In this document: positions 1-64,000 of the stretch, one piece after another | Position numbering within the stretch: position 1 is the stretch's first letter | Layout of the letters: every line of letters begins with the position of its first letter | Assembly: GCA_035084275.1 (NCBI GenBank) | Contig: CM068750.1 | Span: 6,696,001 to 6,760,000 of the forward strand | Origin: Hydrolagus colliei | Taxonomy: Eukaryota | Direction: 5' to 3' | DNA: 64,000 bases | Translations under genes and position numbers: made by a program | The notes under the pieces: generated by a model | Seen by the model: the letters and a program-made list of their open reading frames with translations, nothing else | Told to the model about the DNA's origin: nothing | Database searches by the model: none

Positions 1-430
1 GATTATGTGATCTTAAACATCCTCCGGAACATGCTAGAAAGGCTAGTTGAGTGGGGTGTTGGAAAATTTGATGTGAGAAAGGTGTGAATGAAGATTTCAG
101 CTGAGTCGACGGGGGCAGTGGGAGGCGGGCAGTGTTGCACAGAGTGAAGACGGCAGATTAGTTCAGCGCCCGCATGGAAAGATTTGCAGAAGAGTTAAGG
201 GTTGAACAAGACACAGAGTTTACGCATAGGCTTCATGAGTTGGAGCAAGCATCCTCAGCGCCTGATGAAATAGCCTCAGTCTTGCTGACATTAAGATGGA
301 GCAGTTTACATCTCATCCAAGACTTTCCCTCCATGATGGTCCTGGAATAGGAGAAGGGAGAGCAATAATCAACATCTGGTGATCTAGATGTGAGCTGCAT
401 GTGTTCTGATAGATGGGCTTTGGACTTTAA
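1..430 (-). mobile_element. old L2-clade LINE reverse-transcriptase fragment
   Basis: minus strand reads WMRCKLLHLNVSKTEAI, resembling the L2 RT motif WMxxNxLxLNxxKTE; frame disrupted. Confidence 0.6.
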
Positions 431-2959
431 TGATCAGAGGTGACTGTTGCATTTGGAAGAATTTCAGGGATAGAAAGGAGTAACCCTACAAATAAAACAC
501 TTCCAAGCATTGCAAACAATCAATCGCCTATGATTGATCAATCCGTCCACCAATCATCATTTTCTCTATTTTCTATTCATGATTTCATGGCTGTATATAA
601 CATCCTACTTGCAGTGTGGGCTTGTGTAGCTCTCTGAATAAACGTTGTCGTGAGTAAATCTCAGTGGTTGCCTTCCTGAACATGTTGTAATTCTCAGCAG
701 GATTCATTTGATGCACTAGCCAGGTACACAGGCTATTTTAGTGCACTACAGGCCTGTCCCAATTAATGAAAATTACACAGTTCTTGTACACGCATAAATA
801 GCAGGGATAAGATTAGCTGGTATCATTACAGGAATATGTGATGTGAGAAACACTACAAGACAGTTTTAAATAACTACATTGATATATGAGATTCAAATTA
901 TTTTCTGTGTCTCGAGGCTTCATAATATACATCAAACTGCCTCACAAAACTGTTCAACGAAACGTAAATTGTATAATTGATGATTGTTTTGATAATTGGA
1001 TTGGGAGGAGCTATTCTTATCCCTTTGTCAAAAGCTGTACATTTCGATTTACTTGTTTTCAGCAAAGCTTGTAAAAGATACTCAGGGAGAAAGATACCAA
1101 TTACTCAAAGAGACTACACTAGATGCCAAATCGTGTGCATTGTTCTGTCATTTCTTTTGTTTTTACCCGGAAATATTTTCCATTTTGTTCATACTAAACC
1201 TTGCCTCTTACTCTGTGTGTGCTTTTTGGCTGAAGATGAGGTGATAACTAGAGAGAGATAACTGGCGGATTTTGGAAGGCATTTTGAGAAGGGAAGTAAT
1301 GACAGGAGTTTTGAAAGAGAGAGAAACCAGGCCAGAGGATAGGAAGACATGGCTGACATTGGCTACAGAATGACAAGGAGTGCCAGCTGGTTGAACAGGA
1401 TCAGTTTTGGAATTGGGTCAAGTAATGGATTTCACATGGGCTGTGAAGGAGGAGAAAGATCAAGGGGAGATAGGATTTCGGGCCCAAGCTCCCTTACGCC
1501 TTCCACCTTGCTCTCCTCTCTCTATTCCCCAATCTCCCTCCTTTGTTAGCTATTGTATCTCTTCATTCAAGGCCCATGTGAAATCCACTAATTAACACAA
1601 TTCCAAAACCACCCCTGTTCAACCAGCTGGCACTCCTTGTCATTCTGTAGTCAACGTCATCCATGTCTTCCTATCCCCTGGCCCGGTATCTGTCAAAATT
1701 GCTGTCATTACTTCCCGTCTCAAAATGCCTTCCAAGATCCGCCAGACTCTAGTTATCACCTCATCATCACCAGTCTCCTCTTCCTGCTCAAGGTGCTGGA
1801 ACTTGTCGTCATCGTCACTGGCACCTCTCATGACTAATCAGCAGAAGATATGCTTGTGTTGCTGTTGCCAACCTGCGCCTAATACTTTCCGGAATTAGAT
1901 AAGCAGGATGCGTCGCTCCAGGGTGAGAATACGCATTTCTTTCCAGTAAACATCTGTATTGATGGGATGAATGGAACTCTGTTTGGTTTGGATTAAGCGT
2001 GATGAAAGTCCACATCAGACTCCCAGCTGACTTGGCAGAGTAATTTGCCACATACTTTGTACTGGTGTCAATAACCCTATAAGCTTGCAACGACTGCAGG
2101 AAGTTGCTTGAGTTTAACAGAGGCCTTACACTAGAAAGTGTGTGCAGATTCTGAATACTGCTCAGGAGATTCAGCACAGAGATAGGTCATTTCAATGCAC
2201 ATGCTTCGTAGTGGAGGTTGACTCATCTGTTATTTGCGCTTACATTCCCGAAACAGCTCTGACTCCATGCAAATTCTCATTCCAGAAGCTTTGAAATGTT
2301 TGCACTGAAGTCATGATTTACCACTTTTGTGGGCGTATCTATCTTTAATAGTTTCTATATCGTGTGAACCACACCCTTGTGATCTGTACTTTGATCAGAC
2401 CAGCTGCGTTATTGAAATACGCACCTTTTGCAATCTGTTGTTTTGCAGCATGAAACCTACTTTTCCTGAACGCACAGTGAATGTGCAGCCTTTGCAGAGT
2501 TATTTCTGTGTGAATCCATGTGTCCCTTAGGTTGCTTTACACACTTCATCTGCGTAGCTTCACATTACAGGCATTCTTCTTCATCCGATCTCCAGAATTT
2601 TAAATATTGGGGGAATTATCATATGAGTGAAAGATGGGCTGCAATGCATCTACCATTCCAGATCTTAAAACATAGCCACCCATTTTTAAAGTGCTCGGTG
2701 ATTTTTAGTTTGATCTAATAGAACCTTCAAGCACTGAGTAACAACAAAATTGTGCAGTGATGGCCACTGTCTTTTCCATCCCCACCCCACCCCTCCTCCC
2801 CAACAAAATCTAAGGCAGGTATGGATTTGATACACAGGAATTCAATTGTATACGAGTAGAACTAGATGAAAAATACAATTTCTAAAAAGTACCATGAACT
2901 TCCTTCAGAAATAGAAACTTGGAGATTTCCTGTATCCCTATTCCCCATGGGTCAGTCAG

Positions 2960-3265
2960 TCATAGGAACAGGAGTAAGCCATTCAGCGCACGAGCCTCTT
3001 CCACCATTTAATTAGATCATGGCTGATCTGTATCTCTACTAATCCTTTCAATTCCAACTTCCTGCTTTCACCCTGTATCCTTCAATGACCCAACCTACCA
3101 AAAATCTGTCAACCTCACTCTTGAAGGTGTGGATGAATCCAGTATCTACAACCTTTTGGGGGAGAGAATTCTAGATTTCTACCACACTTTGAATGAAAAA
3201 ATGCTTTTTGATATCACTCTTAATTGACCTGGTTCTAATTTGAAGACGATGCCCGCTTGTTTTAG
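2960..3265 (-). mobile_element. CR1-type LINE 3' end
   Basis: cataggaacaggagtaagccattcagc...agatcatggctgatct pattern typical of shark CR1 ends; paralogous copy at about 61936. Confidence 0.7.
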
Positions 3266-6200
3266 TCTGGTTGCTCTAACGTCAGTCTTATCAGGTTTCA
3301 ACGTATAGTATATTAAAAAATTATTGGTAGTGCTTTTTGTTCTGCATCGCTTTCATTGTCTGTGATTGAATACTGTGCAAATATCTTTACCTAAAAAGGG
3401 GCACAACAGCTCCTTGGAATCTTGCAGCTTGCAACGACTCTGCCAATGCGGAGTTGATTTGTGCACATAAAACCAGGCCAGGAGCTGCCTGATGACGTGG
3501 GCAAGGCTACAGGTCTCTTATTTCATGGTGTCTGTGTTCAAACCAGAAGACAAGGGTGTAATGTTGAAACGTCTGAATAAACAGAACAAAAACCTTCAAA
3601 TTACACCAACCAAATCACTCCCTTTTTATCGTCCTTTTGCTTATTGAATATAGCACTAAGTAGCATGTGTTTTTTTTAAAAAAATCTAGATAATCTGTCT
3701 GGAGTAGTAAAGTTGCAAATGCACCAATTGGAAGGTCTCTATCAGCTGAATATGAGGTGTACATTTACTATTATTCAATGAATGTGGCAGGAATGGTGCA
3801 AAAAATCAATTAATATTGAAACCTGCAGGTAAACTGCTGTGAGCCACACTGACCCACAAGAACTCCACACCAAGGACCAGGAAGGTGATCGTGTTAGAGT
3901 TCTCGTAGTTGTTTTGACGCGCATCAAATTCACCAGCTCGATTCAAGATATTTATAGATCCTCTGCACACATCCTGTTACATCTCCTACACTTTAGATCC
4001 CAGTGTCCATAGGTACACATTTAAGTCCCGAGGCCTATTGGGACTTGGGTCTCAAATGAAAGTTGCAGAGAAAGAGCAAGGCAAGTCAAAACACTGAAAT
4101 TCAGCAATAATCCAGTTTCTGCCAGTTTGTGGACTAGATCATTTACCACAAACGCTGTCTCTGAAAGCCTTGTTAGCAACCAATTAGTGCCAGAAGAGTC
4201 CTCTTAAGTGTTTCATCGTGATAATGCACACAAGCTGTGCAACGACGCACAGTTACTTTAAATGCTCCAAGACGCCAACCCCGGAAAATGGAAGATGTTG
4301 TGACGGTGATCTTCACATGATTACATTGTGCGATTTGTAAACAAGTGAAAGAAAATATTGTCAGATCTATTTTTCTGAAGAGAGTACTCCTTTAAAAAAC
4401 ACAGTTAATTTAAGGTACTTGGAAGCTAATTATCGTTCAAGTACAGTGTCTGTCCTGGTCACTGTCAGATCCTACATTTGCACGTGGTGCGTGGAGCAGC
4501 ATAAGTCATGGGAGGACAGAGTGTGGTGAATTTAATTGGGGCCAAAGAAAACAAAAGTGATCACCAAGATTTAACAGTCCTGCATTTCATTTCCCTGCCT
4601 GCAGCTAACTGTTGCTTATTTTTTCCCCTGTTTTCACTTTTTTTTAAGTTGCCTGGGCCATTTGGCCTCTTGTCTGTTTGTTTAAGAAAGTTTGTTGAAC
4701 CAGGAAAGCAAGATGTGGCAGGAAAACTAGACAATTAGGTACAAATCTTGGCTCTGTGTATAGCAAATGAGGCAGATATTTTGTAAAGATAAATAAAATA
4801 GTCTGCTTCTGATTAATGGCACAGTTTAAAATACACCAACCAATAGAACAGATTGTGGTATAATAATGTATGGTTTGCAGATGCTTTTTAGTTTCTACAA
4901 ACTGGAATAACGGAGATGAAATATGAACTGGAGACCAGTTCGTAAGTAATTGAGAATCGAAGTCAATTCAAGTCAGCTGGTTTTCCCAGTTTGGAGCAGG
5001 CTGCACTTTGGATTACACTGGCTGGTCAGTGTCAGTCTTATGAATACTGATTAAAACTACGGAAACTGCACTGCACACAGTTGGAGAAAGATAGTTGCAG
5101 AATTCAGCAAAGCAGATTCTGTTGACTTCACTTTTCATTTCAGTGAGGCGTGCTCTGGATCTGATTCCAATTTGGATCAAGCTACATGTGCTTCAATTCT
5201 ACATTCTCATTGAGATTCACTTAGCTACGCGCCTTTTAAGTATTGATTTCATTTTAAACCTGGTCTAAATTGTACTGAATCCTTCTTTGATTTTTTTTAT
5301 TGTGAAGACAGTGAACTTCACAATCAAAACGTTTAATAGCTTATATAGGTACCTATTCATTTGTAGTAGAATTATTACTTGGTGTTGATTAAACTCAGAT
5401 TTTTAAAAAAAAAAGATATTTTCTTGGAGTTTCGAAGAGCGTATAGAACAAATAGGCAGACCATTACTGGGAAGTGACTTAGCCTAGTGCTTTCAGTATT
5501 AACAAATCAGCAGGAAAGTACCATACATGGAAATCCTTCTGCTTTAAACAGTTGAAGTAAACACAAGACTTGCCGGAGACTTGCAACATTTCCAGAAAGT
5601 TTGAAGGTACTGAAACATTTGAGCTGAGCATGTGGAAACCTTACAGTGGAATTGTGCACAGAAAAGGGCATCAGTTGATATCCTGGGTACTTTCATCGAC
5701 TTGATAGTTTGTATTTTTTACCATTAGTTCTTAAATATTTGAGACACTTGTGTGAAATGTTTATCGAATTTGGAATACACCATAAGGTCGGATTGCTGTC
5801 CCTGGTACACTGCTTTCCTTCAATGCATCTGTATGTGTTTTTTTAAATAATCGATCTTAATAATCTCATGGGCTGGTTTGTGATGTGCCTGGATGCTGGA
5901 GGCGGGTGTCAGTGTGGATGCTGATAACCAGTGTACTCCATGTCATTGAAGCGTGATGACCTTCACATTGAAGGATTAACAATTGTGTTACCATTACAGC
6001 ACATTTATTGAGAATAATTCATGTTCGAGTTAGTAACTGGAGGAATCGATGGTCGGTATATATTTATTTAAATGGTAAGATTTCTGAGCGATGTAGGAGA
6101 GTTCTTTAAACCCATAGAAGGCCATGTTTACTGTAACTTCAAGTTCTTGTAGTAAGAAGGTTGTACAGCTACAGCCAACAGCCCTAACTATCAAACTGTT

Positions 6201-6736
6201 AGTATTTCTACGGCACCTGTGAGATAAACAGGAAAACCTCAACATCCTGTTCTCTGTAAATGTGCACATTACTCTTGACAGGATAGCAGTTTCGCTGTGA
6301 TGGTTGTCAGTTTCCATTCAACCAGTCTTGTTTGTCTAATTTCACCTCTTTGCTTATTAACAATTCACAGTCCTTAAACACAGTTCCAACATATCAAGCT
6401 TAATCTGTAAACGGCCTTGACCACGGTTGTGTTGTTAAACTAATTCTTTTGTATGTTCTACAGCATTTCTAGACTAACCAGTAATTAAATATAAATGCTG
6501 AATGTGATGATTTTGCAAAATATCTGCGTTGAGCTGCTGGAAATAGTAGAGCTCAGATTTTGTCTCTTTTAGTGCACCAAGGGTCAAAATCAAGCACTCC
6601 TAGGTTAGATGAAAAGTAATATAATTTACCCTCTGTTCTACCACACACTAGTAGGTGGAATGTTCTTATGGAATGTTGGTATCCATTTCAATGCGGTCTT
6701 ATTCCAAATAGTTATCGGAATATGACTTTTATTTTA

Positions 6737-7037
6737 TAATATTAATCTTTGCATTTGATATAGCACTTCACTCTTTTAGGCGTCTCAATGCGCTTCACAG
6801 AATATATAATGTAAAGTGAATTGAATGTATATTTATGGGTGAAACGTGGCAGCCAATTATGCACAGCAGTGTCCCACAAACAGTCGTGGATTGAAATGAC
6901 CAATTTATTATAGTGTTTTTTTTAGAGAGATTATTTTTAGGCGTGTGAAGTAAGGAAACTTGCCCAAGGTTTCATCCTGCCTGGATTTGAACACTGGTCT
7001 CACGCTTCTAAGACGAGTGCTCTAACCACTGAGCCAC
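6737..7037 (-). mobile_element. tRNA-derived Deu-type SINE (SINE2-1_CM-like), near full length
   Basis: matches copies at 19292, 45262, 57164, 57790, 60686; A/B-box head, core, (TTA)n tail. Confidence 0.85.
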
Positions 7038-7264
7038 TGAGATCATGGATTTCCAGAGCATGTTGGGATTTCATCAGAGTATTTGGAAATAAATAGTGTG
7101 GTAAAAGTAACAATGCAGTTGTCTCCCTGGGGTCAAAGAGTCAGAAGGGAACAAACACAGGAAAACAGTATTGTGAATGCTCAGATCAGTTAAGGAGACT
7201 AACAATTAGCTTTTGTGCTCTTACCACAGCTCAGTTTGCTTTAAGCCATCACCTCATGAGGAGC

Positions 7265-7560
7265 TAAGCCATGTTGACCTCAGTCAGACCCCAGGCTGCG
7301 TTCAGTTATCTGATCTCTGGGAATGTAGTTGGAACATTACAGTTGGATTCAGTTTTCCTGAACGCGGGAAGTGGAAAATTAACCAATGTTCCCATTCCTG
7401 TTCATTATCCAATGATGCCCCCATAGTTTAACAGTCTGCCATCACTCAGTCCCTGGCTCATACATGAGGGTACTTGGGCAAGGAATCAAAAGGTAGCTGA
7501 TGTCCATGGAATCAAATCAACATGAACACCTTCCCCAAAAAAGGGAAGAGAATTTGAGAA
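7265..7560 (+). mobile_element. AmnSINE2-like ancient SINE
   Basis: similar to 19815, 28575, 59940 (agttatctgatctc...acagttgg...gttcccattcctg); family name from recall of consensus. Confidence 0.5.
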
Positions 7561-7826
7561 GGTTTCTAGGCAGCTCTGAGAGAATCCAGGGTAGATTTGG
7601 AGATACAGTATAAACATGCAAGACAAACAACATTAAATTACATTTGTATAGCACCTTTTAAGTCAGGAGGACATTCCAAGGTGTCCATAATGGGTAAGGT
7701 GGATTTGAATGGATAAGCATTGTGAGACTGTTCCATATTTATATAATTGGTGTGTATTTACATATTTATCAAATAACTTTTATGCTTTGATTTCCAGTGT
7801 AATCAACAATCGCAACTAGAGGTCCA

Positions 7827-7913
7827 ATGGCAAGCAACAACACGGCAAGCATAGCACAAGCTAGGAAAATGGTTGAACAGTTGAAAATGGAAGCCAATAT
7901 CGATAGAATAAAG
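7827..7913 (+). CDS. GNG2: GNG2 coding exon 1
   Basis: ATG 7827; upstream acceptor tttccag ends 7797; donor AAG|gtgag. Confidence 0.96.
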
Positions 7914-10118
7914 GTGAGAAAACATTCCATTTCATTCATGTAAATTTGTTTTTTCATTTGGTATTCCCAGATCAGTTAAAGAAATAATTATCTTTCTCTA
8001 TTTGCAAATGATAAAGGTCCAATTATGTACTGAGTATGTAGTCTACAATAATGAGTAACAATTAATAACTTTGTTAGCATTTCTGCTGATCTGCAGACAA
8101 AATGTACAAATAATCCACCCACATCTTTCTCTGTATGAACTTTCCAGCAATGAACTTCTCCATTCAGTAGAATTCTGTTGTTTTGCTGACTGTTCAAGAG
8201 TAATGATTGACAAGTGTCTGAATTATACCAGTGTCCTGCAAAAATCATGTGTGTGAGCGATCTGAATTCTCAAAATAAGCACAGGTAGAAAATATGAATT
8301 TGACACAACATTGAGCCAATATGAATCTCCCAAGCGATTCCATAGTGAATAGTACACTAGTGTGGGGTGATCATTCAACACTGTGAAGCGTCTTTAGGAC
8401 CCACCCACTCCCCCGACTGTAAAGACGCTAGAGAAATATAAATTTTATTGTACTGATTGCCGAACACATAATTCACCGATACAAGAGGACAAAAGTTATG
8501 GATCTTTTGCACAAATGAAACAAATCCGGTAATAAATAGGTAAATGCCGGTAAAGTAATTTTCTGTTTGTTATGAAAAAAATCATATGAATTACCAGTAG
8601 ATTTTTTAAAAACAAATGTTGCCACAACATTTTATTTTTTTAAAAAGTGGAAAAACATAACCATTGGTGGTTTATACTGTAATGATGAGGTTGAAGTAAC
8701 AGTTCTGCTTTTTGACTTTTCTGATATGAGTTTGTAGTTGGCTATTCCATTCCACGAAACGGATTTGGCCTATGGGCAGTCACACTGCAATGTGCACGTG
8801 ACATTGGACGTGTTATTTATACAAGTGTGAAGTAATTCTTTTGGGGTTTAAAAATAATTTCAAGTAATTAACATTTTCCGAGCTTGATGCTAAAAATGGG
8901 TTCTTTTGGGGCAACATTGATTTGCTCCCAGGAACATGTGACAAACAGCCTCCAAGAAAAAATGTTTACACACATAGTATTTGAGAAGCAAATTCTCCGT
9001 TCATACTGTACTCATGATTATCACATTAAAAATATATTAAAAACTTTGAGTGCAATTTTTAATGTAATTTCATTTTTCTATTAAGGCAGCGTGAATTGCT
9101 TATTGCTAACCAGAAGCTCCAAACCCATCAGGCATTAACCTGCAAGTGAAATTTGCATTAAAATGTTAAGATTGTGGAAGATTATTCAATTGAGTCTCTG
9201 TTGGATGACAGCTTTCCATGGTTACTAAAAAGAACTGGATTCAAATTAAGACTGAATTGGAGGATTTTTCTCAAGTTTGTGTAACCTTAAATTTTAAGAC
9301 AGCAAATTGCAACTAGGTTTTATTTTGTGTCTCCTCTGGTACCTCAATCATACTTTTAATGATCGAAAGAAAAGTGCAGAGCAGTTCTGTTTTTACAAAA
9401 TGAACTAAATTTATAACTGGAGAATCACCATTTTATTTTAGAAATACAGTATTGCTAAGGAAACCCCCCCCCCCACTAACTACAGCACAAGCTGAAAGAG
9501 GAAGCACGGCAATTTGAAGTGGTCTGGGTTGAGTTTTTATATTGTTAATGTGATGATCATGAGTGTGAAAAGAGAACTTGTTTTTTAAATGTCACATGCG
9601 TAAGAGGGAGGAGTTGCACTTTAGAATAGTGGTGGTTAATCCATGGCACGTCAAGGTGTCTCCCCACCGAACCTGCCCTCCAAACATTTGCATGAGTCCA
9701 TCTTTGACAGGTAGTGAGTTTTTCACAAAATATTCAATCCTTGAATCCTTCCAAAATAATGTAATATAATAATAATGATAGAATTTCCAAGCTTATCATC
9801 AATAACAACACCATTACATTTGTATAGCGCCTTTCACGTCGGGAAGACATCCCTTCCCTTGTTGACATTTTCTGGAACAAAATTAAAATCTCAACTACTC
9901 TTTTTTTGGCATATTCAAATAAAAATTGTCACCTCCTATCAGCACTGCATCAAACAAACTCTAACCAGACTTGTACCTTTACATTTCAGGTGTCCAAAGC
10001 AGCTTCAGATTTGATGGTTTTCTGTGACGCTCACTCTAAGGAAGATCCTCTACTGACACCGGTTCCTGCATCAGAAAATCCCTTCAGAGAGAAGAAGTTC
10101 TTCTGTGCTATTCTGTAA
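7827..10118 (+). CDS. GNG2: G protein gamma-2 subunit, join(7827..7913,9990..10118), 71 aa
   Basis: [29 protein letters not shown]|[42 protein letters not shown]; GT-AG phase-0 intron; C-terminal CAAX (CAIL); near-identical to vertebrate GNG2; syntenic with RTRAF/NID2. Confidence 0.97.
9990..10118 (+). CDS. GNG2: GNG2 coding exon 2
   Basis: acceptor tttcag|GTG; ends FFCAIL TAA. Confidence 0.96.
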
Positions 10119-11959
10119 AAGGCAGATGGGCCTGAAAAGCAGGCTATTTTGAACAGTGATGTAGAATTTTACCAATGTGGACACATTCCTGTCTGCAGAA
10201 TTTTTAACAAAGCCTGGAAGCTACAGGGATGTGCATGTTTAAGGAATCTTGTCACCTTATCGGGAAAGGAAGCAGAAGAACTACATCATGAAAACAGAGA
10301 TTCTGAAACAGCTTAGAATGAAAGAGTGTAGAGATAATGTATCACTTTTTTGCTCTTGCAAAGAGCATAAGTTATGTTTGATCGTTTGATGTGTAAAGTA
10401 TGACAGTTGTTCTAAGCAAGGTAAATAACTGAGGAGTTGTATAATTTTGTTGGAATGGTAATCGTTGTTCAATATAATTTTTATTTAAGTTAAATGGACA
10501 AGTATTGAAATAAGGTAGATTACTGTGGTGTTGTACCTTAACATTTGGTTATGTGCTTTTTGCATTAGAGTAGCACAATGAAATGCTGGACTTTGCTTTG
10601 AGAGCTGAACTGCGAGGAAAAGAAATGTTACTAACAAGCATTTGGCTAATGATATGTCATTTGCGAAACACAAAAAGCTGCCAGATTGTGTAATTTCTTA
10701 GATTCTTATTAGTGCTTGTCTAACATTTGTGTTTAGTAGCTTACAATTTCAGCTAGTACTAGTAATTCATGTGCTGTGATTAGTGATCCTCATACCTGTT
10801 ACACAAGAAGAGAACTGCATGAAAACATTCCAATTCATTGGCCTTTTTTATGAGTTATTTTAGCAGCTTTGAAATCATGTGATGTAAATATGCAAACCTT
10901 AAGGTTTTCATTTCAGATCTTAACTGCTGATGAAGCACAGCCTATTTCTTGAAGGTCCTGTTCTCTTACTAATGCTTGTGAACACTATAAGATATAATAT
11001 CTGTCATTAATTAAATCATTCATAAGATGTTTACATCACCTTAAATATTGTTAAAAAAAACTAATGGTTTATTGGAAACAAAACCTGCATGCAAACAAGA
11101 GTACATAGACATACATGGCAGCGTTCGAAAAGCTTTGATCACCGTTTTTTGGCAAATACCTTTGTATACAAAGTACTGAAAATACAACACAACTGCTAAA
11201 GGCATTTCTCTTAGTTTATTGGACTTTAGATGGAAAAAAATATTCATTTAGGAACTCTCGTTTTAAAAAACATCTCTTGATGCAGTAGTTGTGTGTATCT
11301 TTTTTATCCGACTGAAACAGCAGAAAGGGTTATTAATTAGCCAGTGTAATATGCAGATGGGCAAGCAGGTCTCAACCTCCCTGGATGATCAGACGATTTT
11401 ACCTCAGGCTATTTCACCGTCTTTTAACGAACCCTTTTGATATTTTCAGATATGTATTTTTACTCTATTGATAATTTTATTAGATCTGCATGTGCTACCG
11501 CTGCCACTACACTGCCAAACAGGCCCTCTGCTTCATTTTTGATCCTGTAGACAGCATTGGTTTAACCATTGCATTGGTGCACGCCGGCACAAGAAGGGGT
11601 GGGGTTACCGTCAAAACAAAGCAAACTACAATTACATTGAAAAACATTTTGCCATTATTCACATTCTAAAATGAGAAAGATTGACATGTATGACTATGGA
11701 TTGTTGGAGTCTTAACTTTTCCGTAATAAACGTGTGTTCATGGCAGCAGTGAGTGGTAGTGCCTGAGTCCGCCAGGAATGCTTTATATATGACAGCAAGA
11801 ATAAAAGGGATGTGTGAATTTTCTTGAAATTGAGTACATTGTAGAAATGTGTTATTGTATTTCTGGTTGTACACCCTTGTCAGCTTTGAATAGGGAACCT
11901 TGGAACGAAGTACGATGTCGTGCACATTTTCATGCCATGTGAATAATGTATCAGTTTTA

Positions 11960-11965
11960 AATAAA
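11960..11965 (+). terminator. candidate GNG2 polyadenylation signal
   Basis: AATAAA at the end of an about 1.8 kb AT-rich UTR-like stretch; other AATAAA hexamers occur upstream. Confidence 0.4.
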
Positions 11966-14339
11966 ACCTTCAAACTATTTCAATTCTAGATATCTTAAAC
12001 TGCCTAGTATTGTACACAGTGTGCTTTCCTAATACATCTGTCTAGAAACTACTGTGTGAATATTAAAGATGATAATATCCTTTGCAACATTTTGCGCTAC
12101 ACTAGCAAGACTAGTGTGTTGATGGCTGGTGCTTGTCAATTGAGTATGACGAGGTGTCACAGTGGTGACAATGGCTTTTCATTCATCCAGCATCCCACCA
12201 CTCCCATCAGCCCGCAAATCCCAGCCAACAGGGTCCCAAGACACCCAGCATGGTGCAAACACAGCCAGCAGTCCATAGGGACATCCTATCCCCCATCAAA
12301 TCTCAAACACGCCAAAGAGATTCTCCAAAAGAACGCAATAGAATACAAGATTCAATTTGTCTCATTTAAGAATTTTAGATGGTTGAGAGTATCACAGACT
12401 AGTCCATTGTAGGTCACAATTCTTGACAGATACAGTGAATGCTTTGAAGCTTGCAGTATACTTAGCATGGTACACTTGGAAAGAGACATTCCTTATATAA
12501 TTTTTTAGGATTTCTTGCAGGAAGAACACAAACACATAATATTACAAGATATACTTTCGAACTACTGTACTTTGTGGGCTCCAGCTGAAAGAGATGCCAT
12601 CTGGTGGTGAACACTTATGCTCCCAGAGTACTTTGGGGAAGAAATTAAACTGCGAAAACAGTTTTCCTGGTCAGATTTGAATACAGTATTCTGTTTAAAC
12701 ATAAAGGATGTATAAAAAGTTAACAACTATTACATGTACTAAACACCAGAAAGCCACTGAAAGTTTAATTTGTTCAGGCATGAACTTAAAAACTAAATGG
12801 CTGAGCAACACTATTTCATATAATAAAATTGGCACAGACATCAATATGTACAGTATTATGTTATCTAATTTGGGATTTTGATTTATAATTAATGAACAAA
12901 CACAAAGGCAGTTTCTCTCCTTAATCTGTTTCCATTCCAGCCTTTACAAACCCTAGATTATGAAGTTCCTAAACAGCTTCTTAGTCTTTAAGCTTTTTCC
13001 TACAAATTGGCAACAGTGACATTATCAGAATCAGGAATAAATGCTTCTGGTCTTAAGAGTGCTGAGGAGAAAGAGAGTACAGTGACTGAAGCATGCAGTG
13101 TATTAGGAAATGCCATAAATTTGAAACCCCAGTGGTGAAATATATATATTTAAAAAGTATAACTATCTTACTGAGCTCAAACAACTTCACCATTTACTAC
13201 GGTGGGTCTTTTCTGGAGGTTAACCATTCTAACTTGTTATTACTTAAGCTTGAGGAACAGTCTGACGATGAATGGGTCATGCATCGATTCTGAGAAAACA
13301 TTTAGTGTACAAAGACTGAACTGAGTAAAATTCTCCATGACGGGCCCCATTTCTGGGTAATTGCCAATTTCCATCACCTACATTAGCAAGTTTCCACCCC
13401 CCTACGTACCCCCACAACTTAAAATAAAGCAAAAAAGGGGGAGAATGTTCAGATATTTATTGAAAATACACAACTCAATTGCTTTTTTTTAAATCAGCCC
13501 ACAGCAGCCTTAGGAAGATAGACTGGTGGATTTCTAAATGCTTTCTTCATCCTACATTTTAATAATTTCTCAATACAGTCATTGTTAGACGTATCAAGTG
13601 ACAGACTGGGCTTTATTGCAAAGGGCACTGCAAAGCCGACTGCAATCTACTCCATGGAAGAAGTTATGGAACATAATTTAAAATAATGCTTGGTAGAAAG
13701 CATTCTACTTTCTTACTAATTAAAGGGCGAAGGAAAGGTTTGGTATTAATCCAAAGATTTATAAAGTGTTACTTGAGCATCTAAAATGAAGTATCCTGAA
13801 GCATTCCACGTAATGTTAAACGTTCCTGCCCATATGAGGTTTTGATATTCAGCTTGTTATAAATCATGTGAAGCACTTTGAAACATCCTCTCAATGTGAA
13901 AAGTGTTTTACCATAGGCAAGGAATATTATAATCACTTAATTTCAAATCTATTATGTTTGACCATTCATTAGGTAAAAATCCTATAATTTGGTAATGATG
14001 GGTGCAACAGTTTGCTGCATACCTTTATGTTTTGGTCCTCCTGGAAGTAGAGTAAATGACAATTAATCCATTGTGTAGTGTGGGTTTAGATGAGTGGTGC
14101 AAAGGTTCGGAGGAAAATTATGACAATGTAATCCTATCTTCACAGGTTATATATTTTTACAAATCTATCTATGTGTATTTAGAATTAGTGCCAGAAGTTA
14201 AAAATAGGAATTGGTGGATAACTTCACAATCCTGCAGACTGTATTTGCTACCCAACTACAGATGTTATGGTTTATAGCCTACACATCTTTCTTAGTAATT
14301 AATATGCCCAAAATATCATAATCTCCATGAACAGATGTT

Positions 14340-14568
14340 AGCTCTTTCTGACAACAAGAATTTCCGGGCACCCAGCGAATAAATGCTGTCCTTTACCCAC
14401 CCTTTTCTCTGAACCAGATGAGTTCTTAGTTTAGCATCTCATCTGATGGACGGCACATCAAACAACACTTTCGACGGAATGTCAGCCCAGACTAGTGTGA
14501 GTTCAGATTCCTAATGGAACCCGCATTGTTCTAACTTAGAGGGGAGAATGGTATCAACTGAGTCTAAA
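14340..14568 (-). mobile_element. old DeuSINE (SacSINE1/AmnSINE1-like)
   Basis: minus strand gctgacattcc...gtgccgtccatcagatgagatgctaaac Deu-domain motif. Confidence 0.6.
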
Positions 14569-14914
14569 CGCATGGGAAAGAAAATCAATGTATGTTCACA
14601 CACACCAACAACACACTGACAGGTTATGAGCACGTGTGAAGGGAACAGTGTGCCATGTATGTCAAGGGGGTCCAACCTTCTGGTTGCTGAGACCTGGATG
14701 ACAGATTAGAAAAGTATCCAAGGGCCACATTGCAATATGTTTGTGTTTCCCCTCCAGAAACACAATCCATAAGAATCATATGGGAATCCGATGTTTTAAA
14801 TTGTGTAACTGTATTACTACCCAATCTCTTTTAATTACAATTCTAGATATAAGTTTTAAATGTGTGTGTAACGAAAAACGTTAAGAAATTATATTAAATT
14901 ATAATAGCTCCTCT

Positions 14915-15000
14915 ATCCGCCCACAAATATATACACTTTACAGTATATTCTGTGAAGCGCTTTGAGACGTCTGGAAAACGTGTAAAGCGCGATATCAATT
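14915..15000 (+). mobile_element. SINE 3' fragment
   Basis: cagtatattctgtgaagcgctttgagacgtc. Confidence 0.8.
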
Positions 15001-15039
15001 GTCAGGAGGAGGATTTTACAAATGTAATTTTTTTAATGA

Positions 15040-15288
15040 TTATGGGAGGGGGCGGGGCCCAAAGGGTTGTCAATCACCGGCTGGCCTGACTGACGCACTC
15101 CCGTTGATGACGGCATCACGTTGCCCCCGACCTGACGTGACGTTGCGGAGCGGCTCGGCTGTACCGGCTGTGCTGAGTGACGGCGGTTCCACGTTACTGC
15201 ACCTCCCCCCACTCCCTTTTCTTACCTCCCCCTCCCCCCCCCCCCCCCCCTCTCACACACACACTCACTCAATCACCGGGGGTCTAAC
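15040..15288 (+). promoter_or_regulatory. RTRAF CpG-island promoter/5'UTR
   Basis: local CpG enrichment, GC box GGGGCGGGG about 15049, five TGACG half-CRE sites 15091-15182, pyrimidine tract before the ATG. Confidence 0.75.
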
Positions 15289-15349
15289 ATGTTCCGGAGG
15301 AAACTAACGGCTTTAGAATATCATAATAGCAGCGCGTTTGACTGTAAAG
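15289..15349 (+). CDS. RTRAF: RTRAF exon 1
   Basis: MFRRKLTALEYHNSSAFDCK; donor AAAG|gtacgg. Confidence 0.94.
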
Positions 15350-18300
15350 GTACGGAGTGGAGGTGGTGGGGGAGGCGAGAGGGGGCGGGGGCTGGTGGGG
15401 TGGGGTGGTGGGGGTTTCAGGCTGGTAATGGCACCGGGCGGCCTAGGCCCAACCCGTGGGGAGAGGGAGGGGGTGGAGGGCGATGCTGCAGCGTGTGTGG
15501 GTCTCGCCAACACCCTGTCTGGAAGAGAGAGAGAGAGGGAGGGAGAGGATAGGGTTGGAGGTGGGGGAGCCGGCTTTTTTCTTCCCTTTCCAACTTGCCT
15601 TCCCCTGTCCCACCCCTGGCTTGTGAATCATGGTGATTGATAATGATCTTTTGCATTTGAAATTTATTGTAAGAATAATAATAATAATACTTGCATTTGA
15701 TACAGCCGCTTTTCACGTCTTCGAGACGTGTGCTCAAAACGCTTCACAGAATATACTGCCAAGTGAATTGACCGTATATTTGTGGGCGAAACGCGGCGGC
15801 CAATGGCGCACAGCAGTGCCCCACAAACAGTGGTGGGATTGAGTGATCAAATTATTATTCATTTTTTGAGGGATTATTACTAGGCGTCAGCCTGTAATAG
15901 GAACCTAGGAAAAGCTAGACATAAGTAAAAACCAAGGTCCACACAGTTCACATTCCACATCCTGAACTACTCATATATCCCAAATATTGCCTCAGAAAAG
16001 AATTTGCATTTGAAAAGATTGAACATTTTCTTCCACCATATCCCTAGACTCTAGGGCCTAGAGGGACGGTTTTATAGATTTAACACTCATTCATTTATAT
16101 ACGCTTTCATCACAATTGGTCACCTCCAAGTGGTTTACAGAATTGACTTGGGAACCTGAGCTTGGAATGGGAGCAATTGAAAAAGTTGGGGGAGGAAAGG
16201 TGACCAAAAGTGCATTCAAACAGAAAAGTCTTGAGGAAAATAAGTATATATTCTACTAATTTTCCCATATGGACACAATTGTTCCAATAAAACATGAAGT
16301 CAAAGCATTATCATTGATCAATGTAAATGTAACTGTGTATGGCTGTTTGTGGGACTTTCGTCTGCAAATTCATAGGCCCAACATTTACAGTGAAACCATG
16401 TGAAGTACTTAGAGACATTTTGACAATGTGATGAAGCATTATATCATCTCCTCGCTCAGCTGTAAAACACTAGAAGTAAACAATATCAACATATGAAGTG
16501 GTTGCATTCCAAAGCTACAATGCAAATGATAATTATTGATACTTTAATGAGATATTTTTGCTTGTGACATTAGCTTTAAATTTGTTTTTGTCTCTTTGAA
16601 TTCCTAATGTTGAAACGTTAACAGTCTGACCTTAACGTTATTTGCAACCATAATTGATTTATTTTGTGAAATAGCTCCAATTTAGTGATCTAGGAAAAGT
16701 CCCTCTCTTGCAGGTGAATTATGTTTGTTTCATATTTTGAAACTTTTAAATTTATTCTTAATATATTTAAAATATTTTTTAACAAAGAAGTGGTAAATTT
16801 GTTAATGTGGGAATTGGTACTTGCTTTTGGTAAGTCTGGATTTGTTGGCCATGATGTATTTTCAACCTCTTGACGAGATTGTTGCTTCAGGCCCAGCACT
16901 GAAGGGAGTGGTTGGAGGTCAGAAATGCTGAGAGATAAGAGCCCTTCGCAGTAGTTGTACAAAAAAAGAGCAATTTATCCTGATGTTCTGGACAACTATT
17001 CTTTGAATTATTCGTTCGTTGATTGTTTGTGGGACCTTGTTGGTATAAGCGGCTGTTGCGACTTCGCAGACAGCAACTACAATTGACAGCAGTTTCCCTT
17101 GAAGCGCTTTGAGACATGATATCATAAAGTGCATTAAAAAAAATTATTTCTTTAGATGACATGGAATTTAAAAATTTAATTGTGTGGCTTGAAGATCAGA
17201 AGATACGACATTATAAGATTGAAGAGAGAAGCAATCTAAGAAATATACACAGTGTTGAATGGCTAAAATACTTTGCAAAGGTGAGCACTAATTTGGAGAG
17301 AGACATTTGTGTTAAATATTTATGTTTCCTCAAAAATCATCTAGTTTGTTGAGATGATGTATTTAGCAATGATTAGAGTCACCACCACTTCATGCTCCAT
17401 TATAGAGATGTGAATCCGTTTGAGTGTGAGTAATAGTGATTTCAGATTGCTCTGAAATGTCGCAGAACTGATTGATTTAGTATTTTTCTTGGAATGTAAC
17501 CAACTACTGACAAATACAGTTAACAATGGTTCGAATAAAATTTTAATTTTTAATTTTATAAATACTTATCGAGCACCGACTTATAGCCTTATGTGAAGTG
17601 AATTTGTCCTTTAACTTGATGGGTAGACCTATGTCATTTTCAATTTATATATAATAATATATAAAATTATTTAATAGTATATATTTACAGGCTGATATTT
17701 CTGAATGTGATAATCCACATTATCCATTTCAAAGTTTCAGGCACCATCATAAATTTACTATCCTATTTAAAATCAAAATGCAACTTTGATTCAGCTAAGA
17801 ATCTGTAATGCTATTGTATGGAAATCCGGCTGAATTGCTGGTGATCTTCCAAATTCCAATGCTATGAGATATCTCGAAGACGCTATATCAAATGCAAGTA
17901 TTGTTGTTATTTATTATTATTATATTTTATTTAGTACCTAGCAGATGTAGCCTGTCCATTCAAGGCTGAAGAAAAGCAGGAAAGTGTTGACTGGCTTCTA
18001 GGCTTGGCTGTGAGACTTGAATATTCAGATAATGGTATGCATCTTCTTTATCATTTATTAAATATTGTTGATTATTTGTAATGTCCACAAAGGAAGCAAA
18101 CTAATCTTTAAACCTACTTGAATTGTGTACCTTCTGAGGGTTTTTTTTAATGACGTGTTCAAGTCTTGTGTGTCATCATGGCTCAGTTGGTTGTAGTTTT
18201 TATTTAAGTTGACATATTTTTTAATGTATAGTCAAACTTATTGCATATTTAGTGAATCATTTTGAATCCTTTTCCCCCAATACAGTGGATAAATACAAGA

Positions 18301-21300
18301 ATTGTACTGCAGCCAGTGTAAAAATTGCTCCAAAAGGTGCAGATCCTCTTGTTAATTTGGATGGTAAGTATTGAATTATTTGCTAAATGACAAGGATATT
18401 TACCCAGGGAGAGCTTATTTTAAGAGTAATTGGGTGGTTAGTCGCTTGGGCAAGTCTAGAGTAACTGAAGCTGCATACAGTGTGGTACAAAATCTTATTT
18501 TAAAATTTGCTGTAGGAAGTTTAACATTTATTGTAGCAACTCTTGCTTTGTTAATTCTGGTATAATCGACACAAAACTAGAAACTTAGTGTATTTTTTAA
18601 AAAGTGAGTTTTGCTGAAATTCGTTGTACAGTATTTACACATTGTATTATCTTAGCTGTATTGTCACAGCTAAATTTCTGAATTGTAAGAGAAGTAGTCT
18701 ACCTGAAGAGGGTGCTATGTGCAAACATCATTTGTACAACATTAGATTGTGCCTCATTCTGTCGTCTGTCTGTCTTTCGATTGTACATTTTTCAGTTGTG
18801 TTAGTGGGCTGATCAGTAAATGGAAGATTTTTTTCTTTTTTCTGTTCACCTACAAAGATTTTGAATTATTTCTCTTTTACAGCTAACAACCCTGACTTTA
18901 AAGCTGGTGTAATGGCATTAGCCAACCTTTTACAAATCCAGCGCCATGATGACTATATGGTAATGTTGAAGGTATGTATTGCCATTGTGGATATTATCCT
19001 GCGTGGCTTTCGTAATTTGAGTAAAACAGTTCAGATTACGTATCATTGCATGTTCCTACTGGGGAGGAATTTTAACAAAAGATGTATATTGACACTTTAT
19101 AATAATAATAATAATAATCCTTGCGTATTGCATAGCATTTTATCACATCTTGGAGACATCTGAAAGCACTTCACAGATCAATTGTAAAGTATAATTTGTG
19201 AAATTTCCTCAGATATACTTTCTAAGATACATGTCAATATATTGATCAGTATATGTTGTATGTAAATGGGTATATTTATATAATTATAAATGGTGCCGGT
19301 AGCTCAGTGGTTAAAACATTTGTCTTACAAGCGAGAGACCTGGGTTTGATTCCAGGCAGGGAAAAACCTTGGGCAAGTTTCCTTATTCCACACGCCTGAT
19401 AATAATTCCTCAAGAAAAACGATAACAAATCGGTCTTTCCAATCCACGACTGTTTGTGGGACACTGCTGTGCACAATTGGCTGCTGCGTTTGTCCATAAA
19501 TATAGAATCAATTCACTTTACTGAATTGTAAATTTACAATTTACTGAATTTACAGCAAAAAAAATTCTGTGAGGCACTTTAGAGCCATCTAGAAGACATG
19601 AGAAGCGCTGTACCAAATGCAAGGATTATTGTTAATTAAATTGCAAATTTTCTTTATTACTACTGCATCCATTTCTATCACTATCTACAAATTTATTGCA
19701 GTTAGAAATGTATTTTTGTGACTTTGAAGATAGATTGTAAGCCTTTCTAAAAGTGTGAGTATAGCTTTACTCTCACAGCCTGGAGGGTAAAATTCTCACC
19801 TAATGTAGCATTAACCCACACACATCAACAGGTCAGAGGTTCAGTTCCTGGTCTTTGCTGAGTTAGCTGATCTCAACCAGAATTGAGGATAGAGGCACTA
19901 CATTTGGCCTTCGCTCCCCTGGGCTTGGGAGGGGGGAAATCAGTCATGGTGTCCTGTGCCTTATTGCTAACCAGTGTGAACACTGCAAGAAGCAGCATGT
20001 GTCAGTGGCACTTGAAAATAAGGTGATGCTTTCTCTCTCCCTGTACAAAAAAAAACCTTTCTAAAACAAAAATAATAAAATTGCCAGTTTTCGTTCCTTA
20101 TGATTATGTTCATCCACTAACCAGAGTCACTACACTTTACAGAGTATCCAGTGAAACACTTTGGGACTCCCAATGCAAAAGGTGCTTTGGCTTCTGTCAT
20201 GAAAGAAATTGGTGCAACTGATTCCTTATTAATCCTAACTGTTATTAATTTTATGCAAATGGTAAGATGTTACTTTTGCCACTCACTACCCAGAACGTTC
20301 TTAGTTAGATTAGAAGTATACTTTGCAGCTGACCCGTCTATTCTCAAAAGAGATTTTCTTCTTTATTACCTTGACATCTTTTTAATTTGGTTCCAGGCAA
20401 TTCGTATTTTGGTACAAGAACGTTTAAGTCAAGAGGCCATTGCAAAGTCAAACCGGTCAAAGGAGGTAAACCATATTTCCAATACCTGTTCTGTACAAAG
20501 ATTCCAATTTTATTTTGTTTCAAGCTTTTTTGAGCATAATGACTACAATTAAACAGATACAGTGAATCTTGTTGGCTGAGTTCTGAAAGCTAAATGTTTT
20601 ATTGTTCCCAGAAATGGGAATATGTGTAAACATTTGTGTGTTTTCAAGGTTTTAAATATATAGTCGTCGCTTGACTGGCTTTTGGGACTAATAGTTTTTT
20701 CACCGTGGATGTTTTGATAAAACGGTGGTGTTTAAAATGTTCAATGTAATTCTTTACAACAAACAGTAGATATATATCATGTTATGTTTGTCAATGTCTT
20801 TATAGTTGCACATTTGTTTTTCAGGGTTTAACTGTGTCTTTAGATAAACATTATCTTGGCTTTGATACTGGAGGTAAGCAACCTTTTTCATCAGTGGGAT
20901 TGACCCCCTAATTATAGTTTGTGAATAATGGAGAAACTTGAATGGAGTAAAACACTCTCCCAGCCAGCTGTTACTGCTTGTTATAACACAATTAAGGGGT
21001 TCTGTGGTGTCAATCTGCAAGACAAGACTGAACTTCATGCAGTTATTGGAACGTTGAGATTGAGTTACAGCAAGCACTAAGAACAAGGCTTCATTTATTG
21101 AAGCCTTGAGATTAGGTTGTGCCATTGCACAATCTACTTGGGTGCGCAAGACTGAATACCTTTGATATGTTTAACCTTCATTTTTTCTGTTTCTATTAAG
21201 TTTAGCTATTCGTGGTTAAATTTGCTGATTAAAATGTGGGTCAAGTCTTGCCATCTATTATGTCAACTCTGTTTTGAAAGAGAGAGGATTGATGTAGGCA

Positions 21301-21960
21301 AATTGGATTTGTTACCAACCTGTCCGCTCCCACAACTCAGTGGGCTCCAGCCCGCTTCACATCCCCCACCTCGCCTGCCCCACAATTTGCGGGGGGACCT
21401 TCAGTTATTCTGCACCCACCCTACGGAACTCCTGCAATCCCTCCCCCTTGCCTCCTTCAAGACCCATTTCAAGACCCTTCTCTTAAACCATGCCTTCGAT
21501 CACCCTCCTTCCGCTCCTGCCCTCCACCCTCCCTGAGCTCCAGTTCGGGTCCAAAACATTGATTGTCCAGCTTCTTGGGACATCCTCCCAGCGTGAAAGG
21601 TACTATACAAATGTAATTTTGTACTGCCTTATTTTGTATTGCCTTTTCTATTTACAATATCGAGCTAGTTATATATATTTTTGAGAGATTAAACTTGTTT
21701 TCATTACCTAGGTAGTAAACTAGATTGAATTTCAACATATTGATGTTCATGATAATCTACAGTAGATGTAATTTTTTTGATGTTCATGTGGTGTATTGTT
21801 GATAGATGCCACCTTGAATGAGGCTGCAACAATTCTGCGGTTGCTACACATAGAGGAGTTACGAGACCTTCAAACCAAGATTAACGAAGCCATCGTAGCT
21901 GTCCAGTCAATAATAGCTGATCCCAAAACAGATCACAGGCTGGGAAAAGTTGGAAGATAA
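15289..21960 (+). CDS. RTRAF: RNA transcription, translation and transport factor (C14orf166/CLE/CGI-99; tRNA-ligase complex subunit), 8 exons, 241 aa
   Basis: join(15289..15349,17156..17280,17935..18034,18286..18363,18883..18971,20397..20465,20825..20873,21806..21960) = 726 nt; MFRRKLTALEYHN...LIVWLEDQKIRHYKIEER...ADPKTDHRLGKVGR*. Confidence 0.97.
15672..15890 (-). mobile_element. SINE, 5'-truncated
   Basis: (AAT)n tail plus cttgcatttgata...cttcacagaatatactg...cccacaaacag. Confidence 0.85.
16890..17150 (+). mobile_element. old DeuSINE ending at the RTRAF exon 2 acceptor
   Basis: Deu-like body, tgtttgtgggacc core, gaagcgctttgagac tail. Confidence 0.6.
17156..17280 (+). CDS. RTRAF: RTRAF exon 2
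   Basis: DDMEFKNLIVWLEDQKIRHYKIEERSNLRNIHSVEWLKYFAK; tttag| and |gtgag. Confidence 0.95.
17935..18034 (+). CDS. RTRAF: RTRAF exon 3
   Basis: YLADVACPFKAEEKQESVDWLLGLAVRLEYSDN; |gtatg. Confidence 0.95.
18286..18363 (+). CDS. RTRAF: RTRAF exon 4
   Basis: VDKYKNCTAASVKIAPKGADPLVNLD; |gtaag. Confidence 0.92.
18883..18971 (+). CDS. RTRAF: RTRAF exon 5
   Basis: ANNPDFKAGVMALANLLQIQRHDDYMVMLK; |gtatg. Confidence 0.95.
19292..19632 (+). mobile_element. tRNA-derived SINE, full length
   Basis: gtagctcagtggttaaa A box, cttacaa loop, ggtttgattcc B box, core, aaatgcaaggattatt tail; inverted tail fragment at 19100-19190. Confidence 0.88.
19815..20040 (+). mobile_element. AmnSINE2-like ancient SINE
   Basis: ggttcagttcctggtctttgctgagttagctgatctca...cactacatttggcc...cccctgggcttgggaggggggaaatcag. 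Confidence 0.6.
20397..20465 (+). CDS. RTRAF: RTRAF exon 6
   Basis: AIRILVQERLSQEAIAKSNRSKE; |gtaaa. Confidence 0.94.
20825..20873 (+). CDS. RTRAF: RTRAF exon 7
   Basis: GLTVSLDKHYLGFDTG; |gtaag. Confidence 0.94.
21320..21625 (+). mobile_element. L2 LINE 3' end
   Basis: SLPLASFKTHFKTLLLNHAF ORF2 C-terminus plus cttgggacatcctcccagcgtgaaagg tail. Confidence 0.8.
21806..21960 (+). CDS. RTRAF: RTRAF exon 8 (last coding)
   Basis: DATLNEAATILRLLHIEELRDLQTKINEAIVAVQSIIADPKTDHRLGKVGR*. Confidence 0.96.
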
Positions 21961-22086
21961 TCAACAGATGGAAATAGTTCACCATTTGTACAGCCTTTCA
22001 GTTTTTTTTCTTTGAGATGTGAAAGGAGATGAATTGTATTGACCTGGATAATCAAATTCAACTGACACGAATGTGATGAATTTTTC

Positions 22087-22126
22087 AATAAAATTGATCC
22101 AATATTAACTTAACTACTGAAATAAA
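22087..22126 (+). terminator. RTRAF polyadenylation signals
   Basis: AATAAA at 22087 and 22121 followed by GT-rich gtttgtttt. Confidence 0.6.
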
Positions 22127-25100
22127 AAAGAAAGTTTGTTTTAAGCATTATTAAATTGGAACAAAGCACGACAATAGGTGGGTATAAGAGAGTTGTGTTT
22201 CATTAGACACATCTAAAGTGTCATACAGTATTTTGTACAATGAATTTGACAGCAAAAGTATATAATTAACATTTGTTACATGCCAATTTTACAATTTAAG
22301 TTGGACAGTAAGGAGAAACTTTACATGGATTAATACGAGCAATTCTTAAATGATATTCAAATACAAAACGACTTACAAAAACTCAGTGAAATGCATGACT
22401 GTACATAAATCAGATTACAGTTGGCCAACAATTTAACATTGTATGCTAAATGTTAGAAAAGGATAATACTGTAGATTATTGAAGCATACCATTGGAGAAT
22501 TGCACATTTTAATTTGCAAAGACAGAAACTCACAAACTGAACTTGAGTGAGGATACCATTGTGGGTTTTTGTGCTGTTGGTGCCATTTGAAAATGAACAG
22601 TTTAGATCTGAAATATAATCTTAAAAGGAGCCTAACATAGTGTACTGTTTAAATGTAATAGAAGCTTTAAAGGTTTCACCTTTACTACTTCAGAGAGTAG
22701 GCCCATTCCTTCTCTGGTGTAGTATATGTGTGTTCCTAGTTACGGGGGGAAGGTTGTGACATTTCCTAAATGTTATACTGGGAAGCATTTGAAGCATAGC
22801 TAGTCTTCATCCCATTGTAACCATAAATTATGCTTCAAAAATACTAATTACAGGCAGTCTAAGATGAAACGTTTTGTGTAATGCTCCTTTGTGTGACATG
22901 AATAGAAATTGCTGCCCATGACTCAGTTTTTCATGCTCGTGGTTGCCAAATGGGAATCGAATGATGTCAAGAGAATGCTATACCAGGAGGGGAGTGCAAA
23001 ACAAATGGCGGTGAAACATACGGTTGTCTTTCACAACACTTGAGTATTAAGTGATACAACTATTTACATGTTTGTAATCTAGAATTCTGAAAAGGGCCAC
23101 TTAGATTTTCAGTTTATTTCTGATATCTGAGAATATGTGAATCGATTCTTTTTGTTGGCCTATTTTATACATGGAAATAATTGCACCTCATTAATTAACT
23201 TTTGTTTTCCCCTATTGATATTTCTTGACCATATTGAATGTCTATTTGAATCACATTTAATATTCAATATGCTACAACTGCCAGCTGTAAGATAAATGTT
23301 TCAGTTTAGGAGGAGTGAACTTTATACACCAATACTTGTTAAACGAGCAAGCTTCAGAGATTAGTGATGAAAAACCAATTGAAATCCAATTTCTTATCTC
23401 CCCTGCCTATTATTGAGTGCTTGCTTTGAGATTTTCAAATCCTTATATAGGATTCCTTATATAGAATCCACATATACAGGCTGAAAACACCACGGGTCAG
23501 AAGTTCAGCAAGCAATTTTGCAAGTGGAGAATTTTATTGTATAATGTAGCCAATTTGCTATAACTTTATGTAGATCAATAACATCTATCTAAAGAACTGT
23601 ATGTAACCAGTATTAAATAAATTACCCATTATTCCAGCATAACTGACATTTTTAGGCTTATTTAGGCACTTTTAAAGAAAAATATGAAGTAACTATCAAG
23701 AAAATGTTTTTTTTTGCAGCTTCCCTGATGGTTTAGTAACTTTAGTGGATAAGAGTAATGTACAATGTCTCTTGTCAGGCCACATTTCATCCCTTGTGAC
23801 ATGCAGCTGTAAAATTACATCCCAGAATTTACTATTAGTCAATTTCAGCCCAAATGCCAATGGATCAATTGTAATTGATGTTGCCCCTGAATTACTTTTG
23901 AATCACGTGTGAAGAGCTATTTGGGCAAGGTAGCTTGTGAAACAGGACCCCAATACTACCTGGAGGATTTAGCAGGGGGAGAAAACACTAAAATCATGCT
24001 GGGGCTCGAATGCTCTACATACCACAAGATTAATTTCACATTTCTGAAACTGAATATAAGGGAACCTTGTTATAAGGGTGGTCGCCGGTCTCAGCAGCCA
24101 TGTTACAAATAAATCGTGAAAAATAACTGAATTCCACGTTGTCAGGTTAGTGTTGATATCACTTCTAAGCACATTGTACTCTTACAAGTAGGAAACATTA
24201 CCCTATTCCCTTGCAGTGCCTAGTGTGCCCTTGTCTTTGGTCTACCTCACTGGTAATTAATCTTAGTATACACCTCAAAATGTATCCAAACTATTCTCAA
24301 AAGGTAAAAAATAAACGACTATTTTAAACTTATTATTACAATATAATGTATAGGTCTTTAATAATGAATAGGTTTTTAACAATTAAAATTGATATTATAG
24401 CTGTTCCCTGTTAGTCCATGTGGGATGATAACTCCTACTTGAATTAGTTTTAGTCAACAGGGAACTGACTATTTGAACCAAAAAATTCAAGTTCTTCCCA
24501 TAAAGTCAATTTTTCTATGGATTACCATTACTGGAACACAATGAATCTCCACCAGCACTGTTTCATATGCTGGAACAGTAACAATTTTGGTAACATACCT
24601 ATTGTGTTAGATTTTTTTTCGTACTTTTGACATAAGGTTTATTGGCGCGCAACGCAAGATCAGTATTAAATGGAATGATTCTTCCTGTAAATTCAGGCAG
24701 TAAAGATGTGAGAAAGTGGTTGCTTTAATTTTTTTTTAATCTTTCAGAAATTTTACTGTTTATTCCTATCAAAGTTATGCCATGAGATGTTGATTTCTCC
24801 CACTGCAATGATAATTTTTCTGGAACCACCCCCCCCCCACACACAGAGTTAGTCCCTGGCTTTAATCCTTAAAATTTGTTTTCAGAATAGAAGGGACTAG
24901 ATTATCTAAAATACAGTACAAGGACAGTAAAGTATTGGGGGGAGGAGGAGAAAAGGTAACGAGGTATACAAAAATCTTCCAAACGTAGTTACTATAACAT
25001 ATGTAACTCATTTTAAAAGCTGGTAAATGATCTGTTTACTTCCCTGCTGAATTAATGATAATTATATGGAAAGTTTGGGGGTGGGAGAGGGGTGGGTGGG

Positions 25101-25198
25101 GGGGTGGAGTTATACATCAGTCTGTCTGCAACACTCTGGACTGGAATACCCTCTTCCTCCAGATGTAGCGGGCATCAAGGCTTGTTACCAGCAGAGTG

Positions 25199-25209
25199 TT
25201 ATTTTCTTC
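25199..25209 (-). CDS. NID2: NID2 last coding exon (GRK*)
   Basis: ccttctggcag|GA AGA AAA TAA. Confidence 0.88.
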
Positions 25210-28200
25210 CTGCCAGAAGGGAGGGAAAATGTTATTCAGGAAATCATGCAGCTCTGTGATTAAAAGAGTGCACACCTAAACATTTTTGGACATCACCAAT
25301 TTAAATCAACATTTAACTTATTGCACTCAACAACATTTTTAGATGTCCGAAAGCATTTTTAGAGGATGACAAGTTACATGAAGCATCAACCCCGTGCTAT
25401 GTTGCAAAACGTTAGGGCTTTAGGAAAATAAAATGCGGCTTGTGCTGAGAAATCATGGCCTTGACGTACAATCATGAATGTTGGGATGTTGCTGGAAACA
25501 GTGCCTTTAGGCACAAGAATTGTGTCACTTTACTCTGTATAATCAGAGGCTACCTGGATAAAGTAACAAATTTAATTGTGTTCCACTGATAGCGCATTCT
25601 GGAGAGGTGGGAAGAAAGTGAAACTGGAGGCATAGCAATTTTTTTTTTTTAAATGACATAAATAAGATGGTATTTTCCATCAGGAGATTTTAAGGCACCT
25701 TACCATGTGGACAACTAGGATAGGCCACAGTTATTCCATACAGGTGCGATCGTTGATCTGGTAGGAACTCGTCAGTAGTACGGCCGTTAGCTTTATTTAC
25801 AACAATAACTCCATCTCTGCAAAGGAAGGAAAATTAGTGTCACGTGAGAACTGAGTTTACATTCAGTCATTTGTAGCTGACAGTGTACTCCGTGCCATTA
25901 ATACACAAAAATATTCAAAAAACAGGATTCAGATCAGAGATCATTACTGGAGGCATATTGAAAAATAATCTATAGATTTCAAGGAAATCTAAATCCAATA
26001 TATTTAGAGACATGTATTCCATTAGACCTATATTCAGCCTTTTAAAATGGTTCTCAAAAGCCCAAATGCATAAAAGTTAAATTATTGAATCTATAATATT
26101 CAATATCAATATCTAACAGTAAAATACTTCAATTTGATACGATGCTTTGTCATGGTAAAATGTCCCAACGGAGTCCCAATTTAGGAGTTATTTTAACTCT
26201 GAGTAAGTTTATGTAGGCAAACATAGCAGCTTTGTTAGCATCTATCCACAAACAACAATCTGTTGAATGACTGATTCAACTATTCTGATTAATATGCATA
26301 AGGCTAGAAAACAAGGTAACTCCCGGCTCTTTTTTGAAATATTATAATAATCCTTGCATTTGATATAGCGTTTTCATGCCTTCTAGATGTCTCAAAGTGC
26401 TTCACAGAATATACTGTAAAGTGAATTGACTGTATATTTATGGGCAAAACTCAGCAGTCAATTGTGCACAGCAGTGTCCCATAAACAGTCATGGATTGAG
26501 TGACCAATTATTATTTTTTCTTGAGGGATTGTTATCAGGCATGTGGAGTAAGGAAACTTTCCCAAGATTTCACTCTGCCAGGAATTTAACCAAGATTTCT
26601 CACAATACAGTAGAGCAATTGAATCTTTAATGTCCACTGGCAGGTGGTAATTTGGTTTGGCATACATTTCAATGAATAGCTCCATCAAAGTTTCATTCTT
26701 ACCTTCTCCAGTCTGTGTAGTAGAAGTGATTTGAATAGGCAACAATACTAAAGGGGTAATTTAGGCCAAGCTGTACCACACGTCTTCCTGTTCCATCTGA
26801 AAATATGCACTCCAGGTTTTTGGTTCCTTTTGATCCCAGTCCCCAATAAAACATATTAGAAGAGGTGTTAGTAATCTGGGACACACATACACAGGCACAC
26901 ACATCACATGCAGGATTGTTCACCCATGTTTATTCTTTAACCTTCAAAGTCTTCATGTTTAACTCAATTTAAATTCCATCACAATACCTACCAGTTTTGA
27001 TGATTTTTGACAACTATAGATTTTGTTTTAAAAATCCTTATCTCATGAAACGTACCAGCATCAGCCCAACACAGCTGTAAGGAGAAGGGGTCAAAAGTCA
27101 ATCCATTGGGCAATCCAATGTCATCTTTAACCAAGACCCTTCTATTAGTTCCATCTATGTAAGACATCTCAATTTTAGGAGCTTCGCGATTCCAGTCTGT
27201 CCAGTAAAGGTTGCTGGAGGGAAAGCAGAATAGGGTAAAAATTAAAACAATGTTCCATATCTAATCTGAAGTCAACATAGCCTGTCATTTAGCTTTTACA
27301 GAGCAGCCCATTATCTTTTGAGGTGATCTTAAAAGGAAACATTCTCGAGCCCCGGGCTTATTTCAATTCTGGTGGAACCTGGTGGCTTTGGAGTGCATTC
27401 TACCCAAAACAATTTAGCGCAATGTGAATTTCCCTCAGCCTTTTTAACAATGCAAATACTTTAGATCAACCATAAAGTCTGGTACCAACATCTGTACAAG
27501 ATCTGCAATAGCACTTAATTTCAATTGGTGTCATATGTTGAGAAAATCACACTGTTCATTTGCCAACAACTAAAACTCCATAATTGTACCATTGACTTAT
27601 GTGAAAACCACATTTTCTGGGGGAAGAAAACAACTGTATACAATCTTCTATTTGGCAGAACTCTTTTGAGGAGAAATTAAAACATGCATGTCAACACACC
27701 CACTGAGAGAATCCACCACTATTGCTCTGGGGTTCACCAAATTGGTATCAAAGAGAACCCGCCGATGAGAGCCGTCCACCCCTGCAACTTCTATTTTATC
27801 TGATCCACTGTCAGTCCAGAACATGCGTCTGCGAAGGTAGTCTATGGTCAGCCCTTCAGGACTAGTCAGTCCTAAAGCAGAAAGAATACAAGATGAGAAA
27901 AAGCCATTTAGCTAATGCAGTGCTTGGAGAAGCTACCTCGGTGAGTGGCTCCATACAGGTGCAAGTTGTTCTTGAATCAATCATATCCTTCCAGTATATT
28001 GATTCTGACATGGTGATAGCTGATTGCATTTGGAATATTTTACAATAGTTTTGATTCCTTTATTCTGGTTCAAAGATTATAAACCATTACCAAAGTTTTT
28101 TTGGATATGGTTCTAAACTTGCTTTTTGTTTCCTGTTTGTATCCTCTGGTCCTATGCACTTGGCTGATTTTGAAAAATATTCTGGATTTATTTCTTCTGT

Positions 28201-31200
28201 ACAATTGCAAATATTGTGCTTCGCTAAATCCAGCTGCCCCTTAAATGGCCTCTTTGCAGATGAGGTTTCTCTAATCTTTCTCCATCATTCATTCCTTTTA
28301 ACTTAGTTAGTTACTGTTTCTCAAACTTTTCTAATGTTCTTCTGGTATGGGGGCAAAAGCTAAACACAGCATTCTAGGTGTTATCTAACCAGTGCATTCT
28401 AAAAGCTTTAGCGTAACTAGAAGTACAAAGAGGAGATATCAGTCAGTCACTCACAGTACACCCTGCAATTTAGAGCAAATGGTATTTGGCCTCGCAGCTG
28501 CAATTTAGGTGCCAATTGATCTTTCCTGAGAAACTTTAGAATTAGAAGCTCCACTGGTGCCTTTACCCATTAGACCATAAAGGCATGAGAAGGTCATAGG
28601 TTTCATTTCCAATTTGTGCTGAACTCACTGATCTCAGTTTGAGTAGACGTTCGGCTGCTACAAATGGTGTCAGCACAACAGGTCTAAGGAATTAAAACAT
28701 CAGCCATGGTTCCCACACTTGATTTCTATATAGAAGCCCCTGTTGGATGGAACGGCTGTATGGATAAGCTTGGGCTCACTGTGATATCCAACTCCCTCCC
28801 CCACAGTCAAACAGCCTACAGACATTCATTCTCAATGCTCATAGATACATATTGCCCTCTGGGGTGAAGTTCCGAAAGGCACTTATGCCAGTTGGGAAGA
28901 TACCTCAGTAGAAGGAAAGATAAACACCCTCAGGGAAGGAGGACAGGAGGGGGAATATTGGAGGAGAAAGTAGCTATTTAATGAATGGTGGCAATAATCC
29001 TTGCATTACTCTGACTGAACTTTATATTCCAGTACTGTACTTAATTCACGCTACTGCCTTTGGGGTAACACACAGATATATCTGTAGGCTAGACTTATGC
29101 ACCCAAAAGATCTGTATTGCTCAATGTTTCAATAATGGGTTCAATACCGCATTCAAAATGGGTGCACTGACTGATTATTTAACTATGGGAGGCATCACAG
29201 AGGAACCAATCCTTTCCTCACTCAACATTTATACATATGGAAGATGGTGTCGCTTCGTAGGTCACTGGAGATCAATGGTGGCTGGAAGCACTGGCTATCA
29301 GCACAAACCAGGGATCTATCCTATGGCATTGCTGATCTCCACATCTCAGGATCCCACCATTTACAGAATATACTGTAAAATATAGTGACAGCATATTTTA
29401 TGGGTGAAATGTGGCAGCCAAAATTTATATGACGTATAATAATGTACATTTTTTTAAACAAAATGTTTACAACAGATTTTTTAAAAAAACAAAAGAGTTC
29501 AAATGATTTGGATTGATGTAAAAGCACACATTTCTGAAAAGAAATTCTAAAAGCAATTGTTATTTCAACTTACCTGAATTAATCACAATCTCTGGCTCGG
29601 CGCCAGTTTCCAAACTAATTCGGTTAATGGTCCGGCCAGCGACATCAGTCCAGTATACCATCTTTTCCCGACAGTCATAATCGATTCCAATAACAATGGA
29701 ACCCTTGGAAGAGGAAAGAAAGACCCAGGAGAAAAATATTAATCATTCAGCACAGCTCTAAGAAGTTCCCACAACAGAATCCAATGTGAGAAGCTTGTAG
29801 ATTTGTCTAACTGCCAGAGAACTTATCATTTATTTATAGGATTGAAGTTACTGACTTGTTTGAACAGACTTGCATAATTTACAATTTGCTTAAACTACCT
29901 GTCCCTTTGGACACATTTCCCAAATCTCCACATATAAAGGTAATGTGCTAGATCACATAGTAAATAATTCATCACAGCTGTTGGCAAAAACAAAATTAGA
30001 TCACTGTAGAGATAAGGGTTTATGGTGCTAATAAGGAGAAGAAAATTGTTTTTGAGGGGAAACAAAACATGCAAAAATTGAGTTGCCTTCAAATCAATGG
30101 TTTCTATGCAAGTGGTACACTTAAGCTGGTTCACAGAATATAGTATTACACCAGTTTTATGCATAGACCAAATGTGGCAATGATTTAGTGAGTGTTTAGA
30201 AAAAAGCTCTGTTGCCAATTTGTCTGTGTGAATGTGTGATCACGTTCACAACATCTGCAGTTGCATTCGATTCGTTCGTAGGGCCAAGTGAATGTGCTCA
30301 TTTTCCATTCTCAGCTGGACTAATCGTCACACAGCTTTTCACTGTAACCAAGAAACCATGGCACTTCCTTTGTGGTTACAATGGTTTTCACCTCTGGACA
30401 GATCTTGCACTGATCGGGTCTGGTGAACTCGGGTCAAGTCTGTGCTTGATTTGGCATGATTTCAACTTTGAGCCAATTGCATATGTGTTGAATAAATGTC
30501 CTTGCCCTACCTTCACCCCCCCACTCCCACCACCCCCCCCCACCACCACCCCTTTTCCCAAGTGCTAAACAGTTTTGGGGTATCCCAGAGGAGAAAGTTA
30601 GAAAAGAAGGTACATTACATGGAGAGCTAACAGGCTCTTGGCTCCTTCTTTGTTTAACTGAGTACCATTCAGGGGAAGGTACCCAATGTGCTGTCCCTGA
30701 GCATATAAAAGGAAGGTACCAGTAGATGGAGGGGTCACAAGAGGTGATGGAGTGGACCGTACAGTGGGAGGTGCAACAGTTGGTATACCTGGCAAATTCA
30801 ACAAAAGAAATATGAAGCACATTAGAAGCACATTTCACCTACAAAATACACAGTTAATTCAGTTTACAGTATATTTTGCGAAGTACATTGTAAATATCTC
30901 AGCGTCGTGCTAAGGCACTTTATCAAATGCAAGGATTATTATTATTACAGATATATTCCTTATGAGCAATGGAAGGTTACATAATTGCACTTTCACCAAA
31001 AGGTAGAACTAATAAAAGTAATACTCACTAAATATCATAAGACTGTAAGACGTGAAATAATATCGATAAGATGTGAAAAGTGCTATATCAAATGCAAGGA
31101 ATATTATTATGACACAGCATTGAAAGACAGAGCTATTTAACAAGAAATGATTGGGATAGTGGGTAGGAAGTGAAATTAGGTACTAAGTGTTATGGAGTGG

Positions 31201-34200
31201 AAGATGTGATTCTCACCAGCTGTATCAATGAAGGATTATATAAATTTACTGCTTGATTTTTTTTAAAAAAGCAATGAATTGTTGGTTAAACCAAGACATC
31301 TACAAAATGACATATTCTGCTGTCTCTGAGATATTCTGGGATTGGGGGCACTTAATCACGGCCTTGAGTGGGCATAAAGCTTTAGATCTGTTTAGATGTA
31401 CACATATATTCATACTCATGGCATTTGTCTAACCAGTGAGGGCAAGAGAACTATTCCCATTGACATTGTTTTACACTGACATGCACATCCCACCCTGTCC
31501 AAATTCATTCATTAAAGTGAATAGTATCAAATTATCAGAGGTGATCCCCCCCATTTAAATACCTGTAATATGAACTGCTATCAGAGTCATATCAAAAGCT
31601 CCAGCCACCTCCCATTCGCAGCTCTGACCTAACCAATCATTTCCAATCATTTGTTTCTTACTAGTAATTTTGGCAGATTGGTGCCCCCTCTCCTCATACA
31701 TTTCCCACGCTTGGCATTTAGCGGATTTATTTTCTTCTTCAAGTTTCTCTTAAATAAAAAACAATTTTATTCACTACCAGAATGAAAAAAAAGGTTCTCA
31801 CATGCTGGAAGAATGCCAGTCTGGGTTCCAGTTCCTTGAATTTCTCGACCATCTTTATCCACACACCAACACACACGGTCTCCACGACACTGCATGGGTC
31901 TAAAGTTCCCATAATCGTCACACTGGGGGATGTACTGATCTGCTGATGTCCTGCTATTTTCTGACATCTCTCTCCATCGTTCACACAGAGTCTGTGGGCT
32001 TGTTGTAGGTTCTGAAATCCATTTTAATGTGCCACGTTGAATAGAATTTCCTCACTTTGGTTTACAATATTGCTTAATGAGATATATGAACTAATAAAAT
32101 ATAGTTTATAGCTCCAATTTCAACGGCAGAACTAATAGAGAATAAGGGGAGCAGTTTATGAGTTAGGAGGTGATTTATTAGTCAAAGAAATTAAAGTGGT
32201 TTTAATAGGAAACTCAATGGAACATGGGTGCTTGTTTAACTTCAGCGATTGTATGATTTATAAAGATAACACTCATTCGAGTTTTATTGTACATCCAACA
32301 TTCAATCCATAATCAATCTATATCGTTAGATAAGGCATGTAAATGGTTTGGGATTTCTGTATTCTAACTAAACTGAACTATTCATTCAATTAACTGAACT
32401 ATAAATTATGTGCAGCAAATACTTGTATATAAATCTTTTTTATAAAGGATAAAATCACAGATTTTGATTTTGATTTGTAAGACCAGCTGATTCAAGGAAA
32501 CCATTCCCTTTGTCCATGGTCAAGTCGATACAGGACTTTGCATTTTCACTGCCCTACATTTAAAAAAGATTTGTTTCCCTTTCTTGGCACAGAAGCAGGA
32601 AGATCAGTAAGAGAATAATGCCGTACTCCAGGTTAAAAATCATTCCTTCTCAAAAAGGAAACCATTGTGACTGACCTGGAAGACCACACCGTGGTTGATC
32701 AGCTCCGGGGAAGGTTCTGGTTCCAGGGATTTCCTCTCCCCTTTCATTCACACACCAGCACTGGCCAATACTGCTGTGACATTGAAGTGGCCTGAATTTG
32801 CCTTCATCATCACACTCAGGAGCAAAGAAACCAACAGAAGGTCGAGCTCCATATGAACTGTATTCTACATTCACTCTGTCTCGCTGGTCCTCACATGCAG
32901 TCTTTGGACGTCTTGTTGCTGCAAATCAAAGGCAAGTTTGACAGCTTCTCTATAACACTTTTACAAAACAATGTACATGGTTGAAACAGCTTTGGACTCA
33001 GCCCAACCACACGAGTCTCCACCCATTGCATTACTCTATCTCATATCCTTCTATTCGACTCTCTCTCATCTGAAGGTCTAGCTTCCTCTTCATTGCATCT
33101 ATAATAATAATTTTTAAGAGTCCTTGCATTTGTGTAGTGCTTTAACATGTTATCACGGTGTCTCAAAGCGCTTCATAGGAGTTATTGTGAATTGGTGCAT
33201 CTGTGTATCAATTTCATACCAAAGACAATGATAAATTACAGGAAAGAAGGTTTAATTTCACACATATATACTTCTGGAATATGTGAATACAGTATTTTAC
33301 AAATAGAGTGTTATAATATGTTTCCAGGAAAATTAGTTTAACCGGTACAAACTGTGGGAAACGAATGTCAAAATGCCAATATTCAGCTACAATTTATAAA
33401 AGTTTACTGTAAATAATTTTTTGTAAAGATTTTTTTGGACAACTGATTTTGGAAGAAGTATTTTTTTTTAAAGTGTAATCCAGACAAACATGTTTGAATT
33501 TATTTGAAAACGACGCTAATTTCTGGTCATGTTTCTATGACAAAATATGCCCTGAAAATATTTTAAAACATTCCTTCCATCTTTTAATTCTCTGTGGTAT
33601 TTCACTCTGTATCAGTTTACATTCCAGCTGTGTTTAAAATCAGCATTTCTCTGCATGGACAATTTAAAGCTGTCTTTCTTCTCAAAAACTCATCCTATTT
33701 GCCACAAACATCGTGTGGAATATCAGACATAATAAACCGGCAGTTAACTTTACTAACAGTTTACTAACAGTCCCAAACAGATTACTATAAAAATGACATA
33801 TTATCTATTCAACTCATCAGTCTTATGCTTTTCTCCACCCTATTACAGTACATACAAAAAATCTTGATTCATCTATGGGACATTACCTCCTAGACCCTGT
33901 GTTAAATCCTTGTTCTGTCAGATTCAAATCAAATGTTGGTATTCAATGGAAATCTATGCTTTGGCGCAAAGCTAAGCTTTGACTGTCCTGGCAGCTCAGA
34001 CTGTGATTGACTTTAACCAGAAAAACACTTGAATTAGAAATCTCTGGGTCCCACGAGTCTGCACCCCATCAAACAAGATGTTTTCTTCATGGCATTACAG
34101 GGGCAGATCGGATCCAAAGTGACACTCAGGTCCATGGATCTGAAATCTACATTAATTTAAACATGGGTTCGATTTCCAGCTCATCATCATCCATAGATTT

Positions 34201-37200
34201 GTTTGAACGTATGAACCAGTCGAGGACAGCTGCAAAGGTTCCTGCATTCAAATGGGTTATTCATCAGCATTTGCCAAACAAAAAATATTGATTGACCTAA
34301 CGGCCCACACTGTTGTGGAACAGATCCAGACGGTGATTTGCTTCCAGGAATTTCCCGGCCCCAAACATCAACACACTAGCACTGGTCTATGCTGCTGTGA
34401 CATTGCAGTGGAACGTATTTGCCTTCGTCATCACATTGGGCCACATAGCTCCCGAATTGTGGCCAAGATCCACGTGGGCCAAACTCCGCTAGCGCACTGT
34501 CTCGCTGCATCTCACAAGCTGTCTTGGGACGTTCAATTGGTGCTGATCAAATGAAAACAAATTGGTTTTTCGAAACTATTGCAAAACAAAAGCACTGAGG
34601 GGCATTCTGACTTCACAAACCATCAGTTTTCCATCAGTCAAATTGCTCGCTTTAGGTCATATTAATACATCTTCTTACACTCTTGTGTGAATACAACAAG
34701 AAAAGTAATCAGGGATCTCCAGCTGGCCATACTTTATACATAAAAAGTCTCGGAACAATTTGAACTGCTCCATTATTATACCAGTCTTGATCACCATCCC
34801 AAATTAAAACTACATTAACTGACCTGGCATCTCACAGTGTAGCTGATCCGTTCCAGGTGGCTTTCTGGTTCCAGGAATTTCCCGTCCCCATTCGTCCACA
34901 CACCAGCACTGGTTCCCAATGGTGTGGCACTGCATAGGCCTGTATTTGCCATGTTCATCACACTGGGGAATGTGGATGGTGAAATGGGGTCTATCTCCAC
35001 GAGAGCTGTACTCGGCTTGCAATCTTTCCCGCTGATGCTCACAAGCAGTCTTTTCACGGTCAGGAATAACTGAGCAAATGAAAAGGAAATGTAGACAGTT
35101 TTACAAATGACAGCAGAATAAAAACAATGGAGACATTTTTTGACACCTTGGCTTAAGCTCAACTTTTCCACCCATTCACATGGAGGGCAATGGAACTTGC
35201 AAAGGTCAAGGATACAAATGTCGAGGCCCTCCTCCTAAAATGTGATCAATAACTTGAGTGAAAAATATAAGAAAATTGCCTAGTCCCTAATATTGGTTTC
35301 CCTCAACTAATTTGCATGACACTTGCCACACAGAACGATCAAAAAGGTAGACAATGTTACCTACCTTGGCTACCTTACCTTATTTCAATCTGCATTGAAT
35401 GGCCCTGTCAAATAGTTCAGATTGTCTTACACATTTGCCACTTTAAGATCACTGCAAGACACATAATGCCCATCAGTTCCTCTGCCTAAGAAACTCATAA
35501 AAGGAAAAAATAAAGGAATATTACTACTGTATAACTAAATGAAAGTGGTTGGTGAAAACCGCTGATTGCTAATGCTTGATCTAAAGAAGACAAAGTGAAC
35601 AATTATACAATGAAGGCAGGGCATGTGATGCACACAAAATTTGAAATGTGTTAAAGCAGCCATGTTCCATTGATGTTATGTGTAACAGTTTCCGGTACTT
35701 GACTTTAAGGGTAATGAATATTCAATTAACACAACACTGACTGACCTGGGAGCCCACACTGTGGAGCATTACTTCCATGTGATGTTTTTGTCCCATCAAT
35801 CTCCCGTCCCCAGGCATCCACACACCAACACTGGCCGACACTCTGGTGGCACTGCCGTGGAGTGAATTTTCCTTCTTCATCACATTGTGGGACATAACGT
35901 CCAGGGTGTGGTCTCGGTCCACGTGGACTGAACCCAGTTTGCATTCGGTCTCGCTCCTGCTCACATTTGGTCTTTGGACGGCCTGCTGATCATCCATTTC
36001 GCATTAAACACTGTCTGTGCATTTGATATTACACCACTTCAGATCAAATACATCCATAAAGCATTATTACAGTGTTAAGAATCCTTGCGTTCAATACAGA
36101 AAATGACTACATCACCCAAAAGTCTTAAAGCAATACACTGCAAAGTGTAGGGGCTGTGTATACCAGAAATATTTAAATCGAATACACATCTAATTAAGAA
36201 GTCAAATGTCCACATTTACACAATAACTACATTTTATTTAGAAAATATTCTTTATAGGGGGTTAACACTGCAAAAGCACATTGGAATTTTTCAAATCACA
36301 TTAAATCCAGATAAAATATGTGAGTCACTTAATATAAGAAAAAGCAGGGAATGCAGATGCAGCATTCATGGTTGGAACGTTAGATTACTTTCATCTGTCA
36401 AATAAGATTACCAGGATTAAAGATAATTTGTTCAATTTTTGAAGGGTTCTATAATCAAGATTGCTTTGTTTTTGAAGCTATTGCAGAGACGTTAGTATAA
36501 CATTTAAAAATGTATTGCTAACTGGAAAGAACTTCCATTATTATAAGTCTTTATTACATTGAAACAAACTTTTCAAGTCACTTCGCAAGTAATTAAGCAA
36601 TGTCAAAATTGTTTGGTCATTAAAGAAATGAGCCATTTGAGCCAGTAAAGACACACTGACAAACAAGAGTTGAACGACCAATTTATCTGTGGATTATTGG
36701 CCAGAATTCCAGAAAGTACTCCCTTCTCTTCAACTCATGTCATAAGATCATTAATATAGGAGAATAGGAAGTGTGGGGGCTTGTATAGAGTTTAATCACC
36801 AGCATGGATTATTTGAGTCAGTTTCCATCCTCTATCATTCCATGCAATTTGGAGTGATTTGTCCGAACAGGGAAATGGGATCACAGTTTGTCTCATCCAA
36901 AAAACAGCCAAGCACTCCCCCAGCATCACAACAAAATGTCAGCGTTCAGACTAAGAGTTATGTTCTGACATGAAGTTTGAAACCACAACTTTCAGTGGGC
37001 GGAGGAGTTGCCACGCTGGGATTTCTGCAGCTGGACAGCTCAGGAGTCACAAGCACAGGGCTGGTCAGTGAACGGCCAACATATTAAACTAAATTCAATC
37101 GCTTCCAGGCCACATTCTCAGAGCAGTTTCAGGAGAAACCAACTCAACTTGGCAAGTCTTCTCGAGATCAACAATAAGATAAAGAAATTAGAATCTCTTC

Positions 37201-40200
37201 TAATTTGTGGGGGTTTTTTAAATTAAAAATCGTATAGTAAAATATATCCATTGCAGATTAAATGTACATACATGTCACAGAAGGTGCTCCACTCAACCTT
37301 TTTTGAATCCGATAACACAAAGCATTCCAGGAAATCCCACGGTTCATTTACAGGAAACCGAGCTACTATAAACATTATGTTCTGGATTCTTACCAGGCCT
37401 GCACTGTAAACCATCTCCTTCATAGCCAGGGTTACATTGACAGACGAAGGAGCCTGGGATATTGTAGCAAGTAGCAGCTGGGTGACATCTGCCTTCAGTA
37501 CATTTATCAACAACTGTAATGAAGACAGCAGAGGCACATAGTCAAATTTTGTTTAACCTCTCATTTTCCTCTCCTCCCAATAAAGGAGTGATTTGTGCTG
37601 GAATGCAGTTTCATGAGTGAAAGCGGTAGGGCTCTGCAGCTCAATCAAGTGGCCATTCACTACATGAACCTTTGGACATTCAGCAATGTTAGGCATCATC
37701 ACAGTGGAACCCCTACCTTGTCCTTAAGAATATTCCAGCACAGAAGGAAGCCATTTGGCCCATCTTGCCTGTGCCAATTCACTTTCGAGCGGGTGGGAGG
37801 GGAGGCAATGGATAGCAATTTTCAAAGGTCTATGTTACAATGGTTTGTCAATGATTGTGCCTCTATTCTTCAAGGAATAAATCTGGGATAGGGGGCTGAT
37901 TGGATGAATACATTTTACACTGTTGGTCTCTGAGAATCTTCAAACTGGTCTTTATTCATGTGTTACTGCCATTTCACATTCCCAAAGGAGATCATTCCTG
38001 GTGTTATCAGGAGTCATTTTTGCTTAGCTTCGAAACCTGCATTACTATTTCCTCACTGTGACTGACTGTGGACCCTTTTTTCTAATAACAACAACTTTGA
38101 TTTATATAGCGCCCTCCATGCCGGACAGTGTCTCAGAGCAGTTCTGCATGCACTGCAGGTAAACATCACAACTCAATATACTAATTAGTGGGAACTCAAA
38201 TAAAAGGGTTAAAAGAGCGATTTCAATATCCATTTCACTGAGAAGTTAACGGACACTTCCCCCCCGTATAACAGAATCTATTTACATTCTGAATTTAACA
38301 GGATTTTGGGGGTTGGAATTACTTCAGCTGTTCTTTAATGTCAAGTCAGCATTGATACTCCAGTGAAAAGATGTTTAGGTTCACGCTGATTTCTTCAAAC
38401 TAAAAGGTTTGGGATTAATCAACACGAGGGAGCCAGTTCTTTCCATGTTTGTTGCATCTCTAACAGCTGTAACTAATTTAGGCAAAATACACATCTTTAA
38501 TCCTCAAAGGACTAAAGGTTTTTAGATTGGGGAGGAGGGTAAAAGATCTTCTGTTACATTTGCTTTCCACAATGACAACAAGCTGTAACATAATGGTGAT
38601 TACAGGGCACATTTTGGGATAAGGCTCAAACATGTCCTTGGAGGGATATACGATGAAACAATTCATGTGCAACCTTTTATCCTGAGGTCACAAATAAGAT
38701 CACGGTTAGACACAATGCCAACAAATCCCTGCCTGTATCCCTTCCTGTAGGCAGTGAGTTGTCAAACTCAACCAAGCCTCCAAAGCAAAGAAGCTTTTCC
38801 TCTGGGGAGCTCATCTGTAAAATGCGGTAACAATCTGTGAAAGCTATTTTCAGTCAATTTGCTACCATCATTATGTCATAGAAAGACAGCCAGACAATGG
38901 CTATCATGTTGGGGATGGGATCGTTGGCCAGATTGCAAGGCAGGAGTTCTAAAATACCTGAAAAAAGCATGCAGCTTTTGAAACAAAAAGTAAAGTCGGA
39001 TTTCAAATGGTGAATTTCAGGGCTACTCAATTTGGTCAGACCTTTGGAGCAGGAAAGTTTGTTGACATTAGACTGATGCTGGTTTAATAATAATACTGCA
39101 TAATGCTTGCATTTGATGTAGCGCCTTATCGTATCGTCAAGACTCGAAACCCTTTGCAGGATATACTGTAAAGTGCACTGTATGGATAAATCACAACAGC
39201 TAAATGTGTACAGGAAAAGCTTTAACAGTGAGGTTCTTAATTGGTTAGACACACAATAGAATGAGCCCAAACGGAAAGCAAGTCACTTGGAAGACTTACG
39301 AATACACGTGCGTCCGTCCTCTGCAAGCTTGTAGCCGTGGTGACACTCGCATCTGTACAATCCGGGGAGATTGACACACCCAGCATGGCTTCCGCATCTA
39401 GGGTAAACACCATCAGCACATTCATCAATGTCTGAGAAGGAAACAAGAATCTGGTTACCATAGAATTCCCTCTGGAAGCGAGTAAGTCAACAGGTCGGCA
39501 AGTTTGCAAGTCAGAGGCAAGACCTACAAAGCCGTGTAATGTAATGGTCCAGTTGATCAACACAGCTTTAAATACTTAGAAAGCACAATTTGGACGGAGC
39601 AGGTCCAAACTTTTTTTTCTTTTTGAAGAATGTCTTGGCTCATTCCGAACCGCAATAAGCATTCTAATTACCCGTTTGTCGTACAGTACTTAAATGAGTT
39701 TCAAAATGGTCCAATTTGTGCGACCAACGAACTGGCAAAATAAATGAATCACATCAGGAATAGATGGAAGACTGGACGATTGTTGATTCATCATAAAGGA
39801 TCTGAAAAATAGCTTCATAGTTAGGGTATGTACCAAGATGTTACATTACTGTATACCATAGCAATAAAATGTAATGCACAGCAATCTACCAGGAGTGATG
39901 CAGTGCAAAAGATTGTGTCACACAAACATCAGAGGTGTAAAATAACTGGGGTATAACACTGTTGGGAATAGGTGTAAACATGTTTTTTGCTTGGTAAAGA
40001 GTGGACATTGTTGGCAGTGGACAAATACTAACCCTTGCATTTTCTTTGATTCACTGATTCTAACAACTAATATAGCTGGAAATGAGAAGTCCTATTCTCC
40101 TCTACTTTCTCATTATTTACAATTTCTTTGAATATTGCTACTTCTATGGCTTGTTTTCTTGTCTAAACTCCTTGCCAACCTGCCCGGCCCCTCCGTTCAG

Positions 40201-43200
40201 CGGGCTCTGGTCTGCTCCATGACTTGCGCCCGACCCGCCCGGGCTTTCAGTCTCTCTGCCCCCACATTCCAGAACTCCATTCCACTGTCCCTGCGCCTCG
40301 CTTCCTGCCTTGCCTTCTTCAAGGCCGATCTCAAAACCCTCCTTTTCGATGATGCCTTCCGCCACCCTCCTAACTCTCTCCCTCCCCCACGCTCGGGCCC
40401 CAATCCCTGACTGTTCAGTGCCTTGGGACGTCCTCCGGACATGAAAGGCACTCTGTAGATATAATTTTGTTGTTGTTGTACAGGTTCCAATGGGTTATTT
40501 GTGTAAGCCCATAGTTGTTTTCCTGGGGAAGGGGCAGGTAAACTGAATCTTTAAATCTCGCTGGCGTATCTCCTCACCAACTCAGAGCAAAAATGCTGCA
40601 GTATTCACCCACCAGTGCAAACTTTTCCATCTCCTTGGTATCCCTCTGCACATCTACAAAGGTAGGCTCGTTCAGCTTCAGGGGAACATTGAGCATTGAC
40701 ATCACAATCATGACTTCCATCATAACACGGATTCACAGGTTCAGGCTCCAAATGATCTGTCAATGACACACAGAAAAGAATTACATTTTAAATGTTTTTC
40801 CTGAAGAGGAAATATAAGATTTAAGAAAGCGGATTTAATTCTATAAAACCATGTGTATGATTATCATAAAACAAAGGGAATATCTGACAGAACAGGATAC
40901 TGATATCATTCAACCAAAAACCTGCAGAGCCAGTAAAACAGGCAGATTATAGTCAATGATCTGGAACTGATTAAAGAAGCTGTAGAGTATGTTATACTGG
41001 CAGGAATAACGGCAACAAAGAACATTCAGTTGCCATAGACAAAATCAACCTTTTCAGCCTCCATACCCTGTGGCGAAACGGCAGTCCATTCTGAGACTCT
41101 TAAGCATTCATGGCCTTGCTCCCTCATATCTCTCCAACCTGCTGTCCCCCTATGAGTCTGCCTGCCTACTCCATTCAGTGGGCTCCAGTCTGCTCCATGT
41201 CCCCCATCCGACCCGCCCTACCCGCGGTGGACAGGCTTTCAGCCTCCCTGTCTCTTCACGCTGGAACTCCATTCCACAGTTCCTTCGCCTCGCTTCCTCC
41301 CTCGCCTGCTGCAAGGCCAGTCTCAAGCCCCTCCTCTTTGATCATGCCTTCTGCTGCCCCCCTATCTCTCTGCTTCCCTTCACCCCTAACCTTCCCCTTG
41401 CTCGGGTCCCAACCCCTCACTGTTCAGCACCTTGGGACACCCCCCTGATGTGAAAGGTGCTCTATAAATGTACGGTTATGGTTGTTATAGTTGTTGTTAT
41501 GTGTCCATGAACCACAGAAGAATAACCATTCCTGGAAATTAATCATGAAACTCCAGCAGCACAACTATTCTCAGGTGAGGCTAAGTCTCCAAAATGTTTC
41601 CCCTCTAGGGAGATGTCCTCACTCACAGCTGGACACATCTTTGAGGTTTGTTTGTAATCATAATAAACGGCAGTTTTAAATATGCCACTCTCCTGATCAT
41701 ACAGGGTTCCATGTTTTGGACACTTCTCTATGACTAACAGCAATTAAATTGTAAATACAGTACAACAATCCGCACACTTGAGTTTCTTTTAGTTTGTTTA
41801 GAAAAAGAAAACACTGTAGAAATGCTTTATGCAGTAGAATGAAAGATGTCAATTGCAAAACTACAAGTGGTGGAAATTTTCTGTGAAAGAGATGAACAGT
41901 AACTCTTTGCTAAATAGCTCACTACCGAGAAATATAGTAATTAGTAAAAATGCAAAGGAAGTGGGTTATAAAAAGCAATTATAACCCACTTCTTTATGGT
42001 ACAAATTTTCAGTTTGTGTTCCTGTACCAAGCACTTAACTCTTTTTCCTACACAACAGTCTTCAGTGGAAAAGCCTTGTGCTTTTTGGAAGCTCATTACC
42101 ATTCTCATGATCTGTTTTACCCAGACACTTTATAGCATCCATTAAATCCTTTGACTTCCTGACCTCAGGCCTGTAGCCAATTTATTCACTTACTCCCAGT
42201 AAAAGAGCTTTGTTGAGATCAGACTTGTATGGAGTCTCTTTCTTTCCCCCTTCAAAATGACCTTGGTGTTAGGTCATTTTTCCCAATGCTCTCCACCCCC
42301 CCCCCCCCCCCACCACCCCACCCACCACACACACACACCCCGCCGCCTTTATGAATGTCCGTTTATTGCTCAACATTTGTGCAAATACCTTCTATACATG
42401 AAGGAACAAAAGGAAGGCAGGGGGTGGAAAGCTTGCAAACAGTGTTACTGGTGAGAAGAAATTAAATGCATTGTTCAAGGTTCTGTTGAACAATGCTTCT
42501 GTCTCAGCAGGTGCAAGTAGCTGTGTTGTTCAACTTGCAATTCCTTGCATTGACTGCTGACTCCTCAATTCCAACAGCATGGGACCATATTGGGTTTTTT
42601 TTAAATGTCAACTGCACATTTATTACTGTCTATCCAGAGCCTCATCATTCAAAGTACACAATTGCATTACATAAAATTTCCTAGCAGTATTCCAGAGTAG
42701 ATCGGTAGTAAAAGAAATGAAGGAGAATAATGAGTTATTTACCTTCGACAGAGCCAATCTCATTAGTCATTGCATATCTAACTGCTTTCTCCTTCTGGTC
42801 ATATAACACAAAAACACGAGCAACATTCAGTTGTTGAGTGGTTGTGAAAGTCCTGGATGTGCGTTCACAGTCATGGAATGTGATATTCTGTCTCAAATCA
42901 TATCTGAGTGTCTGTGTCTCACCATTACTGGAAAGAACAGAATACTCTCTGTTGGCTGTAGATGTCAAAACTGTGAAGAAGAAGTTTGCAGAAATGAGAA
43001 GCATCTGACAACCATTTTAAGGATTAAAGAAAGTTACAAATCAAACAAAAACAATGGCAAACACATTATCAACTGCCGTCTATGTTTTGTGTTTTTATTT
43101 GGGTGTCATTAGCAATATGTCAGCCTCTCTGCTGAGTTCTTAAACACAGGCGTATAATGTAAAATTGGTTTATTTTTTATTGAAAACAATCATCAGAATA

Positions 43201-46200
43201 TTTCTGCCCAGATCGACCACGTAATTCAACAAAGACAATTGTCCTCCCATACCTGAGTTGGAGCGATGGTAGACATCCCTATATGGCTGGATCTGAACTG
43301 AAGCACCATGGGGTATAACAGGGAGGTGGCCCTCAATCTCTGTGATAACACTCAGGTAGCTCTGTGTATCCAGACCCTGAGCAACTTGTATTATATTTAA
43401 CCTCTCGTTGCCTGGATAGAATGTGATGTCGACATTCCGGATAAATTTAGCACCTACAAAACACAAATAGCACCACGCAAGTGACGTATTATAATTAAAC
43501 AAGAGTGAATTTCCATTGGTCAATGTACTCTGGAACTCTATCCCACAGCCCCTTCACCTCGCTTCCTCCCTCGCCTTCTTCAAGGACAGTCTCAAGACTC
43601 TCCTTATCGATCATGCCTTCTGCCGCCCACCCACCTCTTTTCCTCCCCTCCCCCCCACCCTGCCCCCACCCCATGCTTGGGTCCCGACTTCTGATTATTC
43701 AGCTCCTTGGGACGTCCTCCCGACGTGAAAGGCGCTCTATAAATGCAATTTTGTTGTTGTTGTCAATAAAGTTACTATTGTTCTTAGGGTGTGCTTGTAA
43801 TGGGAAAATAATTTATAACTATAAATAGTACACTCTGATCAAAAAGGAACCACCCTTTGGTCTCTTTCTATAATGAATTAGTTCCTCTCAGCCAGGTTGT
43901 TGGCGATTATCATTATAAGGATAACCCCACATTGTGGTTGATAAGCTTACTGACCAGCAGAAATGTGTACTAGATTAGTTACCTTTGTTTAAAAAAAACT
44001 TCCTCTCTTTCCTCCTGTACCACTGGCTGGTACAACAGAGTAGTATCATGTGTATTTACCAGGATCCTTTACCATCCTTGAGTGGTCTTTCTTCAAGCGT
44101 GGAAAGGATGGTTCAATGTGTAATTCAACCATGCCTACCACATAGCCAACACACATCCTGTTCTCACCTGACAATGGATGCACTTATCTCTGTCTTATCA
44201 GTGCAACTCCTATAGCATGGGACACAATAACCATTGGTTGAGTTTGCAATTAAAAAAATCTCTAATTCTTTTCAGTTAAGATGCAAATATAGAGAAGACC
44301 ACTGCTGGAGGTTGTAGAACATTTTGTAAAATTTTTACTTATGATAGTACAGAATATACACACACACACACACATATGTGCAAGTTCACATATCTATCTG
44401 TGTGTGTCACTCCTTTTGCTTTCCTGACTCGAACCAATCATTCAAATCCTCACTAACTCTTTTCAGACACTGCATTTTAAACTATCAGTCCAGACATCCC
44501 AGTACACAAACACCCCATGACTCTATCATGCTGGGTTTCAGTCTGCAATCCATTCAATGGCGCATTTTGATGAAGTGAAAATTTTTATTTGACACTGTTT
44601 CCCCTTTGTTTTTGCCACCCTTTGATGTCTGTAAATAGTTTTGAAATCCTCCCCCTGGGTACCTGCTCTGCTCCTACACATCCCAATATCCAAAAGCATT
44701 TGCACTTCCAAAAAGGGGTTTATTGAATAGTGGTCAGCAACAGGAATCCTGGTTAATTATCTCCCTTCACTTTTCAAAGGCATTGAAAACCTCCTCTGGA
44801 AACCCGAGTGCGAGACTAACTTTGCACATAGTATTATACTGAGCCACAGTATATTGACCCAACCGAACAAGTACATGAAAAATATGGAGTCCAGGAGCAA
44901 CACAATCAAAGGAAAAGAGTTTTCTTCCCAATGTTGGTGTTCAGCACTTTGGTTACTGTACCTTTTTTGAAAAGAACATATTTTTCTTTGCTACCTTTCA
45001 GAGCCATGACAAGTTCCAAGAACACAACTTAGTAAGGAGAATATAACGGAATAAGAGGCTGGGCAGCAAATAGGCAAATAGGAATATGAGCTTCCATACT
45101 AATTCAATACTGTTGATTCATCTATAAACCTCACCAACAACATCTTTAGAATGGACAAAACCCCACTGAAAATGGGGTTTGTTTTGAACTTTTTGTTGTG
45201 TTTCAGGCAAGCTGGACCACTTATTCAAATAGTTTCACTCAGAGAGTAAGCCCTGGAGACAACAATAATAATAATTATTATTATTAATCCTTGCATTTGA
45301 TATAGTGCTTTTAATATCTTCTAGATGTCTCAAAGTGCTTCACGGAATATACTGTAAAATGAATTGACAAAATGTTTTGTGTGCAGCAGTGTCCCACAAA
45401 CAGTTGTAGAAAAGTAGAGAATTTATGGGTAAAATATGGCAGCCAATTGCACATAGCAATGTCGTACACAATGATTCGAACACAGATCTCATGCTTGTAA
45501 GGCGAGTGCTCTAATCACTGAGCTACAGGACTCCACAAAGAGTGGAGCCAATATAAAGAGTGGTACACCAAGGATATTATCCCTCTCACTCAGATGGCTG
45601 TGAAAGTGGACTGAACTTGTCCTGTAATAGCTATAGTGTCAGGAAATCTTCTGTGTTCACAAGCTCTTGCAAAAGGAAATGGATCCAATAAAGGAAGTGC
45701 TACACTCATTGAATTTGGCTTTCCACAAACGCATTCAATAAAAACAAGATTGAACCTATTACATTAGTTACTACAAAGTGATGAACTGGGTGCAGGATGT
45801 TTTCTGGCATTGGTTTAATAATTCTATGACACTATCCACACACCTATCAATGGTGAAAGTCTGAAATCCACATTTTATAAACTAAATGATATAAACTAAT
45901 GCCCTCCAAAGTAACAGATTTTTTTCAGAATATCTACAAGCAATTCCTAGCCAGTACCTACTTTTTTTTATTCCAAAGTATCTAATCTGTTTCCCAATCA
46001 GAAATGAAAACTTCCATAATCTAATGCAGGGATTTCCGTATCTAAAAAATTGCTAAGGATTTTCAATATAAATTAAGCAGTGTAAATGATCTACCTGTGA
46101 TCCTGAAACCATTTTTGAAGCCTGGTTGCTGCAGTGCAAAGAGCCATCCAAAAAGACCTCCAATCACTGACAGCGGTTGCAGTGCCCAACCAACTGACTC

Positions 46201-49200
46201 GGGGATATGACTGATCGTCGTATAGGCTCGCCCGTCACTTACAACCACATAGGCATGCATGTCAGCATTGCGGATCTCCACAGGTGAGCGGCTGGCTCCA
46301 ACCACAATTTTTACATTCACTTTTCCATTCACACGCTGTGTGGCACCTGCAGAGAGTTTAATCAAAGAATTATTTCAACGTATGGCTGCCAATTGTTAAG
46401 GAGTTATTAGGTACAAAGAAACATCAAAACGGAGTTGCACAGTGTAACAAAAGATTTTAATGACCTTCTACCAGACATTGCCGCCCATTTCCATAGTAAC
46501 CGGAATGACAGTGGCAGCAGAATCCACTGGAGTAATCTGCACAGTAGGCATATTGGGAACATTGACCCTGGTTTCTTTCACAGGTTTCTCGAGGATCGGT
46601 ACTGTAAGTGAAAACTGAAACACAAATAATGCCTTGGTCAGTTTGATTTTTGGTCAGTGGATAGTCTGACACATGTCATGCTTAAACATATCCTTTGCAA
46701 GCGTCAGGGACCATCATCAATGGACATCAAACCCTGATGCCCAAACCACTTTGCAAAACAAAATAAAATGTTAACAGTAAATTAGTTCCTCGTATTCTCC
46801 ACAATCACTATCGAAACCTTTTTATTAAAACCATTCTTCTCCACGTTTCATTATTTTCCAAACACTACAATGACAATGATGTTTGTACAAAATTACATTT
46901 ATAGAGTGCCTTTCTGATCGGGAGGACATCCCAAGTCCTGCAGTTTGGTTGCTGTTATAAATTGGCTAAACGCATATCATGATTTTAATTGATATACACA
47001 CAACAACGACACAATCACTTAAGATTAGCCTGAAAGTTCTGATGTTGGAAATACAAACAAGAATTTCAGTATACTTGTGCGCTAGTCTGTGTTTTCAACA
47101 AACAGCAGAGAATTATACAGGGCACAATTTTAGGAACCTCTTTTCTGGCCATAGTACATTAAATAACTTAATCACAACTTTGTTTTTCAAATAAATTTTT
47201 CTATGCACTTACCACCTGTGCCCAATTCCTCTTCTTCTTCCACGGAGACCACACGTCTATCAGGTGCGGCTGGTAATGGATTTCCAAGCAAAGATTCAGA
47301 CTCTGGGTGTCTCTCTCGGTGTGTTTCAGGGTGTCTCTCATGGTGTGTTGCCGCAGGGTTTGGGTATCTTTCACTGTGTGTTTCTGGGTGTCTCTCTCGA
47401 TGTGTTTCATGGTGTCTCTCTCTGTGTGTTTCACGGTGTCTCTCTCTGTGTGTTTCAGGGAGTCTCTCTCTATGTGTTTCAGGGAGTCTCTCTCGGTGTG
47501 TTTCAGGGAGTCTCTCTCGGTGTGTTTCAGGGAGTCTCTCTCGGTGTGTTTCAGGGAGTCTCTCTCGGTGTGTTTCAGGGAGTCTCTCTCGGTGTGTTTC
47601 AGGGAGTCTCTCTCGGTGTGTTTCAGGGAGTCTCTCTCGGTGTGTTTCAGAGAGTCTCTCTCGGTGTGTTTCAGAGAGTCTCTCTCGGTGTGTTTCAGAG
47701 AGTTTCTCTCGGTGTGTTTCAGGGTATCTTTCACGGTGTGTTGCCCCAGGATTGGGGTATGATTGCCTGGCATCAGCTTCTCCATACCGCCGAGGGTTTG
47801 ATGAAGGATACGATGGCAAACCCCAGGCCTCGGGATAGGAAGACACCACACCTGCCTCTGGGTAGCCTTCAGGGTGTGGTGGAATAATGCCTGCCTCTGG
47901 ATATGGTGGTTGCTCTGGAATACCATGGACCCTTTCCCGGGGATCTGTGGGTGCTAAAGGTGAGAAATCTAACGTTTCATCGTCTTCTTCATCAAATCCT
48001 TCATCGTAATCATCAGCCTCGGAGTATTCAGATACAGGTAAATAAGGTTTAACTGGGCCATTTAAGGTGCTGTCTAATGTCACAATAGCCTCTCGCGAAG
48101 GTTTTCCTCCGGCTTGTGCTTGTATTACATTGTTGAACTGTGAAGCTCCACCAATATGGAAAATCCATACTCCTTGAGTACCTGAATTGCCCATCCTTCA
48201 GGATCAAAAAACAACAAGATTAGAGTCTATGTTACTGTGTACATGTCTGAATGATATGCATTATATATGTATACTATATATATTCTTTACAGTTATAAAT
48301 CCTGAAATGTTTTATTGGTTGGCTTCCAACATTGATTTCCTGACCTGCCATTTAAAGGAATTTTACTTTAAACAGAGGGACATTATTAATTGTTAAGGCC
48401 ATCACAAGCTTCCCCATCTGTGAAGGTTACAGAGCCCTCAGTCTTATGGATCTTTAAAACTGGGTATTCATGGAGATGTAGAGACCAAGGAGGTTAAATA
48501 TTTTGCATTTCTTGCTGCATGCAAGAGTTGGTTGGCCACATTCATATAGAAAGAAATGCCAAGCAAATGGTTCAAATTTCAATAAACAAAATCTGAGTCA
48601 ATGGCTCACAATTTGATTATTTGCTGCTCAATAATACAAGAGGTGACACTGAGCAAAGCTGAGATCAAAAGAAGGGGCTGTATGTTGCACACAGGACACA
48701 GCTTGAGATATCATTCAGATGATTTAAAGTACATCATAGCCAACACCCTCTTCTGAATCATGCAAACCCTTCATACTCACTGATAAAGATTCTTCACACT
48801 TTGCTCATTGCTTGTTAGACTATAATAAGGCTCATCTCTCTTCCACTGTATGTACTCAGTTTCTCCTCTGCTGAAGCCCACCCGAGCAGGTAGTTCTATT
48901 TGAACGTTGTAGGATTCCTTAGGTCGAGTGCCAAAGAACTGCAGCCCATCTTCTGGGTATAGAAAGATTGCATAGGTGTTTGACTCATCAAATGCCAACA
49001 CTGCCTGAAAGGTATTGAACTAGAAGAGAGAAATATGCATAAATCCCATTTAGTTTACACGAGACTGGCAACCTTAAGACATCTCAGAAAAGTGAATCCC
49101 TTTAAATACACACCCGAAATAGTAAACTGCTCAATGCACATGTGGAACCAGTATTGAATCAAAAAGTACTGTCCTATTGAGTAACAATTGCACAGTAACT

Positions 49201-51232
49201 GAGAACAGCTGTGTGTTGGGGAATGGTATGTTCTCAAAAAGAGAATCAAACCACATTTGAAATGCTATATCATGCAGGGATCATCTAGAATTTGGGTTAT
49301 TTGAGTTTAAATGAGGGGGGAAAGGGTCATATTTAACATTACTGGTCTTAAAACATAAATTCAAAAGCTACAGTAAAATGCCTGTCAAGCTTTTGTTAGA
49401 TGCAACAGTAGATTCCATACTGGGTTAACAATTCATGACCCTCTATCATTGCCCTTTAGCAGTTCAGCTCAGCCAAGAGGCACAACATTGTCTAAGGCTG
49501 AATTAAGGCTTCCTAGGTAGAGAGTCTAAGTGTCGCTGTTTTCAAGAACAAATTTGATAAATTCCTGTTAGAAAATAATATCTCAGGATACAATCTACAG
49601 TTTGGGACACAGCACGCCAAGCAACTGCCAGGATGGTGGAAAGTGTACTGAACAGCGCCTTGGGACGTCCTCCTGACGTGAAAGCCCCCTACAAATGTAA
49701 TTTTGTTGTTGTTGATTGGACCTTGGTCTTTTTTCGCTTTGCAAATTCTTATGTTCTATTAACACATGTTGTCAGTGGTGCTGTACTTTCCTTCAGGAAA
49801 GCTCTGCTGGTCAATGGTCTGCCGCCCAACCCAGTTACAAGCCCTTCACATCTCCTCCAGCTGGCATCACTGCTCCCTGCCAGCACTTGGGTGTCGATGA
49901 CATTTGCCTCTTTTTCTGACCACTGCTTACCCTATAGGAGGAGGGAGAGAAGCGTGTCACTTCCTCGTAAGGTGCCACGTTCTCCCAAGTGGCAATGAAA
50001 GCGTTGCTGGGGCTGAAAGCGCTGCGAGGAAACCCTCTCCTGATCTCCTGAGCAGCGCGATATAGGATGTCAGGAGAATTGTCTTCCCTGTAAAATATCC
50101 GCCCTCGGCCATGACTTGTGTCAATGTCTGATAAGTACGCCGCTATGACAGGGAAATCGGTGGGGAATCCGTCATCCACATACTGTGTCTCCATGGGAAA
50201 GTCCTGGGTTGAGATGATCCCATTTGTTCCCACCTGAGGATAAAAAGGATCACAACATTAGCAAATTATCCCAACCAATGGATCCAATGATTCAAGGCTG
50301 TCCTTCCCCATTTCCCCTCCCCCCACCCTCCCAAACTCAAATGAAAGGAATAATCAACAGACAAATTTCATTTCAGTTAAAGATGGGATTTTAGTACAGG
50401 TCCAATTGCTGAGCAATTAAATACTGAACAACGAATGATCTTTAAGAAGACACATTAAAATTAAAATTAACATTTTTAATTTTTTTAATAAAAAAAACAG
50501 TAAATCCTATAATTGTCTCTTGAGACCTGAAAACTTTGGAGGGGGATCGGATTTCAATCCAGGGTCTCTCTCCTGTCAAGTGCCAAGAAAAAGTGCATCC
50601 ATTCACTCAAACAATATACCACACGCCAGTTTATATATAACCACTGGAGTGATCTTCAAATGAATGGAAGGACACTGAACTGCATACATTTCAACCCCAT
50701 ATCTGAACCAGGCTAAACAACACACACAAAAAATCCTGAAACAAACAGAACACGACAACAAGGCAAACAGATCACATCAGTGTATTTGATCTGGGTTAAA
50801 TCTTTGTAAATCATCCACATGGAATGGATGTTTCCAATCCAGTGTTGTAAGTTATAGACTAACTGTAGTAAGAGACAACAGTTCCTATGTCTAGTTTGGG
50901 AAGAAGGGAGTGGGGTGGGAGTGGGGGGGTGGGGGGGGGGGGGGGGAGGGAGGAGAGGGTGAGGGGGGGTGAGAAAGGCAAATAAAAATCAAACACAGCA
51001 GTAAAAAAAATTTCCACCAGATAAAACTTACATAAAGGTTACGGAACTGTGTGTCATAAAAGATAAGTGGCCTTTTCAGCTTTATAACTTGAGAAGTCTC
51101 ATCATCGCCTTCCCCAAGGAGAAGGTCCCTTCTGTGTGGACCAAACGGGAAAAGGTCTTCTCTCTGGAGAGCATAGACCGAGCTGAGAATGCAGTGGAGT
51201 TTTAGGAGTATCACAAAGCCCTTGACTTGCAT
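25199..51232 (-). CDS. NID2: Nidogen-2 (NIDO/G1, repeat linker, EGF, G2, 3 rod EGF, 4 intact TY, G3 YWTD propeller); 22 intact coding exons, about 1589 aa
   Basis: all exons GT-AG and phase-consistent (4770 nt without exon TY-C); signal peptide, NIDO, G2F, EGF, TY (CWCV), YWTD repeats; ends CPHGRK* like vertebrate NID2; tail-to-tail with RTRAF. Confidence 0.96.
25704..25816 (-). CDS. NID2: NID2 penultimate coding exon
   Basis: [37 protein letters not shown]|gtaag. Confidence 0.95.
26130..26610 (-). mobile_element. SINE (26340-26610) adjoining an older DeuSINE remnant
   Basis: tail ttataataatccttgcatttgatatagcg and core. Confidence 0.8.
26703..26826 (-). CDS. NID2: NID2 G3 exon
   Basis: [42 protein letters not shown]. 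Confidence 0.95.
27056..27213 (-). CDS. NID2: NID2 G3 YWTD exon
   Basis: [52 protein letters not shown]. Confidence 0.96.
27700..27871 (-). CDS. NID2: NID2 G3 YWTD exon
   Basis: [58 protein letters not shown]. Confidence 0.96.
28575..28970 (+). mobile_element. AmnSINE2-like ancient SINE
   Basis: tgtgctgaactcactgatctcag...ctacaaatgg...cagccatggttcc...cacagtcaaacagcct. Confidence 0.55.
29574..29703 (-). CDS. NID2: NID2 G3 YWTD exon
   Basis: [43 protein letters not shown]. Confidence 0.96.
30619..30788 (-). CDS. NID2: NID2 exon, start of G3
   Basis: [57 protein letters not shown]. Confidence 0.96.
31802..32011 (-). CDS. NID2: NID2 TY exon F (equivalent of mammalian second TY; RGD)
   Basis: [14 protein letters not shown]...[37 protein letters not shown]...PAC (last Cys codon split T|GT). 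Confidence 0.94.
32676..32918 (-). CDS. NID2: NID2 TY exon E (intact)
   Basis: [15 protein letters not shown]...[36 protein letters not shown]...RCGLP|gtcagt. Confidence 0.92.
33988..34229 (-). pseudogene. NID2 TY exon D, degenerate relic
   Basis: aligns by eye to sister TY exons (aatgtagatttcagatccatggacc; PL*CH; [10 protein letters not shown]; ctgagctgccag|gacagtca with dead donor). Confidence 0.7.
34297..34542 (-). pseudogene. NID2: NID2 TY exon C, pseudo/poison exon with in-frame TAG at the CWCV Trp
   Basis: [14 protein letters not shown]...[34 protein letters not shown]...QCGPL|gtcaat; TAG at 34378-34376. Confidence 0.85.
34824..35069 (-). CDS. NID2: NID2 TY exon B (intact, RGD)
   Basis: [27 protein letters not shown]...[34 protein letters not shown]...HCEMP|gtcagt. 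Confidence 0.88.
35746..35985 (-). CDS. NID2: NID2 TY exon A (intact)
   Basis: [14 protein letters not shown]...[35 protein letters not shown]...QCGLP|gtcagt. Confidence 0.9.
36620..37020 (-). mobile_element. old DeuSINE
   Basis: tgtctcatccaaaa...agcactccc...aatgtcagc Deu motif reversed. Confidence 0.5.
37394..37513 (-). CDS. NID2: NID2 exon 11 (rod EGF)
   Basis: [39 protein letters not shown]. Confidence 0.95.
39300..39431 (-). CDS. NID2: NID2 exon 10 (calcium-binding EGF)
   Basis: [44 protein letters not shown]. Confidence 0.95.
40150..40480 (+). mobile_element. L2 LINE 3' end
   Basis: [40 protein letters not shown] plus shared tail and (TTG)n. Confidence 0.88.
40613..40756 (-). CDS. 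NID2: NID2 exon 9 (rod EGF)
   Basis: [48 protein letters not shown]. Confidence 0.95.
41100..41500 (+). mobile_element. L2 LINE 3' end
   Basis: [15 protein letters not shown]...GGQAFS...[14 protein letters not shown]...[10 protein letters not shown] is an L2 ORF2 C-terminus. Confidence 0.9.
42743..42970 (-). CDS. NID2: NID2 exon 8 (G2)
   Basis: [12 protein letters not shown]...QNITFHDC...[31 protein letters not shown]. Confidence 0.95.
43253..43453 (-). CDS. NID2: NID2 exon 7 (G2)
   Basis: [29 protein letters not shown]...[12 protein letters not shown]. Confidence 0.95.
43520..43765 (+). mobile_element. L2 LINE 3' end
   Basis: [31 protein letters not shown] plus gggacgtcctcccgacgtgaaaggcgc tail. 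Confidence 0.88.
45262..45535 (-). mobile_element. tRNA-derived SINE (internally rearranged)
   Basis: head tggagtcctgtagctcagtgattagagcactcgccttacaag; tail (TTA)n. Confidence 0.85.
46095..46346 (-). CDS. NID2: NID2 exon 6 (G2)
   Basis: [10 protein letters not shown]...[18 protein letters not shown]...[10 protein letters not shown]...NGFRIT. Confidence 0.96.
46465..46614 (-). CDS. NID2: NID2 exon 5 (EGF1)
   Basis: [50 protein letters not shown]. Confidence 0.96.
47213..48195 (-). CDS. NID2: NID2 exon 4 (end of NIDO plus acidic/Pro-rich linker with tandem repeat)
   Basis: 983-nt open exon [15 protein letters not shown]...(PETHRERL)n...EEELGTG|gtaag; phases fit both neighbours. Confidence 0.88.
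47307..47744 (-). repeat. 24-bp coding minisatellite, about 18 units, encoding (P/S)ETHRER(L/H)
   Basis: unit CCTGAAACACACCGAGAGAGACTC; central copies near-identical. Confidence 0.97.
48781..49019 (-). CDS. NID2: NID2 exon 3 (NIDO)
   Basis: [49 protein letters not shown]...KNLYQ. Confidence 0.96.
49931..50233 (-). CDS. NID2: NID2 exon 2 (NIDO)
   Basis: [31 protein letters not shown]...[14 protein letters not shown]...SYR|gtaag. Confidence 0.96.
51032..51232 (-). CDS. NID2: NID2 exon 1 (signal peptide, start of G1)
   Basis: [31 protein letters not shown]...EGDDETS...[10 protein letters not shown]|gtaag. Confidence 0.92.
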
Positions 51233-51379
51233 CCTCTGAACTAAATTGATGCTCGTATATTTTTTTCCCCCCCCTTTTCAAAAAAAAACCCCTGAATATA
51301 TTAAGAGAGTCTGAAAGAGAGAGACTGAGAGAAGCGGGTTGTTGGCTATAGCCTTGCCTGCTGTGTGTGTGTGTGTGTA

Positions 51380-51500
51380 CAGTGTTTTTATACTTGGGTT
51401 AAATGCTGAGAAAGTTAAACCCGGAACTTCCCTGGATTTACACCCAATAGCTCCCCGAACTGCCCCATTCCTGACCTGCCATTGGGTCTCTCCCAATCTG
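51380..51500 (-). promoter_or_regulatory. NID2 proximal promoter
   Basis: minus-strand TATAAAAA 51392-51385, kB-like GGGAAGTTCC 51432-51423 overlapping ETS cores, CCAAT boxes 51444-51497, about 150 bp upstream of the ATG. Confidence 0.55.
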
Positions 51501-52075
51501 ACTGACACACACACACACACACCCTGGACCTCACTCCCTGCATCAGTCAAACATCTGGTTCCTATTAAACTCGGTCCAGTTTCTCATCGAACTTTTCAAT
51601 TCTCCCTTTTTTTTCTGTTTCCCTCCCCAAAAATGCTCGAGAAGTACAGAACCCCCCCCCCCCCTAGCAAAACAAATACACACACACACAGTGCTAGCTG
51701 GAGATGTGTTTTATTTTGGTGCAGGGGAGAGAGGAGGGGAGGGTGGTGGGAAGTGCTGACATTAACAACTTGTAGCCAAAGCCCTGCAACCCGTATAATG
51801 TTTTACATTATTAGACCATTAGCTGGTGATGTTGTGGGTTTGGTGGCTGGAGAAGTTTTCATGAGCCAGGGAATTTCGTGTTCACTGACACGTACATTGG
51901 GATCGAGTGAAAGGCAGTGAACGTGGGGAGTGGGAGGCTGTCAGACCACAAGCTTTTTATTCAAAAAACATGAATTCTTCATCTCGAATGCTTAAGTCGA
52001 GATGTGTTTATAACGGGAGACTTTGCCAAAAGTGGGGGGGGGGGGTCAACCCACGGTCAAATTATATATAGTGTT

Positions 52076-52125
52076 TGTATGTATGTATGTATGTATGTGT
52101 GTGTGTGTGTCTGTCTATCTGTCTG
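52076..52125 (+). repeat. (TATG)n(TG)n microsatellite
   Basis: direct reading. Confidence 0.9.
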
Positions 52126-54624
52126 TTGCAATGTTCATTCTTAAACGGTAATTGAATCGTTTAGCTTATTTTACCGTCATTTTTGTTAACTGGGTGGTTT
52201 CAACGATCTCAGAGTTCCCGAACAGGATGTTTCGAATCTGATCCTCTTCCCAAGCCCAAGTGGTTTCCTTCCTAACAGCTACCTGTTGAAAGCTCCCTCT
52301 CAGTCAGTGTACAATCCAAAATGTTCATCAGTCCAAGCCACTCAACTGATGAACCATCCAATAGTTTGAAACAATTGATGATTGGTTATATCCACTGACT
52401 AAAGAGGAAATAAATCAGACCCACTTCAACAACAACAACAACAACAAAACTTACATTTATATAGCGCCTTTCACGTCGAGAGGACGTCCCAAGGCGCTGT
52501 ACAGTCAGGTAGGACAAGAGCAGGGTGGGAAGGATCAGGGCAGGATGAAGAATAGTAGGAAAAGTAACTGTAACTTCAAACAACAACTTGCATTTATATA
52601 TCTCCCTTCACACAGGATAATGTCTCGGAGCACTGCGCAGTAATAGGTGGTTACCAAGTAAGGTAGAATGGTATATCCTTCAGTGGGATTTAAGGATAGG
52701 TAAATATACTGCAAGATGTAATCAAATTTCTAAATCCGAATCCAAGATTTTGAAACATACTGACAAAAAGTGACATGTATCCAAATAAGAAAGTGCATGA
52801 ATTGTTCCAAAATGAGGCTCGTTGTTGTTGTATATAAGACAGTTCAGTGAATTCGTATTTCAGTTTTGTTTAAGTGTCGCAGAATATGTGATGATTTGAG
52901 GGCAGCAAGATCCACCTCAAGTGTAGTCCAAATGGTACAAATGGTACAACACGCAGAAGTTTGCCATATTTTGCATGGTAGTAAATAGTCAGAAACATTC
53001 TCGATTCATTATCCTAAGCTACCCTTCAATGAATTGTCCCTTGGAATGTCGATGTTAAAAACAATATTAAAAAGTTTAGTGACAGCTGAATTGGAGAATG
53101 CAAAGGGTGTGGGGTGGCATTCGGCTGCTTAGAATGGAAAGGGGAAGAATACTAATTAAGTAATTACATTTTTCCCCCAAAAAAACATTTATTATATGAT
53201 AGAAGTGATCAAGATACATCATTTAAGGGAGAAGGCAAAGAGGGAATATGCAAGCGTTGTGTATTGTGGATTCTAATGATGTGAAAGGCACTATACAAGT
53301 GTAATTTTTTTTTTTGTTGTTGTTATGGAGGGAGTTTCTCCTGGTGTCCTGGCCAGCAGTCCTCCAGATAAAATATGTCTTTGCTTCACAGCTATTTGTG
53401 GAACATTTCTATGCTTAAATTATTTGCCCTGTTTGCCTACAAATACACAGTCACTGTAACAAGTTTCCATGATCTCAAATGCAAGGACTATTATTATAAT
53501 TGTCTTATACAGTGTCTGGAATAACGTTTTTCTGGAAAGTCCAAAATATTTGGATAAACAGAGAAGATGTACGGTTGTAAATGTTGAAAATTGAATCCTG
53601 TACTTTTTCCATTTAGAGATTGACAAAGGCCGTCATTTATAAAGAGTTTGAGATCTCATCAAGTTGCGTTTCTTTTTAGCTGATGTTTCAACAAATTATC
53701 ATGCGGCAGTGAATTCTAACATTACTCTTTAAATAGAGACTTGATCCTGCAAACTAGTATCCCTGGTAAAAGTAAATACTTTCTACAACGTGACAATTTG
53801 CTGAGAAACAAATGATGAGGACTTCGGCCACTTCTTACTGACCTACAAACAATGTGAGAGACACATACTGGATTACCAGTGGCTTCTGTCTTTGCAACTT
53901 GTCTCTGTTCCTTAATGCGTAGCTAAAGCAAGGTCAGGGGCATGGTTGGCTTCTCTCGGGGGAGACAGAGTTTCAACCCAGGGTAACTTTGATTGCACCA
54001 GATGGACATTCAGTTGTCCCAAAAGTGTCGGCCGAATAAAAATCCAGTATAGAATTACTGTCTTCAGATAGAGATATAATCGGGGGAATTGTGTCATGAG
54101 TCTAATTAAGTGAGGATCCATTCTTTGATTGTTCACCAAAAAGATCCTCTCTAATACTCTAATATTCACCAATATAGCAGCTACCGAGGAATTAAATCAG
54201 GATTAGCTGGCTGGATATCTATATCCAGATGTTTCCTTCTGATTGATTTATTCTCTTGTTAAGGCGTTATATCCTCATATTGCATCTAGTTTGTTGTCAA
54301 TCGTACGACTGATCAACAACAACAAATAACAACAAAATTACATTAAATATTTCAAATCGATTATTGCATTACCACTAATAAATAGTAGATCTTCCTAATA
54401 GCCGTTAAATTCATTGCAAATGTATATTTCAAATCACTTGCCCAAAATCAGGATGCCAGTAACCTGAGATTATCCTTCAGCCTGAGTATGGCGAGGAGCA
54501 GCAAACAGTTGATGTTGTGGTCTTTATTTCACAGCAATCACACCTACAGTCACTACACTACAGTAAAAGTCCTACAAAGCACTTTGAGATGTCTTGATGA
54601 CATCGGGAGGACGTCATCAAGGCA

Positions 54625-54850
54625 TCTCAAAGTCTTTCACGTCGGGAGGACGTCCCAAAGCACTGAACAGTCTGGTCGGAACCCGAGCGGGGGGGTGGGG
54701 GAGAGTCGAAGTAGGGGGAAGGGGAAGGAGAGTGGGAGAGGGGGAAGAGTTAGTGGGGCAGCCGAAGACGCGGTCAAAGAGACCGGCCTTGAAGGAGGAA
54801 AAGGAAAAAGCGAGGCGGAGGAGCTGTGGGATGGAGAAGCGGGTTAATCG
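54625..54850 (-). mobile_element. L2 LINE 3' end
   Basis: reverse complement of the 40150/43520 family. Confidence 0.8.
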
Positions 54851-57163
54851 CAGCCCATGTCCTGCTGAGGAATTTCTCCTGTTACAATACTTGTGCTAAA
54901 GTGTAAATGAAATGTGCAACAAATACAGTGAATTTAGGAACAGATGTTGGATATGCATCTTAACTCGGCCAAATCTGATGGCCATTTGGAATGCTAAACA
55001 TTCTGAGTTCTCCCAAACCCCTGATCTCATCCAGGACTGCAAACCACCTTTGACCCTTGACTGAAACTAATAGAATTTCAGAGTCCTGGTCAAAAAACAT
55101 TCGCACAAAGGCTCCATCCAGAACCACATGCACCTAATAACAGACATCGCCTCTCCACATCAATCCTATCTCCCAAAGCTGCCTGTATAGGTTTCTCTGT
55201 GTTGCACCCTAACATACACAAACCGTGACGAGAAATCAGGATGGTGACATATCGTTTACCACTGACGAGACCCAACACTTTCTAGAAGCATTTAGAGATT
55301 CCCCAAATGTGATGCATTCGCAGACTCGCAGGCAGCGTCCAGCCCCACACATTTCAGTCTGTTCCCACCACGTTAAGGCCAGCAGTGAATATTCAGCTGC
55401 TACTGCCGAAAACAAGAATTCACCATTGTTTTTCAGGCATATGGTTTATAAATAATTGTTCCCCACCCCTTCCAGGAATTGCCAACTGATCTGCACTTAT
55501 TGCTATATATTCCTCATATTGTATACTGTCATTCCAGATTTGAAGTACAGTACAGTACTTGTCAGAGCAATATAGGTACCCATTGAATTTTGGAGTCAAA
55601 AGAGGCTGCCAACACTGATTGCACCCAGTTACACTTAAATTTAAGAAATTCCTTTGAGATGAGATGGGTATCTTGCAATTGAGTTATATGGTATCTCATT
55701 CCGCACAGCTTCTACAGTTCTTCTCGCAGTGGCAAATTCCTTTCACATTCCAACTGACTAGTTTGAATGAAGCTAATTTAACTAGACATAGGCTTAGATT
55801 ACTTGTATCTGGAAGGGCGAGGTGGACTCTAGCCTCAGGGCATGACTTAACTTGTTTGTGGCTCTTTGTACTATTTTTTGCAGGAACCCTGAAAAGAACA
55901 ACATTAACAGCTTGCATTTATTTAGTGCCCTTCATGTTGTAGAGCAATGTCTCATAGCGCTTTACAGAGGTGATGCCAAGCACAGAGGAAGGAGGATGAG
56001 GAAAGAGGAACGAGTATAGACACAGAAATAAGAAGTTTTCTGATGGTTTTCCAGGACTATGGATGATAAGCAGAATAGTGAGAGTGGGGAAGATCACAGA
56101 GGTAGAGAGGTGCAAGGAAATACATAAGTCACAGTGAGTACTGTATCTTGAAGTCACTCCACTGAGAGCCAGGGAAACCCAGTAAAAGTGGGAAGATATA
56201 AACCACTAATGTCTCATTCTTTAATAAAACAAACTCAGCGATTTGTGTAAATTAAAATGTGTTTTTTCCTATCTCCATAAACAATTTGAATTAACTTCCC
56301 CTAAAAAACCTAAACAACAAGACAAAAATCTAAAATAAATATAAATATACCAAACATAAAGCTCAGAAAAATTTTGGTCTAAACACTTCCTGAAGCTGTG
56401 ACTTACAAACCAGCACGACGGTGGCTTTTAATCAAGATTTATCCATGTGGATAAAGTTTTGGGAGTTTATCTCTGACATTCAGATACAATGGGCTATTGG
56501 TGGAGGCAGACACAGTCAATGAAACAAGCTATTATGCTGTTCTGTTCGTTCTCCTCAGTATCTAAGGAATAGCTGACTTATAGAGTGCCAGGGATGGGGA
56601 TGTAAAATACCTCAAACACCACCAGCAAATAACTTCTGACTGGAAGTATAAACATTGCAACCTACATCTCAAACATGCCCTATCCTACAATATACACAAT
56701 CATTATACTTTACACTCCAGATCTCTGAAATATTAGCCTGTATGAAAGGTGCTATATAAATCAAAGTTGCCACTGTTGTGAATCTTGTGAAGCTCTTTGA
56801 GTTGTCCATCTGACAGGTGATAGGTGCTATAATATACAGTATATTATATATAATATAATATACAAATATACAGTCAATTTTCATACTTTCCTTCCCCCAA
56901 CCACGACACCTCCTACCCTGCTCTGATCTCTACCTATTTTTCCCCCTTTCTTCCCTCTTTTCTTCTCCCTCGCTGCTCTAGTCCCAACCTTGTGACATTG
57001 TTGTATTCTGTGAAGCGCTTTGAGACGTCAATAAGACGTGGAAAGCGCTATATAAATGTAAGGATTATTATTATTATTATAATAATCATCTTTAACTTGT
57101 AATTATTTGACAAAGCAACTCATACATAAGAATTTTCCTTCGGAGTATCACCTAAATCAATTG

Positions 57164-57450
57164 TGGAGTCCTGTAGCTCAGTAGTTAGAGCACTCGCCTT
57201 ACAAGTGAGAGACCTGGGTTCATTTCCAGGCAGGCCAAAACCTTGGGCAAGTTTCCTTTCTCCACACACCTAATAATAATCCCTCCCCCCAAAAAACTGG
57301 TCATTTCAATCCACGACTGTTTGTGGGACAATTGGTTGCCATATTTTGCCCACATATATACAGTCAATTTACTTTAAAGTATATTCTGTGAAGTACTTTA
57401 AGATGTCTAGAAGAAGTGAAAGCGCTATATCAAATGCAAGAATTATTATA
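57164..57450 (+). mobile_element. tRNA(Val-TAC-like)-derived SINE, full length
   Basis: A box tagctcagtagttag, stem-loop ctcgc-cttacaa-gtgag, B box ggttcatttcc, core, tail; extra tail copy 57003-57085. Confidence 0.9.
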
Positions 57451-57789
57451 AATGGAAGGTTTCTACCTCAGCCATGGAAGCCATCATTCAACGGGAAATA
57501 ATGTCTTGAAAATGGTTGTTCCCACCTTCGGTAAAGTAAATGCTCAGTTAGTTAACCTGTTGCAAAGACTGGTGGAAGCCTAAACCATACTATAAGTGTT
57601 CTTTCTACAACATAGTTCTATAATCTGATTCTATAACTCATACCAAAGAAAACACTGACTACTGTATGCTATTGAATACTAAACCTTCTGTCAGATAGAG
57701 TTCAGACAAGCATTAATAACAGAGGAAACCCTTTGTAAGGGATAAACGTGCCGATGGTGGAGTGGATAGGGTGAGGCACATGAAACAGA

Positions 57790-58078
57790 TAATAATAATA
57801 ATGATAATCCTTGCATTCGATATAACGCTTTTCACATCTTCTGGATGTCTCAAACCACTTCACAGAATATATTGTAAAATTAATTGACTGTATATTTGTG
57901 GGTGAAATGTGGTAGCCAATTGTGCACAAACAGTCTTGGTTTGAAATTGACCAATTTTTTGGAGGGATTATTATCAGGAGTAATGGAGTAAGGAAACTTG
58001 CCCATGGTTTCACCCTGCCGGGAATCAAACCCGAGTCTCTCGCTTGTAAGGTGAATGCTTTAACCACTGAGCTAAAGG
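57790..58078 (-). mobile_element. tRNA-derived SINE, full length
   Basis: reverse complement of the 57164 copy. Confidence 0.9.
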
Positions 58079-58144
58079 GCAGCTCTCCATCTCCCTGGCT
58101 ACAACCCCCTCCTTCCCTGGCTATAAACCCCCTCCGTCACCCCA

Positions 58145-58345
58145 TCCAAAATTCATTGAGGAAAGGAAGTTGATCGGTCGGGCTGTGGTAGGTTACAGAG
58201 CTATAGTAGGTCAAGTCTGTGAAGGGATTGAATATGAGGATGAGAATCTTGATTGTGATCTGCTGGGGAATGGGGAGCGAGTGGAGCCAAGCAACGATGG
58301 GGGTGATGCATTGGAGTCTGGCAGATCCTTTCACAGGGTGATCAC
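58145..58345 (-). mobile_element. L2 ORF2 fragment
   Basis: ITPIVAWLHSLPIPQQITIKILILIFN resembles L2 HITPVLxxLHWLPVxxRIxFKILLLxFK. Confidence 0.75.
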
Positions 58346-59939
58346 GACACAGTACTGATCATGACGGTATGTTACAAACATGATTAATATATAAGGGAAT
58401 TAACTTTGATTCCTTGTTGCCAATGGATGTGGTAATCATTCTGAGGGTTTGAAGAGTGGAGATTAACAGCTCTTACATTTTAGAAGATAATTTTTAAACA
58501 CTGCATGAATTCGTCTACAGGACAGCAGTGTTACACCAGTTGTTGGCCATTTGTAAAACACTGGATTGTAATATACACAAAATTGACAGATTACTGTCAC
58601 CCTTGAGACCACTATAGACAATATAAGCAGTTTTTCCCTTCCTAGAATGGACTGCATCTGGTATTGTTTAGCTGAGTGATTCATGGGTTGTTTTTGCAGC
58701 TGCAAGCTATAAAACAAGCTGTCCACATGTAAGATACTGGATGGAATTTGTAATATATTCATGAAATGTTGTCCTGACCTTTAGTGCTGGTCTCCATGTT
58801 CTTCTGACATGATTCATGTAGAATATGCTACATCTCATATTCAATTAGGACTAACTAGATATGTTCAAATTCTGCCCGTTGGATATTGTATTGAATTCAA
58901 TGATCAATACAAAAGTCAACTTTGCAAGCAATGCACAATGCATCTCAACACTTCTGTACATTTCGTGCTCTGGCCCACTGCTACCACTGCTATTTGTACT
59001 ACTGAAAGAAGTCACAGTGTTGGGAGTAGATTCTGTCAGTGATAATTTATGACAAACAGTTTGGGAGACTAGATATTGTCTCTTATATAAAGAAAGACAG
59101 AGATCTCGGGATGTATAGTACCAAAGGAACACAGAGCAGAGTATCACAGTGTTCAGATGACATCACAGAGCAAAACTGCAAAAAGCAGGTTTATGATTTT
59201 TTGTTGCCAAAGATCTGATCTCAGGACGTGGTAATCGTTCCAGTTGAACAGCAGGATGAGTTACAACAACAGTAACATCCATTTATATAGCAGTCTTCAC
59301 ATAGGATAACATCTTAAAAAGCTTAACACTTGTATGGACAAACACTGCGCAGCGAGGGGAGGTGGAGGACGAGGGAGGTAACCCCCGGGGAGCTTTAAAG
59401 ATGGAACTTGAAGATAGGTGGAGAGAGTGCAACGTAGGGGTACAATGAAGAAAAATGGAGGGAAGGGAATATGGAGGAGTGCAGTGAAGGAGCTCCAGAG
59501 GCCAGGGGTTTGGAATCACAAAGCTTGGTCACCAACGGTGGTACGGATAGTGTGGGCAATACAGTGCAAGCTCACATTAGCCGAGCGGAGGCCGTGAGCA
59601 GAGGAGTGTGCTTACTCAACTGCTTCAAACACTCAGCCACCTATTTGCTGTGCACTCGTGTGCAGAGCAAGATTCAAAACTCTGGTGAGGATGAAATAAA
59701 CATTTTGGATGCAAAGAAGGCAACAGATGATAAACGCAGCAAAAATGTATATACCATGGGACCTCAGCTGAAGTGCTATGAACCTTTATTTCATTTTTTA
59801 TTAAAGTTATACAGAGTCTTGCTTGTATTATACTGCGTAACATGAATGGCTCTTTGTTAGAATCAGCAGTATTAACAAAGTTGTGCTTGGAATTTGCCTT
59901 TTTTGCCAAATATTTTCTCTGCTTTCCTGACGGGGCTGA

Positions 59940-60260
59940 CGCTTGCTGGAGCATGTCTTTAGCCCTTTCAGTTGCTCCCTCCTGGGTACCTTGCCCTAGT
60001 GACCACTCCACAGTGAGCCAACACTATGTGTGTTGTCAGACTATTTGACAATAGGGCGTATTGGACGGAACCCAATCCTGTTCTTACCCGACGTGTACAA
60101 TTACACACATCCCAGCAAGAGTCACTGGAAAACAATCAAAGAGCTGGAACCCTTGCCTTGGAGGTGCTGAGCCCAATTGATTCCCTCAGCCCATAACTAC
60201 AGCAACAACTGGGATAAGCAAACTTTGCACAGACTGGGAAATGAGCCTGTAATATTCGGT
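59940..60260 (-). mobile_element. AmnSINE2-like ancient SINE
   Basis: reverse complement of the 19815/28575 family. Confidence 0.55.
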
Positions 60261-60349
60261 GCTATTTCGGGCAGCATATTTGATCATTCTTGCATTTGAT
60301 CATTCGTGATCCCATGAACAACAAAACAATTTAAACAGTTTCACAGGTA

Positions 60350-61110
60350 ATTGTTGCCAACAACATCAAAATGGCATTTGTATAGCGCCTTTCGGGTGGG
60401 GAGGACGTCAAGTGCAGTGACTGTGTGTTTGTAGGCAAATGTGGCAGCCGTGTGGCACAGAGCACGTATCAAAAGAAACCATGAATGACCAGGTTAATTG
60501 AGGATTGTTAATCAGGACACCAGAGAATTTCCCTTTTCTTTTCAACTAATTTTATATGGGATCTTTATAACAACAACAAGAACAACAAAATGACATTTGT
60601 ATAGCATGGCATTTCAGGAGGAGTCCCAAGGCGCCCATCTACACAAGACACAAATGGACCAACCCTTGGTTTAATGTCTCATATGTGGAATTCTGTCGCT
60701 CAGTAGTTAGAACACTCGCCTTGCATGTGATTCCCAGCAGGGCGAAACCTTGGGCAAGTTTCCTTACTTCATACGCCTGATAATAATCCCTCAAGAATAA
60801 ACAAACAATAATAAATTGGTGATTTCAATCCACAACTGTTAGTGAAACTCTGCTGTATGCAATCGACTGCCACATTACACCCACAAATATACAGTCAATT
60901 CATTTTACAGTATATTCTGTGAGGTGTTTTGAGACATCTAGATGATGTGAAAAGTGCTATATCAAAAGCAAGTTTTTCAAAATATACTGAAATAGCACTT
61001 CAGACAATGGAGCATTCCCATCTACTTCACATAATCTCAAGCCCAACAAGTGTCTTGAACCTATAACTTTGAAACCTGGAGAAGAGAATGTTACCAACCT
61101 AGCCAAACTG
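60350..61110. mobile_element. old minus-strand DeuSINE interrupted by an L2-type tail and a plus-strand tRNA SINE (60686-60975)
   Basis: Deu pieces resume on both sides of the younger insertion. Confidence 0.65.
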
Positions 61111-61935
61111 ACACCTTATTTTCTCACTTTGCTCTTGAACAAGCTGGCTGGCGCAGTTCTTAATCAGCAGAGGATATCACAAAGGTTCAGAGTGACCTGG
61201 ACATTATGAATCCTTTAAAGCAAGGCAACTGTTTTGGGTTGATATATCCTTTTATTTAAAAAAAAGAACGGATCTCCACCCTTTTCATCTCCTCACTTCT
61301 GCTGCCTGTGGGTGGGCAAGCATTGAATCTGACCATGTAATTTTCATTGGCTGACTCTTAGAGTTCTCCAATGTTATTATAACCATGTAAGCATTAAACC
61401 CAGGCAAGAATCTGGAATGGGTGGGATAAGGACTTTAGAAGTGCTATTATTAAGGTCATTACGTCCCAGATTAAGTTTGAAATTGAAGGTCATGAGTGTT
61501 CACAGACAGTATTACTTACTTGAATTTAAAAAGTTTGAGAAAATATGGAAGGGAGTTCATTGTAAAATAAATTATGCAGAAAATGTCAGAACTAATACAA
61601 CATAACTTCATCACGTGGAAGATATTCTCCATAGTACATGTGTGTCTGTTCTATGTCTTTGTTTATTGGAAGGTTGAAATGACATTATTTTTCATTTATC
61701 ATTATACTGTATTTTATCAGAAAATTCTCCAGGTTGATCATTGAATAACAAAAACAGCTTGCATTTATATAGCTCTGCACGCCTGGCGGTGTCTCAGAAT
61801 GCTTAACATACTAATGGTTCACCCAACAGTGTTTTCAAAGCCAAATTCCAGCTTCTATTAAGAAATTGGCTAATTTATTTGTTTTTTTTCTACTCATTCT
61901 GTTCAGCTCTTAATGACTATTAAACGTAGCTGTAT

Positions 61936-62090
61936 CATAGGAACAGGAAGGGGTCATTCAGCCCTTTGAGCCTGTTTCACCATTTGATTAAATCATGGGT
62001 AATCTGCACCTCAACTGATCTTTTCAATTCCAATTTCCCACTTTCTCCCCATATCCCTTAATATCCTGACCTACCAAAAATACTGTCCAA
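61936..62090 (-). mobile_element. CR1-type LINE 3' end
   Basis: paralog of 2960-3115. Confidence 0.7.
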
Positions 62091-64000
62091 TATCACGTAA
62101 AACTCAGCATTTCTCCAGACAATAGTAACCAAGCTTGAAATATGCGGATACCTTTAATTATCTGACATATCTGGATGTTCTGCCCAAACAAATATTTTCT
62201 CAGCTACATTCGGTATCACTACTACTAAGTAAACACTGTCACTGTATTGGGGAACAAAGCACAGCAGCATACACAGTTTGGCTAAAGGGCAGGATTGTCT
62301 AATTATCTGTAAAAAAATCTTTGATTCTTAGTCAGATAACTTGATATTTACATATTTTGGAAAATAAATCACCAAGTATTCATGGCTGAGATGAATTGAC
62401 ACAGAAAGAGACAATAGCTGGTGATGTCTTCGTGCCAGGGGTAAGTGGCAGTATGTTAAATTGGATAATTATCATGGATATTTATCTACGGTATCTAATA
62501 TGGAAAGAAAGACCTTGTTAACTGTTATGTACTTGGCCAATACCAATGCAGGGATTAAGTGAAGACTTCCCAAGTGTGAAACACATCCCATTGTTTCAAG
62601 GCTAATCATGCTTGTGATTATTTTAGTTTTTGTACATCTTTGGCAGGAAATGTTAAATCGCTTCAAATGTGGAGTGTGACCTTGTGAATTGTGATTTCTC
62701 CTAATGGGTAGGAAACTCATGCTGATCTTAGTGGGTGAGAAGGAAAGCTATTTCTATTGAAAGATATCCTTCCTGTGAACACATATTGCGGAACAAATTT
62801 GTCGTGAAATGAACCCAACGACTGCAATGAGCAAGAAAAAGCAGCAGCAATGTGACAGATGTGAACCAATAATATATAATGTACATGTGAGTGGCTCTCC
62901 AAATAAATTTTGAGCTTGAAGGTTAAACTGTATCAAAATATTATATTGATACAAAACTGCTCTTTAAAGACTGTCAACACTGAGAGCACATAACAAATGA
63001 ACCCACAGACTTGATGCTATACTCTCTGTTAACCGCCACCCACCCCCAAGCATTTATTGATTTGCGACTGTTCCATTTAAAGCTATATTTCTGCCTGTAC
63101 ATACACAAACTTTAAGGCAAACTTCAAACAATTTGACTTAAATGTACGGAACAATTTACTATTCATTTACTAATAATGATGCAGATTTCTCTTCTGGATT
63201 TTGAGCATTTCAAACTAGTGGCTAGCGTTCTTCTTAAAACAGACTGTGTTCACTCCAATGAATGGAGGGATGAGATTGGAACATTTTAACAGATAGCAGA
63301 AAAAGATGCTTTAAATTAGCTGAACTCCTTTGCGTGTAAGTGGATTAAATTTCTCCTAGTACTGCTTGCAATTCTGCCCCCTTGTGAGAGGACATTCAAA
63401 TTGTAAGTGTACATTCAGCACAGCTTTGCAAATAGCAAAGGAGACCATTTCTAATGTAATCATCACTGCAAATCATGGGCTGACATTCCCTCTGTGGCTA
63501 CTTTTAATAACATCATCAAGGCAAATAGGCAAAATGTTATGAGATCATGCTAACAGATGTTTTTCTGATATGTCTTCTTGGAAATTGGTGTAAAATGGGG
63601 GCGAGGAGAATAGTTTATCCTTATTAAAGATTATTATGTCTTATTAAAATTGATTAAAAAGGAAGTCACTTAGGATTATACAAGGAATCTAATTACACCA
63701 CAAATGTGCCTTCTCACACCAAGAGTAGAAGAGTTGAGGTTTATATCATTTGATTTGCATTGAACGGGTCTTGCAGGTTTTTTAAAACAATCTAATAATG
63801 CTTCAATGTTGCACTCAACTATATTCATAATCCTCATATCATAATCTTTCACACAAATGTCAGAACATCTCAAAGCAAAGTAGTGTGTATAGTGTCAAGT
63901 GTAGTGATTGGGTATTTTGTAGGCAAACATTTGGGGGAATGTTGGTTAGGACACTGGGTGAAAGTTACTTCTTTTTGATATTGAAATCATGTGATTGTCA

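Follow-up and report, generated by a model that had tools for sequence, protein, structure and literature searches.

The window, a stretch of 64,000 nt of Hydrolagus colliei DNA, carries the nidogen-2 gene (NID2) on its minus strand, with an approximate coding span of 25699..51232 located by tblastn of Callorhinchus milii NID2. The domain order, NIDO, link, G2F, EGFs, thyroglobulin type-1 (TY) array and YWTD G3, with no EGF after G3, is that of nidogen-2. The exons are collinear with C. milii NID2 up to residue 1914 of 1915, and outside the TY region the identity is 93% over 853 sites. Between the last EGF exon (37394..37513, minus strand, ending in G, phase 1) and the first exon past the array (30619..30788, minus strand, encoding a Pro/Thr linker and the start of G3) lie six TY exon intervals, all on the minus strand and each preceded by AG. 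They are A (35746..35985), B (34824..35069), C (34297..34542), the relic D (33988..34229), E (32676..32918) and F (31802..32011). A, B, C, E and F are 240, 246, 246, 243 and 210 nt long, respectively, all multiples of three and in phase 1-1, and D spans 242 nt. The donor is gtcagt after A, B and E, gtcaat after C, gtgaga after F, and gacagt after D, where the GT is lost. The array is real at these coordinates and is an old tandem set of TY exons in nidogen-2. Six copies, the donors of A-E and a common phase for the readable copies had been called in the original prediction and were borne out here, with the qualifications on A, C and D given below.

Four of the copies are open (A, B, E and F), C is broken by a stop codon and D is decayed. 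PF00086 (thyroglobulin type 1A; cut-off 20.6 bits) scored 78.5 bits with A, 80.1 with B, 77.9 with E and 65.3 with F, and the part of C upstream of its stop gave 35.2 bits. A, B and E have six Cys and the CWCV core, and E shows no departure at 27 conserved columns. The predicted structure of E (pLDDT 80) contains a helix (H7-20) and two strands (E44-47 and E52-56), a helix plus beta-hairpin fold, and its top Foldseek matches are TY proteins. A second acceptor, also in frame, lies 3 nt inside exon A, at 35982. Nucleotide identity between the copies is 66-76%, with homology confined to the exons and short flanks and none between the introns, so there are no near-identical neighbouring units able to mispair now. 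The dS between copies is 0.8-1.2, and the paralogue dN/dS is 0.30-0.42.

The split codon of the terminal exon

Exons A, B, C and E each encode an entire six-Cys module and end in G. All junctions among them keep the frame, giving Ala, Val, Glu or Gly. Exon F encodes five Cys; the codon for its sixth is split with the next exon, which supplies the GT, and a junction of F with itself reads TAA. A single terminal F-class module was present in 70 of 71 records. Of 19 chondrichthyans, 18 have Glu at the junction before F; a duplicated F would read a stop there too, provided that their exons share the phase seen in the window. It is likely because of this split codon, and of the TAA at the F-F junction, that only the first TY class expands. 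Judging from the exon ends, only the self-contained first-TY exon could be duplicated without harm, probably via unequal crossing-over, and arrays of many first-class modules with one terminal F-class module would follow across the fishes. The split Cys codon would then be a simple rule for which exon can be amplified.

F had originally been matched to the mammalian second TY. In our trees it groups with the second TY of the budgerigar and the final module of each fish included, in a single clade (SH-aLRT 99). This is the second-class terminal TY, which NID1 lacks; the class assignment is upheld by comparison with a bird rather than a mammal.

Exon C and relic D

An in-frame TAG at 34377-34375 in exon C replaces the Trp of the CWC motif, 78 nt short of the exon end. 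Were this codon a consensus error or a rare allele, the working array would have five modules (A, B, C, E and F). The exon retains its six Cys, frame, length and a normal acceptor (pyrimidine 0.71), all of which would suit such an origin. Its divergence from the intact C. milii orthologue is likewise not in excess, the identity of 78% being similar to that of A (78.5%) and B (80%), and its excess of derived changes (9:3, p 0.15) is in line with the gene-wide background (24:10). On the same figures, faster evolution of C was rejected as proof of an old pseudo-exon. However, C has seven departures at the 27 conserved columns compared with four in the orthologue, one of them Gly to Asp at a 99% conserved site, and its donor lacks the +5 G present in A, B and E. 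Exon C is present once in the genome assembly, and a second haplotype copy was not found there. We consider this five-module reading quite improbable; the stop itself may be very recent, polymorphic or an error.

Relic D was not found by blastn or tblastn, and a protein search for its class gave no match at E 1. nhmmer recovers its last ~93 nt (E 2.5e-4), and D outscores 911 of 911 background windows (z 5.9). Because only the 3' half, about 34110-33980, is significant (z 4.9, 0/250; for the 5' half z 0.6, 67/250), the 5' boundary of D, 67 nt below C, is unsure. D scores somewhat nearer B and C than E. One more relic, suspected near 33130-32960, was rejected along with other candidates in the introns, the windows from 33921 to 33075 never rising above z 2.2.

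TY modules in C. milii and other fishes

A, B, C, E and F match annotated modules of C. milii NID2 (RefSeq XP_007886366.1 / UniProt A0A4W3IYC2, seven TY) in the same order and with 78-87% identity. A, B and C are orthologues of modules 1, 2 and 3, respectively. The gene is the same, but in C. milii C is intact and the E type occurs three times (modules 4-6), whereas H. colliei has a stopped C, one E and the relic D. The TY exons diverge from C. milii by 13-22%, compared with 7% for the other exons. Orthology of the window modules with those of C. milii had a bootstrap of 100, and the copies are not closer to each other than to the modules of other species, a window-only origin being rejected (AU p 1e-72). 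Together with the dS values, this leaves next to no probability that the copies arose in assembly or through recent duplication in this one species, a reading for which the tandem layout alone speaks. The exclusion of an assembly duplication had been expected from the divergence of the copies, and was confirmed by it, by the restriction of homology to exons and short flanks, and by the single occurrence of exon C in the assembly. Common descent of A-E, with birth and death of copies, was also upheld. The lineage-specific expansion that had been proposed was not, given the C. milii orthologues and the wide annotation of multi-TY nid2. For an origin of A-E within holocephalans only, the AU test gave p 0.23 and hence no rejection. 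Protein identity between C. milii modules 5 and 6 is 95%, and because E clusters with them at only 96/75, gain of E-type modules in C. milii and loss in H. colliei do not appear separable on these trees. A careful tree of 37 rows was used, in which the deep chondrichthyan order stayed open, and a quick tree for the 119-row comparison.

Database nid2 proteins contain 11-26 TY in 18 sharks and rays and 8-22 in 52 teleosts, a sample biased to long arrays; across the fishes the range is 2-26. Zebrafish Nid2a and the database nid2a of sharks, rays and teleosts have, in the stretch from the EGFs to G3, several first-class TY and a single second-class TY at the end. Compared with H. colliei, these arrays are mostly longer (8-26) and more homogenised, their internal copies mostly grouping by lineage, and ray-finned and chondrichthyan arrays form separate clades. 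Mean within-array identity is 0.53 in H. colliei, compared with 0.62-0.95 in the 71 records, and among the chondrichthyan arrays examined its own is the shortest and the least homogenised. Lamprey and hagfish nidogens and five scored NID1 records have one TY each. Two-TY NID2 (human and mouse by literature; budgerigar, Hucho and cyprinid records) has no expansion, unlike the H. colliei array; F is its second TY, and A-E belong to its first-TY class. This two-TY state rests on one bird, one salmonid and two cyprinid records and the literature. The G3-based homologue search returned mostly LRP proteins, and the TY counts exclude gar, bichir, coelacanth, lungfish, amphibian and mammalian NID2. 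On these comparisons the array is not a novelty of the H. colliei lineage, but a short and unremarkable case of a pattern found across the fishes.

The titles and abstract openings found in the literature contained no survey of nidogen TY number; an earlier description is possible. The only mention found was a figure-legend remark that zebrafish Nid2a has six TY (bioRxiv 2021.11.24.469833, legend of Fig. S3). A multi-TY NID2 that was both ancestral and widely annotated had been named beforehand as evidence against a lineage-specific expansion. This largely holds: it is widely annotated, and in print for zebrafish, but may not be the ancestral gnathostome state, as the chondrichthyan and ray-finned arrays are separate clades.

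Interpretation of the array

The explanation we favour, with reasonable though far from complete confidence, is that the H. colliei array is a loosely constrained spacer of variable length which is likely shrinking rather than newly expanding. The array is probably decaying. In sharks, rays and teleosts the internal copies stay alike, whereas in H. colliei they have drifted to about 67-72% nucleotide identity and share no intron homology, so that they likely no longer recombine and would be lost by point mutation, D long ago and C recently. We infer that C and D are skipped. Productive mRNA would then read EGF-A-B-E-F-G3, with 313 aa of TY, and transcripts that include C would presumably undergo nonsense-mediated decay. 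Conservation persists in the G3 exon pieces, and therefore the full-length protein is still under selection. The G3-proximal TY modules likely keep their known share in hemicentin-1 binding, and the extra modules are probably dispensable for core basement-membrane function. According to the available passages of bioRxiv 2021.11.24.469833, TY plus G3 binds hemicentin-1, a zebrafish Nid2a fragment that retains just two of its six TY, the last two, does so at 30 nM, and mouse Nid2 mRNA, encoding two TY, rescues the fin fold of zebrafish nid2a morphants. The rescue covers one tissue and was obtained with injected mRNA. Domain swaps in the same source show that TY modules contribute to hemicentin-1 affinity, as would be expected if the extra modules raised the valency of basement-membrane linkage through hemicentin-1 or a different matrix ligand. 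However, with 30 nM already reached by the last two TY plus G3, and rescue by a two-TY protein, we consider this very unlikely. The recurrence of long arrays in many lineages, and the finding that 836 of 957 modules have at most one departure across the 27 conserved columns, would fit a positive function as well as tolerance.

First-class TY modules might be cysteine-cathepsin inhibitors, in which case the array would form a multivalent shield against proteases within the basement membrane. Among PDB entries the TY repeats of saxiphilin match E best, both per domain in sequence (65 bits) and in fold (Foldseek E 5e-7), ahead of the p41 Ii fragment of the invariant chain (52 bits; E 3.3e-5). Both are thyropins (MEROPS I31) with the same fold and a similar loop 2, and for saxiphilin, nanomolar inhibition of cathepsins L and B, and also of papain, is reported (PMC6584486). 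The TY number of saxiphilin also expands, ranging from 2 to 16 and reaching 15-16 in toads, and in 954 first-class modules loop 2 most often reads HGSTGH (399) or HGSTGY (110), the strings of toad saxiphilin. Loop 2 of E (HSSIGQ) is close to the saxiphilin type, but A (HQSVGQ) and B (HTIGNQ) depart, B having neither conserved Gly. Moreover, the loop is not diagnostic, because rabbit NID1 TY has HGSTGY. Inhibition has been shown for saxiphilin and p41, whereas for nidogen TY it is negative or undemonstrated in the literature passages available, which lean against either a protease-inhibitor cassette or a splice-tuned rod being required. A role in inhibition is unlikely, but if true it would settle the old question of nidogen TY function.

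In another reading, each tissue adjusts its G2-G3 distance through regulated splicing of the cassette exons, selection favours the array for such tuning, and C could now be a poison exon. Every TY exon is symmetric, so that any skip keeps the frame, and predicted RefSeq isoforms of six other fishes vary in their internal TY modules with the first and last retained. The acceptor of A is purine-rich (pyrimidine 0.29, compared with 0.59-1.00 for 15 other NID2 acceptors), but that of F is also poor (0.47). All five C. milii RefSeq isoforms retain the seven TY, and 15 of 26 compared isoforms have modules absent from the reference isoform, as mis-mapping of reads between near-identical repeats would yield; predicted isoforms are weak evidence of splicing. 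In an AlphaFold model cited for zebrafish, the extra TY modules loop out and do not make the rod longer (passage in bioRxiv 2021.11.24.469833). Selection for tuning seems rather unlikely. We also consider unlikely a combination of these readings, in which the first TY exon of NID2 would be a hotspot amplified repeatedly in jawed fishes (2 to 26 copies, with separate cartilaginous and ray-finned expansions) and would form a multivalent, saxiphilin-like arm that inhibits cathepsins on the basement membrane, its valency set by splicing. The H. colliei locus would then show that arm being dismantled, with C a poison exon lowering NID2 output.

Textbook nidogen-2 has two TY, compared with 8-26 in database proteins of many sharks, rays and teleosts, an addition that can double the protein. 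The fish range offers a natural series for asking if basement membranes depend on rod length or on TY valency. The multi-TY NID2 pattern is also a second example of the exon amplification described for the zinc-finger exons of teleost piccolo-b. Those exons, likewise one per domain, were amplified 8-16 times in recurrent and independent events, for which its authors proposed unequal crossover, and the available text of that paper (PMC3484663, 2012) knew of no parallel among teleost duplicates. NID2 has one symmetric exon per TY domain, a copy number that varies between species (2-26) and copies that cluster by lineage. Piccolo-b is intracellular and teleost-only, whereas the NID2 array extends to cartilaginous fishes and has the split-codon lock on its terminal exon.

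The TY array and its age

The six thyroglobulin type-1 (TY) exons of the original prediction, A to F, all lie where they had been placed, on the minus strand inside NID2, between the last EGF exon (37394-37513, minus) and the first exon on the G3 side (30619-30788, minus). Open reading frames run through exons A, B, E and F, all in phase 1-1, and each of the four clears the Pfam cut-off for PF00086 by a wide margin. In exon C a TAG replaces the Trp of CWCV, a column whose conservation is printed as 1.00 across 957 other TY modules. Exon D is a genuine but faint relic; its score exceeds 911 of 911 background windows, with significance confined to the 3' half (nhmmer E 2.5e-4 for the last ~93 nt). 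The array is old. Its copies show a pairwise identity of 66-76%, with homology ending close to the exon edges, a dS of 0.8-1.2 and a dN/dS of 0.30-0.42. An assembly artefact was rejected on this identity and dS, and because exon C was found once in the assembly.

All six matches in the first homolog search were to NID2 of Callorhinchus milii (XP_007886366.1), which has seven TY modules; over 853 sites the non-TY exons are 93% identical, which points to a holocephalan other than C. milii. Exons A, B and C group with C. milii modules 1, 2 and 3 and E with modules 4-6 (bootstrap 100 each), and F groups with module 7 (SH-aLRT 100). The AU test rejected a tree uniting A, B, C and E of the window as one group (p 1e-72), which places the origin of the array before the split from C. 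milii. The lineage-specific expansion originally proposed is therefore not upheld, multi-TY NID2 being present also in sharks, rays and teleosts. A tree with a holocephalan-only origin was not rejected by the AU test (p 0.23). In a quick tree the chimaera modules fall together with the shark modules in first, second and penultimate position (23 rows, SH-aLRT 97), a level that the careful tree does not settle.

Exon A has tandem acceptors at 35982-35985; three such starts are used in C. milii RefSeq isoforms, and the window seems to retain only the inner two. Exon F (31802-32011), the second TY of holocephalans, lies on a long branch (0.41) common to the window and C. milii. Compared with the second TY of sharks, paddlefish, teleosts and a bird, it is shorter by about six residues following helix 1 and by a single residue in loop 2, and this shortening may affect hemicentin-1 binding.

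Copy number across fishes and the split Cys codon

Multi-TY NID2 in fishes is already known, being in RefSeq and UniProt and mentioned in print; zebrafish Nid2a is given six TY, not two, in the available text of Zhang et al. (bioRxiv 2021.11.24.469833). The accessible portions of a review (PMC10972974) and of a thyroglobulin-evolution preprint (10.1101/2025.06.18.660348) contain no fish TY arrays, and no survey of these, or of the split-codon rule described here, was found in the literature searched, mostly non-subscription. The fish-wide pattern is of more interest than the window locus itself.

The C. milii TY-region search gave 1520 matches. From the best 120, one nidogen record per species was kept (71 records), excluding extra isoforms and eight non-nidogen TY-repeat proteins. 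Among the matches listed, sharks and rays (n = 18) have 11-26 TY (median 19) and teleosts (n = 52) 8-22 (median 13), values which overstate typical array length and give no frequencies, as the matches are ranked by TY score. One extra seahorse isoform has 23. In an independent G2-exon search (best 150 of 275 matches, 20 of these named), the counts among the matches listed were three in paddlefish, two in Hucho, in two cyprinid records and in budgerigar, and one in lamprey, hagfish and each of five NID1 records.

In the trees, internal copies mostly group by species or family, and the first-class modules (A-E type) of chondrichthyans and ray-finned fishes form separate clades, a pattern that fits equally well with arrays that expanded independently or with an older array that was later homogenised. 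The window array is the shortest chondrichthyan array among the matches listed and the least homogenised, with a mean within-array identity of 0.53 compared to 0.62-0.95 in the 71 records.

Exons A, B, C and E of the window encode six Cys apiece and end in G, their junctions giving Ala, Val, Glu or Gly whatever the partner. Exon F encodes five Cys and ends in T, and its TGT is completed only by the next exon; an F-F junction would read TAA, and F joined to another TY exon would give Ser or Phe. Exactly one second-class (F-type) module, in terminal position, is present in 70 of the 71 records, the exception being Silurus, whose classing rests on score alone. Glu directly precedes F in 18 of 19 chondrichthyans, so that, given the same exon phase, a duplicated F exon would be expected to stop there also. 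Judged from these sequences, the split sixth Cys codon of F is the likely reason why only the first class has expanded. Duplication of that class was probably by unequal crossing-over, on the analogy of exon amplification in piccolo-b (PMC3484663, part available).

Cyprinids have divergent two-TY nidogen-2 records (proteins P0329, P0323), likely nid2b, beside long-array nid2a records (P0107, P0118). Compared across cyprinid records, they are probably a second case of amplification confined to one teleost duplicate; the available part of PMC3484663 deems this unique to piccolo-b. In a further group of proteins (P0034, P0073, P0083, P0092, P0104), the smelt and knifefish members consist almost entirely of TY repeats, 28 in the former and 16 in the latter, while the saxiphilin-like members from anurans have 12-19. 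Their modules are related to the NID2 type, and the tree does not settle their relation to the first TY.

Function of the array and probable decay of exon C

On balance we favour the array as a tolerant spacer. Divergence of the TY exons is two to three times that of the remaining NID2, and copy number spans 2-26 TY across records. In the accessible text of bioRxiv 2021.11.24.469833, zebrafish nid2a fin-fold defects are rescued by two-TY mouse Nid2 mRNA, and hemicentin-1 is bound at 30 nM by the last two TY plus G3. From sequence and modelled fold the first-class modules are also candidate protease inhibitors, the nearest solved relatives of exon E being saxiphilin repeats, with p41 second. 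Both are described as nanomolar inhibitors in the part of PMC6584486 available, and TY number in saxiphilin is also expanded in toads (bioRxiv 2022.06.09.495489, in part). The commonest loop 2 of the NID2 first-class modules is that of toad saxiphilin, with exons A and B of the window departing from it, but NID1 carries it too; moreover, nidogen is reported not to inhibit papain and to be cut within its TY region (PMC3429489, available portion), and an inhibitor role is termed undemonstrated in the accessible text of a review (PMC7863939).

Cassette splicing might instead tune the array, as the frame is kept whichever TY exon is skipped and internal modules vary among predicted isoforms of six fishes. 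However, modules missing from the reference isoform occur in 15 of 26 compared isoforms, and all seven TY are retained in all five C. milii RefSeq isoforms. The purine-rich acceptor of exon A (pyrimidine fraction 0.29, compared to 0.59-1.00 in 15 other acceptors; that of F is also low, 0.47) is a weak hint of such tuning. Among predicted skate isoforms (Amblyraja; P0021, P0023, P0032, P0033) with equal TY numbers, the differences come three modules at a time, as either mutually exclusive splicing or faulty annotation could produce.

With intron homology gone, mispairing of the window copies is unlikely, and the array likely no longer recombines, copies presumably being lost through point mutation. 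Exon C is 78% identical to its C. milii orthologue (A 78.5%, B 80%), and its derived changes, nine compared to three in C. milii, match the gene-wide ratio of 24:10. Its divergence is thus not in excess, and the stop is recent, polymorphic or an error. Seven departures at 27 conserved columns, compared to four in the C. milii orthologue, and a donor without the +5 G lend support to true decay. The stop lies 78 nt upstream of the exon end, with many junctions further downstream. Stops upstream of exon junctions usually lead to nonsense-mediated decay, which is thus predicted for transcripts containing C. The G3 exon pieces are still conserved, so productive mRNA presumably skips C and D.

Neighbouring features

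The NID2 link exon (47214-48195) contains a coding 24-bp repeat (47376-47742, minus; 15.3 copies, 94% matches) whose translation is a repeat of eight residues, charged in character. The corresponding position in C. milii is occupied by another repeat, of 11 residues, and in four elasmobranch and two teleost NID2 records by none; this is apparently a second, holocephalan repeat expansion in NID2. An RTRAF-like exon (18813-19160, plus; PF10036, E 3e-5, 24.5 bits, just below the cut-off of 24.6) lies tail to tail with NID2, the arrangement of RTRAF and NID2 at the human locus. A lone TY exon elsewhere in the assembly (G000:C3), at 1504-1719 of locus L005, likely belongs to NID1; that 3.2-kb locus holds no further TY copy. 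Six more single TY exons occur elsewhere in the assembly, presumably of testican, SMOC or invariant-chain types.

Follow-up and report, generated by a model that had tools for sequence, protein, structure and literature searches.

Decayed members, or pseudo-exons, of tandemly duplicated cassette-exon arrays are a general concept, of which non-inclusion in transcripts and neutral evolution of the decayed copy are a part. A different fate is described for human NARF exon 8, where a genomic UAG within an alternative exon is converted to a Trp codon by A-to-I editing; there, editing depends on an 81%-identical inverted Alu 25 nt away and reaches nearly 100% (PMC1852406). In the premature-stop-codon-correction genes of fungi (PUK1, FgBUD14) a change of UAG to UGG also restores a conserved Trp, which in FgBUD14 is joined to alternative splicing, but the enzyme in fungi is ADAT and not ADAR, and the editing is stage-specific, with some of the sites conserved across species (PMC11156358). 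Nidogen-2, a component of basement membranes, binds collagen IV through its G2 domain and laminin through G3 (PMC10972974), and its thyroglobulin type-1 (TY) repeats number six in zebrafish and two in mouse, with the last two zebrafish repeats alone adjoining G3 in a predicted structure (10.1101/2021.11.24.469833). A literature search, outside of which most subscription journals lay, returned nothing on stop-codon editing in cartilaginous fishes or on the exon described below, and nothing on the variation of NID2 repeat number in fish beyond these zebrafish and mouse counts; nothing on NID2 was found in the literature on the birth and death of tandem exons.

The window analysed here is a stretch of 64,000 nucleotides of the holocephalan Hydrolagus colliei (assembly GCA_035084275.1, contig CM068750.1, forward-strand positions 6,696,001 to 6,760,000). 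Mapping the nidogen-2 protein models of Callorhinchus milii onto this window yields a 22-exon gene (Table 1), which is assigned to nidogen-2 by its domain order and by its best matches, which are NID2. Five TY exons, A to E, are present and all are phase 1, and one of them, exon C, carries a nonsense codon; the remaining 21 exons provide 1590 codons with neither stop nor frameshift, and no N occurs in the window. Nidogen-2 of C. milii (UniRef A0A4W3IYC2) has the same domain order, shares 74-100% identity per exon and contains one-to-one orthologues of TY exons A, B, C and E. It differs, as known here from predicted models, in having a Trp in repeat C and three D-type repeats, whereas the window has one D, one relic and a stop in C.

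Table 1. Features of the NID2 locus in the window (all on the minus strand).
Feature	Position	Strand	Remarks
NID2 coding span	25690..51232	-	22 exons: NIDO, linker, G2F, EGF, TY array, LDL-receptor class B repeats
TY exon A	35746..35985	-	intact; 78.5% identity to C. milii; poor pyrimidine tract
TY exon B	34824..35069	-	intact; 81.2% identity to C. milii
TY exon C	34297..34542	-	246 nt, phase 1-1, one nonsense codon
Amber codon at the CWCV Trp position	34376..34378	-	codon 1202 in the spliced frame
Short local hairpin	34372..34399	-	4 bp, 2x2 loop, 5 bp, 6-nt loop
Exon C donor, intron bases gtcaat (+5 A)	34291..34296	-	gtcagt in exons A, B and D
Decayed TY exon relic	33977..34240	-	5' end approximate; many indels; donor GT to GA
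TY exon D	32676..32918	-	intact; 88.5% identity to C. milii, which has three D-type repeats
TY exon E, terminal, adjoins G3	31802..32011	-	intact; 88.4% identity to C. milii

Exon C is bounded by the acceptor ttgatcag/CAC and the donor TAG/gtcaat (minus strand, 34542-34297), encodes six Cys and matches the thyroglobulin type-1 repeat profile PF00086 with 58.7 bits (Pfam cut-off 20.6), but its CWCV motif does not lie in an open frame, the genomic reading being C*CV. The preliminary description of the exon, namely 246 nt with AG/GT sites, all six Cys and a TAG at 34378-34376 where every intact sister exon has TGG, was reproduced in each of these points, with TGG in all four sisters (A, B, D and E). 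The same holds for its statement that inclusion truncates the protein before G3, since the frame then ends at codon 1202 of 1673; direct joining of B to D instead leaves an open frame of 1590 residues that retains G3. Further details were borne out in part. The Trp, called invariant, was found in 1105 of 1109 unique repeats taken from 123 proteins, the other four having no CxC match, so that the term is apt for nidogen-type repeats, but in thyroglobulin repeats Tyr and His occur at this position. The donor said to be weakened at +5 does depart from the CAG/gtcagt of A, B and D, but this is a weak sign of decay, as 4/16 non-TY NID2 donors (exons 5, 6, 8 and 17) also have no G at +5. Of the consensus changes listed, G>D is specific to the window, at a position where exon B has Asn in both species. 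P>A is a weak sign of decay too, for the consensus Pro is missing from both species, with Ala in the window and Thr in C. milii.

Nonsense-mediated decay (NMD) is elicited by stop codons that precede a junction by more than 50-55 nt, and the amber codon lies 79 nt upstream of the 3' junction of exon C itself, with more junctions further downstream, so that NMD is expected for transcripts including C. The acceptor has a good pyrimidine tract (12/17) and the donor, judged by its match to the consensus, is not weaker than several non-TY donors of NID2, so that skipping of C may be incomplete.

The closest proteins to exon C are nidogen-2 models of C. milii, and in a tree exon C is grouped with repeat 3 of C. 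milii with a support of 100/100. This repeat reads CWCV, which answers the question, raised in the preliminary description, of what a related species carries at this site: the Trp has been kept, and the stop is therefore not common to that lineage, Chimaera and Callorhinchus having separated ~187 million years ago (PMC12952989). For holocephalans besides C. milii, comparison of exon C with longer proteins gave five matches among 17 candidates, four from C. milii and one from a pipefish, and comparison with proteins of 44-142 residues gave no candidate. At the level of short motifs, CHSSI is found in both C and D of the window (34372-34410 and 32751-32789, minus strand), while C. milii has CHSST in C and CHGSI in D, and the DNA of C and D is 74.5% identical over 149 nt compared with 67-70% for full-length pairs; this similarity may reflect an old, short gene-conversion tract.

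How long ago the exon was damaged can be approached from its substitutions. Identity to C. milii is 63/81 (77.8%) for C, compared with 62/79 for A, 65/80 for B and 69/78 for D, and pairwise dN/dS among the window exons lies at 0.30-0.44 where C is one of the pair and at 0.32-0.38 between its sisters, indicating that exon C has been constrained through most of its history. Asymmetry between the two lineages was assessed from tree branch lengths and from outgroup counts. The end branch leading to window C has a length of 0.41 and that leading to C. milii C a length of 0, in a tree of 81 columns with a long stem and many unresolved forks, and against seven shark outgroup repeats C shows 7-9 window-only and 2-4 C. 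milii-only changes. The ratio of 9:3 for C may be set beside 6:6 for A, 6:7 for B and a gene-wide background of ~2:1 (32-36 window-only vs 16-21 C. milii-only), and the excess in C is not significant, either against the whole gene (Fisher p 0.51-1.0) or against A and B together (12:13, p 0.17). Of the columns with a conservation of at least 90% that C. milii C retains, C departs from four, the stop included, as against two each for A and B and none for D. If 10-20% of mutations are disabling, the presence of a single lesion permits at most ~13-28 later neutral mutations, which suggests that the loss was recent. The change of this codon to TAG accounts for 3.8-4.9% of the nonsense-mutation weight of exon C, and by arithmetic the Trp-to-stop transitions at its three Trp codons together account for 23-29%, every one of them formally reversible through A-to-I editing; the position of the stop is thus mildly unusual, not extraordinary.

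Repeat number in the array is itself variable. Nidogen-2 has seven TY repeats in C. milii and 11-26 across 18 elasmobranch proteins, and the range for cartilaginous fishes extends from 5 to 26 among the sequences compared. Wide expansion of NID2 TY arrays is seen in fish, with up to 26 repeats in Scyliorhinus canicula, more than 20 in seahorses and many predicted isoforms. In 13/14 comparisons between isoforms of the same species, which are database predictions rather than measurements, what differs is whole repeats, in 16 blocks with 77-84 residues per CWC, the fourteenth pair showing mismatches only. This pattern indicates that TY exons are interchangeable cassettes of variable number. One copy in the window is already eroded: ~60 nt beyond the donor of C lies the TY relic noted in the preliminary description, which proved real (nhmmer E 2e-4; a local score of 66, where 200 shuffles each reached maxima of 54-55). 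No further relic turned up when the introns of the TY region were scanned.

Taken together, exon C is best explained as a recently disabled cassette exon in a tandem phase-1 TY array, a reading to which a probability of about 0.75 is given; this figure and the grading of the alternatives are judgements and were not computed. Exon C combines a disabling lesion with the possibility of being skipped in frame, and it resembles known decayed arrays in that symmetric-phase duplicates are present of which one has a nonsense codon and one is eroded; non-inclusion and neutral evolution would be further points of likeness. A single G>A transition would have turned TGG into TAG, after which transcripts that skip C (B to D) would encode a full nidogen-2 of 1590 residues with four TY repeats, while those that include it would meet the premature stop and be removed by NMD. 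Redundancy among the repeats and their variable number would account for tolerance of the lesion, which may be fixed or may still be an allele. A recently dead exon had also been ranked first in the preliminary description, and this rank fits the evidence, since an in-frame skip leaves a full protein, TY repeats turn over fast, a relic adjoins the exon and the C. milii orthologue retains the Trp. Several points speak against the disabled-cassette reading: the excess of window-only changes in C is not significant, in identity and dN/dS exon C resembles its intact sisters A and B, its splice sites may not allow complete skipping, and its sole lesion hits the one Trp of C that lies in a hairpin with an A-C mismatch (see below).

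The resemblance of C to A and B bears on the possibility of a base-call or consensus error, in which case the genome would truly have TGG and exon C would be a normal coding exon. An allele or assembly error had been placed last among the earlier explanations; it deserves more weight than that, given that, the stop apart, conservation of exon C is close to that of A and B. An error would need to concern only one base, and PacBio CLR or short reads underlie the published holocephalan assemblies (PMC12952989, Table 1). Those listed there include Chimaera phantasma, Hydrolagus affinis and C. milii, along with resequencing data for 18 C. phantasma and RNA-seq covering seven tissues. However, the other 21 exons are clean, the change is a plain transition, and the donor and several residues of exon C have shifted as well, so that a sequence error is improbable.

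The last of the points above concerns RNA editing, in which an inherited local hairpin would let ADAR turn the UAG into UGG and some of the transcripts containing C would yield a protein with five repeats; in this case it would be editing that made the mutation tolerable. The codon is indeed a UAG whose editing would restore a conserved Trp. In the hairpin A34377 lies opposite C34394, with a G-G mismatch on the 3' side of the A, and an A-C mismatch within UAG is the optimal context for ADAR (PMC10661471). Folding recovers the hairpin at 4/5 segment sizes between 51 and 201 nt. With a strict filter, no more than 3/259 UAGs of the pre-mRNA pass at any size, this site being the sole one at three sizes and one of three at the fourth, and the hairpin appears in 12/400 synonymous recodings; this rarity counts against a simply dead exon. 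NARF exon 8 provides a precedent (PMC1852406). On the other hand, the strict filter was drawn from this site post hoc, and a looser one is passed by 9-31/259 UAGs. Folding is weak (z = -1.0 for the hairpin and -0.13 for the 401-nt region), and the probability of the 3' stem falls to 0.00-0.04 in contexts of 301-801 nt. By a helix score the site ranked 8/22, and 18/22 in a version that admits hairpins centred on the site itself. When the Trp codon of exon D is made amber in silico an equal geometry results at 2/5 sizes, while A and B give it at none; as C and D have nearly identical codons here, the hairpin is inherited, and a G>A change in any G-C pair yields an A-C mismatch automatically.

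The preliminary description had found no obvious complementary partner for editing, which is accurate for long duplexes but overlooks the short hairpin in which the A is placed opposite a C. The best duplex that the 41-nt segment around the site forms with the remaining pre-mRNA reaches -36.2 kcal/mol, with exon D, and is surpassed by 15/24 control UAG segments; no inverted repeat touches exon C among the 25 longest of 130, and thus no long duplex with a nearby inverted complement was found. Exon C therefore differs from NARF, having only a predicted, interrupted hairpin of 9-12 bp, and it differs from the fungal sites in that the TAG is absent in C. milii, the one holocephalan compared, whose predicted models have a genomic Trp. 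Among the 123 proteins compared none has an X, an asterisk or a U marking a corrected stop. Rescue by editing is accordingly a slim prospect, as is its fuller version, in which the hairpin inherited by C and D would pair the middle G of the Trp codon, the G>A change would have provided a ready-made A-C mismatch, and ADAR would repair part of the transcripts while NMD removes the rest.

Deep conservation is usual for regulated poison exons, and they are typical of genes for RNA-binding proteins, which counts against the proposal that inclusion of exon C serves to lower NID2 output through NMD. Such a role would suit the canonical splice sites and the position of the stop relative to its own and the later junctions, and dosage matters for zebrafish nid2a, since knock-down to 40% shortens embryos (PMC5583359), with a nid2a nonsense transcript reported to undergo NMD (10.1101/2021.11.24.469833). 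Yet the stop is not conserved, C. milii having Trp, and the protein-level constraint typical of a coding repeat is still visible in C, so that a regulatory poison exon is just as doubtful as rescue by editing.

It is very improbable that the UAG is read through, or that intronic polyadenylation gives rise to a truncated, secreted nidogen made up of G1, G2 and the rod and lacking G3. Tyr is one of the residues inserted at UAG in readthrough and is tolerated at this position in thyroglobulin repeats, but the context TGC TAG TGT GTT matches none of the readthrough motifs with which it was compared. A stop after Cys4 would leave paired cysteines if the C1-C2, C3-C4 disulfide pattern of TY repeats holds, and the truncated protein would retain the collagen IV-binding G2 and lose the laminin-binding G3; intron C-D, however, has poly(A) hexamers at expectation (3 vs 3.3), for which reason intronic polyadenylation was rejected. 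Cryptic splice rescue was likewise rejected, as the stop is followed by no in-phase acceptor and preceded by six in-phase GT sites that make poor donors; selenocysteine is dismissed because the codon is TAG, and an altered genetic code because translation table 1 gives a normal reading of the remaining 21 exons.

Several further observations concern other parts of the locus. No pyrimidine tract in NID2 is poorer than that of exon A (5/17; 35985-36005, minus strand); this exon has in addition a tandem CAG CAG acceptor (35985 or 35982) and two window-specific changes at conserved columns, and may also often be skipped; the tract of NID2 exon 21 is comparably poor (6/17). In exon 4 (47300-47760, minus strand) a 24-nt unit encoding ETHRERLP is repeated in tandem within the G1-G2 linker; the repeat found there in C. 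milii is longer and of the NPGATHPERY type. An Rfam search over 25000-52000 gave one weak tRNA-like match and nothing near exon C; the match (45469-45525, minus strand, 31.5 bits) lies within a dispersed repeat family and is probably a tRNA-derived SINE. A short frame starting with MFRRKLTALEY, in a GC-rich stretch (15289-15351, plus strand), has no Pfam match and resembles the start of RTRAF/C14orf166, a gene neighbouring NID2.

Were editing to take place, exon C would represent one of the rare instances in vertebrates where editing corrects a stop in an old coding exon, a nonsense mutation would persist in a vertebrate coding exon without a repeat-derived duplex, and editing would set the number of TY repeats in nidogen-2. 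If exon C is instead a recently disabled cassette, the locus would be a snapshot of ordinary turnover, in which intact copies stand next to a newly broken and an eroded one, and its value would be modest, lying in its display of the variability of the fish nidogen-2 rod.
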